A stretch of 64,000 nt of DNA from Verrucomicrobia bacterium UBA1629 (GTDB lineage: Bacteria; Verrucomicrobiota; Kiritimatiellia; RFP12; UBA1067): positions 28,976 through 92,975 of the forward strand of contig DCMF01000098.1 in NCBI GenBank assembly GCA_002321305.1. Direction: 5' to 3'. Positions 1 through 64,000 of the stretch are shown one piece after another. Below the pieces are notes generated by a model. The model was not told where the DNA came from, did not search any database, and saw only the letters and a program-made list of their open reading frames with translations. Numbering within the stretch: position 1 is the first letter of the stretch; the number at the start of each line of letters is the position of its first letter. The position numbers and the translations under genes are program-made.

Positions 1-475
1 AGCCGGGCGAGCGCAGGACGGCGTTCGTCGGCAGCGCCGCGCCCGTCAGCTCGACTTCCGTCACGAGCCGCCGCATCGCGGCGACCTCCGGCACGAGCGT
101 CAGCTTCCAGCCGCCGTCCGGGAGCGCCGTCTCGCGAATCGCGAAGACGCCGTCGAACGCCGTGGCCTTCCCCGCGGCAAACGCATCCGTCGCCGCCCGG
201 ATCTCCGCATAGTGAGGCAGCTCGTCCAGCGACTTCTCCCGCCGCCCGTCCTCGTCCACGAAGACCATCGCGTTCGTCGTCATCGTGACGGACGACGCGA
301 ACGGCTCGCGCACCTCCCAGACGATGCCCTCGCCCGCCTTGCAGCGGACGACGCCGGACGACACGAGCGCGCGATCCGAACCGTCGAGCCGCCGCTCCAT
401 CGTCCAGGTCGCCGATGCGTCGAGCGCCGCCTGCAGCGCCGCGACAGCCGACGACGCCAAGAGAACAGAAACAAG
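1..475 (-). CDS. Hypothetical protein, partial: the ORF runs off the window start. An ATG lies at about 400, with possible TTG starts at about 460-475. It could be a LolA-like or other accessory protein of the adjacent lipid cluster, but the function is unassigned.
   Basis: I translated the minus strand of 1-400 by hand and found no stop. The product begins MERRLDGSDRALVSSGVVRCKAGEGIVWEVREPF...DGVFAIRETALPDGGWKLTLVPEV. An in-frame stop lies at 479-481. This ORF is not in the supplied track because it is truncated by the window edge. Confidence 0.4.
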
Positions 476-573
476 ACTCACCTTTTCGCCTCCCTCATAT
501 CTCACCCCTCACGACTCATATCCCATCCCTCATCTCTCACGACTCATCCCTCATATCCCATCCCTCGCCGCCA
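476..573. repeat. Family C heptamer minisatellite in inverted orientation. It overlaps the last codons and stop of the adenylation/dehydratase gene and the intergenic region.
   Basis: ctcaccttttcgcctccctcatatctcacccctcacgactcatatcccatccctcatctctcacgactcatccctcatatcccatccctc. Confidence 0.7.
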
Positions 574-1990
574 CAAGCCCCGACGCCGCACGGCCCGACG
601 CGACGTCCAGCGAAAAGGCGAAACGGCCCTCGCCTTCGCGCGTCACGCACAGCGTCACCGCGTCCGCCGGACGGACGAGCTTCTGGAACTTGAGCTTCCG
701 GTACGTCGCCGCGTCGGGGAAGTCGGGGAACGCCTGACGCGCGAAATGCCGCAGGAAATAGAGCTGCGCGACGCCCGGCAGGATCGGGAAGCCGGGGAAG
801 TGGCCCTGGAAACAGTCGCAGTCCGGCGGAAAGACGAGCGTCGCCTCCAGTCGCGCCGCCGTGGCCGACCAGGCGCAGACGACGGGCTCGCGGCACCACG
901 CGGACAGCGCCGCGCGCACGTCCGCCGCCGTCGTCTTGCCGCGCGCGTCCGTCGGCAGCTCGCGGACGAAGCGGATGCGGCGCGGGAACGCCCGCTCGCC
1001 GAGACCGGGCAGGAGGTCGCGCCGAAGGGCGGCGGCCAACGCCGCGTAAGCGCCCTTTGCGAGCGCGGCGCGCCCGTCGGCCGACAGGACGACGAGCGCC
1101 CCCAGGCGCGGCACGTCCGTTCCGCAGACTTCGGCGCGCACGTCCGCAACCAGCGGATGCCGCGCGAACGCCGCCTCGACGGCGGACAGCGAAACGAACT
1201 CCTCCAGAATCTTGACCTGCCTGTCGAGCCGTCCCAAGAGGCGGAACTGCTGCGGCGAGACGAATTCGACGGCATCGGACAGCGCGAACGGCCGCGCCAT
1301 CGCGTAGGGCGAATCGACGACCAGCGCGCCCGTCGCCGCATCGCGCGTCGCCGCGACGCCGCGCTGCAGGGTAAAGGGCTCGCCCTCGGACGAACGCCGC
1401 CACGCGACCGTGCCCGCCTCCGTCGAGCCGTAGATCTCGAGGGGACAGACCCCCAGGATCGTCCGCAGGGCCTGTGCCGTCGCCGGACGCAACGCGCCAC
1501 CCGAGACGACAACGCCCGAAAGGCGCCCCTTCAACGCCGGGAAATCGGGATGCTTCACGGCCTTTTCGAGAAAGGACGGCGTCGTGACGAACAGGACGCC
1601 GTCCGCCGCCGACGCGCCGACCTCGGCCAGCTCCTCGACGGAGATGACGACCGCCGGATGGACGGCGCATCCGGCGAGACGCGGCGCGCGCCGGCACCAG
1701 AGGTGGCCGAGCATGTGTTCGGGACGCGCCGACGAGACGATCCGCGGACGGTTCGCCCAGAGTTCGGGAAACGCCGCCACGAGCGCGCGCGCGTCGGCTT
1801 CCAGCGATGCGTCCGTGCGCACGATCTCCTTCGGCGTGCCGGTCGTGCCGGACGAGAGGAAGACGACGTCAGACACGGCGCACCCTCCGGCGCACGAGCC
1901 ATTCGCCCGCGAACATCGCCCCCAGCAGGACATACGCGAGGCAGCCGTTGTAGAGCGCCCAGGCCGTGCGGCTGGCGAAGACCGTCGCAA
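551..1990 (-). CDS. Fusion protein with an adenylate-forming (AMP-binding) domain and a C-terminal FabA/FabZ-like hotdog dehydratase domain. The N-terminal subdomain of the adenylation fold appears absent. The true start is probably the GTG near 1876 (VSDVVFLSSG).
   Basis: P-loop motif FLSSGTTGTPKEIV, later YGSTEAG and a C-terminal RGKT motif. The hotdog signature GHFPGFPILPGVAQLYF is near the C-terminus. The first roughly 38 codons of the track ORF are Arg/Ser-rich and overlap the upstream membrane-protein gene in another frame. Confidence 0.7.
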   Translation of the reverse strand: MRRSSPAARPGRSTTAASRMSCWGRCSRANGSCAGGCAVSDVVFLSSGTTGTPKEIVRTDASLEADARALVAAFPELWANRPRIVSSARPEHMLGHLWCRRAPRLAGCAVHPAVVISVEELAEVGASAADGVLFVTTPSFLEKAVKHPDFPALKGRLSGVVVSGGALRPATAQALRTILGVCPLEIYGSTEAGTVAWRRSSEGEPFTLQRGVAATRDAATGALVVDSPYAMARPFALSDAVEFVSPQQFRLLGRLDRQVKILEEFVSLSAVEAAFARHPLVADVRAEVCGTDVPRLGALVVLSADGRAALAKGAYAALAAALRRDLLPGLGERAFPRRIRFVRELPTDARGKTTAADVRAALSAWCREPVVCAWSATAARLEATLVFPPDCDCFQGHFPGFPILPGVAQLYFLRHFARQAFPDFPDAATYRKLKFQKLVRPADAVTLCVTREGEGRFAFSLDVASGRAASGLVAARDGI

Positions 1991-2282
1991 TCGTCACGGC
2001 GAGGTGTGCCGACAGGAAGACGACCCACGCGACCGTGACCTTTCGGCAGTAGGCGACGCCCCGCGCGTCCAGCGGCTCGCCCATCCGCCGCGCGAAGCAC
2101 TCCACAAGCGGCGTGCGGAACAGCGAGACGGCGAACCCGGCAAGGGCGACCGCGACGACGACCGCCGGATACAGCCGGAACCAGACGTTCGCCTTCAGGA
2201 AATAAAGCAGCCAGACGAGGGCGACCGCACCCACAAGGCGAAAAGCCGTTCGCGCGAGCCGCCCATTCATCGCGCCGCTCAC
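1869..2282 (-). CDS. Small integral membrane protein with four predicted TM helices (APE-cluster ApeG-like position).
   Basis: 137-aa ORF with hydrophobic segments VGAVALVWLLYFL, LYPAVVVAVALAGFAV, VTVAWVVFLSAHLAVTIATVF and LAYVLLGAMFAG. The GTG start overlaps the TGA stop of the upstream ACP gene. Confidence 0.5.
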   Translation of the reverse strand: MSGAMNGRLARTAFRLVGAVALVWLLYFLKANVWFRLYPAVVVAVALAGFAVSLFRTPLVECFARRMGEPLDARGVAYCRKVTVAWVVFLSAHLAVTIATVFASRTAWALYNGCLAYVLLGAMFAGEWLVRRRVRRV

Positions 2283-2539
2283 TTCGCCTGCTCGGCCGCG
2301 AGCTTCACGATGACGTCGGCGACGTCGCCGAGCGTGCGGATCGCCTTGAAGTCCTCGGCCTTGACCTTGAGGCCCGTCTGCTGCTGCAGGCGCACGACGA
2401 GATCGACCGCATCGATCGAATCGAGGTCAAGGTCCTCGAACAGCTTCGCCTCGGGCACGAGCTTCGCCCGATCCAGCTCGAACTCCGAGACCAGGACGTC
2501 CGCAATCGCCGCCAGCACTTCCTCTTTCGTCTTCATCAC
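2279..2539 (-). CDS. Acyl carrier protein (cluster-specific ACP).
   Basis: 86 aa with the phosphopantetheine attachment motif LDLDSIDAVDLV. Confidence 0.8.
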   Translation of the reverse strand: MMKTKEEVLAAIADVLVSEFELDRAKLVPEAKLFEDLDLDSIDAVDLVVRLQQQTGLKVKAEDFKAIRTLGDVADVIVKLAAEQAK

Positions 2540-2541
2540 CG

Positions 2542-2820
2542 TCAGTCCTCCAATGTCTCGCCGAGATTCGCCGCGATAAAATCCGCAAGCGACGCGATCG
2601 ACTTGAAATGCACCTTGTTCTCGGCCGAATTCGCCTTGAACTTCACCTGAAACCTCTTGCGCAACGCCGCGCCGATCTCCAGGGCGTCAATCGAGTCGAG
2701 GCCGACGCCCTCGCCGAACAGCGGCGCCCCCGCCGGCAAGTCCGCCGCCGTGAGGCCGTCGACCTCCACGCTCGCGAGAATCACCTGCCGAATCTCCTCT
2801 TCCAAATCCGCTCTTTTCAT
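2542..2820 (-). CDS. Acyl carrier protein, a second cluster-specific ACP. The start is at MKRADLEE, 92 aa.
   Basis: Motif GLDSIDALEIGAAL. The track ORF is extended upstream with Arg/Ser-rich junk. ATG is at 2820 by codon arithmetic. Confidence 0.75.
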   Translation of the reverse strand: MKRADLEEEIRQVILASVEVDGLTAADLPAGAPLFGEGVGLDSIDALEIGAALRKRFQVKFKANSAENKVHFKSIASLADFIAANLGETLED

Positions 2821-2851
2821 GGCGCGTATTATATCATATAATGTTCCGCCT
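2821..2851. promoter_or_regulatory. 31-bp divergent promoter region with TATAAT boxes on both strands placed about 7-10 nt from each ATG, suggesting leaderless transcripts. It contains the GGCGCGTATTATA motif that is also found at the htpG start.
   Basis: ggcgcgtattatatcatataatgttccgcctATG on plus. The reverse strand reads tatgatataatacgcgccATG. Confidence 0.4.
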
Positions 2852-3547
2852 ATGCCGAACCAGATACTCGTCCTGCCGGCCTTCGAGCCGAGTCCCCGGC
2901 TGCCGCAGCTCGTGCGCGCGCTTTCGGACGCCTTTGCCGCCGTCGTCGTCGTGGACGACGGGTCGCGGCAGTCCGCCGCCACCTTCGACGAAACCGCCGC
3001 CCTGCCGGGCGTCCGCCTGCTCCGCCACGCGGCAAACCGCGGCAAGGGCGCCGCGCTCAAGACCGCATTCGCCGAAGTCCGCCGCGCGTTCCCGGACGCG
3101 ACGGGCGTCGTGACGGCCGATGCGGACGGCCAGCACCTGCCGGAGGACATCCGCCGCGTCTCTGCCGCGTCGGCCGCGCACCCGGACCGCGTGACGCTCG
3201 GCGTGCGGTCGTTCGGCGGACGCGACGTGCCCTTCCGCAGCCGCCTCGGCAACCTCTGGACGTGCGGCGAGTTCTTCCTGCTCACGGGCACGTGGATCCG
3301 CGACACGCAGACGGGGCTGCGCGGCATCCCGCGCGCGCTGCTGCCGCGCTTCGCCGCGCTCGCGGGCGAACGCTACGACTACGAGGCGCGGATGCTCGTC
3401 GCGGCCGTGAAGCTGCCGCAGCCGCCCGTGCAGGTCCCGATCACGACCGTCTACGAGAACGGCAACGGCACGAGCCACTACCGTCCGCTCGCCGACACGT
3501 TCAGCACCCAGGCGGCGCTTCTCCGCGCCGCGTTCGGCCGCTTCTAG
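2852..3547 (+). CDS. Family 2 glycosyltransferase (DPM1 / ApeJ-like). It is the only plus-strand gene in the window.
   Basis: MPNQILVLPAFEP...VVVVDDGS...ANRGKGAALKTAF...TADADGQH. Start at Met66 of track ORF 2657..3547. Confidence 0.8.
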   Translation: MPNQILVLPAFEPSPRLPQLVRALSDAFAAVVVVDDGSRQSAATFDETAALPGVRLLRHAANRGKGAALKTAFAEVRRAFPDATGVVTADADGQHLPEDIRRVSAASAAHPDRVTLGVRSFGGRDVPFRSRLGNLWTCGEFFLLTGTWIRDTQTGLRGIPRALLPRFAALAGERYDYEARMLVAAVKLPQPPVQVPITTVYENGNGTSHYRPLADTFSTQAALLRAAFGRF

Positions 3548-3555
3548 GCGCCGCG

Positions 3556-4575
3556 TCAGATCACCGTCAGCAAGTCGTTGCGGTAAAGCGCGCGGATCGC
3601 ATCGCAGTCGAGCGTGTGCCCCGCGCGATAGCTGACGACCGTGCCGACGAAGCGGTGCGCGCCCGTCAGGGCCAAGGCCGCCATCAGGTCGAGCGTCGCC
3701 CGGTGCCAGACAGGCTCCAGGAACTTCTCGCCGACCGGGAAGCGAGGCTCCGTGTAGTAGCGCCCCTTCCCGTGGATGAGGATGTTGCGCTCGTTGTAGC
3801 CGAGGTTGCGCGTCGAGGCGAAGAGCCGCCCCACCGTCTTCGCAAGGATGTACTGCCGCCGCGTCGCGTTCGTCCGCGCCAGCGCGGCATAGCGGAACGT
3901 CTCCGGCGTCACGTCGAAGAGGATGCGCTGGTCGCCGATCACGGTGTTCCACGAGATGCCGCAGTCGATGCGCAGATTCCGCTCGCCATCCGCCGCCGGG
4001 AGGAACAGGAGGAAGTCGCCGCGGCTGCCGCCGAAGGCGACCGGCTCCTTCACCGTCACGCACGTCGCCGGCGCGTCCGTCTCGCGGATGCCCGCGTGCT
4101 CCACCGCCTTGACGAGCGGCAGGGACGATTGGTCGAAGAGCGGCGGGTCGCCGGAATTGACCTTCAAGAGCACGTCGTCGATGCCCAGCCCCAGCTTGAG
4201 CGCGATGATGTGCTCGACCATGCGCAGGTAGTTGTGGGGCGAGCCCGACCGCAGGACGAGGTTCTGCGCGCTCGTCCAGAGGTTCGCGATGTCGACCTGC
4301 GTGTCGAGCTGCTCCGGCTGGTCCATCCGGCGGATCCACCAGCCCGGCTTTTCGCTCGGCGCGAACGTCAGCGTCTGCTTGTGGCTGCCCTGGAACGTGC
4401 CGATGCCCGCGACCGGGGCCTCGCCCGCGAGCGTGCGCCGCGCCGACGGGAACGGCGAGACGCGTCTTTCCGCCAGCCGCGTCTCGTCAATCGGCAGCTC
4501 CCTAAAAAGTCGGTACGCCGCATCGATCGATGCGGCGCTCCCGAACACAATCTTGCCGATTGGATATTCCGGCAT
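3556..4575 (-). CDS. lpxC: UDP-3-O-acyl-N-acetylglucosamine deacetylase (LpxC family).
   Basis: VEHIIALKLGLGIDDVLLKVNSGDPPLFDQSSLPLVKAVEHAGI aligns with E. coli LpxC [44 protein letters not shown]. The zinc-ligand region WHRATLD is present. Confidence 0.75.
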   Translation of the reverse strand: MPEYPIGKIVFGSAASIDAAYRLFRELPIDETRLAERRVSPFPSARRTLAGEAPVAGIGTFQGSHKQTLTFAPSEKPGWWIRRMDQPEQLDTQVDIANLWTSAQNLVLRSGSPHNYLRMVEHIIALKLGLGIDDVLLKVNSGDPPLFDQSSLPLVKAVEHAGIRETDAPATCVTVKEPVAFGGSRGDFLLFLPAADGERNLRIDCGISWNTVIGDQRILFDVTPETFRYAALARTNATRRQYILAKTVGRLFASTRNLGYNERNILIHGKGRYYTEPRFPVGEKFLEPVWHRATLDLMAALALTGAHRFVGTVVSYRAGHTLDCDAIRALYRNDLLTVI

Positions 4576-4841
4576 TACTTCTCCGGCGCGGAACCGTCGT
4601 CGCCATAGCCCTTCGACTTCAGGTATTCGACGACCTTGCCGACCGTGGTGAGCTTCTCAGCGTCCTCTTCCGGAATCGCCGCGCCAAACTCCTCTTCAAA
4701 GGCCATGATGAGCTCGACGGAATCAAGCGAATCGGCCCCCAGGTCGTCGATGAACGACGCCTCCGTGGTGACCTGTTCGGCGTTCACTCCGAGCTGCTCA
4801 ACGATGATGTCTTTGACGCGATCTTCAAGCTTTCCTGCCAT
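4575..4841 (-). CDS. acpP: Acyl carrier protein AcpP (housekeeping).
   Basis: [24 protein letters not shown] canonical AcpP motif, with an AAGGAG RBS upstream. Confidence 0.9.
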
Positions 4842-4897
4842 AGTGTTTTCAACTCCTTGTTTCTTGTTGATGTTCGTATTATACTACATTTTGAGGG
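4842..4897 (-). promoter_or_regulatory. Sigma70-like acpP promoter (TTGCAC ... 18 nt ... TATAAT) followed by an AAGGAG RBS.
   Basis: Minus strand reads ttgcacgtgaccctcaaaatgtagTATAATacgaacatcaacaagaaacAAGGAGttgaaaacactATG. Confidence 0.4.
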
Positions 4898-6223
4898 TCA
4901 CGTGCAAGAGGGTGCCGAGAAAGTCGCGGCAAGGCGCCGAGCGAGGACGGGAAGTCCCGGGTCGCGGGCCCCGCATGTCACGAAGCATCCGAAGGCGCCG
5001 CGATGCGCCGCGCACCAGTCGAACGCCGCGTCGAGATCGGCGACCAGCCGTACGCGCGCGCCCGCCGCCGCGTCCGCGCGCGTCACCGCCGCAACGAGCG
5101 CGTCCGAGTTGATCGAGCGGTCGGTCGTTCCGCCCGCGTCGTAGACAGGCAGCAGCAGCAGCCGGTCCTGCGGACGAACCGTCTCCGCGAACATCGCCGC
5201 GAGCGCGTCCCTCATCTTCCTGAGCGGCGCGTAGCCATGCGGCCGCCAGATCGCGCAGACGCCCTGCGGATACCGCTCCGCCAGCGTCGTCCACATCGCC
5301 TTCAGCTTTTCCGGGTTGTGCGCGTAGTCGTCGTAGACGGCAGGTTCGGGAGGTTTGGAAGGTTTGGGAGGTTTGGAAGGTTCGGGAGGTTGGGGAGGTT
5401 GGGGAGGTTGGGGTGGGGTGATGAGCTGAAGGCGGCGCTCGACGCCACGGAAGGTCTTCATCGCGGCCACCGCATCGGACAGCTTCACGCCCAGAGCGAC
5501 CGCCATGCGCACCGCCAACTCGGCATTCTGCCGATTGTGCCGCCCCGGTACCGGCACTTCCAAACCTTCCAAACCTCCCGAACCTTCCAAACCGCCAAAC
5601 ACTTTCCTCCCATCCACCACCGGACCCTTGCAGCCTTTCACGAACGCATCGAAGACCGCATCCATCTCCTCCTTCGAGTAGTGGTCGGCGGAGGCGTTCG
5701 TGACAATGGCCGCATAGGGGCTGAAGGCGACGAGCGACTTGTCGCTCTCGTCCACCTCGGCGACGGCGAAGGCTCCGCGCCCGAAGCGCACCGCGCCCTC
5801 CCAGCCGGGCACGTTCGCGCCGTTCACGCACATCGGGTCCAGCCCACAGGACGCGAGGACGTGTCCGAGCATCGCCGTCACCGTCGACTTGCCGCAAGTG
5901 CCGACGACGGCGACGAGGCGATAGTCCCGAAGGGCGCGCGCAAGGGCCTTGGCGCGGTGCGTGACGGGAATGCCGAGCGCCTGCGCCTTTCGCAGCCCGG
6001 CGTTCGTCGGCTCAATGGCCGTCGAGACGATCACCTCGTCCGTCGCCGCATCGACGCCGCTGCCGTCGTCGGGAAAGACCTTCACGCCGAGCGATTCGAG
6101 AAACCGGACGTTCGGCGTGTCGCGTGTGCGATCCGCGCCCGTCACCCCGTCGCCCGACCGCACGAGCGCCGTCGCGAGCGCGCTCATGCCCACGCCGCCA
6201 ATGCCAATCAGATGCCGCTTCAT
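4898..6223 (-). CDS. murC: UDP-N-acetylmuramate--L-alanine ligase MurC. It carries two low-complexity in-frame insertions (GLEGSGGLEGLE and PPQPPQPPQPPEPSKPPKPSKPPEP).
   Basis: N-terminal IGIGGVGMSALA, Mur ligase motif VGTCGKST, and GRHNRQNAELAV. Confidence 0.85.
   Translation of the reverse strand: MKRHLIGIGGVGMSALATALVRSGDGVTGADRTRDTPNVRFLESLGVKVFPDDGSGVDAATDEVIVSTAIEPTNAGLRKAQALGIPVTHRAKALARALRDYRLVAVVGTCGKSTVTAMLGHVLASCGLDPMCVNGANVPGWEGAVRFGRGAFAVAEVDESDKSLVAFSPYAAIVTNASADHYSKEEMDAVFDAFVKGCKGPVVDGRKVFGGLEGSGGLEGLEVPVPGRHNRQNAELAVRMAVALGVKLSDAVAAMKTFRGVERRLQLITPPQPPQPPQPPEPSKPPKPSKPPEPAVYDDYAHNPEKLKAMWTTLAERYPQGVCAIWRPHGYAPLRKMRDALAAMFAETVRPQDRLLLLPVYDAGGTTDRSINSDALVAAVTRADAAAGARVRLVADLDAAFDWCAAHRGAFGCFVTCGARDPGLPVLARRLAATFSAPSCT
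5340..5418. repeat. Family A 9-bp tandem array (GGAGGTTTG/GAAGGTTTG units) inside murC. It encodes a PPQ/PPE/PSK tract.
   Basis: ggaggtttggaaggtttgggaggtttggaaggttcgggaggttggggaggttggggaggttgggg. Confidence 0.8.
5558..5600. repeat. Family A array in inverted orientation (CCAAACCTTCC units) inside murC. It encodes GGLEGSGGLEGLE.
   Basis: ccaaaccttccaaacctcccgaaccttccaaaccgccaaac is the reverse complement of the 5340-5418 array. Confidence 0.8.
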
Positions 6224-6262
6224 CCGCGTGTCAAGACGGCGTTCCCGTGTGCGCCGCCCCCG

Positions 6263-8845
6263 TTACAGGCTTCTCGGCAGCTCCTCCAGCGAGTAGCACT
6301 CGATCGTGTCGCCGACCTGGAAGCCCTCGTAGTTCGCGAAGCACACGCCGCATTCCTGCTGGCCCGTCACTTCCTTCACCTCGTCCTTGAAGTGGCGCAG
6401 CGTCTGCACCTTGCCGTCCCACACCTGCGCCTTGCTGCGGAGGATGCGGAAGCGCTCCTTGGCGACGAGCTTGCCGTCGAGCATCTGCGAGCCGGCGATC
6501 TTGCCGAGCTTGCCGATGTCGTAGATCGCCTTGATCTCGGCGTGGCCGAGGACGACTTCCTTGTACTCCGGCGGCAGCAGGTCGAGCATGCAGTTCTTGA
6601 CGTGATCCAGGAGCTCGTAGATGATGCGGAAGGAGTTGATCCGGACGCCGTCGTGGCGCGCCTGCTGCTGGACGCCCGAGTCGTTGCCGATGTCGAAGCC
6701 GACGAGGATCGCCTTGCCGGCGGCGGCGGACTTGACGTCCGTCAGCGAGACGTTGCCCGTGCCCGTGCCGATGATGTTCAAGGCCACCTTCTCGGACTTG
6801 ATCTCGTTCAGCGCCTGCACGATCGCCTCCAGCGAACCCTGCGTGTCGGACTTCACGATCACGTTGAGCTCGCGCTTGCCCTCGGCGGCCATCGCGCTCA
6901 TGAGCGCGTCGAGCGTCGCGGCCTTCGAGGTCGAGAGGGCCTCCTCCTTCTTCTCCTGCGCGGTCTGCTCGGCGAGCGTGCGCGCGCGCTTCTCGTCCAG
7001 CATGACGCGGAACTCGCTGCCGGCCTCCGGCACGCCCGACAGGCCCGTGCACTTCACCGGCGTCGCCGGCGGGGCCTCCTTGATGCGGCGGCCGTGGTCG
7101 TCGATGAGCGCGCGCACCTTGCCGAAATGCTCGCCGATGAGGATCGCGTCCCCGACCTTGAGCGTGCCGCCCGTGACGAGCAGCGTCGCGCACGGGCCAA
7201 GGCCCTGCTGCAGCTCGGACTCGATCACGAAGCCGTTCGCGCGGCGGTTCGGGTTCGCCTGGAGCTCCAGCACCTCCGCCTGCACGAGGATGTTCTCCAG
7301 GAGCGCGTCCACGCCGAGGCCCGTCACGCCCGAGACGGGGCAGCAGATGATGTCGCCGCCCCAGTCCTCCGGCGTCAGGCCCCGCTTCTGGAGCTGCTGC
7401 TTGACGCGATCGACGTTCGCCGTCGGCTTGTCGGCCTTCGTGATCGCGACCATGATCTGCACGCCCGTCTGGCGGCAGACCTTGATGCACTCCTCGGTCT
7501 GCGGCATGATGCCGTCGTCGGCCGCCACGATGAGGACGGCGATGTCGGTGATCTGCGCGCCGCGCGCACGCATCGCGCTGAACGCGGCGTGTCCGGGCGT
7601 GTCGAGGAACGTGATCTTCTTGCCCGCGATCTCGACCTGGTAGGCGGAGATCTGCTGGGTGATGCCGCCGGCCTCGCCCGCCGCGACATGCTCCTTGCGG
7701 ATGTAGTCCATCAGCGTCGTCTTGCCGTGGTCGACGTGGCCGAGGAACGTGACGACCGGCGCGCGCGGCTTCAGCGTCTCGGGCGGATCCTCCGGAATGA
7801 GGTCGTCCGCGTCGATCGCCTTCAGGACGGGCTTCGCCGCCGCCTTGTCGCGGGCGTGCTCGATCGTCACCTTGAAGCCGTACTTCTCCGCGACCTTCGT
7901 CGCGACGTCCGGCTCGACGCGCTGGTTGATGGACGCGAGGACCTTCAGCCCCATCAGGTCGGCGATGAGGCGGTTCGGCTTGATGTTGAGCTTCGCCGCG
8001 AGATCCTTCACGACCACCGCGCCGCGGATCGAGATCTCCTTGTTCGCCTCGTCCACGGAAATGCGGCTGCCCTGCTCCATCACCTTCGGCGCCACCACGC
8101 GCGGCGCGCCCTTGTCGAGGCCCTTGCCGCCGTCGCGGTCCTTCCGGCCCCTGCCGCCGTCACGCCCGGCGACGCCCACGGAAATCGTCGGCTTCGGCGG
8201 CTTCGGCTTCGGGGCGGCCGCGACGGAAATCGAGATCGTCGCCGCCGGCCGCGCGTGCTGAAGCGGACGGAACCCGGCCGCCGTCAGCCCCGTCTTCGCG
8301 GCGGAGATCGTCGGAATGACCTTCGGCTTCACGCCCGGCGCCATGCGGATCTTGGGCGTTGAGGGTTGAGTGGTGAGAGGTGAGGGATGAGAAGTGAGGG
8401 GTGAGGGATGAGAAGTGAGGGGTGAGGGGGAAGGGGTTGGAGAGGGCGGCGCCTCTCGCGTCCCTTCCGTCCCTCTCGTCACGGCAGCGGCAGCCGCCGC
8501 CGGAGCCGCCGTCGCCGCGGCCTTGAACGCCTTGCCTTCCGCCGCGTCCTTCGCGATCTTCAGGTGTTCGGCGAGCTTCGCCTTCTGCGCGGCGAAGAAC
8601 GCGGCGTTCAGGTCGGCCACGCGCTTCGCCTTGGCGGCGCGCGCCGCCGCGACGTCGGCCTTCGGCGCGTTCGCGAGCGCCAGCCTGAGCGCGGCGAGTT
8701 CGCCGTCCTCGACCGCGCTGATCGCGCTTGTGACCTCGACGCCGGCCTTTTCGGCCACGCGCAGCACCTCGGCGCTCGTGACGCCCGCCTCCTTGGCAAT
8801 TTCACAGACTCTCATGGGTTCAGCCTTCCTCTCCCTCGTGCGCAT
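6263..8845 (-). CDS. infB: Translation initiation factor IF-2. The start is possibly at Met11 (8815). It contains an in-frame heptad repeat insertion, SHPSPLT x3.
   Basis: N-terminal MRVCEIAKEAGVTSAEVLRV and G-domain VVTFLGHVDHGKTTLMDYIR...DTPGHAAF. Confidence 0.95.
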   Translation of the reverse strand: MRTRERKAEPMRVCEIAKEAGVTSAEVLRVAEKAGVEVTSAISAVEDGELAALRLALANAPKADVAAARAAKAKRVADLNAAFFAAQKAKLAEHLKIAKDAAEGKAFKAAATAAPAAAAAAVTRGTEGTREAPPSPTPSPSPLTSHPSPLTSHPSPLTTQPSTPKIRMAPGVKPKVIPTISAAKTGLTAAGFRPLQHARPAATISISVAAAPKPKPPKPTISVGVAGRDGGRGRKDRDGGKGLDKGAPRVVAPKVMEQGSRISVDEANKEISIRGAVVVKDLAAKLNIKPNRLIADLMGLKVLASINQRVEPDVATKVAEKYGFKVTIEHARDKAAAKPVLKAIDADDLIPEDPPETLKPRAPVVTFLGHVDHGKTTLMDYIRKEHVAAGEAGGITQQISAYQVEIAGKKITFLDTPGHAAFSAMRARGAQITDIAVLIVAADDGIMPQTEECIKVCRQTGVQIMVAITKADKPTANVDRVKQQLQKRGLTPEDWGGDIICCPVSGVTGLGVDALLENILVQAEVLELQANPNRRANGFVIESELQQGLGPCATLLVTGGTLKVGDAILIGEHFGKVRALIDDHGRRIKEAPPATPVKCTGLSGVPEAGSEFRVMLDEKRARTLAEQTAQEKKEEALSTSKAATLDALMSAMAAEGKRELNVIVKSDTQGSLEAIVQALNEIKSEKVALNIIGTGTGNVSLTDVKSAAAGKAILVGFDIGNDSGVQQQARHDGVRINSFRIIYELLDHVKNCMLDLLPPEYKEVVLGHAEIKAIYDIGKLGKIAGSQMLDGKLVAKERFRILRSKAQVWDGKVQTLRHFKDEVKEVTGQQECGVCFANYEGFQVGDTIECYSLEELPRSL
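8355..8445. repeat. Family C heptamer minisatellite in frame in infB. 3 x 7 bp gives a 7-aa period, producing SPLTSHP repeats.
   Basis: ggttgagtggtgagaggtgagggatgagaagtgaggggtgagggatgagaagtgaggggtgagggggaaggggttgg. Confidence 0.8.
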
Positions 8846-10106
8846 CCGCCGTCAGCGCCGCCACGGCCTTCGCCGCCGCGTAGACGCCCTTCGCCGTCAC
8901 CTCGTCGAGGCCCGTCGCCGCGATGAAGCTCGCCTCGTCCTCCTCCGCGATGCCGTCCACCGTGAGGTAGCCCGCGTCGGCCATTTGCGTCGCGACCGCC
9001 GTCGAGACGGAGAACATCTCGGCGAGTTCCTTGATGGCTGCGGCCTTCTGGTCCTCGAACGAGGCCGTCGCCATCGACTTCTTCACCTCGACGTGCCAGC
9101 CCGTGAGCTTCGTCGCGAGGCGAACGTTCTGGCCGCGCTTGCCGATCGCGAGCGAATACTGGTCTGCCGCCGCAACGCAGCGCACCGTGTTCGGCACCGA
9201 CGGGTCGATCTCGATGGACTCCAGCTTCGCCGGCGCGAGCGCCTGGGCGACGTACTGGCGGATGTCCTCGTTCCAGCGCACGATGTCGATCTTCTCGCCG
9301 GAAAGCTCGTTGACGATCGACCGCACGCGGCTGCCGCGCTGGCCGACGCACGCGCCGACCGGATCGACCGACTCGTTCGACGAGCGCACCGCGAGCTTCG
9401 CCCGGTAGCCGGGGTCGCGGCTCACGCCCATGATCTCCACGACGCCGTCGGCGATCTCGCTCACCTCCAGGCGGAACAGCGCCTCGACGAACTTGCCGTC
9501 GGCGCGCGACAGCGTCACGGACGGCCCCTTCGCGTCGGGATCGACGCGCTTGATGATCGCGCGGATCGGGTCGCCGACCTGGTAGTCCTCCGTCGGGATG
9601 CGCTCCTTGGCCGGCAGCACCATCTCGGTCTTGCCGACCGTCACGTAGGTGTCGCGGTGGGAGACTGCGGAGACCGTGCCGGACACGATGTCGCCGATGC
9701 GGTCGCGGTATTCGCTGAAGGTGTTCGTGCGCTCGGCCTCGCGGATCTTCAGCATGATCATCTGCCGCGACATCTGCGCCGCGATGCGGCCGAGGCGCGA
9801 CGCCGGCATCTCGACCTCGATCGTCTCGCCCACCGCCACGGGATTGCCGTGGTTGCAGCGCGCCGCGCGCGCCGTCGAGATGAAGCCGACGCCCGTGTCT
9901 TCGTCGGACACGACAAGCGTGTCGTAGACGTGGAATGAAAGATCCTTGCGGTCAATGGCGACACGCAAGTCGTTCGTCACGGTTGAATTCTTCCGGGCCG
10001 CCTGCGCAATCGCCTGCTCGATCGCCGTCAGGACGATCTCGCGGCTCACGCCACGCTCGCTTTCGATATGCTGCACGACTGCGAGCAGCTGACTGTTCAT
10101 CGCCAT
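8820..10106 (-). CDS. nusA: Transcription termination/antitermination factor NusA.
   Basis: 428 aa with NusA N-terminal, S1 and KH regions and an AAGGAG RBS. It sits in the conserved nusA-infB operon. Confidence 0.95.
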   Translation of the reverse strand: MAMNSQLLAVVQHIESERGVSREIVLTAIEQAIAQAARKNSTVTNDLRVAIDRKDLSFHVYDTLVVSDEDTGVGFISTARAARCNHGNPVAVGETIEVEMPASRLGRIAAQMSRQMIMLKIREAERTNTFSEYRDRIGDIVSGTVSAVSHRDTYVTVGKTEMVLPAKERIPTEDYQVGDPIRAIIKRVDPDAKGPSVTLSRADGKFVEALFRLEVSEIADGVVEIMGVSRDPGYRAKLAVRSSNESVDPVGACVGQRGSRVRSIVNELSGEKIDIVRWNEDIRQYVAQALAPAKLESIEIDPSVPNTVRCVAAADQYSLAIGKRGQNVRLATKLTGWHVEVKKSMATASFEDQKAAAIKELAEMFSVSTAVATQMADAGYLTVDGIAEEDEASFIAATGLDEVTAKGVYAAAKAVAALTADAHEGEEG

Positions 10107-10124
10107 CTTTCACTCCTTATTTCT

Positions 10125-10195
10125 GTCAAAAATCAAAACGCGCCCTTCGGTTCGACCCGCTGGATCGCCGAAAAACAATGCGTAGAATACATTAT
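10125..10195 (-). promoter_or_regulatory. Candidate nusA-infB promoter (TTGACA, 17 nt, TATTCT), with a second TTGACA nearer the RBS.
   Basis: Minus strand reads TTGACAttttcggccagataatgTATTCTacgcattg...ttgatttTTGACAgaaatAAGGAGtgaaagATG. Confidence 0.35.
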
Positions 10196-10222
10196 CTGGC
10201 CGAAAATGTCAAATACGCCCGG

Positions 10223-10879
10223 TCATCTTCCAAGCCCCAGTTCCATCTGCGCGACGGGGGCGAAGCTGCGGCGGTGTTCGGGACATGGCCCCAGGCGCGC
10301 GAGCGCGGCGAGGTGCGCCGACGTCGGGTAGCCCTTGTGCCGCGCGAACCCGTAGCCGGGGTAGGCGCGCTCCAGCCGCTCGCAGTCCGCGTCACGCGCC
10401 GTCTTCGCGAGAATCGACGCTGCCGCGATGAACAGCGACTGCGCGTCGCCCTTGACGAGGCTCGTCGAGCGCGGCAGCGACGCGACGGGCAGGCCGTCCA
10501 CGAGAATCGAGACCGTCGCCGCCGCGAGACCGTCCGCGCCGAGCTTCCGCGCGACCGCATCGGCCGCCCGGCGCATCGCGAGGTGCGTCGCGCGCAGGAT
10601 GTTGAGGCGGTCGATCTCCGCCGGACTCGCCGAGGCGACCGCCCATGTGCAGTCCGGCGTCGCCCTGATGACCGCCGCGAGCGCTTCGCGCCGCTTCGCG
10701 GAGAGCTTCTTCGAGTCGTTGACGGGCGACCAGGAGCCCGCGAGCAGCTCCTCCGCCCGCGCGAGCGGCACGGACACGGCGGCGGCGTAGACCCCTCCCG
10801 CGAGCGGTCCGCGCCCCGCCTCGTCGATCCCCATCACGGGATCGCCCGCCGCCAGCTCGTGCTTGAGTGTAATGGACAT
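10223..10879 (-). CDS. rnhB: Ribonuclease HII.
   Basis: Motifs GIDEAGRGPLAGGV and DSKKLS, 218 aa. Confidence 0.9.
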   Translation of the reverse strand: MSITLKHELAAGDPVMGIDEAGRGPLAGGVYAAAVSVPLARAEELLAGSWSPVNDSKKLSAKRREALAAVIRATPDCTWAVASASPAEIDRLNILRATHLAMRRAADAVARKLGADGLAAATVSILVDGLPVASLPRSTSLVKGDAQSLFIAAASILAKTARDADCERLERAYPGYGFARHKGYPTSAHLAALARLGPCPEHRRSFAPVAQMELGLGR

Positions 10880-10901
10880 GACAAGTCAATCGGCCTTCTT
10901 C

Positions 10902-12116
10902 TCATCTGACGTCCGCCAGAGAGGCCAACTGTCTCTGACGCCGTGCGCGAAAGGCGCCGTTTCTCGCGTTGTCGCGCTTCGTGTAGCGAATGGACCGCTC
11001 GATGTCATCGGAGATGTCGATCGCTCTCTGCTGTGCGGTACGCTTCCAGCCGCCCTGCAGATAGTCGATCAGCGCCTTGCCCAAGACTTCGCCGAAAACG
11101 GTCGGAACGGCATTCCCGACCTGCTGATACTGATTGGCGACCGTGCCCGCGAATTCCCATTCGGGCGGGAATCCCTGCAAGCCAGCGACTTCGCGCAACG
11201 TCAGGCGCCGCAACGTGCCGTCCGGCAGACGGATCCAGTCCTGACTCGACGATCCCGTCACCGTCCGGGCCGGCTTCGACTGATCTGCGATGAACATCCC
11301 CTGCCGATAGCCCCAATGCCCGTTCGGACGCGTCGCCTCTGCAACGCCCGGACTCTTCAGGCCCTTTCCGTCAGGAATGCCAGAAAGAACTGCGCGCGCT
11401 TTTTCCGTCGGCAAGATCCAATGGGATTTGTCCTTGTCTGCCGACGTCTTCAGATAGTCGCCAAGCGTTGTCCACCGCGCGCGTCGCTCCGTCTCAAACA
11501 GGGAGTCAACAGGATTTCCCGTGTGCGTTGGCGAGGGAATTTCGGGGGCGCCCGCAATCGAAGAGCCGAGAACGAAGCACCGAACACGCCGTTGCGGCGA
11601 TCCGTAATCCGCCGAATTGAGAAGACTTGCACGGCAACTGTAGCCAAGTTCGGCGAACATCTTGAGCAGCCCTTTCAAGACCTCGCCCGGTTCATCTGAA
11701 TTTCCCTTCGCCGTCACAAGTCCACGAACATTCTCAAAGAGAAAGACCTTTGGCCTGATTTCCTTGAGCAGGCGCAGATACTCATAGACAAGCGCGCCGC
11801 GCTCGTCGAAAATCGAGTCCTGCTTTCCCGCACTCGAAAACGCCTGGCATGGCGGCCCTCCCACGAGGCAGTCAACCGTCTTTCGCCGTCCCAGCATGTC
11901 CTGTGCGGAGATCTGCCGAATGTCCCCCTGCATGACATTCGCATGCTGAAAATAGGTTCGATCCGTTCCGGGAATGACTATTCGCCGTTCCTTCATGTTG
12001 CGCACGGTCTCGCAATACGACGGATGTATCTCAAGCGTCGAAAGGACGTCAAAACCGGCCCGCTCAATGCCGATGTCAAGCCCCCCTGCCCCCGTGAAGA
12101 TGCTGACAGCCGTCAT
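10902..12116 (-). CDS. DNA (cytosine-5)-methyltransferase of a type II restriction-modification (R-M) system.
   Basis: Motif I FTGAGGLDIG, motif IV GGPPCQAFS, and motif VI ENV. GC is about 55%, against about 70% in the flanks. Confidence 0.9.
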   Translation of the reverse strand: MTAVSIFTGAGGLDIGIERAGFDVLSTLEIHPSYCETVRNMKERRIVIPGTDRTYFQHANVMQGDIRQISAQDMLGRRKTVDCLVGGPPCQAFSSAGKQDSIFDERGALVYEYLRLLKEIRPKVFLFENVRGLVTAKGNSDEPGEVLKGLLKMFAELGYSCRASLLNSADYGSPQRRVRCFVLGSSIAGAPEIPSPTHTGNPVDSLFETERRARWTTLGDYLKTSADKDKSHWILPTEKARAVLSGIPDGKGLKSPGVAEATRPNGHWGYRQGMFIADQSKPARTVTGSSSQDWIRLPDGTLRRLTLREVAGLQGFPPEWEFAGTVANQYQQVGNAVPTVFGEVLGKALIDYLQGGWKRTAQQRAIDISDDIERSIRYTKRDNARNGAFRARRQRQLASLADVR

Positions 12117-12117
12117 T

Positions 12118-13047
12118 TCAATGCGTCCTCAAATAGCGCGTCAATGCCGCAATGTCATATTCCCAAAAGACAATGCCCCCGGCGTTGATCAAGGACTCAT
12201 ACTCTTTCTGCGGCACAAACCCCGACAAGACGACAGCGCAGACGATGCTTTCGCCAAACCGCTCCTTCCAGTCGTCAAACTTCTCGCGGCATTCCTTGAC
12301 ACGCTTAAATGCATCAATGCGAACGCCGATTGCCTTGGCTTCGATCAAGAGCAGTTTTCCGCTTCCCTTCAGGCGAACGGCCAGATCGGCCTTTTGGACA
12401 TTTCGACCCCGGACACGGCATTCGCGGCTATACTGCCCGACAAGCAAATCGTCGATTGACGTGACGATTCGCCGCGTCTGCACCGAAACATAACCCGCCT
12501 TGACAATGCCCTTTACGGCCGTCGTCTCCTGGAGTTCCTTCCGCCAGTTCCGGAATGCCGTTGCCGAATTCTGGTTGGCTATCAGCGAACACGTCCAGCG
12601 CTTCGCGTAACTTTCAGCGAGCGAAAGCTCATGGCCCTGCAAAGTCTCCTGAAGCCACAGAAACCGCTGCGAGTCCAAGTAGCGGTTGACCATGCGGCAG
12701 ATTTCGGGCGCAACGGCCGACAGCGCCTTCCCCTGCCGCCCTCGATCGACAATGTTTTCCTCGAAGTCAGCCGTCGAAACAAGCCCCACCAGCTGTCCGA
12801 GTTTCATCTGGCTCAGGACCGGGAGCATGCAATAGCGAAGGACCTTGATGATTCGGCTGTCTTCGAGGAGCATACGCGGGGTCACTTGTTCGCGAAACCC
12901 GTTCGTCTTCCGAAAGGCGATGTCATACAGCGAATCACATCGCGTCTCCGAATCCGAATAGAGCTTTTTCGACATCTCGAAAAAGATGTTCGTCTCGAAG
13001 CGTTCTGACTTTCTCAGCACGTCGGCGATGCGATCCGCTTTCTTCAT
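12118..13047 (-). CDS. Putative type II restriction endonuclease, the partner of the upstream C5-methyltransferase.
   Basis: 309 aa, 1 nt downstream of the MTase stop. Lowest GC in the window, about 50%. A PD-(D/E)xK-like arrangement is present (SIDDLL ... LLLIEAKAIG). Family is not recognised. Confidence 0.55.
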   Translation of the reverse strand: MKKADRIADVLRKSERFETNIFFEMSKKLYSDSETRCDSLYDIAFRKTNGFREQVTPRMLLEDSRIIKVLRYCMLPVLSQMKLGQLVGLVSTADFEENIVDRGRQGKALSAVAPEICRMVNRYLDSQRFLWLQETLQGHELSLAESYAKRWTCSLIANQNSATAFRNWRKELQETTAVKGIVKAGYVSVQTRRIVTSIDDLLVGQYSRECRVRGRNVQKADLAVRLKGSGKLLLIEAKAIGVRIDAFKRVKECREKFDDWKERFGESIVCAVVLSGFVPQKEYESLINAGGIVFWEYDIAALTRYLRTH

Positions 13048-13057
13048 GACGACACGC

Positions 13058-14977
13058 TTACTTGAGCATCAGGTTCGCGAGCAGCTTCGAGAAGCGCGCG
13101 CCGTCCGTGACGGGCGAGCCCTCGGCGATGAGAGCCGAGTCGTAGAGGAGCGTCACGGCGTCCTTCAGCGCGTCGCCCTCCAGCCCCTTCACCTTCGCGA
13201 TGAGCGGATGGTTCGGGTTCACCTCCAGGATGCGCTTGTCGTCCGGCACCTCGTTCTTCATCGCGCGCATCATGCGCACCATCGACGGCGGCAGCGCGTG
13301 CTCCTGCGCGACGAGGCAGCACGGCGAGTCGGTGAGGCGCGTCGAGACGCGCACGTCCGAGACGGACGCGGCCAGCTCCTTCTTGACGGCCTCAAGGAAC
13401 GGCTTCAGGTCGGCGGACGCCTTCTCGTTCGCCGCCTTCTCGGCCTTTTGCTCGTCTTCGCTGCCGAAGGAGACGTCGCCCTTCGCGATGTCGACGAGCT
13501 TCTTGCCGTCGAACTCGCGCAGCGACTCGGTCAGGTAGTCGTCCACGGGATCGCAGAAGAGCAGCACGTCGCACCCGTGCTTGCGCGCGGCCTCCAGGAC
13601 GGGCGACTTGCGCGCGTCCTCCTCGCGCTCGGCGCAGACGTAGTAGATGTCCTTCTGCGTCGCGGGCATGTCCTTCACGTAGTCTTCGAGGAAGATGCGC
13701 TTGCCGGCCTCGGTGCGCGCCGTCGGGTACTTCAGGAGCCTCTTGATGCGGTCGGCGTGATCCCAGTCGACGTGCACACCCTCCTTGACGACCGTGCCGA
13801 ACGCCGACCAGAACTCGTCGTAGCGCTTCGCGTCCTTCTTCTTCAGGTCCTCGAGCGCCGAGAGCACCTTCGCCGTCACGGCGTCCTTGATCTTCTTGAT
13901 GACCGCGTCGTCCTGCAGCATCTCGCGCGAGACGTTGAGCGGCAGGTCGGCGGAATCGACGACGCCCTTCACGAACCGGAGCCAGCTCGGCAGCAGCATC
14001 TCGACGTCGTCGCCGATGAAGACGTTGCGCACGTAGAGCGAGAGGCCGCGCTTCTGGTTCGGCATGAAGAGCTCCATCGTCGCCTTCTTCGGCAGGAAGA
14101 GGAGCGCCTTGAACTCGACCGCGCCCTCGCCGGAGAACGGGATAGTCTCGAACGGCGCCTCCCAGTCGTGCGTCAGGTGCTTGTAGAACTCGTCGTACTC
14201 CTCCTGCTTGACGTCCTTCTTCGCGCGCTTCCAGAGCGCGACCATCGTGTTGAGGGGCTTCGCCTCGCGCTCCTCGCGGCGCTTGCGGTCCTCCTCGCTG
14301 CGCTTCTTCTCGTCGTCCGTCTTGGCCTCCGGCTCGACGACGTTCAGCTCCTTGAAGTAGATCGGGTAGGCGATGAAGTCGGAGTACTTCTTCACGAGGT
14401 CCGACACGCGCCAGTAGTCGAGGTATTCGAGCTGGTCGTCGCGCAGGTGCAGCGTGATGGACGTGCCGGGGAAGTCGCGCGCGCCGTCGGAGATCGTGTA
14501 GGAGCCGGACATGTCGGACTCCCACCTGAACGGCGTCTCGGTGCCGCGCTTGAGCGTCTCGACCGTCACCTTGTCCGCCACCATGAACGCCGCGTAGAAG
14601 CCGACGCCGAACTGTCCGATCAGCTCGGGCAGGGACTCGCCGCCCTTCTCCTTGAGCATCTCGCGGAACTTCTTCGTGCCGGAGCTCGCGATCGTGCCGA
14701 GGTTCTGCTCCAGCTCGGCCGCGTCCATGCCCGTGCCGTTGTCGGAGATCATGAGCGTCTTCGCGGCCTTGTCCGCCGCGATCTGGATCTTCCACTCCGG
14801 GTTGTCCGCGACGAGCGACTTGTCCGTCAGCGAGAGGAACTTCGCGCGGTCGATCGCGTCGGAGGCGTTGGAAATGAGCTCGCGCAGGAAGATCTCCTTC
14901 TTCGAGTAGAGCGAATTGACGACGAGATCGAGCATTTCGGCGATCTCGGCCTTGAACTGATTGGTCTTCTTTTCCAT
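13058..14977 (-). CDS. htpG: Molecular chaperone HtpG (Hsp90).
   Basis: ELISNASDAIDRAKF and GQFGVGFYAAFMVADKV, 639 aa. The start is immediately preceded by tataatacgcgccgct. Confidence 0.95.
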   Translation of the reverse strand: MEKKTNQFKAEIAEMLDLVVNSLYSKKEIFLRELISNASDAIDRAKFLSLTDKSLVADNPEWKIQIAADKAAKTLMISDNGTGMDAAELEQNLGTIASSGTKKFREMLKEKGGESLPELIGQFGVGFYAAFMVADKVTVETLKRGTETPFRWESDMSGSYTISDGARDFPGTSITLHLRDDQLEYLDYWRVSDLVKKYSDFIAYPIYFKELNVVEPEAKTDDEKKRSEEDRKRREEREAKPLNTMVALWKRAKKDVKQEEYDEFYKHLTHDWEAPFETIPFSGEGAVEFKALLFLPKKATMELFMPNQKRGLSLYVRNVFIGDDVEMLLPSWLRFVKGVVDSADLPLNVSREMLQDDAVIKKIKDAVTAKVLSALEDLKKKDAKRYDEFWSAFGTVVKEGVHVDWDHADRIKRLLKYPTARTEAGKRIFLEDYVKDMPATQKDIYYVCAEREEDARKSPVLEAARKHGCDVLLFCDPVDDYLTESLREFDGKKLVDIAKGDVSFGSEDEQKAEKAANEKASADLKPFLEAVKKELAASVSDVRVSTRLTDSPCCLVAQEHALPPSMVRMMRAMKNEVPDDKRILEVNPNHPLIAKVKGLEGDALKDAVTLLYDSALIAEGSPVTDGARFSKLLANLMLK

Positions 14978-15066
14978 AGCGGCGCGTATTATAGCACAAA
15001 AACGGCCTTTGGGCGTCCCGCCATCGACCGCGCGCCCCGTGCCCGAGAACGGAACGTCCCTGCGGC

Positions 15067-15702
15067 TCAGCCGATGTAGACGAGGTCGTTCGGCGGGGGC
15101 GCGACAAACGTGACGCGCCTCTTCGTCAGCGGATGCAGGAACGACAGCTCGACCGCGTGCAGGAGCGTCCGCGCCGGCTTGCGGCGCAGGTGCCGGTCGC
15201 GCGCCGCGTCACCGTAGAGCGGGTCGCCGACAATCGGACAGCCCAGCTCCTTCGCCGCGTGAATGCGAATCTGGTGCGTCCGCCCCGTCTCGATGTCGAA
15301 GCGCACGAGCGCGAGCGCACCCTGCCGCCCCAGCACCTCGTAGCGCGAGACGGCGCGCTGACGATCGATGGGGCGCGTCAGCGTACCCTTCGTCGCGAGG
15401 CCATGCCGCCAGTGGCAGACGGCGAGGTACGTCTTGCGGACGTCGCGATGCGCCTCGAACTGGCGGCGCAAGTCGAGATACGCCGCCTGCGTCCGCGCGA
15501 AGACCATCACGCCGCTCGTGTCGATGTCGAGGCGGTGGACGACGCCCGGACGCTCCCGCGAGCCGACGGACGCCATCTCCGGGAAGCGGCGCACAAGCTC
15601 GTCCGTCAGGGCGCCCGTCTCGTGCCCGGGCGCCGGGTGGACGATCTGGCCCGCCGGCTTGTCAACGACGACGAACGCCGCGTCCGCGCAGAGAATCCTC
15701 AT
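15067..15702 (-). CDS. Pseudouridine synthase, RluA family.
   Basis: HRLDIDTSGVMVFA catalytic-Asp motif, 211 aa. Confidence 0.8.
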   Translation of the reverse strand: MRILCADAAFVVVDKPAGQIVHPAPGHETGALTDELVRRFPEMASVGSRERPGVVHRLDIDTSGVMVFARTQAAYLDLRRQFEAHRDVRKTYLAVCHWRHGLATKGTLTRPIDRQRAVSRYEVLGRQGALALVRFDIETGRTHQIRIHAAKELGCPIVGDPLYGDAARDRHLRRKPARTLLHAVELSFLHPLTKRRVTFVAPPPNDLVYIG

Positions 15703-16336
15703 ATTCCTTCAGCCCGCGCGCGCGCAGCCGGCACGCGGGACACGTCCCGCAGCCGGCGCCGGGCACGCCGTTGTAGCAGGTCACGGTCTCGTTCTTGACG
15801 AGATCGAGGATGCCCAGCCTGTCCGCAAGCGCCCACTCCTCCGCCTTCGTCTTGTGGATGAACGGCGTCTCGATGCGGATCGGGCAGTCGAGCGCGAGGC
15901 GGATCGCCTTCTCCTGCGCGCGGATGAACGCGGCGCGGCAGTCGGGATAGCCGGAGTAGTCCGCCTCCGACACGCCCGTGTAGAGGACGGTCGCGCCAAG
16001 CGTCTTCGCCCACACGGCCGCCGCGAGGAGGAAGAAGGCGTTGCGCCCCTCCACCACGGTCGTCGGACACGTCGCGCCACGCGTGCGCGCGATCTTCATC
16101 GTCGGGTCGAGAAGCGCGTTCGTCGTGAGGTCACGGTAGAAGCCGAACTTCACGACCTTGTGCGCGGCGACGCCGAAGCGCTTCGCAAGGCGCCGCGCGT
16201 ACTTCGTCTCGACCGCATGGCGCTGGCCGTAGGCGAACGTGATGGCGGCGACCTCGTCCGCACCGTACTTCTTCACGGCAAGCGCAAGACACGTCGCGGA
16301 GTCCTGCCCGCCCGAAAGGACAACAATGGCTTTCAC
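15662..16336 (-). CDS. queC: 7-cyano-7-deazaguanine synthase QueC (GTG start).
   Basis: VVLSGGQDSATC PP-loop and a C-terminal Cys cluster CGTCPAC. It overlaps the RluA gene by 41 nt. Confidence 0.9.
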   Translation of the reverse strand: MKAIVVLSGGQDSATCLALAVKKYGADEVAAITFAYGQRHAVETKYARRLAKRFGVAAHKVVKFGFYRDLTTNALLDPTMKIARTRGATCPTTVVEGRNAFFLLAAAVWAKTLGATVLYTGVSEADYSGYPDCRAAFIRAQEKAIRLALDCPIRIETPFIHKTKAEEWALADRLGILDLVKNETVTCYNGVPGAGCGTCPACRLRARGLKEYEDSLRGRGVRRR

Positions 16337-17377
16337 TTACTTCTTCTTCAGGGCGGGGTTGACCGGGGTCGCCTTCACGAGGTCGACGATCTTCTGCGTG
16401 ACGTCCGGGTTGGCCTTCAGGTAGTCGATCGTCGCGAGCGAGCCCTGCGCGAGCTGCGAGTCGCCGAAGGAGAGCCAGCTGCCGCGCTTCTCGACGATGC
16501 CGCGCGATAGCGCCGCGTCGAGGACGCTGCCCTCGTAGGAGATGCCGCACGTGTAGAGGATGTCGAACTCGGCCTCCGTGAACGGCGGCGCGACCTTGTT
16601 CTTCACGACCTTCACGCGCGTGCGGTTGCCGACGACCTGCCCGGCCGTGTTCTTGATCGCGCCGATGCGCTGGACCTGCAGACGGCAGGAGGCGTAGAAC
16701 TTCAGCGCCTTGCCGCCCGGCGTCGTCTCGGGGTTGCCGAACATGACGCCGATCTTCTCGCGCACCTGGTTCGTGAAGATGATGAGCGTCTTCGTCTGCG
16801 CGACGACGGCCGTCAGCTTGCGCATCGCCTGCGACATGAGGCGCGCCTGGAGACCCATGTGGCTGTCGCCCATGTTGCCGTCGATCTCCGCCTGCGGCGT
16901 GAGCGCGGCGACCGAATCGACGACGATCACGTCGAGCGCGCCGGACTTCGCGAGCTGCTCGCAGATCGTCAGCGCCTCTTCGCCGGAGTTCGGCTGCGAG
17001 ACGATGAGGTTGTCGAGATCGACGCCGATCTTCTTCGCGTAGGTCGGGTCGAGCGCGTGCTCCGCGTCGATGAACGCCGCGACGCCGCCCGCCTTCTGGG
17101 CGTTCGCGACGACGTGCAGCGTGAGGGTGGTCTTGCCGGACGACTCCTGTCCGTAGCACTCGACGATGCGTCCGCGCGGGAGGCCGCGGACGCCGAGCGC
17201 GAGGTCGAGCGAGAGCGCGCCCGTCGAGATGACGGGAATCTCCTCGATTTCCTTGTCGCCGAGGCGCATGATCGACATCTCGCCGAATTCCTTGCGGATC
17301 TGGCTCATCACCGCGTCCAGCGCGGTGTTTCCGGTCGATTTCTTCGTTTCAGCCTTTTCTGTCTTCTTCTCTGCCAT
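16337..17377 (-). CDS. recA: Recombinase RecA. The start is at MAEKK, which is Met32 of the track ORF.
   Basis: [20 protein letters not shown] Walker A and [11 protein letters not shown]. The upstream 31 codons of the track ORF lack an RBS and RecA homology. Confidence 0.95.
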
Positions 17378-17397
17378 GATGTTGGTTCTCTTGAGGT

Positions 17398-17472
17398 TTG
17401 AGCGTGAGATTAAAGGGACGCCTGTTGTTGACATGAGAGACGCGAGGGGCTTGAGGGACATGAGGCCCAATC
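17398..17472. repeat. Family D palindromic element (GTGAGGGAC / GAGAGAC motifs), intergenic between recA and the C10 peptidase gene.
   Basis: gagcgtgagattaaagggacgcctgttgttgacatgagagacgcgaggggcttgagggacatgagg. Confidence 0.6.
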
Positions 17473-17477
17473 GCCTT

Positions 17478-20400
17478 TCACTCGATTTCTTTTATTCCTT
17501 CCTTGGCTTCGGCCTTCCAGAACTGCGCGCCGCCGGTCGTGATGACGTTCGTCGTCCAGACCAGGGCGGCGTCCGCCGCCGCCTGTTCCCACGCGCCTGT
17601 CGTGACGAAGCCCTTCGTCAGGTCGTCCGTCGCCAGGAGGCGGTAGTGGCACCACGGCACACGGTTCGTGATCTCCAGCGTCCATTCGGTTTCGGAGACA
17701 CGCGTAATCGCACGGAACGCGATCGGCGTCGGGTAGTTCGTCGTGACGGCAGGCGGGTCGGGCTCCGGCGGATCGACCTTCTCGACAATCGTCAGCGTCG
17801 CCGTCAGGGGGGTGATCGGCTCGTAGTTGGCGGCATCGCCCGTGAACGTCGCCGTGACCGTGTAGCGGCCGACTTCCGTCTTTTCGTTGCCCGGCTGGCT
17901 GTCGCCAGCCTCATCGGCGATCGTATAGGAGACCGTGACGCCCGTCGGCAACGTGCCCGTGATCGCCAGCGACTTGGGCTTGCCGTCATAGGTAAACGTC
18001 TGGCTCGCGAACGCGACGCCGCTCATGTCGTAGACGGCTTTCGCGATTGTCCAGCGGATCGTGCGCGCCGCCGTCGTGCCGTCCGCCCACGCAAAGCCCG
18101 CCTTTGGCGTCGCCGTCGCCGTGTAGGCGCCCGCGTTCGTCTGCGGCTCGCACGCGAAGACGTAGCCGTGGTCGGACGAAAGGCAGACCTTCGCCGTGCC
18201 GTCGTAGACGAAGTTCGTCACGACATTCGCGATGGCCGTCGTCAGGGTCTCGCCGCCCGGCACCGGCTCATAAGTCTTCCCGTTGTCCGTGACCTTGCCG
18301 TCCGCACCGAGCGCGTCGCTCCAGACGAGCAGCGTCTCGCTGTCGCCCGTCACAGCGAGGCCGACGTCACCCGTCAGGTCGTGCGTGAAGTTGTGCGCCG
18401 AGTCGGCGAGCTGCGCGGCCGTGCCGGAGAAGCCCGCCGCGACGCAACCAAAGACGTTCGACGAGACCGTCACGCCCGGCACGTAGCCGACGCGACCGGT
18501 GAACGGCGAGACCAGGAGCAGCGGGGACTTCGTCGCGACATAGAGATTGTTGGGGCTTCCGTCAGTCGCCGTGTTGTCCGTCGCGACAAAGCCGCCGCCA
18601 ATCTCGACCGTCGACTCGTTGCCGATGTAGACGGCACCGCCGAGATCGGACACGCACCCCGTCACCGTGCCGCCCAAGAGCCGCACACGGCTGGACGAGT
18701 CCGCCGCCACCGCGCCGCCGCAGCTGTAGCGCGCGCCTCGGCTCGTGCAGTTGCGGATCTCGGAACCGTCCAGCATCGTCAGCGCACCCTTGTAGACCCT
18801 GATCGCACCGTCCGCGCGTTCGGTGCCGCGCGCCACGTCCCGCACCACCGCGCCGGCGCCGAGCGTCAGTTCGCCGTACTGCACGTCGAAGAGAACGCCC
18901 GTGCCGAAGCGGCCTGCGTCCAGCTCGCCGGAGACCGTCACGTTCTGAACCGTCAGCGCACCGTTCGTCAGCACGGAGAACCGGCACGTCGCCGCGCGGG
19001 AAACGACGAACGGCCCGCCCGCGCCGCTCGTCAGCGTGACGCGCGTCGTCACCGTCACGTCGTCAGCCAAGGCCGTATCCGCCAGGACTTCAACCGTCGC
19101 ATCGCCCGCCACCACGCCGAACGCATCCGCCAAGGAGCCGTAGCAGAGCGACGTGCCGCCCGACGTGACGCGCGCGACGGCGACCGACGGATCGACGGGC
19201 TTGATGCTGCCGTCATCCTTTTTCCACACGAGCGTCTTGTAGTCGTCGCTCGGCACGGCCGCGAGATCCGCGTTCGTGTCGCAGAAAAAACGCGCGCACG
19301 ACTGAAGGATCTTCGCATGGTCGGTAAAGTTCGCCTCCACCGCAAGGAATGCGTTGCCGACCGTCGTGACCGAACGCGCGGCCGAACCGGCACCTCGGAT
19401 GCCGACGGCGCTGCCCGTCTCCAGAAGGCCGGACAGGATGAGCGTGTGCGCCGCCGAAGCCGGCACCCGATAGTAGCTGATGTCGTCTGCGGACGTCTTG
19501 TTCGCGGACGACACAATCACGTTGCCCTGAATCGTCAGGTAGCCGGACAGCCGCACCATGGCCTCCTTGCCCATGTAGACGCCGCCGCCCGCGCTCCGCG
19601 CCCGGCAGTTCGTGATGACCACGCGATCTCGCAAGACGAGTTCGCATGCGCTGTCCTTGAGGTAAATCGCGCCGCCGCAGGAACCCGCCGTGCCGTTGAC
19701 GCAGCCGTCGAAGACGACCGCGCCGCCAGCCGAGCCGACCGTGGCCTTGCCGGACAGCACGGCAATCGCGCCGGAATAGGTGTTCGTGCCCTCGATGTTC
19801 GTGAACGACGTCTCGCCGCCGACCGTCAGTTCGCCGCCGTTGACCAAGAAAAGCGAATCGCCCGTGTAGCCGTCAACCGCGAGATCGCGCACCGTCAGCG
19901 TCGCGTTCGCGCCGACGTCGAAGCCCGCCGCCGCGCCGAACGCGCCAATCGTCACGCCCGCCGTCTCGCCGCGCAGCGTCAGGTTGCCCGTGACCGCAAA
20001 ACGCTTCGTCAGCTCCAGTCCCGCAAGATTGCGGATGACGATCTCGCCCGTCGTGCCGACGGTGCCGGACGTCTGCATGTTCGCGTACTTCTCCAGCAGG
20101 CGGTCGAGCCGCGCCGCCGTGTTCGTCGCGCCGGAAGCGTCCACGAAGTAGCCGGCAGATTCGCTCAGCGGCACGGGAATCTCGCCCCACTTCAGGAAAA
20201 TCTTGCCGCCTTCCGCAACGGCGATGCCGCGCGTCTCGCCGAGCGTGTCGCGGACGTTGGAGATCCGCGCCGCGCAGTTTGAGGCCACGAGGGAATCGCA
20301 GACCGCCGTGCCGAAGACGCCGTTCACGTCCGGCGCGGCCGCGCAGTCAATCGCAAAGCCGTTCGTCAGCTCCGCCGCAAGCACAAAGCCGTCCGACGCC

Positions 20401-22412
20401 GCGGTGCTGACGGCGGCCACCGACGACGGCACGCCGAAGTCCACGCCCGACGCGAGCGCGAGCCGTCCGCCCTCCGCCACCGTGACGGCGGTCGAGGCCT
20501 GCGCGGCGAACGTCACGTTGGAGAGCGCGAGCGTCCCGCCCGCCGCGACCGCCAGCGCGGCGTTGCCGCTGCGGACAACCGGCACCGCCGTGGGGTCTGG
20601 CCCCACGGCCGTCAGCGCGCAGGGGAAGTCGATCGTCGCCGGCGCCGACAGCGGAATCGTCTCAAGGATCTCGACCTGAACGCCCGGCGCACCGGCGGCG
20701 ACAAACGCCTTCGCCGCCGCAAGCGCCTTGTCGAGCGTCGCGTAGACGTTCGTCACCGCGCCAAGAACGATGCGCGCGCGGGGCGCGACGACCTGCACGT
20801 CGTTCCCCCAGGCGTTGCCGACGCTCGTCACGACGGGAATGTCCGTGTACGTCTCAGTCCAGTTGAGGGACGGGTTGATCCGTCCGGAGATGCTCTGCCG
20901 CGCCGACAGCGTCTCGGCGGCGCGGACGCCCGCCCGCCGCTCGACGGGACACCCCGTCTGCTCGATCTCGACGTCATACGCGCCGACCGGCAGGAGGAAC
21001 CCGTAGACGCCGTTCGCCGTCGTCACGCCGTTCGTGACGAGAGTCGTCGTGCCCGCCGCAGAAACGCGCACCGCCGCGCCCGCGAGCGCATTCGTCGAGG
21101 CGTCCACCACGCGGCCCGCAAGCGTCGCCTGCGCCGCGCCGCGCGCCGCCGTCGGGAAGATGTTGAAGACGAGATCGTCAAAGACCGTGAAATGGTAGTC
21201 TCTCGTGTCGATGTCCGGCAGGTTGTACCAGTAGTCGGACTGCCCCGACCAGCCCATGTTGAGGTGAACGTAGACCGTGCCGCCGTTGTAGCCGTAGCCG
21301 TCGCCGACGATCGCGTGCCCGCCGTCGCCGCTGATGCCCATCAGCACCGGGAAGCCCGCGTCGAAGTTCGAGAACATCGCCCGCTGCAGCACGCCCGCGT
21401 TCGCCGAGACCTCGTCCGCACGGTAGTAGGCGGCGTTCGCATACCCGAAGACGCCCGTGAGTGCGTTCGCGACGTTGAACAGGAATGCGCCGCTGCCGCC
21501 CGCCGACCCAAGGTCATAGCCCATGCAGACGGAGATGCCGGCGTCCGACGTGAGCTTGCCGATGGCGTCGCACTGCGCGTCCGTCACGCCGGCCGCCGGC
21601 ACGAGCGGCATGTTCGCCCAGTCGTAGACGCCCGCCTTCGTCGTCAGGTTCGTGACGGACGCGCGCCCGCGCGACGCGGCCTGGACATAGCATTTGCGCG
21701 TGACGGGGGCGACGGAGGCCGTCGGGTAGCCGTGGTAGCGCATGACCTGCGCCATCGCCGTCGCGACGCAGCCGCAGACGGCGTTCTTGCCGTCCGAAAG
21801 CGTCGGCGTGAAGCGGTTGTAGCACGTCTTGCCGTCCGCCACGTCCTGATTCCACTTCGACTGCACAAGCGGACCCGCGCGCAGGTCGCCGAGGCAGGAG
21901 AGGTGCGTCCGCGACGGCTGTCGGATCGTCGCGTCTTCCAGCGCCGCGCCTTCGGCGAGCAAGGCCGCCCACTGGGCGGCGGCGCGCGAGGCAGCGGGCG
22001 TGGCGGCCGTGGCGGCTGCCGACGCGGTGGCGGCCGACGCGGCCACAGGCGAAACGGGCGCCGACGCGCGCACCTCCGCATCGCGGCTCAGGAGCGCCCA
22101 GAGGGGACTCGCCGAATCAATCGCCTCATCGTCCGCCGACTCGCCGGTGAACGCGATGACCGGCTCGCGTTCCGTGTCGGCGGAGAGAAAGACCGTGCCG
22201 CCGCCGCGCATCTTGACCGAATAGAGGGTCGTGCCGTTCGGCAGCGCCTGCGCGGTCGTGCGCGCCACGGCGTCGCCGAGACGCGCACCGAGCGTGCCGC
22301 CGCGCGACACCCACGCGCGCGCAGCGCGCGCGGCCTCGTTGACGGAAACCGGCACGGCCGACGCCTGGAAGACAAGCGACAGCAGCGCCATGAAAAGAAC
22401 GGAACGCTTCAT
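17478..22412 (-). CDS. Giant secreted protein of about 1645 aa. It has an N-terminal signal peptide, a C10 (streptopain/SpeB-like) cysteine peptidase domain, and long Pmp-type (GGA[IV], beta-helix) repeat regions. The start is at [19 protein letters not shown].
   Basis: [17 protein letters not shown] matches the SpeB catalytic Cys motif GCVATATAQIMKYH, with the catalytic His in [13 protein letters not shown]. Pmp-like repeats appear as [19 protein letters not shown] and [12 protein letters not shown]. Confidence 0.8.
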
Positions 22413-22470
22413 GGACTTTCTCCTATTCAAGATGATCCGAATTATACCAAAAAATGGGCCGTCCCGTGGG
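22413..22470 (-). promoter_or_regulatory. Promoter of the C10-peptidase gene: TTTTTTGGTATAAT extended -10 and AGGAGA RBS.
   Basis: Minus strand reads ggcccaTTTTTTGGTATAATtcggatcatcttgaatAGGAGAaagtccATG. Confidence 0.45.
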
Positions 22471-25734
<3,264 letters not shown>

Positions 25735-26513
25735 TTTCGATCATTTCCTCAAAAGGTTTCAGAAGGCCAAGAATTGGTCAGAAAGCCAAGAATTGGGAAG
25801 TTAGAAAGTGGTATGAAGCGTGGCATGAAGAGTTATATGAAGAGTTGTATGAAATGAAGGCGAGAAGTTAAGGCGAGAAGTTAAGGCTAGACATATAAGA
25901 CTAGAAATTAAAGCAAGAAGTTAAGGCAAGACATAAAGGCTAGAAGTTAAGGCTAGAAGTTTCTGAAAGCTTGATTTTTATTTTGCCATTCGACGGACTC
26001 ATTCCCGCTGCGCGTCCATTCGTCCGTCGCGGCGCGGCGGTTGGACGGACGGGCAGGCATCTGCACACGCCCGTTCCCGCTGCGCGTCCATTCGTCCGTC
26101 GGCAACAGCACGGCGGCGCGGGCCGGGAATCAGGCCGTCTTTCAGGGGGCGCCGCACGTCGACCGTCGCACGAGCGGACGCGCAGCGGGAGTGAGTGCGA
26201 CGGCTGATGAACTTACCTTCCGTCATCTGGCCTCTCCCCTGTCATCTGGTCTCTCCCCGATCATCTGACCTCTGGTCTCTCCCCAGTCATCTGGTCTCTT
26301 CCCAGTCATTTGACCGCTGGACTCTTCCCTGTCATTTGACCTCTTCTCAATCATTTGATCTCTTTCCTCCTTCTCGTCTTCTTCTCCCTCCTTCTCTCTT
26401 CTTCTACCTTCATCTACCCGTCGTCTCTCCGCTTCCCCTTCGCCCTTCCTCTTGTCGCCCCCTCTTCTTTCGGCATCCTCTCCGCCTGCTGAGATCCGCT
26501 TTTCGTCCTCCCT
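25735..26513. repeat. 779-bp intergenic region upstream of uvrA with four distinct repeat blocks. They are paired CCAAGAATTGG boxes, a purine-rich tandem array (AAGGCGAGAAGTT units, about 25850-25965), two 28-bp direct repeats embedded in hairpins (26002-26029 and 26074-26101), and a pyrimidine-rich tandem array (GTCATCTGGTCTCTCCCC units, about 26220-26340).
   Basis: Read directly from the sequence. No convincing ORF, tRNA or CRISPR structure is present. Confidence 0.7.
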
Positions 26514-27410
26514 TCACAGGTTCGGGATGTGATGCGAAAGCTTCTCCGCCAGCACGTCTTCCAGCCGGGCGAAGTCGCGGAAGGAAAGCGAGATCAGCCT
26601 CTTCTTCTCGCGCTGATACAGGATCTGCTTCTTCTGCCGGTTCGCGACATACGCCGGCGTGTCCATCCCCCAATACTCGATGTACAGGTCAAACTCCGGC
26701 AAGTAGAAGTCGGGACGAATCCGGTCGCCGCCCGCAACCATCATGCGCGCGTCATAGCGGTAGGCAATCCCCTTCGCCGCCAGCCAGTCGCCGATGCGCT
26801 TCTCGCCCCGCGACTGCACCGCCACCTCGTCCACCGTCCTCAAGCGCTTCGCCGCCTCGACGTTCGTCTCGAACTGCGCGTCCTCATGCGTCTTCTCCTC
26901 GAAGCAATGAAAGCAGTAGGTCTTGCCGTATTTCGCGCGGCTCCGCATCGCCTCCTCTTCGGAGACGACCCGACGGCAGCGCGTGCACCAGTGCTTCAGG
27001 CGCGCCCGACACTTCTCCTCGGCGGCTTCCGCCGCCGCGATCGCCTCGTTGGCGGCGTCCCGCACATACGCGGGATGGTTCGGATTGCGCACGACATCCC
27101 GCAGGACATCCAGCTGCAGCACCGTCAGCCGGTCCGCGCACTTCCGCAGCGTCTTCAGGAGATACTGCAGGACCTGCGGACGCGCCTCCTTCTCAATCGC
27201 CGCCGTCAGCGGCACGACCAGCAGTCCCCGCAGGTCGGGCGCCCGGTCAACCAGCTTGCCGAGCGCACTGGCCGCCGCGCGCCGCACGGCCGGGAAGGGA
27301 CTCTTCAGCAGCCCTTCCAGCTCCCGCGCGTCGGACGACGAACCCGTCTCGCCGAGCGCGACCGCCCGTGCGCGAAGCGCTTCGGCTTCAGCTGGACGTG
27401 ACACTGCCAC
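26514..27410 (-). CDS. Hypothetical protein with N-terminal HEAT-like repeats, a central zinc ribbon (CTRCRR...CFHCFEEK), and a C-terminal DUF559/Vsr-like PD-(D/E)xK endonuclease-like domain.
   Basis: The C-terminal region reads GEKRIGDWLAAKGIAYRYDARMMVAGGDRIRPDFYLPEFDLYIEYWG...QKKQILYQREKKRLISLSFRDF. This matches the DUF559 pattern (E..L...G..f.r......DF.lP...l.IE.dG). Confidence 0.55.
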   Translation of the reverse strand: MAVSRPAEAEALRARAVALGETGSSSDARELEGLLKSPFPAVRRAAASALGKLVDRAPDLRGLLVVPLTAAIEKEARPQVLQYLLKTLRKCADRLTVLQLDVLRDVVRNPNHPAYVRDAANEAIAAAEAAEEKCRARLKHWCTRCRRVVSEEEAMRSRAKYGKTYCFHCFEEKTHEDAQFETNVEAAKRLRTVDEVAVQSRGEKRIGDWLAAKGIAYRYDARMMVAGGDRIRPDFYLPEFDLYIEYWGMDTPAYVANRQKKQILYQREKKRLISLSFRDFARLEDVLAEKLSHHIPNL

Positions 27411-27425
27411 GGGCCCCGCCCCCGC

Positions 27426-29003
27426 CTACAGGTTCTTGTTCACGTCGAGCGCGAGCAGGAACTCCGGGTTCGACTTCGTCTTCTTCAGCGAGTTCAGGAC
27501 CGAGCGCATCGCCGATTCTGGACCCGCCGCCGCGAGGATGCGCCGCATGCCCCACGTCTTCTCCAGCTCCATCGGGTCCAGCAGGAGGTCTTCCTTGCGC
27601 GTGCCCGACTTCTCGATGTCGATGGCCGGGTAGATGCGCTTGTCCGCCAGGCCGCGGTCCAGCACGATCTCCATGTTGCCCGTGCCCTTGAACTCCTCGA
27701 AGATGACCTCGTCCATGCGCGAGCCGGTGTCCACGAGGCCCGTCGCGATGATCGTCAGCGACCCGCCGCCCTCGATGTTGCGCGCCGCGCCGAAGAAGCG
27801 CTTCGGACGGTGCATCGCCAGCGCGTCCACGCCGCCCGTCAGGATCTTGCCGGAGTGCGGCTGGACGGTGTTGTAGGCGCGCGCCATGCGCGTGATCGAG
27901 TCCATGAGGATGATGACGTCCTTGCCGTTCTCGACCTGGCGCTTCGAGAACTCCAGCACCATCTCCGTCACGTTGACGTGGTGCTGCGGCTCCTCGTCGA
28001 ACGTCGAGGACAGCACCATCGCCTTCGTGTTGCGCTGCATGTCCGTCACCTCCTCCGGCCGCTCGTCGATGAGCAGGATGATGAGGATCGCCTCCGGGTA
28101 GTTCTTCGAGATCGCGTTCGCCATCTTCTGCAGGAGGACGGTCTTGCCGACGCGCGGCGGCGCGATGATGAGGCCGCGCTGGCCGAAGCCGATCGGCGTG
28201 AAGAGGTCGATGACGCGCGTCGAGAACTCCTTCGGGTCGGTCTCCAGCAGGATGCGCCGCGTCGGGAAGGTCGCCGTCAGGTTCTCGAAGTGGATGACGC
28301 GCGCGGCGACGGACGGCTCCTTGCCGTTCACCGTCTGCACGTTGCCGAGGCAGAAGAAGCGGTCCTTGTCGCGCGGGTCGCGGATCGGGCCCTCGATGAG
28401 GTCTCCCGTGCGGAGCGCGTGGCGGCGGATCTGCTGCTGCGTGACGAACACGTCCTCCGGGCAGGCGAGGAAGTTGTTCTTCGCCGACCGCAGGAAGCCA
28501 TGGCCCTCGCGCACGATCTCCAGGCAGCCCGACGCCAGGACGGCGCCGCCCTGCTGGAGGTACTGGCGGATCGCCGCGAAGATGAGCTCGTGCTTGCGGT
28601 AGGTGCCAAGCTCTTCCGGATCGGCCCCCGGCATCATGCGCTCGACGATGACCGGCGCGGGCCACGTCTGGATGTCGGCGAGGCGGTATTCGGGCATCTC
28701 CGGGTTGCGGTGCGGATTCGCCGGCGCGGACTCGGTCGCCTTCGGCTCCGTCGGCAGCGGCGCGTTGAGGAGCGGGTTCACCGACTCCTCGCCGTTCGCG
28801 CCGCGAATGGGCGAGCTGTTCTGCCGCGCGCCGCCGTTGCCGCCGCGATTGAAGTTGCCGCGATTCTTGCCGAAGAACTTCTTCTTCGGCGGATTCTGCT
28901 TCTGCGCGGGCGCGGCGTTTCCGTTCGGATTGCCGCCGTTGCCTTGGTTCTGCTGCTTGGAGGCTTTCATCGCCCCCGCGAATACGTCTAGTTCGTCGGA
29001 CAT
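27426..29003 (-). CDS. rho: Transcription termination factor Rho with a Gly/Asn/Gln-rich N-terminal extension.
   Basis: Walker [18 protein letters not shown], the RNA-binding CSD region, and a conserved C-terminus. 525 aa. Confidence 0.95.
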
Positions 29004-29125
29004 GATGAGATGTGAGAGGTGAGGGATGAGATGTGAGAAGTGAGGGATGAGGGATGGGAGGTGAGAAGTGAGGGATGAGAGGTGGGAGGTGAGAAGTGAG
29101 GGGTGGGAGGTGAGGGATGGGGTGT
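29004..29125. repeat. Family C heptamer minisatellite (GTGAGGG / ATGAGAA / GTGGGAG units), intergenic between rho and coaE.
   Basis: gatgagatgtgagaggtgagggatgagatgtgagaagtgagggatgagggatgggaggtgagaagtgagggatgagaggtgggaggtgagaagtgaggggtgggaggtgagggatgggg. Confidence 0.8.
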
Positions 29126-29805
29126 CAGGAATGGCGTGTGAGCCATGTCAGGAATTTTTTAACTTCTTCTTTCAGTTCTTCGGGTGTGCCGTCGTTGTGA
29201 ATCACGTAGTGGGATTTGGCGGCCTTCTCCGCAACCGGCATCTGCGCCGCCAGTCGGGCCTCGGCCTCTGCGCGCGTGTAGCCGCGCGTCGTCATCATCC
29301 GCGAGATCTGCGTTTCCCTCTCGGAGACGACGCAGCATATTATATCAAAATTTTTCTCCCAGTGTGCTTCGAAGAGGAGAGGGATGATGGCGAGGCGAAA
29401 GTTTGGGACGTTTGGGAGGTTTGGAAGGTTCGGGTGGTTGGGGAGGTTTTTTTGGGGGGGTAAAGGATGGGAAGATTTGAAAAACGTGTGACCAGAACCC
29501 CTTCCTGCACAGTTCCTATCTAGACTTTCCAAACCTTCCAAACCTCCCAAACCTCCCAAACTTTCCGAACCTTCCAGAAATTCCTCAATCCTTTCCTTCA
29601 CAACCGGATGAAGCTTCGCTTCGAGTGCGCGGCGCTTCGCGGGGTCGGAAAAGACTTCGGCGGCGAGGCGTTTGCGCTCCGCCGGATCGGGAATCAGCTC
29701 ATGCACGATGTCGTCGGCGTCAATCGTCTCGACGCCGAAGTCGTTCAAGAAACGGGCAACGAGCGATTTGCCGCACGCAATGCCACCTGTCAAGCCTATT
29801 CTCAT
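29125..29805 (-). CDS. coaE: Dephospho-CoA kinase CoaE. It carries a roughly 60-aa in-frame insertion derived from a family A inverted-repeat element.
   Basis: MRIGLTGGIACGKS Walker A, with C-terminal CoaE homology resuming at RLAIIPLLFE. The insert is LEGSESLGGLGGLEGLESLDRNCAGRGSGHTFFKSSHPLPPQKNLPNHPNLPNLPNVPNF. Confidence 0.85.
   Translation of the reverse strand: MRIGLTGGIACGKSLVARFLNDFGVETIDADDIVHELIPDPAERKRLAAEVFSDPAKRRALEAKLHPVVKERIEEFLEGSESLGGLGGLEGLESLDRNCAGRGSGHTFFKSSHPLPPQKNLPNHPNLPNLPNVPNFRLAIIPLLFEAHWEKNFDIICCVVSERETQISRMMTTRGYTRAEAEARLAAQMPVAEKAAKSHYVIHNDGTPEELKEEVKKFLTWLTRHS
29396..29585. mobile_element. Family A MITE-like element inside coaE. Terminal inverted arrays of GGTTTGGAAGG units flank a roughly 60-bp unique core.
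   Basis: Left arm gtttgggacgtttgggaggtttggaaggttcgggtggttggggagg. Right arm ccaaaccttccaaacctcccaaacctcccaaactttccgaaccttcc. The core does not encode CoaE-like sequence. Confidence 0.55.
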
Positions 29806-29834
29806 GGCTGGGATACTGTCAGTTCTGCTTTTTC

Positions 29835-30040
29835 AACACAGAGCCGCTTCGCGGGGCGATTGGAGAGATCGTGGGATTCGCTTCGCACCCCTTCGATCTC
29901 GTGATTCGCCCCGCCCATCAATTCTTTTGAATCAGGGGATTTCCTCCGTTTCGCTTCACCCGATACGCAAGAACATTCGCTGAATGCGCGGAGCGAACAT
30001 CCCGCGACACTCACATTGCCCCGCGAAGCGGCTCTGTGTT
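29835..30040. other. 206-bp element bounded by perfect 22-bp inverted repeats (AACACAGAGCCGCTTCGCGGGG / CCCCGCGAAGCGGCTCTGTGTT) in the coaE upstream region. It may be a MITE or a long closed-helix ncRNA.
   Basis: Arms at 29835-29856 and 30019-30040. The interior has partial further complementarity (gatcgtgggattcgc with gcgaacatcccgcgac). No ORF. Confidence 0.35.
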
Positions 30041-30047
30041 AAGCAAA

Positions 30048-30085
30048 ACGCCAAAGGCACAGAGACGTGCATCCCTGTGCCTTTT
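30048..30085. terminator. GC-rich hairpin (AAGGCACAG...CTGTGCCTT) followed by a T-run on plus and by UUUGGCGUUUUGCUU on minus. It may be a bidirectional terminator downstream of the secretin gene.
   Basis: aaaggcacagagacgtgcatccctgtgccttttcttcc. Confidence 0.3.
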
Positions 30086-30124
30086 CTTCCGCGCCGCTGT
30101 GCGTCCACACATCGGCGCGCATCC

Positions 30125-33100
30125 TCACTCCGCCTTGGGGGCGGGCTTGACTTCGGCCTCGTCCACCCGCCCGCTGCTCATCGAAAGCTCGCGGCCAGAC
30201 GGCGTGATCAGGCGGCCCGTCACGAAGATCAGCAGGTTCCGCTTCGTCGTCTTCTCCGCATGGCTGCGGAAGAGGCGGCCGATGAAGGGCAGGTCGCCCA
30301 GGAACGGCACCTTGTCGTCCATCGCCTTGCGCGCCTCGGTGATGAGGCCGCCCATGACGACCGTCGAACCCGGCGTGATCGACACCTTCGAGTCGATCGA
30401 GCGAACATGGAAGAACGGCTGTTCCATCGGCGCGTCATACCACGTCATCGTCGAGGAGGAGGCCGTCGAGACGTTCGCCGCCGCGTCCGTCGCCGACGAG
30501 ACAACCGTCTTGGCCAACGCAGCCGTTTCATTTGGCGTGAGACTCGCGCCAATCGTCGTCAGCGCCGTCGACATGCCCGTGAAGATGTTGCCGATGTCGG
30601 CCATCATGCCCGACGACGTGTTGCCGGAGAACGGGATGCGCATGCCGTAGTTGTGCCAGATCGGCTCGTCGACGACCGCCGGCTTCAGCTCGAGGTCGAT
30701 CGTGCCGCCGTTCGCCTCGGAGTAGGTCGGGATGACGTCGAGGATCACGCCAACCTCACGCATCGTGAAGTTCTGCGGCTCGACGACCGCGAGAATCGCC
30801 GACTGCCCGCCGCCCGATGAGCCGCTGGACGAACCCGACGAACTCGACTGGAGCTGCACGTCGTAGTCCTGCGGATAAATATACTCCGTGACGACCTTGA
30901 TGATGGCCTGTTCGCCCGACTTCGTGACGACCTTCGGGGCCGAGAGAAGATCCGTGTCGCTGCGCTGCGAGAGCATGTGCAGGATCATCGAGAGGTCAGC
31001 CTGGCCAAGGAAGGCGTTCACCCGCAGGAACTGGTCGTTGTTCGACGCCGACTCACCCGAAATGTGGTTGCCGACCGTCGAGAGGTAACGGTTGCCGTTG
31101 CCATAGTCCGACGTGCCGCCAAAGGCGTCCACGCCAACATGGCCTGAACGATCCCCTTTCGCATACTCTCTACTCCAAACATCAGACACAACACCTGACG
31201 ACGTTGTGCGTTTCACAACCTGTCTCGGTCTTAACGTCGTGCCAGCACCCGTTTTGACCTCTTCAAGGACGACTTCATCAAGTACCCCCCCATCCGAGGT
31301 CGTCGATCCATAGCCTGCCCTCTTGAAGCCCAGTGCCTTGCCAAGACCGTCTTTGAGCGCCAGGTTGCTGTTCAGGATCCACTCGAAGCCGAGCGAGTTG
31401 AGGTCTTCCTGCGAGACTTCGACGAAGCGCGTCTCGATCTCGATGAGCTGCGGCTGGCCGCCGAGTTCGTCAAGCACCTTCTCGAACTCCGCGAGGTTTT
31501 CGCGCGTGTTGCGGACATAGAGCTTGCCGAGGGCCTTGATGTGCTTGATCGACGAGCCTTCCGGCCACTTGACGCCCATCTCCTCGAAGAACGCCTTCCA
31601 GTCGCGGCCTTCGCCCTCGCCCTCTTCGTCCGCCGCCTTCTTCGCCTGGCGGTTGGACGCGCCGAAGCCGCCCATCTCCTTCATTTCCTCGGACGCGGAG
31701 TTTACGCGCTCGACGAACGCCTCCGGCACGTTGTACTTGCGCGAGAGAAGCTCGGCGGTCGACATGTCCTTCTGCATGACCATGACGATCGGCCCGCGGA
31801 CGATGAACTTGTAGTCGACCGAGTCGCAGACGAGCTTCAACGCATCGTAGAACGAGATGTCGCTCGCAGTGATCTTCGGAATCGGCGGAAGGCCGTTCGC
31901 CGACGCCTCGGAATCGTCCGACGCATTGGACGAGAAGTCGTCCGACGACTCTTCCTGCGCCGCCTGCTGCTTGATGGCCCCGACCGGGGTGCGCAGCACG
32001 AAGTTGAAGCCGCGCTTCTCGATCGGGATGTCAGGACGGTCATAGTCGCGCGACGCCGTGCGGAAGAACTCGACGGCCTCGATGATCGTCGCCGGCGGCT
32101 TGAACTCGATCGTCGGCAGACGCATCGCGCGCATGCGCTTCTCGATGTCCTGCTCCTGCGTCCGCTCCGGGTCTTCGCCCGCCTGCGCCTTGACGGTCTC
32201 GGACGACGCCTCCGTCAGCTGCGCGGCGTTGACGGCGTAGACGGGCCGCCACGCCTCATCGACGTCGGCAATCATGCCGTCGCGCGCCGCGACACGCTCC
32301 TGCTCCAGAATCGTCTGGCGCTTGCGCTGAATCGCCCTGCGCAGACGAATCGCCTCCTGATTGTACGGATCGGCCTTCAGGACGATTTCGCATTCGTCGA
32401 GCGCGCGCGCCATGTCGCGCAACGCGAAATACTGGCGCGAACGACGCAGATGACGGCGAATCTCCTCGCGGTCAGCCTTGTAGTCGTCGTCGTTGCGGCG
32501 CTGGGACGCCTCCGTGAAATCGGTCTTCGCCTCGTCGACGGTGCTCTGGGCCGTCCACTTCTCCAGCGCACGACGCGCCTTCGGGTGGCGCATCTCCAAC
32601 GCCTTCTCCATCAGCTCGACCGCCCGCGCGCGACGACCGATCTCGTCCTCCTGCAGGGCGGCGCGGTAAAGGCCCTCGGCGATGCCCTGGGCGCACTCCT
32701 TGCGCAGGGCCTTCGACGTGGGGCTGTCGTTCAGCAGCTTTGTCGCGAGGCCATAGTGGCGAACGGCGTCGGTGAACTCCTTCGACTCCATGCTCGCGCG
32801 CGCCGAGAGAATCTCGCGCTTCGCCTGCGCGTCGAGCGAGTCGCGGCGAAGGCGCTCGGTCGTCGCGATGTTCACGAGAAGCTCCTCGTCAGGGCGTTTC
32901 GCGGTGGCGGCCTTTTCGGCCTTCTTCGCCTTCGGATTAGTCGAGGCGACTTCTTCGGCCTCATCAGCCTTTGGCTCAACGGCCTTGTCCGCCGCAGACT
33001 TGGCCGACTCTTCTTCGGCCAGCTGGTCGAGCAGATTCAGCACGTCATCGACTTTCGCGGTTGCGGCCGCTTCGGCCTTCGGCTCATCGGCCTCGTCTGC

Positions 33101-33385
33101 CGCAACCGGTTCAGCCGCCGCTTTCGCCACCGGGGCTTCCGCCGTTGCCGAAGGCTCTTCCGCCGCCGAGGTTTCGGTCTTTGTCTCTTCGGCGGACACC
33201 ACAGGCTCGGCCTCGGCCTTTGCGGTGGGCGCCTCGACCGCCTCCGCCTTTGCGGCGGGCTTCGCGGCCTCGCCCTCAAGATCCTTGAGCAGGTCGTCAA
33301 GGTCGTCTTGCGCCGACACGCTCAACGAGGTAACCGACATCGCCAACGCCGCACTGCACGCGACAATCTTTTTGAAGTTCGTCAT
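30125..33385 (-). CDS. Secretin (PilQ/GspD family), 1086 aa. It has a signal peptide, an Ala/Glu/Lys-rich and TPR-like N-terminal region, and a C-terminal secretin domain.
   Basis: C-terminal VPFLGDLPFIGRLFRSHAEKTTKRNLLIFVTGRLITP is the secretin signature. The signal peptide is MTNFKKIVACSAALAMSVTSLSVSA. Confidence 0.85.
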   Translation of the reverse strand: MTNFKKIVACSAALAMSVTSLSVSAQDDLDDLLKDLEGEAAKPAAKAEAVEAPTAKAEAEPVVSAEETKTETSAAEEPSATAEAPVAKAAAEPVAADEADEPKAEAAATAKVDDVLNLLDQLAEEESAKSAADKAVEPKADEAEEVASTNPKAKKAEKAATAKRPDEELLVNIATTERLRRDSLDAQAKREILSARASMESKEFTDAVRHYGLATKLLNDSPTSKALRKECAQGIAEGLYRAALQEDEIGRRARAVELMEKALEMRHPKARRALEKWTAQSTVDEAKTDFTEASQRRNDDDYKADREEIRRHLRRSRQYFALRDMARALDECEIVLKADPYNQEAIRLRRAIQRKRQTILEQERVAARDGMIADVDEAWRPVYAVNAAQLTEASSETVKAQAGEDPERTQEQDIEKRMRAMRLPTIEFKPPATIIEAVEFFRTASRDYDRPDIPIEKRGFNFVLRTPVGAIKQQAAQEESSDDFSSNASDDSEASANGLPPIPKITASDISFYDALKLVCDSVDYKFIVRGPIVMVMQKDMSTAELLSRKYNVPEAFVERVNSASEEMKEMGGFGASNRQAKKAADEEGEGEGRDWKAFFEEMGVKWPEGSSIKHIKALGKLYVRNTRENLAEFEKVLDELGGQPQLIEIETRFVEVSQEDLNSLGFEWILNSNLALKDGLGKALGFKRAGYGSTTSDGGVLDEVVLEEVKTGAGTTLRPRQVVKRTTSSGVVSDVWSREYAKGDRSGHVGVDAFGGTSDYGNGNRYLSTVGNHISGESASNNDQFLRVNAFLGQADLSMILHMLSQRSDTDLLSAPKVVTKSGEQAIIKVVTEYIYPQDYDVQLQSSSSGSSSGSSGGGQSAILAVVEPQNFTMREVGVILDVIPTYSEANGGTIDLELKPAVVDEPIWHNYGMRIPFSGNTSSGMMADIGNIFTGMSTALTTIGASLTPNETAALAKTVVSSATDAAANVSTASSSTMTWYDAPMEQPFFHVRSIDSKVSITPGSTVVMGGLITEARKAMDDKVPFLGDLPFIGRLFRSHAEKTTKRNLLIFVTGRLITPSGRELSMSSGRVDEAEVKPAPKAE

Positions 33386-33433
33386 TTAAACCACCTATTC
33401 GTTAGTATGGGGAGTAGTATACAATATCTTTTC

Positions 33434-34549
33434 TCACTGTTCAAGGGCTTCAAGTGTCCGGCGCTTGCCCGTGCGGACGTTCTGGAAGGTCACCTTCGCG
33501 CCCTTTCCGGCGGGCACGACCTCGACGACCTTGAACTTTTCGCCGTTCAGATCCAGCTCCGTACCGGGCACGGCCTCGAACGTCGTGACGCTGCCGCGCG
33601 TGTAGTTGAGCGTCGCCATCACGTCCACCGGCTGCGGCTTCGCCCGCTTGTCCTGCACGATCACGAGCGTGACGGTCTTGCCGTCCGCCTTGCGCGCGAC
33701 CGTGACTTCCGAGACGTCATCCGTCACGAACAGGCCCTTCATGCCCTTGCGCGGACGCTTCACCTCTTTTTTCTCGTAGGTCTTGAGGACGAAGCCCGAC
33801 GGGGTCTTCGTGCCCTTGCCGATCTCCTCGCCGAGGACGGCCGAGAGCGTCCGCCCGGCGCGGCCGTAGTCGTCGCGCTGGTTGGGGTCGAAGAACTCGC
33901 ACCGCCAGCCCGACGGGATCTTCGTCGCCTTCGTGAAGACGAACGGCAGGTAGGTCTCCTTGAGCGGCAGGGCGATCTGGATCGAGTCGAGGTAGTCCGG
34001 ATGGTCGCGGCGGTCGGTCGGATCCGTCTTCGCGAGATACTCCTCGAGGTTCGTGAAGCCGTCGCCGTCCTTGTCGGCGTTCGCGTCCGACGGATCGTTC
34101 GGGTTCAGCCCATAGCGCTTCTCCCACTCGTCCGGCATGCCGTCGCCGTCGGAGTCGAGGACGACCTTCTTCTCCACCTCCTGCTTCTCGCCGCAGAAGG
34201 GGCAGTTCGGGAACGCCTTGACGTCGCCGGGAATCACCTTCTGGCACTTCTTGCACTTGACGCGCCGCTCGCTTGCGAGGAACGACGCGCTCGTCCCCGT
34301 CAGCTCGTTCACGACCGTCGGGCTCTTGACGAGCCGGACGGCGCCGGCGTACGCCGTCATGTCCACGGCCGCGACGCCTGTCTCGGACGGCTTCATGCGG
34401 CTGACGGCCTGCGCGGCATTCGCGGCGGCCGTCTCCGGGTCGTCGCCGGCGGAGAGCGCGAAAAAGGCGATTCCGCCCACGAGCGCCAGCACACCGACGC
34501 CGGCGGCGATTCGGTCGTAATAGGCCGCAAAGAAATTCTGGTCTCTCAT
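33434..34549 (-). CDS. Membrane-anchored protein in the PilP/GspC position. It has an N-terminal TM helix, a zinc ribbon (CKKCQ...CPFCGEK), TSP3-like acidic repeats (DSDGDGMPDEWEKRYGLNPNDP, DKDGDGFTNLEEY), and a C-terminal beta domain. Start at MRDQNFF.
   Basis: The true start was found by ATGA overlap with the upstream gene and a GGAGG RBS. The upstream 315 codons of track ORF 33434..35494 are Arg/Gly-rich and out of frame with the real PilO-like gene. Confidence 0.6.
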   Translation of the reverse strand: MRDQNFFAAYYDRIAAGVGVLALVGGIAFFALSAGDDPETAAANAAQAVSRMKPSETGVAAVDMTAYAGAVRLVKSPTVVNELTGTSASFLASERRVKCKKCQKVIPGDVKAFPNCPFCGEKQEVEKKVVLDSDGDGMPDEWEKRYGLNPNDPSDANADKDGDGFTNLEEYLAKTDPTDRRDHPDYLDSIQIALPLKETYLPFVFTKATKIPSGWRCEFFDPNQRDDYGRAGRTLSAVLGEEIGKGTKTPSGFVLKTYEKKEVKRPRKGMKGLFVTDDVSEVTVARKADGKTVTLVIVQDKRAKPQPVDVMATLNYTRGSVTTFEAVPGTELDLNGEKFKVVEVVPAGKGAKVTFQNVRTGKRRTLEALEQ

Positions 34550-35571
34550 TTTCCAACCTCCTCCGTCTTGGCTTCGTCCTCCATTGTCCTGAAATCGTAG
34601 ACGGTCAGGGACAGCGTGACCGTGAACGGCGCATCCAGCGCCGGGTCCGTGACGATGCCGTTCTTCGCCTCGGCCGCGTCCTTCTTCTCCTCGACGACCG
34701 CGCCGCGCCGTCCGCGACGGCCGCGCCCCGACGCCGCGTTCCGCGCCGCCTCGCGCTTGTCGCCGACGCCGAGCGCCTCGGCGACCGGATCGGCCGTGCG
34801 CGCAAAGGTGAAGCCGTCGATGACCATGAACCGCTCGTTCGTGCCGAGCGCGTTCACCGCCTTGACGAACGCCGGCGCGCGCGTCGCGAAGGTGAAGACA
34901 TACGAGAAGGCCGACGGCTGGGAAGCCGCCGCGCCTTCCGCCGCCGGACGCTTCTTCGCCGACGGCTTCTTGCCGCCCTTCTTCGCCTTCTTCTCCTGCG
35001 CGTCGTCCTGTGACGCCGTCGCCTTGAAGTCGACGTTCACGAGTTCGGAGACGCCGCAGGATGCCAGCGTCTCGACGACGAGCATGACGTCGTTCCACCG
35101 GCGCTGCAGCTCCGGCAGCTCGGCGTCCGTCGGCATCTTGCCCTCGGCGATGTAGCTGCGGAACGGGCCGAACGCGAAGTCGGGCTTCACGAGGACGCCG
35201 TTCACCGCGCCCGGCAGCGCCGAAAGGCGCTTCGCGTCCGCGACGAGGTCGGTCTTGAACTGCGCGGGCGTCATCTTGCGGATCGGGTGGTCGCCGCGCG
35301 CGGCCAGCTTCTCGGCCTCCGCGCACCACGCCGTCAGGCGCGCCGCGTTCTCCTCGATCGCCTTGACGCTCGCCGGACAGGGATAGACGCTCTTGCGCGA
35401 GAGCGCCTGGGCTTTCGCCTGGACGGTCTCCAGACCGTCGTTCCCCTCGTCGTCGCCCTCGATGGCCGCGACTTTCGCGGCGTAGGCGCTCCAAGTGAAA
35501 TAGGCCATGGCCAGGACGGCCAAGCCGATCACGCCGCCCGAGACGGCCAGAATCATTCGGTTCTTGTTCAT
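34546..35571 (-). CDS. PilO/GspM-like bitopic membrane protein. It has an N-terminal TM helix, a coiled coil and a Lys-rich linker.
   Basis: MNKNRMILAVSGGVIGLAVLAMAYFTW TM segment. Its position between the PilMN and PilP-like genes and the ATGA overlaps at both ends support the call. Confidence 0.5.
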   Translation of the reverse strand: MNKNRMILAVSGGVIGLAVLAMAYFTWSAYAAKVAAIEGDDEGNDGLETVQAKAQALSRKSVYPCPASVKAIEENAARLTAWCAEAEKLAARGDHPIRKMTPAQFKTDLVADAKRLSALPGAVNGVLVKPDFAFGPFRSYIAEGKMPTDAELPELQRRWNDVMLVVETLASCGVSELVNVDFKATASQDDAQEKKAKKGGKKPSAKKRPAAEGAAASQPSAFSYVFTFATRAPAFVKAVNALGTNERFMVIDGFTFARTADPVAEALGVGDKREAARNAASGRGRRGRRGAVVEEKKDAAEAKNGIVTDPALDAPFTVTLSLTVYDFRTMEDEAKTEEVGK

Positions 35572-37169
35572 TTGAACTTCATCTCCACCGTGAATTGTTC
35601 GACCTGCGCGTCCTTGCCCAGCGCGCTCATGTCCGAAATCTTGACCGTGTCGGCGTCAATGCAGGGCCGCCCCTTGAGCTTGTCGACGACAAGCTCGCCC
35701 GGCGTCTTGCCGCCCTGGCCCTTCACGCGGTCGCTCCAGTAGCGCACCGTCAGGCGCCCGTCGTCCCAGCGCTCGATCCACATGCCGGGCAGCAGGGAGT
35801 CGCGCACCGCGTTGACGCGCTGCGCGGCGGCCGCGCGCGCGACGAGCAGCTTGCGCAGCGACTCGGCCTCGGCCTCGGCGGCCGCGAACTTCTCCGTCGC
35901 CGCCTGGACCTTGCGGTCGGACGCCGTCAGCGTCGCGACCTGCGCCTGCACGGCGTCGCGCTGCGCGGCGACGACCTCCTCCTGACGGCCGATCCCCAGC
36001 ATCACGCAGACGAGCGCCGCGACGAGCGTCACGCCGGCCGCGATGACGAACGGGATCTTGGCCTTCTCGGCCCGCGCCGCGACAAGCGACGGCGGCAGCA
36101 GGTTGATCGCGAAGCGCGCCGCGCCCGCCTCGTGCAGGGCGAGGCCCGCCGTGACGGCGATGAGCGCGCCGTCCGCCTCCAGCGCGGCCGCATCGACCTT
36201 CGGGCCGACGGCCAGCGCCTCGAACGGATTGAAGAACACGACCTCGATCTGGAGCGACTCCTGGAAGAAGACGTCGATCTGCGGCAGGAGGGCCGTGCCG
36301 CCCGTCAGGTAGAGGCGCGTCGGCGCCGTGCCGCCCTGCTGGCTGCGGTAGAAGTTGATCGAGCGCGAGATCTCGGCGTTGAGGCGCGTCATCACCGCGC
36401 GGCAGGCCTTCGAGATCCGGTCGGCGACCTCGTCGTCGTCCTCCGTCACGCCGCCCATCGAGACGTAGCCCTTCTCGCGCTTGAGCTGTTCGGCCTCCTC
36501 GGTCGTGCAGCCGAGCGCGGCGGCGATCTCCTTCGTCACGGCGTTGCCCGCGACGGGGATCGAGCGGTTGTAGATCTTGTCGCCCTCGACGATCACGAGC
36601 GACGTCGTCTTCGAGCCGATGTCGAGGAGGACGCTGCACGAGCCGTCGTCGCCGATCGCGTGGCGCAGGGCGTTCGTGAGCGCGAGCGGCGCGGCGTCGA
36701 CGAGCTCCGGCGTGAAGCCGGCGGCCGCGACGGCCGTCGTCAGCGCCTCGACCTGGTCGACCTTCGCGGCGACGATCATCACCGACTTGTCGCCCGTCTC
36801 CGTGTCGCCCAGCACCTGGCGGTCGCAGACGATCTCGTCGATCGGGAACGGGATGTTCTGCTCGATCTCGTAGCGCACCATCTGCTCGAACTTTTCCGCG
36901 CCGCCCGCCATCGGAATCGCGGCGAAGCGCGGGAAGACCATCTGGCCGGAGATGGCGAGCGCGATCTTGCCGGGGCGGATGCCCTTCGTGCGCACGACCT
37001 CCTGGATCGCGGGCGTGAGGATCGCGCCGGCGTCGCCGCCGTCCAGCGGCGCGGCAAGCGGCGCCGTGCCGTAGTTCACGAGCGTCAGCGCGCCTTTCGC
37101 GCCGGCCTCGTACTCGGCGAGCTCGATGTTGGCCGCGCCGATGTTGAGGGTTAGATATCGTTTAGCCAT
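35568..37169 (-). CDS. PilM-PilN fusion protein. An actin-like PilM ATPase-fold domain is followed by the PilN INLLP motif, a TM helix, a coiled coil and a periplasmic domain.
   Basis: The N-terminus LTLNIGAANIELAEY is PilM/FtsA-like. The internal sequence FAINLLPPSLVAARAEKAKIPFVIAAGVTLVAALVCVMLGIG carries the PilN signature and a TM helix. Confidence 0.8.
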   Translation of the reverse strand: MAKRYLTLNIGAANIELAEYEAGAKGALTLVNYGTAPLAAPLDGGDAGAILTPAIQEVVRTKGIRPGKIALAISGQMVFPRFAAIPMAGGAEKFEQMVRYEIEQNIPFPIDEIVCDRQVLGDTETGDKSVMIVAAKVDQVEALTTAVAAAGFTPELVDAAPLALTNALRHAIGDDGSCSVLLDIGSKTTSLVIVEGDKIYNRSIPVAGNAVTKEIAAALGCTTEEAEQLKREKGYVSMGGVTEDDDEVADRISKACRAVMTRLNAEISRSINFYRSQQGGTAPTRLYLTGGTALLPQIDVFFQESLQIEVVFFNPFEALAVGPKVDAAALEADGALIAVTAGLALHEAGAARFAINLLPPSLVAARAEKAKIPFVIAAGVTLVAALVCVMLGIGRQEEVVAAQRDAVQAQVATLTASDRKVQAATEKFAAAEAEAESLRKLLVARAAAAQRVNAVRDSLLPGMWIERWDDGRLTVRYWSDRVKGQGGKTPGELVVDKLKGRPCIDADTVKISDMSALGKDAQVEQFTVEMKFK

Positions 37170-37185
37170 AGGATTGAAGCCCTTG

Positions 37186-37270
37186 TTCCCGTCTGTCCTC
37201 CGCCTTCTGTCGCCTGTCCTTCGAGACGAGAGCGTTCAGGACAGCGGACAATGGACAAAAGACGAACGGG
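37186..37270. repeat. Family E imperfect palindromic element immediately upstream of the pilMN start. A related copy is at 41696-41780.
   Basis: cccgtctgtcctccgccttctgtcgcctgtccttcgagacgagagcgttcaggacagcggacaatggacaaaagacgaacggg. Confidence 0.6.
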
Positions 37271-37294
37271 GGTGTTCTCTCATTCGATCATTTC

Positions 37295-37999
37295 TTACTG
37301 CATCGTCGTCTCGTAGTCGTTCGGGTTCACGAGCGCCCAGATCGTCTTCGAGCGATCGACGAGGCCCTGACGGCGCTCGACCATCGGCTTGCCGCCCTGC
37401 TGCGCGTTCATGATGTTCTGGTCGTCCCAGAACTGCGAGTCGGCCTTGATGCCCTTGATCTCGCTCACGGTGCCGCCGCCGAGGACGTCGCCGTTCTGGT
37501 TCGACACCGTGAAGCCGATCGCCTTGGGCTCGCCGTAGAGCTCCAGGTAGGACGGCGGCAGGCAGACGCACGCGGCGTGCGAACCCTGCGGGATGTTGTA
37601 GTAGGTCACGGTCGTGTTGAAGTAGCTGTACGGCGGCAGGCCCATCTTGTTGCCCTTGTTCTCCTTCGCGCTCTTCGTCTCCAGCATCACGTGCCAGGTG
37701 AACGTGAGCTGGTCGAGGAACTTCGCGTAGGTCGTGTACTTCGTCTCGATCACGATCCACTTGCGCGGCTTCGTGTAGCAGTTGCCGATCATCGTCGCGC
37801 CCTGGATGGACGGCGCGGGCAGACAGCTCGACTGGCCCGTTTTCGGCATCTGGTCGATGAGGATCTTCGCCTCCTTGCCCGTCGTCACGGGACCGTCCTC
37901 GTTGCCGGCCATCGCCTGGACGCCCTTCTTTGTGCGCGGCGCCGCAACCGCCGCCGCGACCGCCACCATCGCCACCGTCATAACCATCAGCTTCTTCAT
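37295..37999 (-). CDS. Secreted hypothetical protein (signal peptide MKKLMVMTVAMVAVAAAVAA). Function unknown.
   Basis: 234 aa. Start at Met16 of the track ORF, with AAAGGAAC upstream. No recognisable domain. Confidence 0.55.
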   Translation of the reverse strand: MKKLMVMTVAMVAVAAAVAAPRTKKGVQAMAGNEDGPVTTGKEAKILIDQMPKTGQSSCLPAPSIQGATMIGNCYTKPRKWIVIETKYTTYAKFLDQLTFTWHVMLETKSAKENKGNKMGLPPYSYFNTTVTYYNIPQGSHAACVCLPPSYLELYGEPKAIGFTVSNQNGDVLGGGTVSEIKGIKADSQFWDDQNIMNAQQGGKPMVERRQGLVDRSKTIWALVNPNDYETTMQ

Positions 38000-38000
38000 G

Positions 38001-38080
38001 TTCGTGTTCCTTTCTGGTTTTTTGGTTTTCGAATTCAGATTCAAGATTTCAGATTTAAAATTTCAGATCTCTGTTTTATC
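38001..38080. promoter_or_regulatory. AT-rich upstream region of the secreted-protein gene with three direct ATCTGAA(A)T repeats. It is a candidate operator or UP element.
   Basis: Minus strand reads agATCTGAAATtttaaATCTGAAATcttgaATCTGAATtcgaaaaccaaaaaaccagaaaggaacacgaacATG. Confidence 0.3.
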
Positions 38081-38190
38081 AGACGTGAAAGACGAGAGAG
38101 GCGTGAGGGACAGGAGGCCCTTGGCCGCTCGTTGTCGCCTTAGTCTCTTCGCGCTCACGTCTCTCATGTCACTTGTCCCTCATGTCGTTG
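38081..38190. repeat. Family D palindromic element (GGCGTGAGGGACAGG ... CTTGTCCCTCATG), intergenic.
   Basis: gacgagagaggcgtgagggacaggaggcccttggccgctcgttgtcgccttagtctcttcgcgctcacgtctctcatgtcacttgtccctcatg. Confidence 0.7.
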
Positions 38191-38199
38191 AGAATTTTC

Positions 38200-39285
38200 T
38201 CACATCACCTTCATCTTCGGCAGGTCCTGGATGTCCACAAGCCCCACGATGCGGCCTTCCGCGTCGCAGACGGGCAGGTCGTCGATTCGCATCCTCTCGA
38301 AGATCTTCAGCAGCTCCGCCGCGTAGGCGTCGTCATGGACGAACTTGGGCGATTTCGTCATATGCTCGGCGACAGGCGCCGAGAGAATAATCGAATAATC
38401 GAATCGCCGAATCGTCGAATCGGGGGAAGTCTCCGAACCCGACGAAGCCCCCGTCTCTTCATTCATTCGATCATTCGACCATTCGTTCATTCGATTATTT
38501 TCCCGACTCATCACCCGCCGGAAGTCGCCGTCGGTGAAGATGCCGAGAAGCCGGCCCGCCGCATCGGCGACGACCGCCGCGCCGCCCTGCGCCTTCGTCA
38601 TCGCCATCACGGCCTCCATCACCGTCGCCGTCGGCGCGACCTTCGCGAGCCGGTCGCCCGTGCGCATGATGTCCGTCACCTTGAGGACAAGCGCACGGCC
38701 GATCGCGCCGGCCGGATGGTTCGCCGCGTAGTCCGCAAGCGAGAACTTCTGCGCGTCGATCATCACCATCGCGAGCGCGTCGCCCATCGCGAGCGTCGCC
38801 GTGACCGAGTTCGTCGGCGCCATGCCGAAGGGACACGCCTCCTTGCCGCAGGGAATCTCCACGTGCAGGTCGGCGAGCCGCGCGAGCGTCGACTGCGGAT
38901 TGCCCGTCAGCGCAATGACCTTCAGCCCGTGGCGGCGAATCGCCGGGATGAGCCGCACGACTTCCTCGGACTCGCCGCTGAACGAGAGCGCAATCAGCAG
39001 ATCGCGCGACGACACCATGCCGAGGTCGCCGTGCATCGCCTGCACGGGATTGAGGACGATCGAGCGCGTGCCCGTCGAGGCGAAGATCGCGCTCATCTTC
39101 TCCGCGACGTGCAGGTTCTTGCCGACGCCCGTGACGACGACGAGTCCGTCGTTCGCCACGCAGTCCCGCATGAGGCGGATGGCCGAGACGAACGATGCGC
39201 CGAGCGAGTCGCGGGTCTTCTTCAGACCCTCGATCTCGATGTCGAAGACTTGCTTCGCGCGCGTGATCATCTCGGTTTCGGTCAT
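38200..39285 (-). CDS. kdsD: Arabinose-5-phosphate isomerase (KdsD/KpsF type, SIS plus tandem CBS domains). It carries a family B in-frame insertion between the CBS domains.
   Basis: SIS region VVVTGVGKNLHVAEKMSAIFASTGTRSIVLNP...ALSFSGESEEV and CBS pairs. The insert is MSRENNRMNEWSNDRMNEETGASSGSETSPDSTIRRFDYSIILSA. Confidence 0.85.
   Translation of the reverse strand: MTETEMITRAKQVFDIEIEGLKKTRDSLGASFVSAIRLMRDCVANDGLVVVTGVGKNLHVAEKMSAIFASTGTRSIVLNPVQAMHGDLGMVSSRDLLIALSFSGESEEVVRLIPAIRRHGLKVIALTGNPQSTLARLADLHVEIPCGKEACPFGMAPTNSVTATLAMGDALAMVMIDAQKFSLADYAANHPAGAIGRALVLKVTDIMRTGDRLAKVAPTATVMEAVMAMTKAQGGAAVVADAAGRLLGIFTDGDFRRVMSRENNRMNEWSNDRMNEETGASSGSETSPDSTIRRFDYSIILSAPVAEHMTKSPKFVHDDAYAAELLKIFERMRIDDLPVCDAEGRIVGLVDIQDLPKMKVM
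38382..38504. repeat. Family B element in frame in kdsD.
   Basis: gagagaataatcgaataatcgaatcgccgaatcgtcgaatcgggggaagtctccgaacccgacgaagcccccgtctcttcattcattcgatcattcgaccattcgttcattcgattattttcc. Confidence 0.8.
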
Positions 39286-39342
39286 TTCGGTTGGCGATTA
39301 AGAGTTATCGGTTGTTGTCATCTGTTTTTGACTGAAGGGGCG

Positions 39343-39432
39343 TGAGGGACGCGAGAGACAAGAGACCGAACCGTCTCTCATTGTCGCTCTTGTCTCTTTG
39401 TCTCACGTCTCTCATGACTCTCGCGCCCCTTT
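39343..39432. repeat. Family D palindromic element, intergenic between kdsD and pta.
   Basis: aaggggcgtgagggacgcgagagacaagagaccgaaccgtctctcattgtcgctcttgtctctttgtctcacgtctctcatgactctcgcgcccctt. Confidence 0.75.
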
Positions 39433-39440
39433 TGTCAATT

Positions 39441-40478
39441 TTACTTCGTCGTCGACTGCAGCAGCGTCACGCACATCGTGCCGACGATGTCCTCCGCCGA
39501 GCAGCCGCGCGAGAGGTCGTTCATCGCCTTCGCGAGCCCCTGCAGGTTCGGGCCGATCGCGTCCGCCTCGCCGAGGCGCTGCGCGATCTTGTAGCCGATG
39601 TTGCCCGCCTGGAGGTCCGGGAAGATGAAGACGTTCGCATCGCCCTGGATCGCGCCGTCCCGGTTCTTCTGCCGGCCGACCGACGGCACGATGGCCGCGT
39701 CGAACTGCAGTTCGCCGTCCATCCGAATGCCCTTCTCGGCGAAGGCCGGCTTCGCCAGCTCGACCGCCTTCTGCACCTTCTCGACGAGATCGCCGCCGGC
39801 GGAACCCTTCGTGGAGAACGAGAGGTACGCGACCTTCGGCTCGTTCCCCGTCAGGTCCCGGTACGTCTGCGCCGTCGCGAGGCCGATGTCGACGAGCTGT
39901 TCCGCCGTCGGGTTGGGAATGACGGCGCAGTCGCCGAACGCGAGCACGCTGTCGCCCGAGGCCGTCGGCCGCTTGAGGTCGAGGATGAAGCACGAGGAGG
40001 CCGTCTTCACGCCCTTCTGCGTGCCGAGCGTGTGGAACGCCGCACGCAGCATGTCGCCCGTCGAGGCGATGGAGCCGGCGACAAGGCCGTTGACGCGGCC
40101 GAGCTTGACCATCATGCCGCCGAAGTAGATGCGCTTCGTGCGGAGCGTCTTCTGCGCCCCGGCGAGGTCGATGATCTTCTGCTTCTCGGCGGGCTTGCGC
40201 GACTCCTTTGCGTTCCAGGCCGCGAGATAGGCCTCTTCGAGTTCCGCGTCGCCCTGCGTGTAGTCGATGACCCGGATGCTGCGGTCGGCGAGCTTCAGGC
40301 CCGCCTTCGCCTCGGCGTCGGCGATCTCCGCCGCCGTGCCCAGCACGACCGGCGTGCAGATCTGGCGATCGACGACGGCGCAGGCCGCCGTGATGACGCG
40401 CGGGTCGTTTCCCTCGGGCAGAACGACCGTGCCGTTCAGCTTCGAGGCCCTTTCGATAATGTTCTTGATGGCGTTCAT
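39441..40478 (-). CDS. pta: Phosphate acetyltransferase Pta (short form, 345 aa). Start at MNAIKNIIERA.
   Basis: Pta core motifs (IYFGGMMVKLGRVNGLVAGSI, SFSTKGSAGG) are present. The ATG overlaps the ackA TGA stop in an ATGA. The remainder of track ORF 39441..41783 is antisense junk. Confidence 0.9.
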   Translation of the reverse strand: MNAIKNIIERASKLNGTVVLPEGNDPRVITAACAVVDRQICTPVVLGTAAEIADAEAKAGLKLADRSIRVIDYTQGDAELEEAYLAAWNAKESRKPAEKQKIIDLAGAQKTLRTKRIYFGGMMVKLGRVNGLVAGSIASTGDMLRAAFHTLGTQKGVKTASSCFILDLKRPTASGDSVLAFGDCAVIPNPTAEQLVDIGLATAQTYRDLTGNEPKVAYLSFSTKGSAGGDLVEKVQKAVELAKPAFAEKGIRMDGELQFDAAIVPSVGRQKNRDGAIQGDANVFIFPDLQAGNIGYKIAQRLGEADAIGPNLQGLAKAMNDLSRGCSAEDIVGTMCVTLLQSTTK

Positions 40479-41671
40479 TTCTTTCCCCCCAAGACCCTTA
40501 CCGTGTCGCGGGCGATCATCAGCTCCTCGTTCGTCGGGATGACCACGACGGGGATCTTCGAGTCCTTCGTCGAGATGACCTTCAGCTCGCCGCGCACCCT
40601 GTTCGCCGCCTTGTCGAGCTTGATGCCGAGCGCGCCGAGGCGCGCGAGGATGCGCGCGCGCACTTCCGACGAGTTCTCGCCGATGCCGCCGGTCAGGACG
40701 ATGGCGTCCGCCCCGCCGACGATCGTGTTGTAGCCGCCGATGTAGAGCGCGACGCGGTAGGCGAGCATCTCCAGCGCGAGTTCGGCCATCTTGTCGCCCT
40801 TGTCGGCCTTCGCGCAGATGTCGCGGCAGTCGCTCGACCCCGTGAGCGCAAGCAGGCCCGACTTCTTGTTGAGGAGCGTGTCCGCCTGCTCCGGCGTGAG
40901 GTGCTCGGCCTCCATGATCGCGAGGACGGCCGCCGCGTCGATGTTGCCGCAGCGCGTGCCCATCACGAGGCCGGCGAGCGGCGTGAGGCCCATCGTCGTA
41001 TCGACGACCTGGCCGTTCTTGATCGCCGCAAGCGAGCTGCCGTTGCCGAGGTGGCACGTGACGAGGTTCACCTTCGCGAGCGGCTTCTTCAGGAACTTCG
41101 CCGCCGCGAGCGTCACGAACTTGTGGGACGTGCCGTGGAAGCCGTACTTGCGGATGCCGAGCTTCCTGTAGTACTTCGGGTCGATCGCGTACATGCCCGC
41201 GCAGTCCGGCATCGTCGCGATGTGGAAGGCCGTGTCGAAGACGCCGACGTTCGGGACGCCCTTGAAGATCTTCTCGCACGCCTCGATGCCGCCGAGGTTC
41301 GCCGGCATGTGGAGGGGGCCGAACTTCACGAGCTTCCTCGCCTTCGCCATGTTCGCCTTGTCCATGAGCGCCGAGTCCTTGAAGACCTCGCCGCCGTGGA
41401 GGACGCGGTGGCCGATCGCGTCGATGCCAAGCGGGTTGCGAGACGTGAGGCGTGAGTCGTGCGTCGAGACGAGGGCCGGATTCGCCGAGAGCTCGGCGAC
41501 GACCTGCTTCAGGGCCTCGGCGTGATCCTTCGGGCCGCCGCAGCCGATGCGCTCGATGACGCCCTTCGCGAGACGCGTCTCGGTCTTCATGTCGAAGAGC
41601 TGGTACTTGAGCGAGCTGGAGCCCGAATTGATGACGAGAACTTTGCGAATTTCCTTTTTCATCATAGTCAC
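40475..41671 (-). CDS. ackA: Acetate kinase AckA.
   Basis: VLVINSGSSSLKYQLF N-terminus and FHGTSHKFV motifs, 398 aa. Confidence 0.95.
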   Translation of the reverse strand: MTMMKKEIRKVLVINSGSSSLKYQLFDMKTETRLAKGVIERIGCGGPKDHAEALKQVVAELSANPALVSTHDSRLTSRNPLGIDAIGHRVLHGGEVFKDSALMDKANMAKARKLVKFGPLHMPANLGGIEACEKIFKGVPNVGVFDTAFHIATMPDCAGMYAIDPKYYRKLGIRKYGFHGTSHKFVTLAAAKFLKKPLAKVNLVTCHLGNGSSLAAIKNGQVVDTTMGLTPLAGLVMGTRCGNIDAAAVLAIMEAEHLTPEQADTLLNKKSGLLALTGSSDCRDICAKADKGDKMAELALEMLAYRVALYIGGYNTIVGGADAIVLTGGIGENSSEVRARILARLGALGIKLDKAANRVRGELKVISTKDSKIPVVVIPTNEELMIARDTVRVLGGKK

Positions 41672-41695
41672 TTTCGGTTTCAGATTTGTCTTTTC

Positions 41696-41780
41696 CCCGT
41701 CCCGTTTGTCCGCTGTCCTTTGCGCGCCGTCCTTCCTTCGAGAGCCTCGGACAGAGGACAGCCGACAGCGGACAAACAGG
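41696..41780. repeat. Family E palindromic element in the ackA leader, downstream of the giant gene stop.
   Basis: cccgtttgtccgctgtcctttgcgcgccgtccttccttcgagagcctcggacagaggacagccgacagcggacaaacagg. Confidence 0.6.
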
Positions 41781-41845
41781 CATTCATCTCATTCGATTAT
41801 TCAGTCATTCGATTATTCGATTATTCGATCATTCGATTACTGTTC
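41781..41845. repeat. Family B-type single-orientation array (CATTCGATTATTCG units) spanning the 3' end and stop of the giant gene.
   Basis: cattcatctcattcgattattcagtcattcgattattcgattattcgatcattcgattactgttcgatctcgacc. Confidence 0.6.
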
Positions 41846-44800
41846 GATCTCGACCTTGTAGAAGCCGCCGGTCGCCTGGACGTCGGACATCGGAACGCGG
41901 ATGACGCCCGACTTCAGGCTGTCGCCCGAAACCGTCACCGCCTCCGTCGCGACCGTCTGCCATTCGCCCGCAAGCGTCGCGGTGTGCAGCACCTTCACCG
42001 TCACCGTCGAGCCGAGCTTGACGCGGTAGACCCCCGACGCGACCTGTTCCGGCTGCGTGACCGAACCCGCGACCGTCAGCTCGACAGCCCCCGCCGCCGC
42101 GTCGAACGCCATGCCGGAGATGACCAACGTACCGTCCTCGACGGTCGGGTTTTGGCAGAGCTCGCCCGTCGCCGGATCAACCGTCAGGTTCGGCGAAACG
42201 CCCATCGCCAGCGCCGCGAAGGACGCGGACGAGAGGAAGGCGTTCTGGATGCCGCTCGCCAGACCCGCCGTCGGCACGTTCGCGCGGTTGATCTCGTAGA
42301 GCATGTCCCTGACCAGGGTGTTGTCGATGGCGACCTCGCCCGCACCCGACAGGGTCAGGCGATCCACGCCCTTGGCCGTCAGGAACGTGCCGTTCGCGCG
42401 CTGTGCCGCCGTCGCCATCACGTACTCCCAGGCGTCCGGCAGGTTGTCGCCGTCCGTGTCAGCGTCTTCGAGGTAGATCGTCACCGCCTCGCTCGCGCCC
42501 ACGCTGCCGCCGACCGTGACCGCCACCGGGTTGAGGTAGTCGGCCGTCGAGCCGTCACGCTGGCAGAAGTAGCCCATCGACTCCCACTTGTCCCAGACGC
42601 CGTTGCCGTTCGAGTCCACGAACGCCTGCAGGTAGTAGTCGCCCTTCGGGAGCCCGAGGAGGCGGCAGTTGACGCCGCCGTCCGTCACCGTCTTGTCGAC
42701 GAATCCGCCGGAGACCGGCGCACCCGTGAAGTCGGGCGACGTGTAGGCCCGGACGCGGATGAGCGCGTTCGCGTCGTTCGTGACGACCGCCGGCCCGTAG
42801 TAGCGGACGGACGTCTGGATGCTGCCGATGTCGTAGCCGTTCGTCTGCACGCCCATGCGGAACGTGCCGCCCGTGACGAAGCTGTCGTTCTTGAACTTCG
42901 CGTTCGCCGCGGAAATCGACCACGTGTACGCCTTGTTGTTCTCGAAGACGCCCGTCGCGCCCGCCGGACGGTCGCCGACGAACACCGGCGCCGCCCATGT
43001 GTAGACGCCGTCCGCATCCGCCGCCGGCATCCGCAGGTAGTCGCTCGTCCAGCTGAACGCGCCATCCGCGCTCTTGATCATGACCTTGAACGCCGTGTAG
43101 CCGTTGCTGTTGTAGGGCATCCGCCACTGGAACGTCGGCTGACCCAGCTTCACGACGCCGTTGCCGCTGGCAATCGGCTCGGGCAGAAGGCGCTTCGTGT
43201 CGAACCAACGCACCGGCATCACCTTCGACATGTTGCTCGATTCACCAAGGGACGCAACCGATTCGTTTCCAATTACAATGCGGTAGACGACACCGAGTAC
43301 ATCGCCCAACATGTACTGTGAAGCCCCCGTCGAAGACGGAATGCGCCCGTTACTGCCTATCCGACTAATAACATCACCATACAAAGTCTCCCAATCTACA
43401 TCTAACGCGCCCGTCGCCAAGAAGTTAGCCTCGGTAATCCACGGATTCACGCCATCAGAGACTTGCATGTCAAGGATGACGCGATTGCCTCCTGCGCCAA
43501 CATCTTCAGCGAAAACCTCGCCCTGCGTACCGAAGATGATGTGCCGCACGACGCGGATGCGGTTGTAGACGCCGCCGCTCGGCTGGGACGCCGACACGAA
43601 GTTCGTGTAGTTGCCGCTTTCCGTGCCGTAGAGGACCGTGCGATCATCGAGACCCTTGATCGGATCGACGCGCGCAAAGACCGGCGTCGTGTCCGTCAGC
43701 ATGAGCGCGGCCGACGTGCCCTTCCACGAGACGTCCACGCCCGTGACGCAGCCATAGGGCTCGCCCGCCGTGTACGCGCCGTCGCCGTCCAGGTCGGCGA
43801 AGGCGATGATCGTGTTCAGGCCCTCGCGGACGTGGCCCGTGTCGGCCTGACCGAGGTAAAGCTTGCGCGGCAGGCCCACCGCCTCGTTCGCCGAATAGGC
43901 GATACGGAAGGACTGATCCTCCAGCGAGATGTAGTCGCTGTCATTCGTCACGTTGGAGACGTACTGATCCTTGAAGACACCAAGGTTGAGGTCGAATGCA
44001 CCCGTGGTCAAATCGACCGTGCCAAGCACGCGCCCCGACTTGGTGTGAAGCCACTTCGCGGTCTTGCTGCTCTCGTCGCTGCGAACCTCCAGATCCGTCA
44101 GCACGCTGTACTCCGTGCCGCGCGAGAGAAGCTCAACGTTGTTGTCGCCGTACTTGCGCCTGTCGGCGTCATATTCGGCGCGCGTACCGCGCTTGTCCTC
44201 GTACCACACCTTTCCCGTGGCGACGCGGTAGTGGGTGACCGACCAGCTGTACGTCTCGCTCGACGGATCGTAGCAGAACTCAAGCTGCAGGGAGTTCTTG
44301 TTAATGTAGCCCGGCGTCAACGTACCGATCGCGTGGCGATTCGACCACTTGCCAATCGTCCGCGTATAGGCCGTGCCGTCGGCGGTCTGCGACGAGCCGC
44401 TGCCGGAACTGGACGTTCCCGTGCCTGTGCTGCTCGTCTTGCTGACCTTGCCGATGTTGTAGACGGCATCCGCCCCGCGGTTCATGTTCGTGCTCGTGTA
44501 CGTCTGGACGACGAGCGACGCCTTCTCGACCGCATCCTTGCGCGGACCCGCGTAGTTGACGGCGAGTGCAACCGCCGGGATCGGATAGTCCGCCACAAGG
44601 CCATCGGCCGCCGCATAGTGCGACTGCTCATCGGCAACAATCGGCATGCCCTGCTTCGCGTAGCGCGCCTCGCTGCGGTTCGACCAGCCGTCGCCGTCCG
44701 CATCCGCATACGGGTCATAGACGCTGCGCGAGGCATAGCCGTCCGAATAGAGGTCTTCCCAAGCGTCGTCCACAAGGTCGTGGTCAGTGAAGATCTCGCC

Positions 44801-47800
44801 GACGTAGAGGTCGCCGACCTGGAAGAAGTAGTCGGGCACGCCCGGATTCACCGAATCGGCGCGCGTCGGGTCGAACCGCTTGCCCAGCTTCGAGAACACC
44901 TCGGAAAGAAGGTATTCGACATAGTTCGGGAGGCCGTCGTTGTCATGGTCGTCGAGGCCGGACTCGTTCTGGAGGCCGTAGAGTTCCTCCCACCAGTCGG
45001 GCAAGCCGTTGCCGTTGACGTCGTAGCGCTGACGGAATTTCTCGACGCTGGCGTCGTCCGTAACGGGGTCATCGTTCTCGTCACCGTGATAGCCGCGCGC
45101 CAAGTCGCGCAGATACGCCTCGTAGGCCTTCATGTACGTGCCATTCGTCTGGTCGGGCCACCTGACGAGCGTTTCCCAGCCGATGTCGCCCGTTCCCGTG
45201 ACCGCGTTGTCGCGGTAGAGGTCATTGGCCAGCTTCTCCCACCAGTCAGGCAGGCCGTCGCCGTCCTCGTCGGCGCCGGCGACCTCCCAGTTCGAGGACG
45301 ATCCCTGGCTGTCCCACAGGTCATCGGTGTGCTTCGCGTAGGCGCCGCCGAGCGCAAGCAGATCGTCGCCCATCTGGTTGAGATGGCGCCCCGTGAACTC
45401 GAAAAGCGTCACGAAGTTCGAATTGTTCGACACGGCGGCGTCATACGTCGCCGCGAAGTGGCGACGGCTGCTCGCCGCAAAGTATTCCGCGTCCGTGTAC
45501 TTGACGTCGCCGCGCAGGTACTGCGTCCAAAGCGAAACCGGCTCGGCCGTGCGGGCGAACTTGTACGAACCTGCCATGTCGCCCTTGTAGTCCTCGCTCC
45601 AGTAGCGGGAGTCGAGCGTCGTGCCGTCGTAGCGCGGCAGGTGCGCGACGGTGTTCGGCACCCAGCAGATCCACGCCGGGTGGTTGTAGACCGTGTCCGT
45701 GTAGCCCGCCAGAACGTCCTGCCACCACGCGATGCCGTAGCCCTCCGGGCGCGAGCGGAGCGCACGCCCGCCGTCGCCAGCCGCGTTCACGCCTTCGTAG
45801 TCGAACCCGGCCGGGGCCGTCGCGACCGCGCCCTCGTTCGCCGCGCCGAAGAGCGAGTCGAACGCCCAGTGGAAGCGCAGTTCCGCCGGGAGCGGATACG
45901 GATTGCCGCTGCCGTCCTTCGCGTAGCGGCCGCGGTAGATGTCGCTCACGCCGCCCTTGCTCCACTCGGCGAAGAACGCCTCGCGGTTCGCCTTCGCGTC
46001 CTCGGACGTGAAGCGCGTCATCTTCGCGGCGGCGATCTCGTCCGCCGTGCGCGCGCCGTCCCAGATGCGGACTTCATCGACAAAGCCCGTGAAGAAGCTC
46101 TTGTAGGCGTCCCAGCCGAGGCCGCGCGTGACGTCCAGCGCGAGACCTTTGCGTCCGTCGGCCGTCGTCTTCACGCTCGCGCCGATGACGATCGCGTGAT
46201 GCGAGTAGATGCGTCCGCCGAGGTACGCGCCGCCGGGGTCACTCGTCGCGGCGTCGATCATCCCATAGGTCGGCTGAAGCCCCGACTTGACGTAGCCGGC
46301 AACCTTGCCGTCCACGTAGAGCGTCAGCGTGTCCGCATCATACGTCGCCGCGAGATGCGTCCATGCCGTCGTCGCCGGAAGATCGCTGAACGCCTCGACG
46401 GTGTTGCGCGTCGTGTCGTTCGGGTCGAAGCCCGTGTACCACCGGCCGCCCTTCAGGCCGAGGCGGAAGTTGCAGCGGACGTACTCGCGGTCGTCCGGGC
46501 TCGACATCTCCACGCGCACCGCGCGCTCGATGACGGTCGCGTCGTCCAGCGACTCCGCCTTGACCCAGCACTCGACCGTGTACTGGACGAACTCCATGTC
46601 ATCAGGATACCGCCCGCCACGGGAAGCCAGCGGATGGTACTCGCGTGTGAAGGGCATGGTCTGGAGGATCGAGGGGCGCGTCGGGCCCTGGAAGTACATC
46701 GCCTGGCGACGGCGCGGCGAATCCGCGTCGATCGGGTCGGTCTTGCCGCGATACTTGCCAGCGACCTCGTCCTGGTCATTGAGGCCGTCATGGTCGGAGT
46801 CGAAGCCCTCGTTCTGCTCGAAGGAAGCGACCCAGCCATAGGCGTTGTTCACGCCGACGACCTTCCAGGCGTCGGGGTTGTAGCCGATGAACGCGCCACC
46901 GGCCATGTCAGCCGACGCATAGCCGTCAAAGTCGGCGAACCGATACGTCTGGCCCCCGAAAGTGAAGCCGTCGCCCGACAGCATGATCGCCTCGGCGCGA
47001 TACGGCATGCGGTAGTTCATGCGCACGAGCGAGTTCGAGTAGGTCGAGTCGGTCATCCACAGCGGCGTCGGGTCGGTATGGTGCCAGATCGCCGTCGGAT
47101 TGACGAGCGGCATGATCGCCTCCTCCTGGTTGCGGATGCCGTCGCCGTCGGGGTCGGCCGTCGCGAGGCCGTTCAGCCACGGGAAGACCTCGAAGTCGTA
47201 GCCGTTGCCACGCGGCTGCTTGCCCGTCCAGCTCGGCAGGGAGACCTTGCGCTGCCAGTAGTTCAGGGTGGAGGCGGTTTCTCCCCAGGCCTCCGGCGTC
47301 AGCTTCGTGTTCGAGTAGAGCGCGTCATAGATGACGTCAAAGCCGCCCGAATCCTTCAGCTGGCCACTCCGTCCCAGAAGCGGGTTCATGCCGTGGAAGA
47401 CCTCGTAGTAGTCGTCCATGCCGTCATGGTCGGTGTCAGGGTCGATCGGCGAGCAGCTCGCGTACTTCGTCGGCACGTAGTTGATGTCGCTCGGCTTCGC
47501 GCCCAGGACGGCCTCCCACGCCGCGCCCCACGTGTCCTTGAACTTGTGTTCGTTGGCGCGGTCGTAGAACCAGTAGTAGGCGCCGGTCGTCTTCTTCTTG
47601 CCCAGCGTAAAGTCGAGATAGGCCGCGTCCCAGACGTTCGTCACGCGCGAGAAGTACTGCGCGCCCGAACCCATGTCCATGACGAGGTGCGGGTTGTAGA
47701 TCGCGCTGGAGGCGTCCACGAGCGTCTTGTACCAGAACTCGTTCACGTCGTCGCTGCCGAGCAGGCCGGCCGCGTGGAACTTGCGCGCCGCCGCGCCCGC

Positions 47801-50800
47801 GTCGAAGACGACGTTGGTCGTGGCGGGATCGACCGTGTAGTAGAAGTCGGACGGCAGATAGGTCAGCGGGCTGAACGGGTCATCGTAGCGCCAGCAGCGC
47901 ATTGTGCCCGTCAGGTACTCCTGCCAGTTCTCCAGGCCGTCGTTGTCATAGTCGCGGTTGACGTCGCCCGGCTTCGTGTAGGCGTCCTCGACCGTGCCGT
48001 CCATGCCGTCGACGTAGCCCTTGGTCTCGTCCGTCGTCCCGTCCTTCGCGTAGACCGTCTTGCCCGCGAACTGCTTCTCCCAGCCGTCGGGGAGACCGTC
48101 GCAGTCGGTATCGACCGAGTTCGGGTTGAGGCCGCCGCCGGGGATGACGCGGAGCGTACCGTGCGTCGCGTCGTCATACGTCGCCGTCGTGTAGGCGAAG
48201 GCGTTCCGCTCGTCGGCGTCCTTCACGCCGTCGCCGTCGGTGTCGGGACTCCACGGATCGGTCGGGAAGAACTTGTTGAGCCACTTCCAGCCATCGTCGC
48301 CGTGCTTGACGGTGTCCGAATACTTGGCGTAGTAGAGCATCGTGTCGGTGCCCTCGAACTCCTGGAACTCGTTGAGGCCGTCGCTCATCTCCTGGCCGCC
48401 GAGGTAGATCTGGTTGCTCGTGTCGTTCGACTTCGCGGACTCGATGAACGGCGAGAACCAGCTCTTCTCCATCGCCTCGGTCGCGTTCGCGGGCGTGAAG
48501 CCGGCATACGGCGGCGCGAAGACGTAGGCGCCGTCCTTCTTCTTCGGGCCGGCCATCACGTAGAGTTCCCAGCCGTCCGGCACGCCGTCGTCGTCCGTGT
48601 CGGCGCCGTTCGTCGAGCTGCGCCCGTAGTAATGTTCAGACGACGTCTTCTCCGCGTCGTTCGGGCCCTGCGGATTCGTCGTCAGCGCCCACCAGAAACG
48701 CGCGAGGCTCGGCGCGTCCTTGGCCATCACGGAGGTCTCGTAGCTCAGCGTCTCGCCATCGGGCGTGTTGTTGACGAAGAAGGCGCTCACGAGGAACTCG
48801 TCGTAGTTCGCGTAGGCGCGCGTCCGGGCCGGGACGCCCGTGTAGCCGCCGCGATCGACGACGTAGATGCCCTCCTCGGCCTCGCCGTTCGTGACCTTGC
48901 CCCAGCGCTTGTGCAGCGGGTTCGTCGGATTCCACGCCGTGCGCGGATCGAAGCCGAACTCCTGGTAGCAGAGGAAGTGGAGGAACGCGACATCGCGCTC
49001 GTCGCTCGGCAGCGCGGCGACCTCGGCGCCCGCCGCGACCGCGCGCTGACGCGCGAGCGCGAGGCAGCCGTACTCCGCCGCCGTCTCGGCGACTTCGCCA
49101 AGCTGCGTCCGCGCCGCGCCCTTGCCGTAGATCCAGCAGGCGTTGGCGTCCTTCGCGTCAATCGCCGTCGCGATCTTGTAGGACTTGACCTCCTCGGCGA
49201 GCGGCGTCACGACGACCCGCGTGCCGATCGGCAGCGTGTAGGGATAGCCGAGGGCCTTCTCCTCGGTGGCGCCGTCCGGCTTCCACGTCACGAGCGTCCG
49301 GACCTTCGTGTCGACCGCGAGGCGCGAGACGGAGCCTTCCGTCGCCACCGTCGGCTCGGTCTCGGCGAAGAACGTGGCGGTCGCGCCGTCCACGACGGCC
49401 GTGACCTGATAGCCGCCCGCAAACGTCGCGAGGACTTCCAGCTTCGACGTCGGGTCGGCCTTCACCGCGTACCACTGCACGCCGTCCGTGTCGCCGCTCG
49501 CGTCGATGACCGCAAACGTCCAGCGCTTGGCGTGCTCGTAGTTGACGGGCACGGGCAGCTCGGTCTGCTCCAGCTTGTAGGAGCTGATCGCCATCGCGTC
49601 GCCGTCCGTGTTGCGCTCGGTGTCGGAGAGGCCGTCGGCATAGCTCTGGGCCATAAGCGGGTCGAGCCCGGCGATCATGACCTCCCAGCCGTCCGGCAGC
49701 CCGTCGCCGTCGGTGTCGAAGTCAAACGGGTTCGTGCCCAGCTCGAACTCCAGCAGGTCGGGCAGCCCGTCGTTGTCGCTGTCGCGCGTCGCCGCGTCCG
49801 ACCCCGTGTATTTCACGCGCGGATCCATGATCTCGGCGATCGTCTCCGACGTGATGAGCGTGCCCAGCCCCGGATTCTTCTCGTCGTAGCGACGACCCGT
49901 CAGGTACTTGTGATTGCCGTACGCATCAATGTAGCCGACGTGCGCGAGATACCAGTAGTAGTACTCATAGCCATCGGAGAAGCCGTCCTTGTCGGTGTCC
50001 TCCTCCGTCGGATCTGTCGGGCGCTCCGGTGACCAGTCTGCCTCGGTCGCGCCCGGATGCGCCGCCTTGTACTCGCTCCACGCGAGCCATTCGACGCGGC
50101 TGAGCGTCGAGGTCGGGCAGGTCGCCGGGTCTTCGTAGATCCGAACCGACGTGACACCAAGCCCAAGCTGCTCCAGCGCGTCGTTCAGGCCCTTGCCGTA
50201 GCCACGGATTTCAAGGTCTGCCGTGAACGGAGACGACCAGTCATCCTTCAGGCCGGGGATCAGCGACCCGTAGATCGCGTTGTCGGCCGCCGGCAGATAG
50301 TCCTCGTCCTCGTTGTACGCAGACAGGTCTTCCAAGTCATCGCCAGAGATCTGAAGCGTCTGCGGGTCAATGACGCCAAAGCCGAACTTCTTCACGGCAA
50401 CGTCCGGGATGCCGTCCTGGTTGATGTCGCCCGCATTGTCCGTGGGGAGGTACTCGCGGGAGAAGACCGCTTCCCAGTACTGCATCGGGTAGGATGTCGT
50501 CGCGCCCGAACTGCTGTTGTTGCCCTGATTGGCGCTGTCCGGCAGGGAGAGAACCGTCTCGCCCTGGTCGGTGATGTTCAGCTTGAAGGTCTCCGTCTGC
50601 CCGCCGCTCGACTCGCCGCCCGAAGACGCCGCGTTGTTGCAGACCCAGGCATAGACGAAGCTGTCATAGCCGTGAAGCCCCCACCTGTTCTGCTTCGAGT
50701 AGTTGTAGAACTCATCGGGCGCGATCGTCGTGCCTTTCGACCAATTGCCGGCGCTGTCAATGCCCTTGCTCTGCGCCAGCGAGCCATTGTCGTATGACCC

Positions 50801-53800
50801 GTCCGCCTTGTAGCCGCGCGCATACGCCTTCACGGACTTCTCGGTCTCGCCGAAGGAATAGGTGTGAACGAACCGCTCGACCTTCTGCGGCCCGGCACTC
50901 CCGGCGAAGACCGCGCCCGCGCCAAGTCCCGGCGCATCGCTGTAGCGTTCCGAATGCCCGCCCGCAACGCCATTGGCCGGTCCGTGCGCGCGCAGTTCCA
51001 GCCGCTTCGAAGGCTTGACGAAATAGTACAGCGTTCGCCGCGCCGATTCCTGATCCTTGTCGGTAAAGACGATTTCGACCACATGCGCACCCTCGCCGTC
51101 GAACTCGACCGAATAGGTCTGCATCGTGGAGTCCGTAACCGTTTTCGTGGTCGCCAGAACGCCATCGACCGAGATCTCGACCTTGATGCCTTTCGCAAGG
51201 TCAGCCGCAACGTCCGAGCAGGCGTAGTTGATCGCATACGGCGTATTGGCGCTCGCGTTCATGTTCGTGTAGGCCGCCTCGGCATCAGACGGGCGGAGAA
51301 TCTCCGGCGCCGCATTCGAGATCCTGATGATCTGCGGTTCGGCCTTGGTGTAGAACGCACTCCACTTGACGCCGTCGGCATTGAGCGTTTCCGTCGTCAC
51401 GTGGGCGTTAAGATCCAGGCCGGCCAGCGTCTCGATCGTGCCGTCCATGTCGGAGACGATCAGGATCTTCTGCTGGACGTTCGCGCCGAAGGTCAGGTCA
51501 TACGCACCCGGAATCGCATTGCCGTCCGCATCCGTCGCCGCCGCGACCGAGCCTTCCTGGAGGCGCAGCTTGAGATAGCCGCCGTCCGCCGCCGACGTCT
51601 GGCTGACCGCGAAGCGCACCGTGATCGGGTCCGACGCCGGCTCCGTCAGGGAGACGGTGATCGTCGAGACGTTCTTGTCCTTCTCGACGAACATCGACGA
51701 GGACGGGGCGATCTCCACGCGCGGCGTATCCTTGATCTTCGCGGTGAAGCTGAAGTTCGGCACCAGCGGATACGCCAGCATGTCCTTGTCCTTCACGTAG
51801 ACCTGCACAAGCGCATTGTCCTTCTCGTTCGCGAACTTGTGCTTGACGGCGAACGTGGCCGACTCGTCGTGCGACACCTCGTAGGACATCCCGTCGATGA
51901 CCCACCGCACCTTCATCGCGTCAGCGCCCGTCGCGTTGAGGTCGGCGTCCACGTCGTCCACCACGACCGAGAACGTCTTCTCGACGCCCCGCGAGATCGC
52001 CTGCGTCAGAAGCTTGCCGTTCATGGTCGTGTCCAGGTACTGGCCGGCCGCCGTCACGGACGTCACCTGCGGCGGACGGTTCGTGACGGAGAAGGTGATC
52101 GTGCCGCAGCCAAACTCCGCAACCGGATGCGCCAGGTCGTTCGCCGAGCAGAGCACCGCCTTGAGCGTCAGGTCCTTGCCGCCGTCAAGGAAGGCGATTT
52201 CCTTCGGGGCTTCGACCGGCTTCGTTCCGCGCGCGATCGTTGCACCATGCGACGTGAGGTCAGACCGAATGAAGCCGAGCTGGCTCGCATCGTCCGCCGA
52301 GAGGAAGATGAAGCCATCGCCGGCGGTGTAAGCCTGCGTGAGGCCCAGCTTGACCCAAGTCGTCTCGCCTTCGCAGAAGACGATGCGCTCGTCCGTGCGG
52401 GCGATCGTCGTGTACTTGCCGTCGTTGACGACAAGCCAGTACTTCACGCTGGCCTTCGTGCCGTTCGGCGACGTCACCTGCAGCGTCAGTTCAGAGCCAT
52501 CGCGCACGGTGTAGAACTTCGCGCTCGCCTCAAAGCGCCCGTCCTCGTTCCGGGTGACGCCCGGGGCGTCATTGACGTCATCGCCGTCAACCTTCCACTT
52601 GAACGTGTAGCCCGTGTCCGTGTCGTTGAGGTTCTTGTACGTGTCCTCGATCTCGAGTCTGAAGTCGACGGTCGCGCCGGAACCCGTCTCGATCGTGCCC
52701 AGCGTCTCGCCCACGGTGAACTCGGGCGTCGCGCTGACGATCAGGGGCGGGTTCGTCTTGCTGATCTTCAGGATGCAGTTGGAATCGGGAACCTGCACGC
52801 TCGACGGCGCGGTGACCTTCTCCAGCGAGAACGTCACGCCCTTCGTGTGGGTCGTCGACGTCGCGCCAAGCAGGTAGAGGTTCAGCGGCAGCGTTGACGC
52901 GTTGGCCGGAATCGTCACTTCCGTCACCTTCTGGTCGATCGGATCGCCCGTGAACGTGCCCGCCGCGATGCGCAGGACATTCTGGTCGAAGATGTCCGCG
53001 AGCGTATTCAGCGTGCTGTCGCCGCTGACCGCCGCCTTGATGCGGACGGTGATCGGGTCCGGGCAGGTCGGCGTCACCGTCAGGATGAGCTGGCCGCCCG
53101 CCGTCTCATAGTCCGGCACGGCGACCTTCGTGTCCGTCACCTTGTCCTGCGCGTTGATGAAGATCCGCACCGTCGGCTCGCGCGGCGCACCGATGCGCAC
53201 CTTCCGGCTCACCGTCACGCCCACGAGATCGCCTGACGGACGGTAGACGGCGTTCGCGACCGGGCTCATGTAGATCTCGGCCTCGTCGCCTTCGGCCGCG
53301 CCCGCCACGCCCTTCATCGAGAAGGTGACGGAACTGGACCCCGCCGGAACCGGCACGCGCAGGAGGTGCCGGCCGTCCGTCGTCGTGATGACCGTGTTGT
53401 CGCCCGATGCCGCCAGCTCGACCTTCGACTCGTCGGACGACCAAAGGTAGACGACCGTCGCCGCCGTGTTCTCGCCGCCGACGACCATCAGGGACGGGAT
53501 CGTGTCGGGGCCGAGACCCTCGTAGACCTCGCGCCAGTAGCCCGTGAGCGACGGGTCGCCCGAATCGAAGTCGATCGTCTTCACGAACGCGCCCTCGGCC
53601 GCGAGGTCGAAGTTCCGCACCGGGCCCTCCGTCGTGGCATTGCCGTTCGGCCAGTTCACGCCCGAAGGAAGGGCATCCGCGCCATAGAAGAAGTTCGCGA
53701 CGTTGCCGTCGGGGTCGCACAGGACAAAGTGCTGGGAACCCGCCTGGCAGTTGAGCAGGTAGTAGGCGGCATCCGTGTCGCTGTCGTCCGCCGGGCCGGT

Positions 53801-54352
53801 GCCCGCCCCATTGAGAAGGCGGATCGGCAGGCTGAGGTCGCCGGCCTGGACCGTGTAGCAGAAGTAGAAGTCGGTGAAGTACCGGCAGTCCGTGTCGGCG
53901 TTGCCGAGATCATCCGTCACGAGCGTACCGCTCTGCTGCCACGGCTGGGGGCCGAAGTCGCTCAGCTCGGCGTAGGCCGGCGCACGGTCTTCGCCCATGT
54001 AGAGGCCGAGCTTCGGGCGGTTGAGCAGGCTGCCGCCCAATGCGCCGTCCCTGAACGTCCACGCCTTCGGCTCCGCGAGGCCGCGCCGCACGGCATCGTA
54101 GTTGCGCACGAGCATGCGGACGCGGATGTAGAGCTTGTCGCCCGCCGAGAGCGGATGATCCGCCGAGCAGAGGTAGGGGTTCCCGGCATTTCGCGTCGAG
54201 CCGAAGTACATGAGGTTGGCCGCATCGTCCATCGCGCGGATTTCGACGATGTCGCCAGAGGCCGCCTCGCTCGGCGTCGCCGCGAACGCCGCGAGCGCGA
54301 AGGTCAGGATTGAGAGTCGTTTGCTGATGTTCATGGTTGTCTTCCTCTTCAT
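41837..54352 (-). CDS. Giant secreted protein of about 4172 aa. It has a signal peptide, many thrombospondin type-3-like Ca-binding repeats (DxDxDGxPDxWE), a LamG/concanavalin-like domain, and Ig-like or beta-sandwich regions. Start at MKRKTTMNISKRL, or 18 nt downstream at MNISK.
   Basis: Repeats DTDGDGLPDGWE, DSDNDGLPDLLEFELGTNPFDFDTDGDGLPDGWE, DEDGDGLPDWWEKL and DHDNDGLPNYVEY. The LamG-like block reads RCNFRLGLKGGRWYTGFD...LTLYVDGKVAGYV. The first 38 codons of the track ORF overlap the upstream lipoprotein gene. Confidence 0.85.
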   Translation of the reverse strand: MKRKTTMNISKRLSILTFALAAFAATPSEAASGDIVEIRAMDDAANLMYFGSTRNAGNPYLCSADHPLSAGDKLYIRVRMLVRNYDAVRRGLAEPKAWTFRDGALGGSLLNRPKLGLYMGEDRAPAYAELSDFGPQPWQQSGTLVTDDLGNADTDCRYFTDFYFCYTVQAGDLSLPIRLLNGAGTGPADDSDTDAAYYLLNCQAGSQHFVLCDPDGNVANFFYGADALPSGVNWPNGNATTEGPVRNFDLAAEGAFVKTIDFDSGDPSLTGYWREVYEGLGPDTIPSLMVVGGENTAATVVYLWSSDESKVELAASGDNTVITTTDGRHLLRVPVPAGSSSVTFSMKGVAGAAEGDEAEIYMSPVANAVYRPSGDLVGVTVSRKVRIGAPREPTVRIFINAQDKVTDTKVAVPDYETAGGQLILTVTPTCPDPITVRIKAAVSGDSTLNTLADIFDQNVLRIAAGTFTGDPIDQKVTEVTIPANASTLPLNLYLLGATSTTHTKGVTFSLEKVTAPSSVQVPDSNCILKISKTNPPLIVSATPEFTVGETLGTIETGSGATVDFRLEIEDTYKNLNDTDTGYTFKWKVDGDDVNDAPGVTRNEDGRFEASAKFYTVRDGSELTLQVTSPNGTKASVKYWLVVNDGKYTTIARTDERIVFCEGETTWVKLGLTQAYTAGDGFIFLSADDASQLGFIRSDLTSHGATIARGTKPVEAPKEIAFLDGGKDLTLKAVLCSANDLAHPVAEFGCGTITFSVTNRPPQVTSVTAAGQYLDTTMNGKLLTQAISRGVEKTFSVVVDDVDADLNATGADAMKVRWVIDGMSYEVSHDESATFAVKHKFANEKDNALVQVYVKDKDMLAYPLVPNFSFTAKIKDTPRVEIAPSSSMFVEKDKNVSTITVSLTEPASDPITVRFAVSQTSAADGGYLKLRLQEGSVAAATDADGNAIPGAYDLTFGANVQQKILIVSDMDGTIETLAGLDLNAHVTTETLNADGVKWSAFYTKAEPQIIRISNAAPEILRPSDAEAAYTNMNASANTPYAINYACSDVAADLAKGIKVEISVDGVLATTKTVTDSTMQTYSVEFDGEGAHVVEIVFTDKDQESARRTLYYFVKPSKRLELRAHGPANGVAGGHSERYSDAPGLGAGAVFAGSAGPQKVERFVHTYSFGETEKSVKAYARGYKADGSYDNGSLAQSKGIDSAGNWSKGTTIAPDEFYNYSKQNRWGLHGYDSFVYAWVCNNAASSGGESSGGQTETFKLNITDQGETVLSLPDSANQGNNSSSGATTSYPMQYWEAVFSREYLPTDNAGDINQDGIPDVAVKKFGFGVIDPQTLQISGDDLEDLSAYNEDEDYLPAADNAIYGSLIPGLKDDWSSPFTADLEIRGYGKGLNDALEQLGLGVTSVRIYEDPATCPTSTLSRVEWLAWSEYKAAHPGATEADWSPERPTDPTEEDTDKDGFSDGYEYYYWYLAHVGYIDAYGNHKYLTGRRYDEKNPGLGTLITSETIAEIMDPRVKYTGSDAATRDSDNDGLPDLLEFELGTNPFDFDTDGDGLPDGWEVMIAGLDPLMAQSYADGLSDTERNTDGDAMAISSYKLEQTELPVPVNYEHAKRWTFAVIDASGDTDGVQWYAVKADPTSKLEVLATFAGGYQVTAVVDGATATFFAETEPTVATEGSVSRLAVDTKVRTLVTWKPDGATEEKALGYPYTLPIGTRVVVTPLAEEVKSYKIATAIDAKDANACWIYGKGAARTQLGEVAETAAEYGCLALARQRAVAAGAEVAALPSDERDVAFLHFLCYQEFGFDPRTAWNPTNPLHKRWGKVTNGEAEEGIYVVDRGGYTGVPARTRAYANYDEFLVSAFFVNNTPDGETLSYETSVMAKDAPSLARFWWALTTNPQGPNDAEKTSSEHYYGRSSTNGADTDDDGVPDGWELYVMAGPKKKDGAYVFAPPYAGFTPANATEAMEKSWFSPFIESAKSNDTSNQIYLGGQEMSDGLNEFQEFEGTDTMLYYAKYSDTVKHGDDGWKWLNKFFPTDPWSPDTDGDGVKDADERNAFAYTTATYDDATHGTLRVIPGGGLNPNSVDTDCDGLPDGWEKQFAGKTVYAKDGTTDETKGYVDGMDGTVEDAYTKPGDVNRDYDNDGLENWQEYLTGTMRCWRYDDPFSPLTYLPSDFYYTVDPATTNVVFDAGAAARKFHAAGLLGSDDVNEFWYKTLVDASSAIYNPHLVMDMGSGAQYFSRVTNVWDAAYLDFTLGKKKTTGAYYWFYDRANEHKFKDTWGAAWEAVLGAKPSDINYVPTKYASCSPIDPDTDHDGMDDYYEVFHGMNPLLGRSGQLKDSGGFDVIYDALYSNTKLTPEAWGETASTLNYWQRKVSLPSWTGKQPRGNGYDFEVFPWLNGLATADPDGDGIRNQEEAIMPLVNPTAIWHHTDPTPLWMTDSTYSNSLVRMNYRMPYRAEAIMLSGDGFTFGGQTYRFADFDGYASADMAGGAFIGYNPDAWKVVGVNNAYGWVASFEQNEGFDSDHDGLNDQDEVAGKYRGKTDPIDADSPRRRQAMYFQGPTRPSILQTMPFTREYHPLASRGGRYPDDMEFVQYTVECWVKAESLDDATVIERAVRVEMSSPDDREYVRCNFRLGLKGGRWYTGFDPNDTTRNTVEAFSDLPATTAWTHLAATYDADTLTLYVDGKVAGYVKSGLQPTYGMIDAATSDPGGAYLGGRIYSHHAIVIGASVKTTADGRKGLALDVTRGLGWDAYKSFFTGFVDEVRIWDGARTADEIAAAKMTRFTSEDAKANREAFFAEWSKGGVSDIYRGRYAKDGSGNPYPLPAELRFHWAFDSLFGAANEGAVATAPAGFDYEGVNAAGDGGRALRSRPEGYGIAWWQDVLAGYTDTVYNHPAWICWVPNTVAHLPRYDGTTLDSRYWSEDYKGDMAGSYKFARTAEPVSLWTQYLRGDVKYTDAEYFAASSRRHFAATYDAAVSNNSNFVTLFEFTGRHLNQMGDDLLALGGAYAKHTDDLWDSQGSSSNWEVAGADEDGDGLPDWWEKLANDLYRDNAVTGTGDIGWETLVRWPDQTNGTYMKAYEAYLRDLARGYHGDENDDPVTDDASVEKFRQRYDVNGNGLPDWWEELYGLQNESGLDDHDNDGLPNYVEYLLSEVFSKLGKRFDPTRADSVNPGVPDYFFQVGDLYVGEIFTDHDLVDDAWEDLYSDGYASRSVYDPYADADGDGWSNRSEARYAKQGMPIVADEQSHYAAADGLVADYPIPAVALAVNYAGPRKDAVEKASLVVQTYTSTNMNRGADAVYNIGKVSKTSSTGTGTSSSGSGSSQTADGTAYTRTIGKWSNRHAIGTLTPGYINKNSLQLEFCYDPSSETYSWSVTHYRVATGKVWYEDKRGTRAEYDADRRKYGDNNVELLSRGTEYSVLTDLEVRSDESSKTAKWLHTKSGRVLGTVDLTTGAFDLNLGVFKDQYVSNVTNDSDYISLEDQSFRIAYSANEAVGLPRKLYLGQADTGHVREGLNTIIAFADLDGDGAYTAGEPYGCVTGVDVSWKGTSAALMLTDTTPVFARVDPIKGLDDRTVLYGTESGNYTNFVSASQPSGGVYNRIRVVRHIIFGTQGEVFAEDVGAGGNRVILDMQVSDGVNPWITEANFLATGALDVDWETLYGDVISRIGSNGRIPSSTGASQYMLGDVLGVVYRIVIGNESVASLGESSNMSKVMPVRWFDTKRLLPEPIASGNGVVKLGQPTFQWRMPYNSNGYTAFKVMIKSADGAFSWTSDYLRMPAADADGVYTWAAPVFVGDRPAGATGVFENNKAYTWSISAANAKFKNDSFVTGGTFRMGVQTNGYDIGSIQTSVRYYGPAVVTNDANALIRVRAYTSPDFTGAPVSGGFVDKTVTDGGVNCRLLGLPKGDYYLQAFVDSNGNGVWDKWESMGYFCQRDGSTADYLNPVAVTVGGSVGASEAVTIYLEDADTDGDNLPDAWEYVMATAAQRANGTFLTAKGVDRLTLSGAGEVAIDNTLVRDMLYEINRANVPTAGLASGIQNAFLSSASFAALAMGVSPNLTVDPATGELCQNPTVEDGTLVISGMAFDAAAGAVELTVAGSVTQPEQVASGVYRVKLGSTVTVKVLHTATLAGEWQTVATEAVTVSGDSLKSGVIRVPMSDVQATGGFYKVEIEQ

Positions 54353-54783
54353 TTGGAAATGGGGTCCTTGGGGGTGATGCGCGCACGCACCGTGTTCAGC
54401 GTCGCCTTGCGGCTCGCCTCGACCTTGGCCGTCGCCTCTTCGCACTGACGGCAAAGCTCCTGCCACGCCGGCTCCTTCTCCAGCTCGGCCTTGACCTTCG
54501 CCAGGTCGTCCGTTCCGAGCGCGCGCTTCTTCGCGTCAATCATCGCCTTCATCTGCGAGACGATTTCGCTGCGGGCGCGCAGAAGCCCCTGCCGCGCCTT
54601 GCGGTCGGCCGAGAGCTTCTGGCGAAACGCCGGGTCGTTCATGTAGCTTTCGGGGGCGGACGGATCGACCGTCGCCGCCGCCTTTTCGGACTTGCCGCAC
54701 CCGGCGACAAGCAACAGGCACGCGCCCGCCGCGCACAGCGCGAAAGGCACGAGATTCGGACTCGTACTCGTCTTCAATGTCAT
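54349..54783 (-). CDS. Small lipoprotein with lipobox LLVAGCGK, translationally coupled (ATGA) to the giant gene. Start at MTLKTST.
   Basis: MTLKTSTSPNLVPFALCAAGACLLLVAGCGKSEK..., then a predicted coiled coil. 144 aa. Confidence 0.55.
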   Translation of the reverse strand: MTLKTSTSPNLVPFALCAAGACLLLVAGCGKSEKAAATVDPSAPESYMNDPAFRQKLSADRKARQGLLRARSEIVSQMKAMIDAKKRALGTDDLAKVKAELEKEPAWQELCRQCEEATAKVEASRKATLNTVRARITPKDPISK

Positions 54784-54907
54784 AATTCTAGCCCTGTGAG
54801 AAAACCTCTCCCACTCTTGCACTTGCGGATAATACCAAAAATCGCTGACAAAAGGCAAGGGTTATCGACTGCCGGCAGACAGGATGGCACAAGGTTGTCG
54901 ACTGTCT
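54784..54907 (-). promoter_or_regulatory. Promoter region for the lipoprotein-giant gene operon. It has a TTTTTGGTATTAT extended -10 and two direct repeats GGTT(A/G)TCGACTG(C/T)C spaced about 34 bp apart.
   Basis: Minus strand reads cgATTTTTGGTATTATccgcaagtgcaa. Upstream lie gacagtcgacaacc and ggcagtcgataacc. Confidence 0.4.
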
Positions 54908-57900
54908 TCATGGCGTGTCGTCCTCGAAAGGCTCCCTGTCGTAGGTTGACTCCTTGTCAAGCGTCTCGACCGTGACCGGCGGACGCGCGTCGTCGCCCAG
55001 CATCCACTTGAAGAACATCGACGTGCCGCGCCACTTGGTCCAGCCGTAGTCGTAGCCCGGCGAGGAGACCGAGTACGGGTCGAGAATCTCGACCGCCGCG
55101 ATGAAGTCGTCGTCGAAGCTGTCCGGCCCGAACGTGAACCAGCGGAACGGCAGGAAGCTGTTGTTCACGAGGCCGTTCTGCAGGGCCGCCGTCACCCGGA
55201 ACGTGACCGACGTCCAGTTGGCCGTCAGCGACGGATCGTCCGACTTCTCGTTGCCGAGGCCCTGCAGGCGAAAGGGGGCGTAGACGACCTGGTCCGTGTC
55301 GTTCGACAGGTAGAGCTTCACCCGGACGAGTCGGTTGGTGTAGTGCTCCGTCCAGTGCGCGTTCCACTGCCGCTTGCGGTAGATCGGCTCGCCCCTGGCC
55401 TCGATGACGTCGCCGCGCAGCCACCAGCCCGGATTCGTCGGGTCGATGTCAAGCCAGTACATCGCCTTGAGCGTCAGCGGCTCCGGCTCGTCGGACTCCA
55501 TCAGGCCCTTGTAGTGGCCGAGCGAGATCGGCCCCTCCGGGTTCTTCAGCGTTCCCGCCGCCGCGCGGTCGGCGAGCCACTTCGCCACGGCGGGCGTGTA
55601 GCGGTCGTTCGGGTCGAGCCCCGCGTCAAGCAGCTGCGAGCTGACGCCCGCGTGCGCGACCACGTAGGTCGTCTCGGTGACGTTGTTCAGGTTGAGCGTG
55701 TAGGCCGACCGCCCCGTCGCCGCCGCGTTCGTCACGCCGTTCACCGTCAGCGCGCCGATGCCGTGCCACGGCAGCGCCTCGTAGACGATGTTGGTGCTGC
55801 CGCCGACGTTGACGATGGCGTAGGTGTCGCGCAGCGTGTCCTTGCCGATGCGCTGGGAGAGCGCGTCGCCGACCACCCGCGCGTAGACCCAGATGCTGTC
55901 GCCACGCGGCGGAACGTACCACCCGACGAGCGGATCCTGCCCGGCATTGACGCGACCGGGCGTGAACGCCATCGCCGGCGACCAGCCGCCCTCCTCGCCG
56001 TGCGCGCCGCCCGTCACGCCGAACGACGAGAGCGTCCGCCCGTCCGCCAGCGTGCCGTTGTCGTTGCCGGCGAAATAGCGCTTGGCGCTGTAGGAGATCT
56101 CGTTCAGCTCGCGCACGAGGTTCGTGCCCTCATACGTGTAGGCATACGACTCGAATGCGCCGCCGATCATCGTGTTCGTGCCGCCGACGACGATCTGCTG
56201 CTCCAGGATGCCGCTCGGCCGGTAGAGCGAGAACTCGTAGGGCGTGTCAAACTGGAGCGACGATTTGGGGAAGGTGCTGGAAAGCGACGTCGACGTCCAC
56301 GTGCCGTCCGGCACGAACGGCTGGCCGGTCACGCTGTCGACGAGCGCGCCGGCGGCCTTCGTCTGCGGACTTACCAGCACAAGGAAGTCGTAGTCGCCGC
56401 TGCGATGCCCGTCCGTCGTCTTCTTCATCGTCGGAACGCCGTTCTGGCCGAGGACGGCGAGCGTGAGTGTGCGGTGGTTGATGTCCGTCATCTGCAGGCG
56501 CCAGCCCTTGAGGTCGACGCCCCACGGCACGGCAAGCTCAATGAACTCGTTGGTGACGCTGCGGTAGTCGCCGTCGTTCCAGTTCAGCTCGTTGATCCAC
56601 ACGCGCCCCGGCAGCACCGCCTCGAGGATCGTGTACGGCGAGAAGTGCGCATGGGCCTCGCCGTATTCGTCGTTGTAGTCGACCGGCGCATACCACGTCG
56701 GGTTCGTCCATTCGTCGCCCTCGACCTCGCCGTCGCCAATCATCGCCGACAGCTCTTCCGTGCCGCCGCGCTCGTAGTAGTAGGCCGTCACGACGTACTG
56801 CACGACGGCGTTGCCGCCGGACGAGTCCGGCTTGTAGATCGATGCCGGGACGCTCCCCGTCGAGCGGAAGGTGTAGTTCGTCTTCGGCCCGACCTGCGTC
56901 AACTCGACCTCGGCGCTCGCGCCGGCGTCGTCGAGCCAGCGGTCATAGCCCCACGGGCTCGTGCCCGTGAAGGTGCGCAGCGTCACGCGGAAGCCCCGGT
57001 CGGTGTCGATGTCGTCCGCGAGCTGGTCGAGCTTGAGCTGGGTCTGCACGCCCCACGACTCACCGCTCAACGGCTGCTGGCTCTTGTCGAGGATGTCTTC
57101 GACGACCCAGTCGTTCTCGATGCCGTTGCGGAACGGGCGCGCGTAGACGAAGCCGACCTTCGAGTCGGTCTTCTCCGTGACGGCCACCTCGTCCAGCAGG
57201 ACGCGCTGCGGCGTCACGCCCGTCGCGGGGTTGATCACGTTGTCCACCACGAGGCGGATCGCCGCGAAGTTCCGCTGCGCCGGCGCGCGGTATTCGAACA
57301 GCTCATAGACCGGCGTCGTGACCGTGAAGTTGGTGACGGGGTCGCCCCAGTCGGTCGCCGCGCCATCCCGTACGCCGTAGAGCGTGACGGTCGCCGGCGT
57401 CATCGCGGCCGCGTTCGTCTCGTAGAGGCGCGCCCGGAAGCGCACCTGGCCGATCGACGCCTGCTTCACGACGCCGTTCGTCAGCGTGTACGAGCCGAAC
57501 GTCGGCGACTGCACGCACGGGTTGACCTTGTCGTATTCCGAGACGTCGCCCGCAATCTGGCGCAGCGAGTCGTTGAGGCCCGCCGAGAGGCCCGAACCGA
57601 TCTCGCCGCCGGACTTGCTGACCGAGGCGTCGGAGAGCAGCATGCGGCGCTCCGTGTCCTCCGAGTCGCCCACGACGCGCAGGTTGAAGCCGATCCAGCT
57701 GCGCGTGTCGAGCGCCGGCTCGTCGTGCACGTAGACGTCCGTGAGCGTGATCGCGCCGTAGTCGGGATTCGTCTGCGCCCGCCCGGAGGCTTCCGTGACG
57801 ACGGACGGCGCGACCGCGAGGCGAATCACGCCTTCGAGCGGATGATCCGCATGGTCGTGCCAGCCGAGGTAGTATTCCTTCGTCGTCGCGTCCTTGAGCT

Positions 57901-60900
57901 CGTCGTAGGCGTATTCGCGCACGGTGATCCACTGCGGAATCTGCGCATCCGTCCCCAGCGGAACCGCGTTCGTCGCGTAGTTGTAGCCGCGCGTGCCGTT
58001 CAGGTTGCTGCGGACGTCGTTCGTCGCGACCTGCACGAGGAGGCGGCAGCCCTCCTGCACGTCCTTGTACGAGAAGCCGACCATGCCGAGGCCGTTCAGG
58101 AGCGGCGAGCGCACCGACAGCGCGCGCGCCGGGTTCGCACGCGCCGGCTGGAGCGTCACGTAGCGGTTCGTCACGTCGCCGCTGATGATTTCGTCCACGC
58201 GCGCCTGCGTGTAGACGAAGTCCCGCGACAGGCCGTCGATGCCCTCGATGTCCTGCCCGTTCCACGCCGTCTGGCGGATGTCCCAGACCGTGACGTCCGT
58301 CGGCTTCGCGCCCGAGACGAGCTGCACATGGCAGTTCGCGTTCGTGCGCAGCGTGACCTCGAACGGGTCGAAGGCGTAGCGGCTGACGACGACGTTCGTG
58401 ACCGTCTGCCACCCGCCGTCGCCGCTGGCGGGCTTGAGCTGGACATTCACCGTCTGCGTCAGGTCGTCCGGCGCCTTGACGCCGTAGAGCCAGCTGAGAT
58501 TCGAGATCTTGTTCGTCGAGATCTCGGTGCGGCTCGGCTGGAAGACCCAGGCGTCCCCCTTCAGCGCATCGCCCATGCTGGTCTGGGTTGTGCCCGACCG
58601 ATTCACGAACTTCACCTTCTGCGAATCGGCGTAGCCCCTCCAGAGCGGATACGCGGCCGTCTCCTCGGCCTTGAGCGGCGTCCACGTCACACTGGACTGC
58701 GGCACGACGGCCGTCCAGCGGCGCGGATCGATGAACTGGCCCCGGCAGTTCGTCGGCAGGACGCCGAACGTGCCGAACGTGTGGCGCGTCTTCGTGTCGT
58801 CGACCACGCAGAGCGAGCGGTAGTTCGAGTCGCTGAACGCCGCCGCCGGGCTGTCGTTGCCGACGGACAGGCCCGCCAAGATCGTCGTCGCGCCAGACGC
58901 CGACGCGTCTTCGCCCAGCGAGAGGTAGAGGCACCACGTCTTCGGAACCTTCTCGGACAGTTGGCCGACCATGTTGCCGGAACCGCCGTCATGCTGCATC
59001 GTCGCGCCCGCGAACCAGCGCGAAGCGAGGCACTCGCTCTTGACCTCGCCGTCGATGAGCCGCCACTTGTAGAGCAGGAGCTGCAGGCCGTCGCTGCCGC
59101 GCCGCTCGACCCGGAACTCATAGCAGCCGCGCCCCGGAAAGTAGTAGCCGACGACGCTCATCGCCGCGTTCGGCGCGTAGTCGTTGCCGTTCGCGGCCGA
59201 CATGACCGCCGGGCAGACGAACGTGTAGTTCCGCAGCGTCAGCGTGTCGCCGCTGTAGCACGGCGAGAAGTCGGCGAACGTGACGGCCTGCGCGAGACGC
59301 GCCTGGAAGCTGATCTTCTCGATGCCGGACGGCGTGTCGTTCTGCGTGTAGGAGACGTTGCCCCGTCCGCGCCCCGCCATCTGCCAGGCGATCCCCGCCT
59401 TCGTCGTCTTGTCGACGTAGTTCGAGAGCGTCAGCGCCGCATCGACGAAGAGGCCGTTCACGCCGTTCCACCGGTGCGGCATCTTCTGCGAGATGTAGTC
59501 CGCCGTGTACTTCGGATAGCCGTCGTTGATGTAGCTTCCGAGGTCGAAGTCCTCGTTCCAGGTCGAGTCGGTCGACTTGAAGGGCGACCACGTGATCATG
59601 TGGGCGTTCGTCTGGATCATCTCGGCGACGCTCACGCCGCTCGTCTCGGCATAGCTGCCGACGAACGTCTCGCCCTCGCGCCGCGCGTCATGCCACTGGT
59701 TGAACGTCTGGAACTCGGCGTGCCCGACGGTGAAGACGCCGCTTTCGTCATTGAACTGGAATTCAAGGTAGCCGGAGGCGTCGTCGACCGCGATCGAACG
59801 CGGCGACCCGCCCGTCTTCGCCTGGCCGCGGCCCGGCAGCTGCCTCACGTCCGTCAGCGGGAACCACTGCGCCGACCCGGCCGGCTTCGCGCCCCATTCC
59901 TCCCAGCGGTCGATGCCGTCGAAGAAGAAGGTCGACGTGCCGGACGTGCCGATCGGCACGCGCACCATGCCGCGCCAGAGATGGTCGCCGACCAGCTCCA
60001 TCGGCTGGTTGGCCGTCAGGTCGCCGGCGAGGACGACGTTCACGCCGCCCCACGGACTCCGCCCCGCACGGTAGCGGAAGAACCAGTCGCGCGTCGCGCT
60101 CAGGCGGTTCGTGACCGTGCCCGTCTCTTCCGTATAGAGCCCGCCGAGCTTCAGCGCGCGGTCGGGGTCGGCCCCCGAATAGTCGTAGTAGTCGTAGTAG
60201 GGAATCGCCGTGAAGCTTTCGTAGAAGAACTCCACGTCACCCGACTGCGCGGGCACCTCCAGCGGCGTCGAGGCCCGGTAGTCGTCGAACGGACTCAAGT
60301 CGACCGACAGCCAAGAACCGTCCGCCGGCTCAAAGCGCTGGTTCAGGTAGCGCCAGCGGTATTTCATGCGGGCGAGCAGCACCATCGCCTTCGGGTCGAG
60401 GTTCGTCACCGCGCTGACCCACGTCGCGTTCGTCGCGCGGGCGTAGATTTCGCGGTCGTTGACGGACGGGAACGGCACGTTGAACGCGCCCTCCTGACCG
60501 ACCGTGAGACGCCCCGTCTTCTCGGCATCGACCCGCCCGTGCGGCTGAAGCGACACGACCGACTTCGGATACGAGACCAGCACGTTGTCCACGGCCAGGA
60601 GATACTGGACGTAGTCAAGCGACATGTTGGCATCGGCCGTCGCGCGGCGGATGCGGAAGCGCACGGGGCCGCGATAGTCCACGTTCGCGCAGATGCGGAA
60701 GAAGTTGTTGACCGTCTTGCCCTGGGCGATGTCCAGCACAACCTCGTCCGTCTCCGCAAGGCGCGTGAACGTCGCGGCCCCGTTGTCGCGCTTGAGCGGG
60801 ACAAGCGCGACCTTCTGCCACCGGTCTTCCGTCAGCCGCCCGAAATCCTCGACGTTGCCGTAGGCATTCGCGCCGCGGCAGTTCGCGTCCGTCGGCGGCA

Positions 60901-63814
60901 GGCTCGCCCCCGTCGCCGTGTCCACGACGTTCGTCGCGATCTCGACGACGAGATGCGAAACCTCCGGCGGACACTGCGACGTCGTGCGCGTGTTGATCGC
61001 GTCGAAATAGATCGTGCCGATGCCGTTCGTGTAGCACGGCGAGTAGATCGCGGCGCCCGTCGTGTTGCGGAAGACCATCCACCCCGCCTCGACGTTCGAG
61101 CCGCCCGACGCCGTCTCGGGCGAGATCGGTCGCGCCGTTGCCGACGTCGGCAGAAACACCCGGACCTCGCCCTCGTCCGCCAAGTTGGCCTTGCTGAACG
61201 TATTGCCGAGAAGGATGTCCGTGAACCGCCACAGCACATTCGTCGCACCCGTGTCGTCCCGATAGCTGAGGCGGTGGTCTGCGCCGGGGTACTTGCGCAG
61301 GTTCGGAACGTCGGTAGAAACGGCATGCGTCCCCGTATGCGTCCAGAAGACGGCGTGTTCGGCGGCGTTCGTCTGCCAGTAGCTCTGGTCGGTCACCTCG
61401 TGTCCGGGCGCCGTGTCGTCGTTCGCGAGCAGGACACGCCCCGACAGCGTCAGGGACGGTGCCGCGCCCTTCAAATTGTCCATCGTCTGCGAGCCCAGGA
61501 TGCAGAAGTCGACATGGCATTCGAGATCCTCGTATTCGAGGTTCCTGTTCACCAGCTCATAGCTGACGCGATACGCGCCGCCTTGCGTCGGCATCCCCGC
61601 CAGCGTCGCGCCCGTGCCGGCGTCAAGGAAGCGGCGGACGAACGTGCCGTCGGCGATAATCGGATCCGTGACGGTCGCGGGCGCCTCGCCTTCGTTCCAC
61701 ATCGTCTTCGACAAGGATGGCAGCCGCCGCCAGAAGTTGACGCGATAGCCGTTGCGCACCACGAGATCAAACCCGGCATCGACTTCATTCTGTCGCGCGT
61801 CGGCATCCGACTGCGTCCAGTCGGCGAACACCGTGTCCGGCTCGTGATCCGGCACGGTCGCCGTTGACCGCAGGCACCAGTAGAGGCGAATCAGCTGCGG
61901 CGTGGAACTGATGCGCGGCAACCGCACGTAGACGACGCTTTCGCCGCGCGCATTCCAGTCGCGCTCACCGCAGGAATAGGGCAGCACATTGCCGTCCGCA
62001 TCCGTGAAGGCCAACGACTGGCCATCGACCGCGCGCGAATAGAGGAAGCCCGGCAGTCCCTTTTCCGAGAGCGTGACGCGATACGGGAAGTTTGTCAGTT
62101 CCGCCGGGGACGTGCCGACGTAAGTGAGGTTGGTGATCTCGACATAGTCAATGAAGCGGTCGCCGAGGCCGTTGACGATGCGGAAGTCGTCGTAGACGTA
62201 GCGCGGCGTCGGCACGTAGTTGCCGTCCGACGGCGTGGTCGCGCGCGCCCAGTAATGGCCAATCTCCGTCGGCTTGGCGCTGCTCCACTGCTCTTCGGCA
62301 ATGCCCGCCGCCGCTTCGCCCTCCGTGTAGGCGGCATACGAGACGTCGATCGCCGCCCAGTCGGGGGTGACGTCGATGATCGGGCGCGGCGTCGCCTCGT
62401 CCGGCGTGCCGCGCATCCAGTCCTTCTGCTGGAAGCCGCCGAGCGACACCGCGACCGGCGTAATCGTAAACGAAGACGTGATGGACGTAAAAACGTAGTT
62501 GTCCGAATCCGGCGCGCTCGCGCGAATCCAGTAGTCGCCCGCATCCGTCGGGCGCGTCGCCGACCAGCCGTCGTCGGACGGGCGGCTCGACCCGCCCTTC
62601 CGCTTGTACTCGTAGAGCGGTTCGACCCACGACGGATCGACCGTGCACGTCGGTTCGGGCAACGGCGTGGCGTTATAGGCCCATCCTGCCAAGGACAGGC
62701 CGCTCAACGAGACCGGGCACTTTGCAATCGTCATCGTGACCGTGACAGCGTCCGTCGAGCCGTCCGGCCACGTCACGCCCGCCCGCAGGTGCGCCGTCGC
62801 CACATAGGTTCCCGCATTCGTCCCGACGTTGTCGCCCGACACGGAATAGAAGGCGTTCGGCGTGATCGACGCATGCGCCGTGCGGTCGTAGGTGTAGGTC
62901 ACCGTCGCATCCGGCTTCGTGAAGGTGCCCTCCATCACACGGGAGATGCGGACGTAGACGACGCCGGAGCCGCCCTTGCCCGCCGCCGCCGCCGCGTTCT
63001 TGCCCGCGCCGCCGCCGCCGCCGCCGAACCCGTCCGCGCCCGCCGTCGCCTCGCCGCCGTCCGCCGGCTTGCGCCCGACGCCGCCCTGGCCGCCGCCGCC
63101 CACGCCGCCGGCGATGCCAGACGTCGCGCCCGTGACGGTCTTGTCGCAGTTGCCGCCGCCGCCGCCGCCGCCGTAGAGCGCCGCGTCGCCCGCGCCGCCC
63201 GCGAACCCCTGTCCGTCCGTCCCCGCGCCGCCCAGCTGCGGCACGCCGGCCTTGCCCTCGACCTTCTGCGCGCCGCCGCCGCCGGAGCCGCCCGCGAGGC
63301 CCGCGCCCTGACCGCCGCCGCCGCCGCCGCCCAGCGCCTCGACCCACGCCTCGCCGTCCAGCAGGATCGTCGTGCGGCCGCCGGACTCGCCCGAATAGTC
63401 GTCCGTCGCCTTCGCGCCGCCCTTGCCCGCCGCGCCGCCCGCGCCGACCGTCACCGCGTACGTGCCCGCGCCCAGCAGGCCGTCCCGCTCCACGACGCCG
63501 CCGCCGCCGCCGCCCGCGCCGCCCGCAGACGGCGACGCGCCGCCAAGGATGTTCAGCCCGCCGCCGCCGCCGCCGCCGCCCACCGCCAGCACGCGCGCCG
63601 ACGCCGTCCCCGGCAACGTGAACGTCCCCGCTTCATCAGCCGTGAACTTCAGCAGGAGGTCGGAACCGACGTGGCTCACCTCGGCCGCGCCCGTGTAGGT
63701 GACGACGCCGCCGCCCGACACCGTTTCCTGACCGTCGGCCGCAGAGGCGGTGACGGCCAGCGCGCTCACGACGAGCGGCAGCAGCCCGACGAAACTTTTC
63801 ATGACACTCTTCAT
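54908..63814 (-). CDS. Giant secreted protein of about 2969 aa. It has a signal peptide and a glycine-rich (poly-Gly / GGxGG) N-terminal region, followed by a long beta-rich body with no confidently recognised catalytic domain. Start at MKSVMKSFVGLLPLVVSALA.
   Basis: Continuous open frame. N-terminal LAVGGGGGGGGLNILGGASPSAGGAGGGGGGVV. The TGGTATAAT promoter lies about 80 nt upstream. Confidence 0.8.
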   Translation of the reverse strand: MKSVMKSFVGLLPLVVSALAVTASAADGQETVSGGGVVTYTGAAEVSHVGSDLLLKFTADEAGTFTLPGTASARVLAVGGGGGGGGLNILGGASPSAGGAGGGGGGVVERDGLLGAGTYAVTVGAGGAAGKGGAKATDDYSGESGGRTTILLDGEAWVEALGGGGGGGQGAGLAGGSGGGGAQKVEGKAGVPQLGGAGTDGQGFAGGAGDAALYGGGGGGGNCDKTVTGATSGIAGGVGGGGQGGVGRKPADGGEATAGADGFGGGGGGAGKNAAAAAGKGGSGVVYVRISRVMEGTFTKPDATVTYTYDRTAHASITPNAFYSVSGDNVGTNAGTYVATAHLRAGVTWPDGSTDAVTVTMTIAKCPVSLSGLSLAGWAYNATPLPEPTCTVDPSWVEPLYEYKRKGGSSRPSDDGWSATRPTDAGDYWIRASAPDSDNYVFTSITSSFTITPVAVSLGGFQQKDWMRGTPDEATPRPIIDVTPDWAAIDVSYAAYTEGEAAAGIAEEQWSSAKPTEIGHYWARATTPSDGNYVPTPRYVYDDFRIVNGLGDRFIDYVEITNLTYVGTSPAELTNFPYRVTLSEKGLPGFLYSRAVDGQSLAFTDADGNVLPYSCGERDWNARGESVVYVRLPRISSTPQLIRLYWCLRSTATVPDHEPDTVFADWTQSDADARQNEVDAGFDLVVRNGYRVNFWRRLPSLSKTMWNEGEAPATVTDPIIADGTFVRRFLDAGTGATLAGMPTQGGAYRVSYELVNRNLEYEDLECHVDFCILGSQTMDNLKGAAPSLTLSGRVLLANDDTAPGHEVTDQSYWQTNAAEHAVFWTHTGTHAVSTDVPNLRKYPGADHRLSYRDDTGATNVLWRFTDILLGNTFSKANLADEGEVRVFLPTSATARPISPETASGGSNVEAGWMVFRNTTGAAIYSPCYTNGIGTIYFDAINTRTTSQCPPEVSHLVVEIATNVVDTATGASLPPTDANCRGANAYGNVEDFGRLTEDRWQKVALVPLKRDNGAATFTRLAETDEVVLDIAQGKTVNNFFRICANVDYRGPVRFRIRRATADANMSLDYVQYLLAVDNVLVSYPKSVVSLQPHGRVDAEKTGRLTVGQEGAFNVPFPSVNDREIYARATNATWVSAVTNLDPKAMVLLARMKYRWRYLNQRFEPADGSWLSVDLSPFDDYRASTPLEVPAQSGDVEFFYESFTAIPYYDYYDYSGADPDRALKLGGLYTEETGTVTNRLSATRDWFFRYRAGRSPWGGVNVVLAGDLTANQPMELVGDHLWRGMVRVPIGTSGTSTFFFDGIDRWEEWGAKPAGSAQWFPLTDVRQLPGRGQAKTGGSPRSIAVDDASGYLEFQFNDESGVFTVGHAEFQTFNQWHDARREGETFVGSYAETSGVSVAEMIQTNAHMITWSPFKSTDSTWNEDFDLGSYINDGYPKYTADYISQKMPHRWNGVNGLFVDAALTLSNYVDKTTKAGIAWQMAGRGRGNVSYTQNDTPSGIEKISFQARLAQAVTFADFSPCYSGDTLTLRNYTFVCPAVMSAANGNDYAPNAAMSVVGYYFPGRGCYEFRVERRGSDGLQLLLYKWRLIDGEVKSECLASRWFAGATMQHDGGSGNMVGQLSEKVPKTWCLYLSLGEDASASGATTILAGLSVGNDSPAAAFSDSNYRSLCVVDDTKTRHTFGTFGVLPTNCRGQFIDPRRWTAVVPQSSVTWTPLKAEETAAYPLWRGYADSQKVKFVNRSGTTQTSMGDALKGDAWVFQPSRTEISTNKISNLSWLYGVKAPDDLTQTVNVQLKPASGDGGWQTVTNVVVSRYAFDPFEVTLRTNANCHVQLVSGAKPTDVTVWDIRQTAWNGQDIEGIDGLSRDFVYTQARVDEIISGDVTNRYVTLQPARANPARALSVRSPLLNGLGMVGFSYKDVQEGCRLLVQVATNDVRSNLNGTRGYNYATNAVPLGTDAQIPQWITVREYAYDELKDATTKEYYLGWHDHADHPLEGVIRLAVAPSVVTEASGRAQTNPDYGAITLTDVYVHDEPALDTRSWIGFNLRVVGDSEDTERRMLLSDASVSKSGGEIGSGLSAGLNDSLRQIAGDVSEYDKVNPCVQSPTFGSYTLTNGVVKQASIGQVRFRARLYETNAAAMTPATVTLYGVRDGAATDWGDPVTNFTVTTPVYELFEYRAPAQRNFAAIRLVVDNVINPATGVTPQRVLLDEVAVTEKTDSKVGFVYARPFRNGIENDWVVEDILDKSQQPLSGESWGVQTQLKLDQLADDIDTDRGFRVTLRTFTGTSPWGYDRWLDDAGASAEVELTQVGPKTNYTFRSTGSVPASIYKPDSSGGNAVVQYVVTAYYYERGGTEELSAMIGDGEVEGDEWTNPTWYAPVDYNDEYGEAHAHFSPYTILEAVLPGRVWINELNWNDGDYRSVTNEFIELAVPWGVDLKGWRLQMTDINHRTLTLAVLGQNGVPTMKKTTDGHRSGDYDFLVLVSPQTKAAGALVDSVTGQPFVPDGTWTSTSLSSTFPKSSLQFDTPYEFSLYRPSGILEQQIVVGGTNTMIGGAFESYAYTYEGTNLVRELNEISYSAKRYFAGNDNGTLADGRTLSSFGVTGGAHGEEGGWSPAMAFTPGRVNAGQDPLVGWYVPPRGDSIWVYARVVGDALSQRIGKDTLRDTYAIVNVGGSTNIVYEALPWHGIGALTVNGVTNAAATGRSAYTLNLNNVTETTYVVAHAGVSSQLLDAGLDPNDRYTPAVAKWLADRAAAGTLKNPEGPISLGHYKGLMESDEPEPLTLKAMYWLDIDPTNPGWWLRGDVIEARGEPIYRKRQWNAHWTEHYTNRLVRVKLYLSNDTDQVVYAPFRLQGLGNEKSDDPSLTANWTSVTFRVTAALQNGLVNNSFLPFRWFTFGPDSFDDDFIAAVEILDPYSVSSPGYDYGWTKWRGTSMFFKWMLGDDARPPVTVETLDKESTYDREPFEDDTP

Positions 63815-63879
63815 ATCGCACATTTGTTTTGAGGGCGGAAGATGCACCCCGCGCGTGGCGAGGGCACACTCCACCCAGT

Positions 63880-63915
63880 TTATTTCGTAGCGAATTATAC
63901 CAAAAATCGCCGCGC
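63880..63915 (-). promoter_or_regulatory. Promoter of giant gene 3, ATTTTTGGTATAAT extended -10.
   Basis: Minus strand reads ggcgATTTTTGGTATAATtcgctacgaaataaactggg. Confidence 0.45.
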
Positions 63916-64000
63916 GCGGACAAGAGCCGCGCGCGCGTTGCGCGCGCCAGGGGGACGAGGTTCGGCGGCTGCGCACCGCGCGAGCGCCTGCCTTCGGTTC

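Follow-up and report, generated by a model that had tools for sequence, protein, structure and literature searches.

Rickettsia RPEs are palindromes of about 100-150 bp that lie in frame in unrelated housekeeping genes, are compatible with the protein fold and are translated as an extra peptide (PMC10969869). They are palindromes of unique sequence, with a conserved peptide in each family. Bacterial MITEs (Correia, ERIC, BOX, REP doublets) are small, non-coding, hairpin-forming and dispersed, and some make in-frame fusions (PMC10969869); REPINs are reported to be inverted REP doublets (PMC3116915). MITEs and REPINs have a defined full-length consensus, usually together with target-site duplications or a cognate RAYT or transposase, and are mainly extragenic. 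The intervening sequences (IVSs) of Coxiella 23S rRNA are selfish long-stem insertions located where an essential gene product permits them, and the loop sometimes holds a small ORF (PMC4990558). They reside in rRNA and are excised by RNase III. In Xanthomonas, arrays of a G-rich heptamer (GGGAATC) form 70-75 close convergent pairs that are capable of stem-loop formation (Rehm et al. 2015, PMC4692102). The Xanthomonas arrays and the cyanobacterial STRR arrays lie for the most part between genes (in Xanthomonas 7-11% are intragenic) and are discussed as G-quadruplex (G4) formers; in-frame inserts in essential genes have not been reported for them. A 1997 report by Vioque is said to describe STRR arrays of heterocystous cyanobacteria (Nostoc/Anabaena type) that extend helix P12 of rnpB. 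The foldback (FB) transposons of Drosophila carry long terminal inverted repeats built of short tandem repeats in variable copy number; these elements are eukaryotic, of kilobase scale and not in frame. A literature search on repeats, hairpins or in-frame insertions of Kiritimatiellae or Kiritimatiellota returned nothing relevant.

The present locus is the dephospho-CoA kinase gene (coaE) of an uncultured gut Kiritimatiellae MAG, which bears an in-frame, hairpin-forming repeat of about 190 bp. The window is the whole 64-kb stretch of DNA that was analysed; its features are listed in Table 1. Like the RPEs, the coaE element is palindromic and in frame and, judged from the structural model, occupies a fold-compatible surface position. 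It differs from them in that the Kiritimatiellae arms are tandem units of 7-9 bp whose reading frame differs from locus to locus; moreover, copy number varies with the strain, one family can take the place of another at given codons, and native sequence may be enclosed by the arms. Dispersed arrays of short units in convergent pairs, with the G-rich strand inward, are shared with Xanthomonas. Unlike the Xanthomonas and STRR heptamers, the Kiritimatiellae arrays have periods of 9, 8 and 7 bp (9 bp at coaE), G4 formation is not possible for most families, and seven hairpins in the window are in frame within genes, not intergenic. Replacement of alleles at the strain level is new relative to those arrays. 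The likeness to Drosophila FB elements is architectural only, and the hallmarks of MITEs and REPINs named above were not found at coaE. In contrast to the IVSs, the coaE copy lies in a protein gene, has no loop ORF and must be translated. With a probability of roughly 60%, the segment is a selfish foldback tandem-array repeat that carries no gene and is borne as a translated passenger. On the comparisons made here, the best reading is that it would unite features of the Rickettsia RPEs with those of the convergent arrays of Xanthomonas and Nostoc.

Table 1. Genes, arms, spacers and arrays located in the 64-kb window
Feature	Position	Strand	Remarks
murC-like ligase gene	4898..6223	-	
murC-like gene, C-rich arm (on mRNA)	5338..5416	-	same 9-mer family as coaE; PPQPPQPPQPPEPSKPPKPSKPPEP
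murC-like gene, native Mur-ligase coding segment between the arms	5417..5556	-	140 bp; VPVPGRHN...RRLQLI; aligns with MurC chains
murC-like gene, G-rich arm (on mRNA)	5557..5604	-	same 9-mer family as coaE; GGLEGSGGLEGLE
IF-2 N-terminal region, solitary 7-mer array	8360..8437	-	TGAGGGG-type, 21-nt superperiod; in frame; SPSPLTSHPSPLTSHPSPLT
uvrA insert site 4	23446..23592	-	foldback, 8-mer family, in frame; each third unit altered, TAA never in frame
uvrA insert site 3	24025..24150	-	GACGTGAGG-type hairpin, in frame; kept in three strains
uvrA insert site 2	24748..24903	-	foldback, 8-mer AATAATCG family, in frame
uvrA insert site 1	25180..25305	-	purine-rich 'SDV...RPS' hairpin
coaE (dephospho-CoA kinase)	29125..29805	-	226 aa; ORF intact; bears the insert
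coaE insert, 3' arm (gene orientation)	29397..29449	-	about 5.4 CTCCCAAAC-type units; translation LPNHPNLPNLPNVPNF
coaE insert, spacer (foldback loop)	29450..29523	-	74 bp; no likeness to CoaE or to spacers of other loci
coaE insert, 5' arm (gene orientation)	29524..29585	-	about 6 units GGTTTGGAA/GGTTTGGGA on the mRNA strand; translation LEGSESLGGLGGLEGLES
SIS/CBS (KpsF-like) gene 38200..39285, foldback of 8-mer family	38380..38505	-	in frame

The first-pass annotation had placed an element of about 190 bp, ending in inverted arrays of 9-bp units, inside coaE. Tandem-repeat and inverted-arm searches and the ORF bear out its position and its layout. The two arms are convergent arrays of the unit GGTTYGGRA. 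TRF reports GTTTGGGAG in 5.4 copies at 29401-29449 and TTCCAAACC in 5.6 copies at 29527-29576. The repeat search aligns inverted arms of 51 nt (29397-29447 and 29524-29574) with 78% complementarity, the best 37 nt reaching 95%, across a gap of 76 nt; the spacer, which had been put at about 60 bp, is revised to 74-76 bp. The terminal inverted repeats consist of tandem 9-mers and not of unique sequence. With up to 3 mismatches allowed, GGTTYGGRAGGTTYGGRAGG has 18 matches in the 64-kb window against 0.06 expected, all of them within four arrays that are split evenly between coaE and the murC-like gene. The sense strand of the insert folds at -88 kcal/mol (z = -7.7). The G+C fraction is 0.484 for the insert, 0.572 for the remainder of coaE and 0.657 for the window.

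The Pfam CoaE model matches the 226-aa ORF at 2.8e-34, with the match broken into separate stretches. Straight read-through with an open frame, as had been proposed with a gain of about 60 aa, is borne out: 59 aa (177 nt) lie between EEFL and RLAI, versus 7 aa (NRRTGDV) at the empty site of a close relative, a net gain of 52 aa. LEGLESLDRNCAGR is a stretch of the peptide encoded by the insert. Alignment places the PDB CoaE chains on residues 3-78 and 140-223 only, to either side of the insert; the segment is foreign to CoaE. In the AlphaFold model the CoaE core has a pLDDT of 85-95 and residues 82-128 fall below 50; the insert is positioned between the helix 55-78 and the strand 137-140. All CoaE motifs are invariant. 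According to this model, the 59-aa insert is a disordered surface loop of an otherwise intact CoaE.

Empty sites, which the first-pass annotation had proposed to seek in related strains, were found in P0027/L082 (FLNRRTGDVRLAV, adjoining flanks about 95% identical) and in many other Kiritimatiellae genomes; the stretch at the insert position is 9-14 aa long in most other Kiritimatiellae. At the DNA level, 48 of 48 Kiritimatiellae coaE loci are in frame and stop-free, about ten of them with inserts of more than 20 aa, and this strict frame maintenance argues against an IVS-like excision from RNA. Strains with 97-99% identical flanking DNA carry, at the same codons, a 9-mer, an 8-mer, a purine-rich, yet another or no insert. 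The site is hypervariable and not the conserved ancient domain that had been raised as the contrary case. The arrays grow and shrink in frame-neutral steps of 9 bp, and their copy number depends on the strain (9.6 versus 5.4 units at coaE; 11.6 versus 4 units at uvrA site 1).

At least seven in-frame hairpins of several unit families occur in four housekeeping genes of the window: uvrA has four, and the others are in coaE, the murC-like gene and the KpsF-like gene. Sites 1 and 2 of uvrA hold different families in different strains, and the codons of site 1 are occupied by the 9-mer family in strains L083 and L085. In 8-mer arrays inside genes, every third unit is changed so that TAA stays out of frame; an intergenic copy is without this change. 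The 9-mer arms are read as LPN in coaE, as KPP/SKP in murC and in uvrA of L083 and L085, and as FQT/SQT in murC orthologues. The longest spanning ORF is uninformative as a criterion for genic arrays in a genome of 66% GC.

Homology between spacers is confined to orthologous sites (z 8-22), and the coaE spacer has its one homologue at the corresponding coaE site of strain L083. Where separate loci share an arm family, z is at most 6.2, a residue of arm units that remain in the spacer sequences. A conserved core common to the loci was therefore rejected, and only the arms form a family. G outnumbers C in the 5' arm of 16 of 18 pairs, and 15 of 17 metagenome pairs have the partner downstream; the TGTCC/GGACAG hairpins are exceptions to this polarity. 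Read by eye, the order of unit variants agrees at 35 of 36 nt across the coaE, murC and uvrA arms. This common order is no more than suggestive, because there are only four unit variants and chance is not negligible.

In the murC-like gene the arms stand around native sequence. The enclosed segment aligns to solved MurC structures (4hv4 residues 289-433; E. coli 2f00 residues 287-422). Among the murC orthologues tested, about half have the same native segment flanked by complementary arms of very different units. A back-translation test at the protein level found complementarity in 39 of 81 cases at p<=0.05, a test of low power because shuffled repetitive peptides keep the null high. In murC of P0134/P0136, CACGRATT arrays with a short loop are present in frame. 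The soil contig L134 likewise has arms around native sequence; the score of its ORF against zf-HC2, 18 bits, is below the Pfam cut-off of 22.2 bits. Arms that flank a conserved native murC segment while the unit families are swapped cannot be produced by a single element insertion, and the arrangement in murC and L134 needs a second process beyond element insertion.

A purely local origin with no mobility would account for these arms around native segments, and would explain why the arms are unequal, why hotspots exist and why a target-site duplication is missing. By this account a short native inverted repeat or microsatellite grew on the spot, one arm slipping and the other being corrected from a template in repeated cycles, and similar units arose by convergence or ectopic gene conversion. 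In the same work by Vioque, tandem heptamers reportedly extend helix P12 of the cyanobacterial rnpB at one fixed position, which would be a parallel. Foldback-templated inverted insertions are documented in yeast (PMC11724301). Such an origin is nevertheless unlikely. Within one genome the identical 9-mer family is present at three loci, with the same units at coaE, murC and uvrA, and the 8-mer family is present at five or more. Unrelated metagenome contigs have foldbacks with the 9-mer pattern, the pattern also brackets a four-helix-bundle gene (see below), and entire families are exchanged at one site between strains that are 97-99% identical.

The first-pass annotation had favoured a MITE-like element. 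A classical MITE would be a non-autonomous cut-and-paste or copy-and-paste element, inserted once into coaE, with terminal inverted repeats to which the product of a transposase gene at another place in the genome binds. The inverted ends, the small size, the want of a gene of its own, the several copies and the empty sites in relatives all stand. In some eukaryotic elements (foldback, hAT, CACTA), subterminal arrays of short repeats are transposase-binding sites, which also fits. The remainder of that reading was not supported. When five filled alleles were set against the empty allele L082, no flanking direct repeat was seen; instead, the insert stands in place of the 21 nt that encode NRRTGDV, so that the native loop is not split, and the junctions vary by up to about 12 nt among alleles. 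The spacers have no homology between loci, arm copy number varies freely, the arms are often unequal and can surround native coding sequence, and the contig gene maps contain no transposase. A MITE in this sense is accordingly judged distinctly unlikely.

Selection for a nucleic-acid structure was considered as well. The stem would then work in mRNA (as an RNase III site, a ribosome pause at a domain boundary or a control of decay) or in DNA, and would be kept for that reason. The folds are very stable (z of -6 to -8.5 across stems), and pairing around the murC segment persists despite replacement of the arm sequence. On the other hand, among 1043 aligned arm positions there are 33 G·U, 53 A·C and 76 transversions on the sense strand, counts that pool non-independent orthologous copies; G·U is not above A·C. 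By this wobble-pair measure RNA-level selection was rejected, and the lack of a G·U excess points to copying at the DNA level. Close strains do without the coaE hairpin or have it in different lengths, about half of the murC orthologues tested lack a complementary pair, and no Rfam covariance model reached its gathering score over the whole 64-kb window. A selected structure is thus an improbable explanation.

An intragenic inverton, with the arms as recombination sites for a programmed inversion that recodes or switches off the gene, is very improbable. Intragenic invertons are known from gut Bacteroidales, and a short intragenic segment flanked by inverted repeats in a gut bacterium would be in keeping with one. 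Inversion of the coaE spacer in silico, however, creates an in-frame stop, for which reason recoding was rejected; the window and L083 do not differ in spacer orientation, a conserved motif would be lost if the murC segment were inverted, and no recombinase is among the genes called in positions 1-35,734 of the window (reaching about 23 kb from coaE in one direction and about 6 kb in the other). Chimeras are known to show inverted repeats, but an assembly or amplification artefact (a chimeric inverted duplication in a metagenome contig) is effectively refuted by independent assemblies, since three contigs have the identical CoaE protein on record, two samples list the contig, and related in-frame alleles are present in many independent assemblies and MAGs.

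Beyond the window, the 9-mer pattern was found in foldbacks of unrelated metagenome contigs, both GC-poor and GC-rich. In L120/L172, convergent arrays of this pattern flank a TIGR02436 four-helix-bundle gene of the rRNA-IVS type (S23p), which is a point of likeness to the IVSs. Arrays of CACGRATT, a sister arm family, flank GxxExxY nuclease genes in Kiritimatiellae and Bacteroidetes. Neither the four-helix-bundle nor the GxxExxY protein is a known transposase. A search with an HMM built from 120 GxxExxY homologues gave one copy (L085/L086) in 1.33 Mb, versus dozens of hairpins, and a general linkage of hairpins with GxxExxY was rejected on account of this single copy. A literature search on GxxExxY yielded incidental mentions only. 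Among viral contigs, seven have the 9-mer pattern and two the 8-mer pattern; nearly all of these arrays are solitary, for which reason phage was rejected as the vector.

For the selfish foldback tandem-array repeat, the following course is proposed. Families of tandem-array hairpins have probably settled both in permissive loops of housekeeping genes and between genes in a gut Kiritimatiellae lineage. Array length would change by replication slippage. Complementarity of the arms would be kept by copying one arm from the other at the DNA level, not by selection on an RNA stem, and the route may be intrastrand template switching or quasi-palindrome correction. Spread of a family to new loci could proceed by copying without target-site duplication, that is by templated insertion or ectopic conversion; the case for mobility between loci lies solely in the common unit sequences, because no enzyme, target-site duplication or conserved core was found. 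Existing hairpins may be favoured as landing or renewal sites, by which a few codon positions would become hotspots with many alleles. Speculatively, mobilisation might be provided in trans by small loop-borne proteins of full-length relatives (four-helix-bundle/S23p or GxxExxY PD-(D/E)XK nuclease). Selection would act as a filter alone, with essential genes retaining only in-frame, stop-free insertions in surface loops. The coaE repeat is likely to behave as selfish or neutral DNA, and it may have a regulatory or protein-level role.

A wider and doubtful possibility is that the coaE insert is the smallest form of a cross-phylum class of 'stem-building' selfish elements. Convergent tandem arrays would be the cis-sites of this class, full-length members would carry the tiny loop genes (four-helix-bundle/S23p, GxxExxY PD-(D/E)XK nuclease), and complementary arrays would be laid on both sides of any tolerated segment. 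If true, one process would cover the 23S rRNA intervening sequences, the STRR-extended rnpB helices of cyanobacteria, the convergent heptamer pairs of Xanthomonas and in-frame hairpins of protein genes, and also the joint renewal of arms that flank native coding segments.

Gene callers and alignment tools will misread inserts of this kind as low-complexity domains or divergent proteins. The link of the arms to four-helix-bundle (rRNA-IVS) and GxxExxY genes gives a testable function to two very large families of unknown role. If the foldback-array reading is true, these hairpins would offer a natural map of permissive loops in conserved enzymes, strain-typing markers of very high resolution, and a system for the escape of palindromes from hairpin-cleaving and mismatch-repair surveillance and for the joint renewal of arms around native sequence. 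Gut Kiritimatiellae would then tolerate long, near-perfect hairpins in essential genes, at least seven per 64 kb, that turn over between strains of 97-99% identity.

The window is a 64-kb part of the 93-kb metagenome contig ERZ808281 NODE_34, whose source is an uncultured Kiritimatiellae bacterium of the gut. In genome collections it is most closely related to Kiritimatiellaeota/Kiritimatiellae MAGs from the Hadza human gut and from ruminants. The coaE insert is foreign, structured and repeated. A degenerate two-unit 9-mer pattern (GGTTYGGRA type) matches 18 times in the window, where chance would give 0.06 matches; the hits are confined to four arrays, a pair in coaE and a pair in a murC-like gene. 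The insert region has a sense-strand folding energy of -88 kcal/mol (z = -7.7 vs shuffles) and a GC content of 0.484 vs 0.572 for the remaining coaE and 0.657 for the window. Solved CoaE structures skip the insert and align with residues 3-78 and 140-223 only. In an AlphaFold model with 40 homologues as input, the kinase core is confident (pLDDT 85-95), and residues 82-128, between helix 55-78 and strand 137-140, have pLDDT below 50 and no secondary structure. By arrays, inverted arms, fold, GC content and structural gap, the first-pass annotation of a MITE-like element in frame in coaE (29396-29585) was therefore correct as an observation in every material respect. Coordinates are summarized in the table.

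Repeat arrays and in-frame inserts in the window
Feature	Position (nt)	Strand	Description
coaE	29125..29805	minus	ORF of 226 aa; Pfam CoaE 2.8e-34, match in separate stretches
coaE array 1	29401-29449		5.4 copies of GTTTGGGAG (Tandem Repeats Finder)
coaE array 2	29527-29576		5.6 copies of TTCCAAACC (Tandem Repeats Finder)
coaE inverted arms	29397-29447 / 29524-29574		51 nt, 78%; best 37 nt, 95%; 76 nt apart (repeat finder)
murC-like 9-mer arrays	5338-5416 and 5557-5604		inside ligase gene 4898..6223
uvrA site 1	25180-25305		in-frame insert
uvrA site 2	24748-24903		in-frame insert
uvrA site 3	24025-24150		in-frame insert
uvrA site 4	23446-23592		in-frame insert
SIS/CBS KpsF-like gene	38380-38505		in-frame insert
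IF-2 solitary 7-mer array	8360-8437		in-frame, N-terminal region; TGAGGGATGAGAAGTGAGGGG, 3.3 copies of 21-nt superperiod; encodes SPSPLTSHPSPLTSHPSPLT

The 120 best CoaE homologues range from 175 to 273 aa, with the length variation confined to the interval between HPxVKxRIEEFL and RLAIIPLLFE and the remaining protein nearly invariant. At the DNA level coaE is in one frame and stop-free in all 48 Kiritimatiellae genome representatives; the insert position mostly holds 9-14 residues and exceeds 20 aa in about ten. Each filled site is a long hairpin with tandem-array arms, and the repeated units differ greatly: GGTTTGGAA in the window, the close syntenic strain L083 and the related proteins P0002 and P0004; a purine-rich GGAAGAA type in the related contig L002; AATAATCG in L003 and a second close syntenic strain, L085; GGGACRRMC in L005 and L009; and another type in L043. 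Folding z-scores are -4 to -8.5 at filled sites and between -1.1 and +1.6 at short or insert-free ones. Empty sites, which the first-pass annotation had proposed to look for, are present: a very close relative (P0027/L082) carries FLNRRTGDVRLAV. Five filled alleles set against this empty one reveal no target-site duplication; the insert takes the place of the 21 native nt, and from allele to allele the junctions vary by as much as about 12 nt. The inverted-repeat, foreign and repeated structure stands; on target-site duplication and a conserved core the element fails as a classical MITE.

Foldback inserts are pervasive in housekeeping genes, and they turn over between strains at fixed codons. 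Most stretches that L083 and L085 share with the window are 97-99% identical (some segments 89-95%), and breaks in homology coincide with hairpin elements. At uvrA site 1 the window carries a purine-rich hairpin and the two strains the 9-mer family, with arrays that change in length (4 units in L083, 11.6 in L085). At site 2 L085 is unlike the window and L083; all three have sites 3 and 4 and the KpsF site in common. In 8-mer arrays inside genes every third unit is changed, which keeps the TAA of AATAATCG out of frame throughout; L083 also has an intergenic copy that breaks this rule. Together with the 48 open coaE frames, this shows that the inserts are translated, with reading frame and stop codons under selection. 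The non-coding stretch upstream of uvrA (25851-26418) contains a 13-mer AAGGCTAGAAGTT (8 copies), 19/45-mer units, CTTCTTCTAC (4 copies) and a 39-nt inverted repeat (25991-26029 / 26164-26202). Between rho and the HEAT-repeat gene, L083 and L085 have a 3-kb gene with a Flg_new domain; the window has no such gene there.

The case that tells most against a simple MITE is the murC-like gene, whose arms enclose native sequence. The 140 bp between the arrays encode VPVPGRHNRQNA...RGVERRLQLI, which aligns residue by residue with solved MurC structures. Many different peptide pairs occupy the two positions in about 120 orthologues, for example GLEGLGSLEGL / SQTSKPSKP, NCSIVRLGDCSIERL / SIEQSNNPNNRTIEQS, EVEKLNVEKLK / STFQPFNSSTFQP and QVAGLQGCKVAELQ / KPCNLETLQPCNLETLKP. 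In the DNA of three further orthologues, complementary arms, built from another unit family in each case (AATTGTTCG, GTTGAAAAGTTGAA, GTTGCAGGGTTGCAAG), enclose the same native 46-aa segment (z -6 to -8.4). A protein-level test of low power found significantly complementary sites in 39 of 81 orthologues; among the remainder, some have mismatched families, and in 16 the second site is empty or shorter than 8 aa. In the soil contig L134, 9-mer arms likewise enclose a hydrophobic segment of a 461-aa ORF with a weak zf-HC2 match under Pfam's cut-off. The evolving entity is therefore the arms and not the arm-core-arm unit, both arms being renewed together. The murC-like ligase lacks about 45 middle-domain residues relative to solved MurC (query 186-222 vs about 83 residues), and its gene adjoins those for acyl carrier protein and lpxC.

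Selection for RNA or DNA structure was weighed as a further explanation. Aligned on the sense strand, 28 arm pairs contain 33 G·U, 53 A·C and 76 transversion mismatches over 1043 positions, a test that is indicative rather than strict because the pooled copies are partly orthologous. G·U pairs are not enriched as selection on an mRNA stem would require, so DNA-level copying is the best explanation for arm complementarity. Spacers are homologous between orthologous sites only, and never between different loci. Purely local growth and artefact were also weighed. A recoding inverton at coaE was rejected, the inverted spacer gaining a stop codon; no recombinase was found among the called genes of two contig stretches spanning window 1-35,734.

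Paired arrays are polar. Of the 18 pairs in 387 kb of Kiritimatiellae DNA, 16 have more G than C in the 5' arm and none has less. In 120 metagenome contigs with the 9-mer pattern, solitary arrays number 103; a partner lies downstream in 15 cases and upstream in 2. The GGGAATC heptamer arrays of Xanthomonas, with 70-75 'convergent' pairs (Rehm et al. 2015, PMC4692102), are arranged in the same way. This polarity might come from addition of a G-rich strand to the two 3' ends flanking a break, or from a filter against a C-rich, Rho-loading RNA arm exposed before its partner is transcribed. Exceptions in the window are the TGTCC/GGACAG 7-mer hairpins (37140-37300 and 41701-41780), which lie beside gene ends with the C-rich arm first and may be terminators. 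In the Amuc_1102-PilM spacer of L083 an 8-mer AATAATCG foldback takes the place of such a hairpin. From the coaE stop (29125) to the rho start (29003) the spacer is 121 nt in the window, 86 nt in L083 and 100 nt in L085; the window's copy is nearly all 7-mer array (29006-29114; TGAGRGG, 15.6 copies, 28-nt superperiod). Because its mRNA strand, (CCYCTCA)n, is C-rich, almost G-free and directly upstream of the rho start, it could be a candidate rut-like autoregulatory site.

Some arrays flank genes. In the secretin-coaE spacer of L085 (region 9391-10000) a GxxExxY/PDDEXK_3 gene (TIGR04256, 2.8e-42; 121 aa, PD-(D/E)XK) lies between convergent CACGGATT arrays, a family also found in frame, with a short loop, at murC site 1 of the orthologues P0134/P0136. 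This spacer is unalignable between strains: L083 retains the right-hand array only, and the window has, upstream of coaE, a separate 31-nt, 90% complementary inverted repeat (29835-29865 / 30010-30040) around 144 bp. A 63%-identical GxxExxY gene elsewhere is flanked by CACGAATT arrays, and a Bacteroidetes homologue lies amid repeated hairpins of the same motif. In contigs L212-L219 of another gut bacterium the gene sits between epimerase and DegT genes; there and in a low-GC Bacteroidetes (L220-L227) it is flanked by or embedded in CCACGAATT-N-CACGAATT hairpins, a motif that accompanies the family across phyla. Many homologues are on short contigs (0.5-1.5 kb), which would follow if flanking repeats break assemblies. 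In the soil contigs L120 and L172 (GC 0.70), convergent arrays of the coaE-arm pattern GGTTYGGRA enclose a four-helix-bundle gene (TIGR02436, 9.3e-27), of a family encoded in 23S rRNA intervening sequences (Coxiella IVS, PMC4990558). The link between arrays and loop genes is a lead and not a demonstration, because GxxExxY genes are rare (one copy in 1.33 Mb searched). In an unrelated low-GC organism (VFQP01 contigs L123, L124, L142, L154 and L171, GC 0.43-0.45), 9-mer-pattern foldbacks are long and mostly non-genic, with units GGTTTGGGA/GGTTTGAAA/GGTTCAAGA, arms that reach about 150 nt and spacers between roughly 40 and 260 nt.

On the best-supported reading, the insert in coaE is a foldback repeat of tandem arrays, selfish or neutral, whose translation product is a disordered passenger loop. 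Its arrays would change in length by replication slippage, DNA templating would keep the arms complementary, hairpins would be favoured sites of renewal, and spread from locus to locus would proceed without target-site duplication; mobilisation by loop-encoded proteins is speculative. Rickettsia palindromic elements (PMC10969869) are functionally alike in being in-frame and fold-compatible, but differ in sequence logic. Architectural likeness is found in the Xanthomonas arrays and Nostoc STRRs and, more distantly, in eukaryotic foldback elements; the rRNA intervening sequences make contact through the four-helix-bundle gene. A literature search returned no report of tandem-array arms in frame in essential genes, of families swapping at the same codons among near-identical strains or of co-renewed arms around native coding segments.

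Follow-up and report, generated by a model that had tools for sequence, protein, structure and literature searches.

Two heptamer-armed palindromes in gene spacers of an uncultured Kiritimatiellia genome: putative copies of a lineage-specific REP-like element

REPs are single stem-loops of 20-40 nt, with a stem of 5-13 bp and a loop of 2-20 nt (PMC3733652, Table 1); they are found after ORFs and sometimes within repair genes, and their transcription is probable (PMC3733652). REP/BIME elements are typically present in many copies, carry an unpaired GTAG/CGTC tag and are linked to RAYT (IS200/IS605-type Y1) transposases. Heptamer SSRs, including the cyanobacterial STRR and the units GGGAATC of Xanthomonas and GGGGAYT of Nostoc, are over-represented, intergenic and variable between close relatives, are likely to change by slippage and sometimes form inverted pairs (PMC4692102). 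The palindromic elements of Rickettsia (RPEs), an obligate intracellular host, comprise several palindrome families that lie both in spacers and in frame in essential genes; they have a CGTC end tag, and their arms are not built from tandem short units (PMC10969869, PMC3733652). The TAACTGA heptamers of Beggiatoaceae are direct repeats without a partner arm that stand on the coding strand, from a few to tens of nucleotides upstream of the start codons of functionally unrelated genes, at hundreds of sites, and have been proposed as single-strand RNA-binding sites (PMC4679880). We found no account in the literature of comparable repeats in Kiritimatiellia.

Here, we studied two imperfect palindromes, E1 and E2, in a 64,000-nucleotide stretch of contig DCMF01000098.1 (hereafter the window, meaning this whole stretch), whose relatives are uncultured Kiritimatiellia of rumen and gut. 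The source contig is also represented by the 93-kb ENA ERZ808281 NODE_34, which is 100% identical to the window. The minus strand carries almost all window genes, and those around the palindromes are co-oriented, in the order giant TSP3/laminin-G protein, ackA, pta, kpsF-like, Amuc_1102-like, pilM-like, Amuc_1100-like, TSP3 protein, secretin, coaE and rho. A preliminary description had reported two related palindromes of ~85 nt, and both are indeed present (Table 1) together with the motifs quoted for them, with two small differences in E2, which reads CGACAGCGGACAA (the first G is C) and ends in ACAGG, not ACGGG.

Table 1. Coordinates of E1, E2 and the neighboring features in the window
Feature	Position	Strand	Basis and remarks
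pilM-like gene (PilM_2/FtsA domains)	35568..37169	minus	Pfam; second gene of an Akkermansia-type Amuc_1102/1100 pilus cluster
E1-to-pilM-ATG stretch, 16 nt	37170..37185	minus	AAGGG Shine-Dalgarno-like motif; conserved in L205-L208 (direct reading)
E1 imperfect palindrome	37186..37270	minus	spacer between Amuc_1102-like gene and pilM; orthologues in L205-L208
TCGAATGAGA motif, E1 5' flank	37278..37287	minus	one repeat of the 8-mer AATCGAAT family; 5' boundary of what was duplicated with E1
Amuc_1102-family gene	37295..38044	minus	directly upstream of E1; 1-nt overlap with pilM in 10/36 relatives
ackA (acetate kinase), then pta	40475..41662	minus	Pfam; exact product on record
Ancestral ackA spacer, kept downstream of E2	41663..41695	minus	homologous to the whole 26-nt L215 spacer
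E2 imperfect palindrome	41696..41780	minus	spacer between giant-protein gene and ackA; better-preserved paralogue of E1
TCGAATGAGA motif, E2 5' flank	41787..41796	minus	relative distance as at E1
Tandem 8-mer array AATCGAAT, ~6 units	41791..41839	minus	starts on the giant-protein stop codon and abuts E2; TRF
Giant protein (TSP3/laminin-G)	41837-54466	minus	upstream of ackA

The two palindromes are related by descent. They align with 70% identity over 107 nt (blastn, E = 0.002/0.006) and are reciprocal best matches within the window, and their loop cores are homologous (GCTCTCG..TCGAAGGA; GCTCTCG[TCTCG]AAGGA vs GCTCTCGAAGGAAGGA), that of E1 being GCTCTCGTCTCGAAGGA. The 10-mer TCGAATGAGA has two exact matches in the 64-kb window, where 0.15 would be expected, each lying 7-8 nt 5' of an E copy, and GGACANNGGACA, allowing up to one mismatch, has nine matches where 3.8 would be expected, seven of them inside E1 or E2. 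Because they share a loop core that is not repetitive, and a flank as well, E1 and E2 are copies of one element, not independent arrays. The word conserved in the preliminary description overstates a similarity that is real and modest (70% identity over 107 nt). A CM built from E1 and E2 scores them at 105.8 and 108.5 bits, respectively, and recovers these two copies only in 1.28 Mb (the window plus 80 related loci); another 6.4 kb of the source contig gave no match. Orthologues of both copies were found in a single sub-lineage (L205-L208), and since ~70 kb of this genome holds two copies only, the term dispersed family is an extrapolation from the sister families described below.

The preliminary description placed both copies in the 5' leaders of pilMN and ackA, 17-25 nt from a start codon. 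They do lie upstream of both genes, in intercistronic spacers of co-directional genes rather than in operon leaders: E1 sits inside the Amuc_1102-pilM operon, between the first and second genes of the pilus cluster, and not at the operon start. We measured 16 nt from the end of E1 to the pilM ATG (37169); from the end of E2 the distance is 24 nt to an upstream GTG (41671) and 33 nt to the ackA ATG (41662), the start that is backed by homologues and by the public gene call. No in-frame ATG, GTG or TTG occurs between the upstream stop and the called start of either pilM or ackA, which places both E copies outside coding sequence.

Both arms of E are short tandem heptamer arrays of the form GGACAGN, with a GGACA/TGTCC core and two variable positions. 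The 3' arm of E2 has four GGACAGN units (TRF 41748-41774: period 7, 3.9 copies, 80% matches) and its outer stem is a perfect 17 bp; the arms of E1 are degenerate tandem heptamers (TGTCCNN / NNGGACA) that retain the 7-nt register, and its 5-bp helices are parted by 2x2 internal loops. Since the arms are heptamer arrays, the hairpin is a ladder of 5-bp helices, ~85 nt in size, with 26-27 pairs in four helices and 2x2 or 3x3 internal loops between them. The predicted RNA fold of the minus (coding) strand reaches -45.0 kcal/mol for E1 (z = -2.05, 7/200 shuffles equally good) and -53.8 kcal/mol for E2 (z = -4.41, 0/200 shuffles equally good). Each of the seven distinct E sequences folds more stably in sense than in antisense, and the consensus structure has an energy of -39 kcal/mol in sense vs -15 kcal/mol in antisense. 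These values, and orthologue stem substitutions that mostly keep sense pairing, fit the earlier prediction of a coding-strand hairpin, which would be transcribed with the neighboring genes. The folds do not sequester the start codons or the Shine-Dalgarno-like motif. Scans found neither a terminator-like site nor a promoter at E1 or E2, and the 3' flanks, GGGAACAAGG and GGGACGGGGA, are without a U tract. Rfam gave 0 matches in the window at gathering thresholds and, in a permissive scan, just animal miRNA-precursor hairpins, far below threshold.

Closely related strains (members of the 90% PilM cluster and their contigs, L205-L217) constrain the history of both sites. Orthologues of E1 and E2 are both present in L205-L208 (47-96 bits), which diverge from the window by ~0.08-0.10 at 4-fold sites, and neither copy was found in L209-L217. 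Assembly GCA_964322345.1 represents a relative that carries E. Several of the strains that lack E have a 91-98% identical PilM, and among them are the closest relatives of the window, L215 and L216 (4-fold divergence 0.035-0.05). The pilM site of L215 and L216 is occupied by a 201-nt 8-mer palindrome unrelated to E, and that of L212 and L213 also by an 8-mer palindrome; L209-L211 have a 36-nt pilM spacer without a hairpin, and an unrelated 215-nt hairpin before ackA. E took the place of an older 8-mer palindrome at the pilM site. For the ackA site, which the sequence of L216 stops short of, L215 provides an empty allele: its spacer of 26 nt (TAA-AAAACAGAAGGTTCGAAAGTTAGAAG-ATG) has nothing inserted and is homologous to window positions 41672-41700. 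This empty site implies that the 8-mer array and E2 entered immediately behind the stop codon of the upstream gene. What separates E2 from the start codon is then no more than the short ancestral spacer, which stayed on the downstream side of the insertion, and this accounts for the fixed position that had earlier been taken as a sign of regulation. No target-site duplication was seen at the junctions when the occupied site of the window was set against the empty one of L215. Overall, within one recent sub-lineage, an E unit consisting of an 8-mer stub and then the hairpin was inserted beside the upstream stop codon of two conserved gene strings.

At every locus that spans both sites, the E copies are either both present (window, L205-L208) or both absent (L209-L211, L215). 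The presence of E cuts across relatedness at 4-fold sites, and the window PilM is itself a mosaic, with an N-terminus like that of the E-bearing group and the rest like that of the L215 group. From these two observations we infer that E alleles pass between strains through homologous recombination.

More distant relatives show how the two spacers look elsewhere. The gene string (giant-ackA-pta-kpsF-Amuc_1102-pilM) is conserved in ~36 species-level genomes, in which the spacer between Amuc_1102 (hyp249) and pilM is at most 40 nt in 28 of the 36 syntenic loci, with a 1-nt gene overlap in 10, and the giant-ackA spacer is mostly 0-70 nt. Both spacers are ancestrally short, and in most Kiritimatiellia relatives they measure about 0-60 nt. 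E has left no trace at either site in 79 of 80 species-level loci (the heptamer pattern gave 1 chance match and the CM none), which, together with its absence from strains with nearly the same PilM, speaks against the gene-specific cis-regulatory structure previously suggested. Where spacers at the E sites are long in other lineages, they hold other short-unit palindromes. L001 has one of 8-mers there and L005 one of 9-mers; L011 has an AT-rich 7-mer, L040 GCAAAGRAC 9-mers and L012 GTGGTTC 7-mers. The 8-mer array AATCGAAT before ackA is also found in L001 and L002.

E is one of several 7/8/9-nt families that colonized the spacers of this genome, and other families also colonized permissive protein loops. 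At least 13 short-unit arrays or palindromes occur in the window, and the sister families are an 8-mer AATCGAAT, two 9-mers (GAGGGACGN and GGAGGTTTG) and a 7-mer TGAGGGR, with an end motif that differs by family (e.g., GGAAATAATCGAAT...ATTCGATTATTTCC and TTGACT...AGTCAA). UvrA contains four in-frame arrays, at which its alignment to PDB 2r6f breaks (residues 145-183, 279-327, 526-577 and 714-764); KpsF has one in its CBS linker, CoaE has one, IF-2 has one in the N-terminal region, and MurC has two in-frame arms around 150 nt of conserved coding sequence. The RecA leader also holds a sister-family element. One CoaE loop harbors five families in five lineages and is empty in others. Array density among relatives is patchy: some loci reach 2-5 per 10 kb, and many have 0. 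In the region upstream of the window, strain L203 shows no difference and L204 matches at 99.66%, the arrays being free of indels, and hence there is no sign of hypervariability on that timescale. The strand preference of the fold is also specific to the family, the 9-mer families folding better as antisense, so the pooled GU:AC ratio over all window palindromes (32:26, no bias) is uninformative.

Several explanations for these arrays were set aside. Assembly artefact was rejected on finding the same element types in independent assemblies and in frame in genes, a CRISPR-like array on the lack of unique spacers of regular size, and a reading of the in-frame copies as inteins, introns or intervening sequences on the lack of such motifs, the low complexity and the open frame that is kept. 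A group of metagenome loci with a common flank (L104/L108/L116/L154) was dropped, L108 being a 6.6-kb inverted duplication. Hairpins of the pattern (TTGTCCN)n...(NGGACAA)n were found at 120 or more metagenome loci, from very diverse organisms with GC of 0.39-0.70; among the metagenome matches listed there was no E homologue.

Within E itself, arm length changes by whole-unit slippage: E1 has one GCTGTCC unit more in L206 and L207 than in L205 and L208, the 8-mer array that precedes E2 counts 6 units in the window and 4 in L205-L208 and is absent in L215, and indels of 7 nt and 16 nt separate strains in the E region. The primary sequence is not conserved, evolving at or above the 4-fold rate (window vs L206, 14-18% different vs ~10% at 4-fold sites). 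Pairing shows a different pattern. Across the seven distinct E sequences 96.2% of cells are paired, all six stem changes in E2 between the window and L206 are exchanges between WC and G·U pairs, and of the 54 stem positions 12 differ between the paralogues E1 and E2, each time with the pair preserved, as against 30 of 44 non-stem positions. These figures suggest maintenance of a hairpin at the RNA level. We word this as a suggestion because pairs with changes on both sides number only two, shuffle controls of 8/500 and 5/500 are inside the range reported for unconstrained trees, E1 has three broken pairs in L205 and L206, and the 4-fold sites reveal a strand bias (on the sense strand, C>T 99 vs G>A 29; GU-making 100 vs AC-making 45) that by itself favors G·U over A·C. 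Given that bias, the GU:AC excess in stem transitions is borderline (p ~0.05-0.09, our own arithmetic).

How, then, does E compare with the described systems? The fallback reading of the preliminary description, a REP/ERIC-like element, fits E as a REP-like dispersed palindrome. Like REP/BIME, both copies are imperfect palindromes just after an ORF, in spacers of co-directional genes, and probably enter transcripts as RNA hairpins; species and strains differ patchily in abundance, and kin of the element type lie inside genes, notably those for repair (here UvrA and the RecA leader). Unlike REP/BIME, E spans ~85 nt, folds into four helices of ~27 pairs in all, has arms of tandem heptamers and is without an unpaired GTAG/CGTC tag: there is no GTAG, the CGTC of E1 is in the stem, and E2 has TGTC there. 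Two copies were seen in ~70 kb of source contig, and no transposase or RAYT among the window genes of this incomplete genome. With the heptamer SSRs, E shares an intergenic 7-nt unit in at least three tandem copies and whole-unit polymorphism that makes slippage likely; it departs from them in that its arrays regularly form an inverted pair around a short loop and in that its unit forms no G-quadruplex. The window 8-mer and 9-mer families recall the RPEs in being several palindrome families placed in spacers and in frame in essential genes, whereas the E copies are solely intergenic, and the host here is a free-living gut/rumen anaerobe. The TAACTGA repeats resemble E in position and coding-strand orientation and lack its paired arms. 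A MITE is not indicated, with no target-site duplication and no related IS in the window; nor is an intrinsic terminator, the stem-loop being without a U tract, or a cis-regulatory RNA, with no Rfam match and no conservation upstream of orthologues across species.

We therefore consider it somewhat probable that E1 and E2 are paralogues of one young REP-like dispersed palindrome, specific to this lineage and armed with SSRs, whose role in mRNA is generic at most. If E were instead selfish or neutral DNA, a decaying or expanding SSR palindrome without any RNA role, the sense G·U excess would reflect strand-biased mutation (C>T and A>G on the coding/leading strand) and recent origin. We think this rather unlikely, although much agrees with it: the C>T bias at 4-fold sites, against which the GU:AC excess is borderline, the substitution rate of E relative to those sites and the partly broken E1 of L205 and L206, the family-specific strand bias (antisense in the 9-mers, and 32:26 when pooled), and the fact that close relatives do without E. 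Against it count the contrast between paralogues, which differ at 68% of non-stem vs 22% of stem positions with all 12 stem changes keeping pairs, the more stable sense fold in 7/7 sequences, and the small number of stem transversions. A DNA-level element is a further reading, very improbable in our judgment, under which E would provide iterated protein-binding sites, or form a cruciform or ssDNA hairpin on one of the replication strands. It might then be a hotspot of recombination, be acted on by an HUH/Y1 transposase, or serve as a supercoiling or nucleoid site of the kind proposed for BIMEs. The regular 7-nt spacing, with a conserved GGACA core and variable NN, would suit such a role, DNA hairpins also tolerate G·T wobbles, heptamer hairpins of the GGACA type are spread over highly diverse metagenome contigs, and, since all genes are co-oriented, the sense strand is inseparable from one replication strand. 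Yet no candidate protein or transposase was found nearby, and a 7-nt spacing would put successive sites on different faces of B-DNA.

The remaining reading, a gene-specific cis-regulatory leader (attenuator, thermosensor or regulator site) that co-regulates the pilus cluster and acetate kinase, seems to us very improbable as well. It would account for the coding-strand orientation of both copies at distances of 16 and 33 nt from start codons, for their joint presence or absence at all loci spanning both sites, and for the maintained sense-strand pairing. However, the ancestral spacer suffices to explain how far E lies from the start codon, the closest relative and all species-level relatives lack E and have unrelated palindromes or nothing instead, E1 is inside the Amuc_1102-pilM operon and not at its start, and E has no U tract, alternative-pairing logic or Rfam match and leaves the start codon and Shine-Dalgarno-like motif free. 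Against the attenuator, offered earlier as an example, also count the absence of a promoter and the sister families, which lie in frame in essential genes, where an attenuator would do harm: such copies make a terminator or attenuator role hard to reconcile with the class as a whole, and a specific attenuator of pilM or ackA is not the likely function of E.

Returning to the REP-like reading, both sites are in co-directional gene strings, so E would be transcribed within polycistronic mRNA, where it is predicted to fold on the sense strand into an interrupted hairpin of ~27 pairs. By analogy with REP/BIME, any effect of that hairpin would be generic, as a barrier to 3' exonucleases or a site for double-strand-specific nucleases, and it could uncouple the stability of neighboring cistrons. 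E probably spread by recombination through the flanking 8-mer arrays or by means of some transposase. The ingredients are known separately in the literature; E combines them as an SSR-armed palindrome.

A wider idea, which we regard as unlikely, is that E and its sister families together form an undescribed bacterial "foldback" class, defined by short-tandem-repeat arms and one terminal motif per family. The inverted arms of Drosophila Foldback (FB) transposons reportedly consist of short tandem repeats as well; those elements are eukaryotic, kilobase-sized and have a known transposase partner, and their likeness to E is purely architectural. Such a class may turn over fast in some gut/rumen Kiritimatiellia, with repeated reuse of the same spacers and surface loops (UvrA, KpsF, CoaE, MurC, IF-2), and its hairpins may be retained in a family-specific strand orientation. 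If true, this would imply a new mobilization or expansion mechanism, or a selected role for the hairpins at the RNA or ssDNA level.

For annotation, the lesson is that in these genomes a long, strongly folding hairpin shortly before a start codon calls for comparative checks before it is taken for a riboswitch or attenuator; here, the fixed position is a by-product of very short ancestral spacers. The genome-wide array phenomenon is a more interesting lead than E itself: a bacterial lineage in which 7-9-nt SSRs are organized as palindromes, spread as families and are swapped between strains, and in which palindromes are tolerated in frame in core repair, translation and cell-wall genes. It extends the REP/RPE picture to an uncultured PVC-group clade of gut and rumen, and offers a natural system for studying the origin of hairpin repeats and translation through them. 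If the sense-hairpin constraint is real, elements such as E would give these bacteria a cheap, evolvable means of tuning the relative stability of cistrons in operons.

The PilM of the window is a recombinant. Its N-terminus (MAKRYLTL) is as in the group of close relatives that bear E, the palindromic repeat family with heptamer arms, and beyond the N-terminus just 11 residues differ from the group lacking E. The tree built from fourfold-degenerate sites and the presence of E disagree. Comparison of such sites on the coding strand between 28500-44200 and the corresponding regions of five close relatives (E-bearing L205-L207 and E-less L209 and L215) revealed a strong strand asymmetry, with 99 C>T against 29 G>A changes; transversions, mostly C<->G, made up 60% of substitutions, and G+C at these sites is ~97%. 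Fold stability, compared for both strands of the window palindromes and of spacers from six related loci (L001, L005, L012, L209, L212, and L215), has a strand bias that is family-specific: sense RNA is the more stable fold for E and for the family of 8-nt units (by 5-18 kcal/mol), and antisense for both families of 9-nt units (by 3-15 kcal/mol).

Short-unit arrays or palindromes occur in or beside several housekeeping genes (table below). UvrA contains four in-frame insertions of 39-52 residues, every one a palindromic array, and these coincide exactly with the breaks in the alignment to a solved UvrA (2r6f). The inverted arms are not contiguous in MurC or in CoaE: between them lies native coding sequence, 150 nt in the former and 76 nt in the latter. 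The source contig (L202) carries eight copies of the heptamer CCCCTCA (16621-16691 of that contig), some 2 kb upstream of where the window begins, inside an unannotated gene of 939 residues, apparently a further in-frame array.

Repeat arrays, palindromes, and associated genes (window positions unless a related locus is named)
Feature	Position	Strand	Remark
MurC array/palindrome	5339-5604		short-unit; within or at edge of gene
IF-2 N-terminal region array/palindrome	8340-8440		short-unit
recA start array/palindrome	17425-17479		short-unit
uvrA gene	22471-25734	-	four in-frame insertions
UvrA arrays	23446-23600, 24060-24150, 24741-24903, 25186-25250	-	palindromic, 8-nt or 9-nt units
AT-rich 13-mer repeats	25857-25961		uvrA/HEAT-repeat gene spacer
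Long GC-rich palindrome	about 25982-26211		uvrA/HEAT-repeat gene spacer
19/26/45-nt repeats	26222-26368		uvrA/HEAT-repeat gene spacer
rho leader array/palindrome	29006-29114		short-unit
CoaE array/palindrome (CoaE loop)	29397-29574		short-unit; within or at edge of gene
CoaE loop, L001	19356-20006
CoaE loop, L006	11281-11910
CoaE loop, L008	18940-19524
CoaE loop, L011	11052-11654
pilM	35568-37169		compared with PilM cluster members P0002-P0016
KpsF array/palindrome	38380-38505		short-unit; within or at edge of gene

A HEAT-repeat gene and uvrA are separated by 780 nt of non-coding DNA (25735-26513), which gave no Rfam match. In the spacer between coaE and the secretin gene, near-perfect 28-nt inverted repeats (TTAACACAGAGCCGCTTCGCGGGGCAAT and its complement; 29833-30042) lie 154 nt apart; the pair looks MITE-like. 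Between RNase HII and htpG, on the minus strand (10902-13047), lies a type II restriction-modification pair in which a C-5 cytosine methyltransferase is partnered by a restriction endonuclease of the XamI family.

Among the matches listed, metagenome contigs (L081-L200) from many environments, with GC of 0.39-0.70, commonly contain hairpins that have heptamer arrays, (TTGTCCN)n / (NGGACAA)n, as their arms; some of these hairpins are adjoined by TTGGTCA-type (cyanobacterial STRR-like) arrays. One entire metagenome contig (L108, 1-6601) is a near-perfect inverted duplication, its arms 78-98% complementary over 6.6 kb; it may be a genuine large palindrome or have arisen in assembly as an artefact. 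Three related loci that carry the complete Kiritimatiellia gene string (L004, L009, and L028) have the record titles Alistipes onderdonkii, Anaerovoracaceae bacterium, and Methanomethylophilaceae archaeon, respectively; these contigs were probably mis-binned into those MAGs.

In CoaE, palindromic arrays occupy one and the same protein loop in five lineages (the window, L001, L006, L008, and L011) and belong to five different repeat families; in five other related loci (L002, L003, L004, L016, and L020) the loop is without a palindromic array. The linker of the KpsF CBS domains follows the same pattern. Such differences in family at the two sites could reflect permissive positions that have been recolonised repeatedly, or turnover of the repeats in place.
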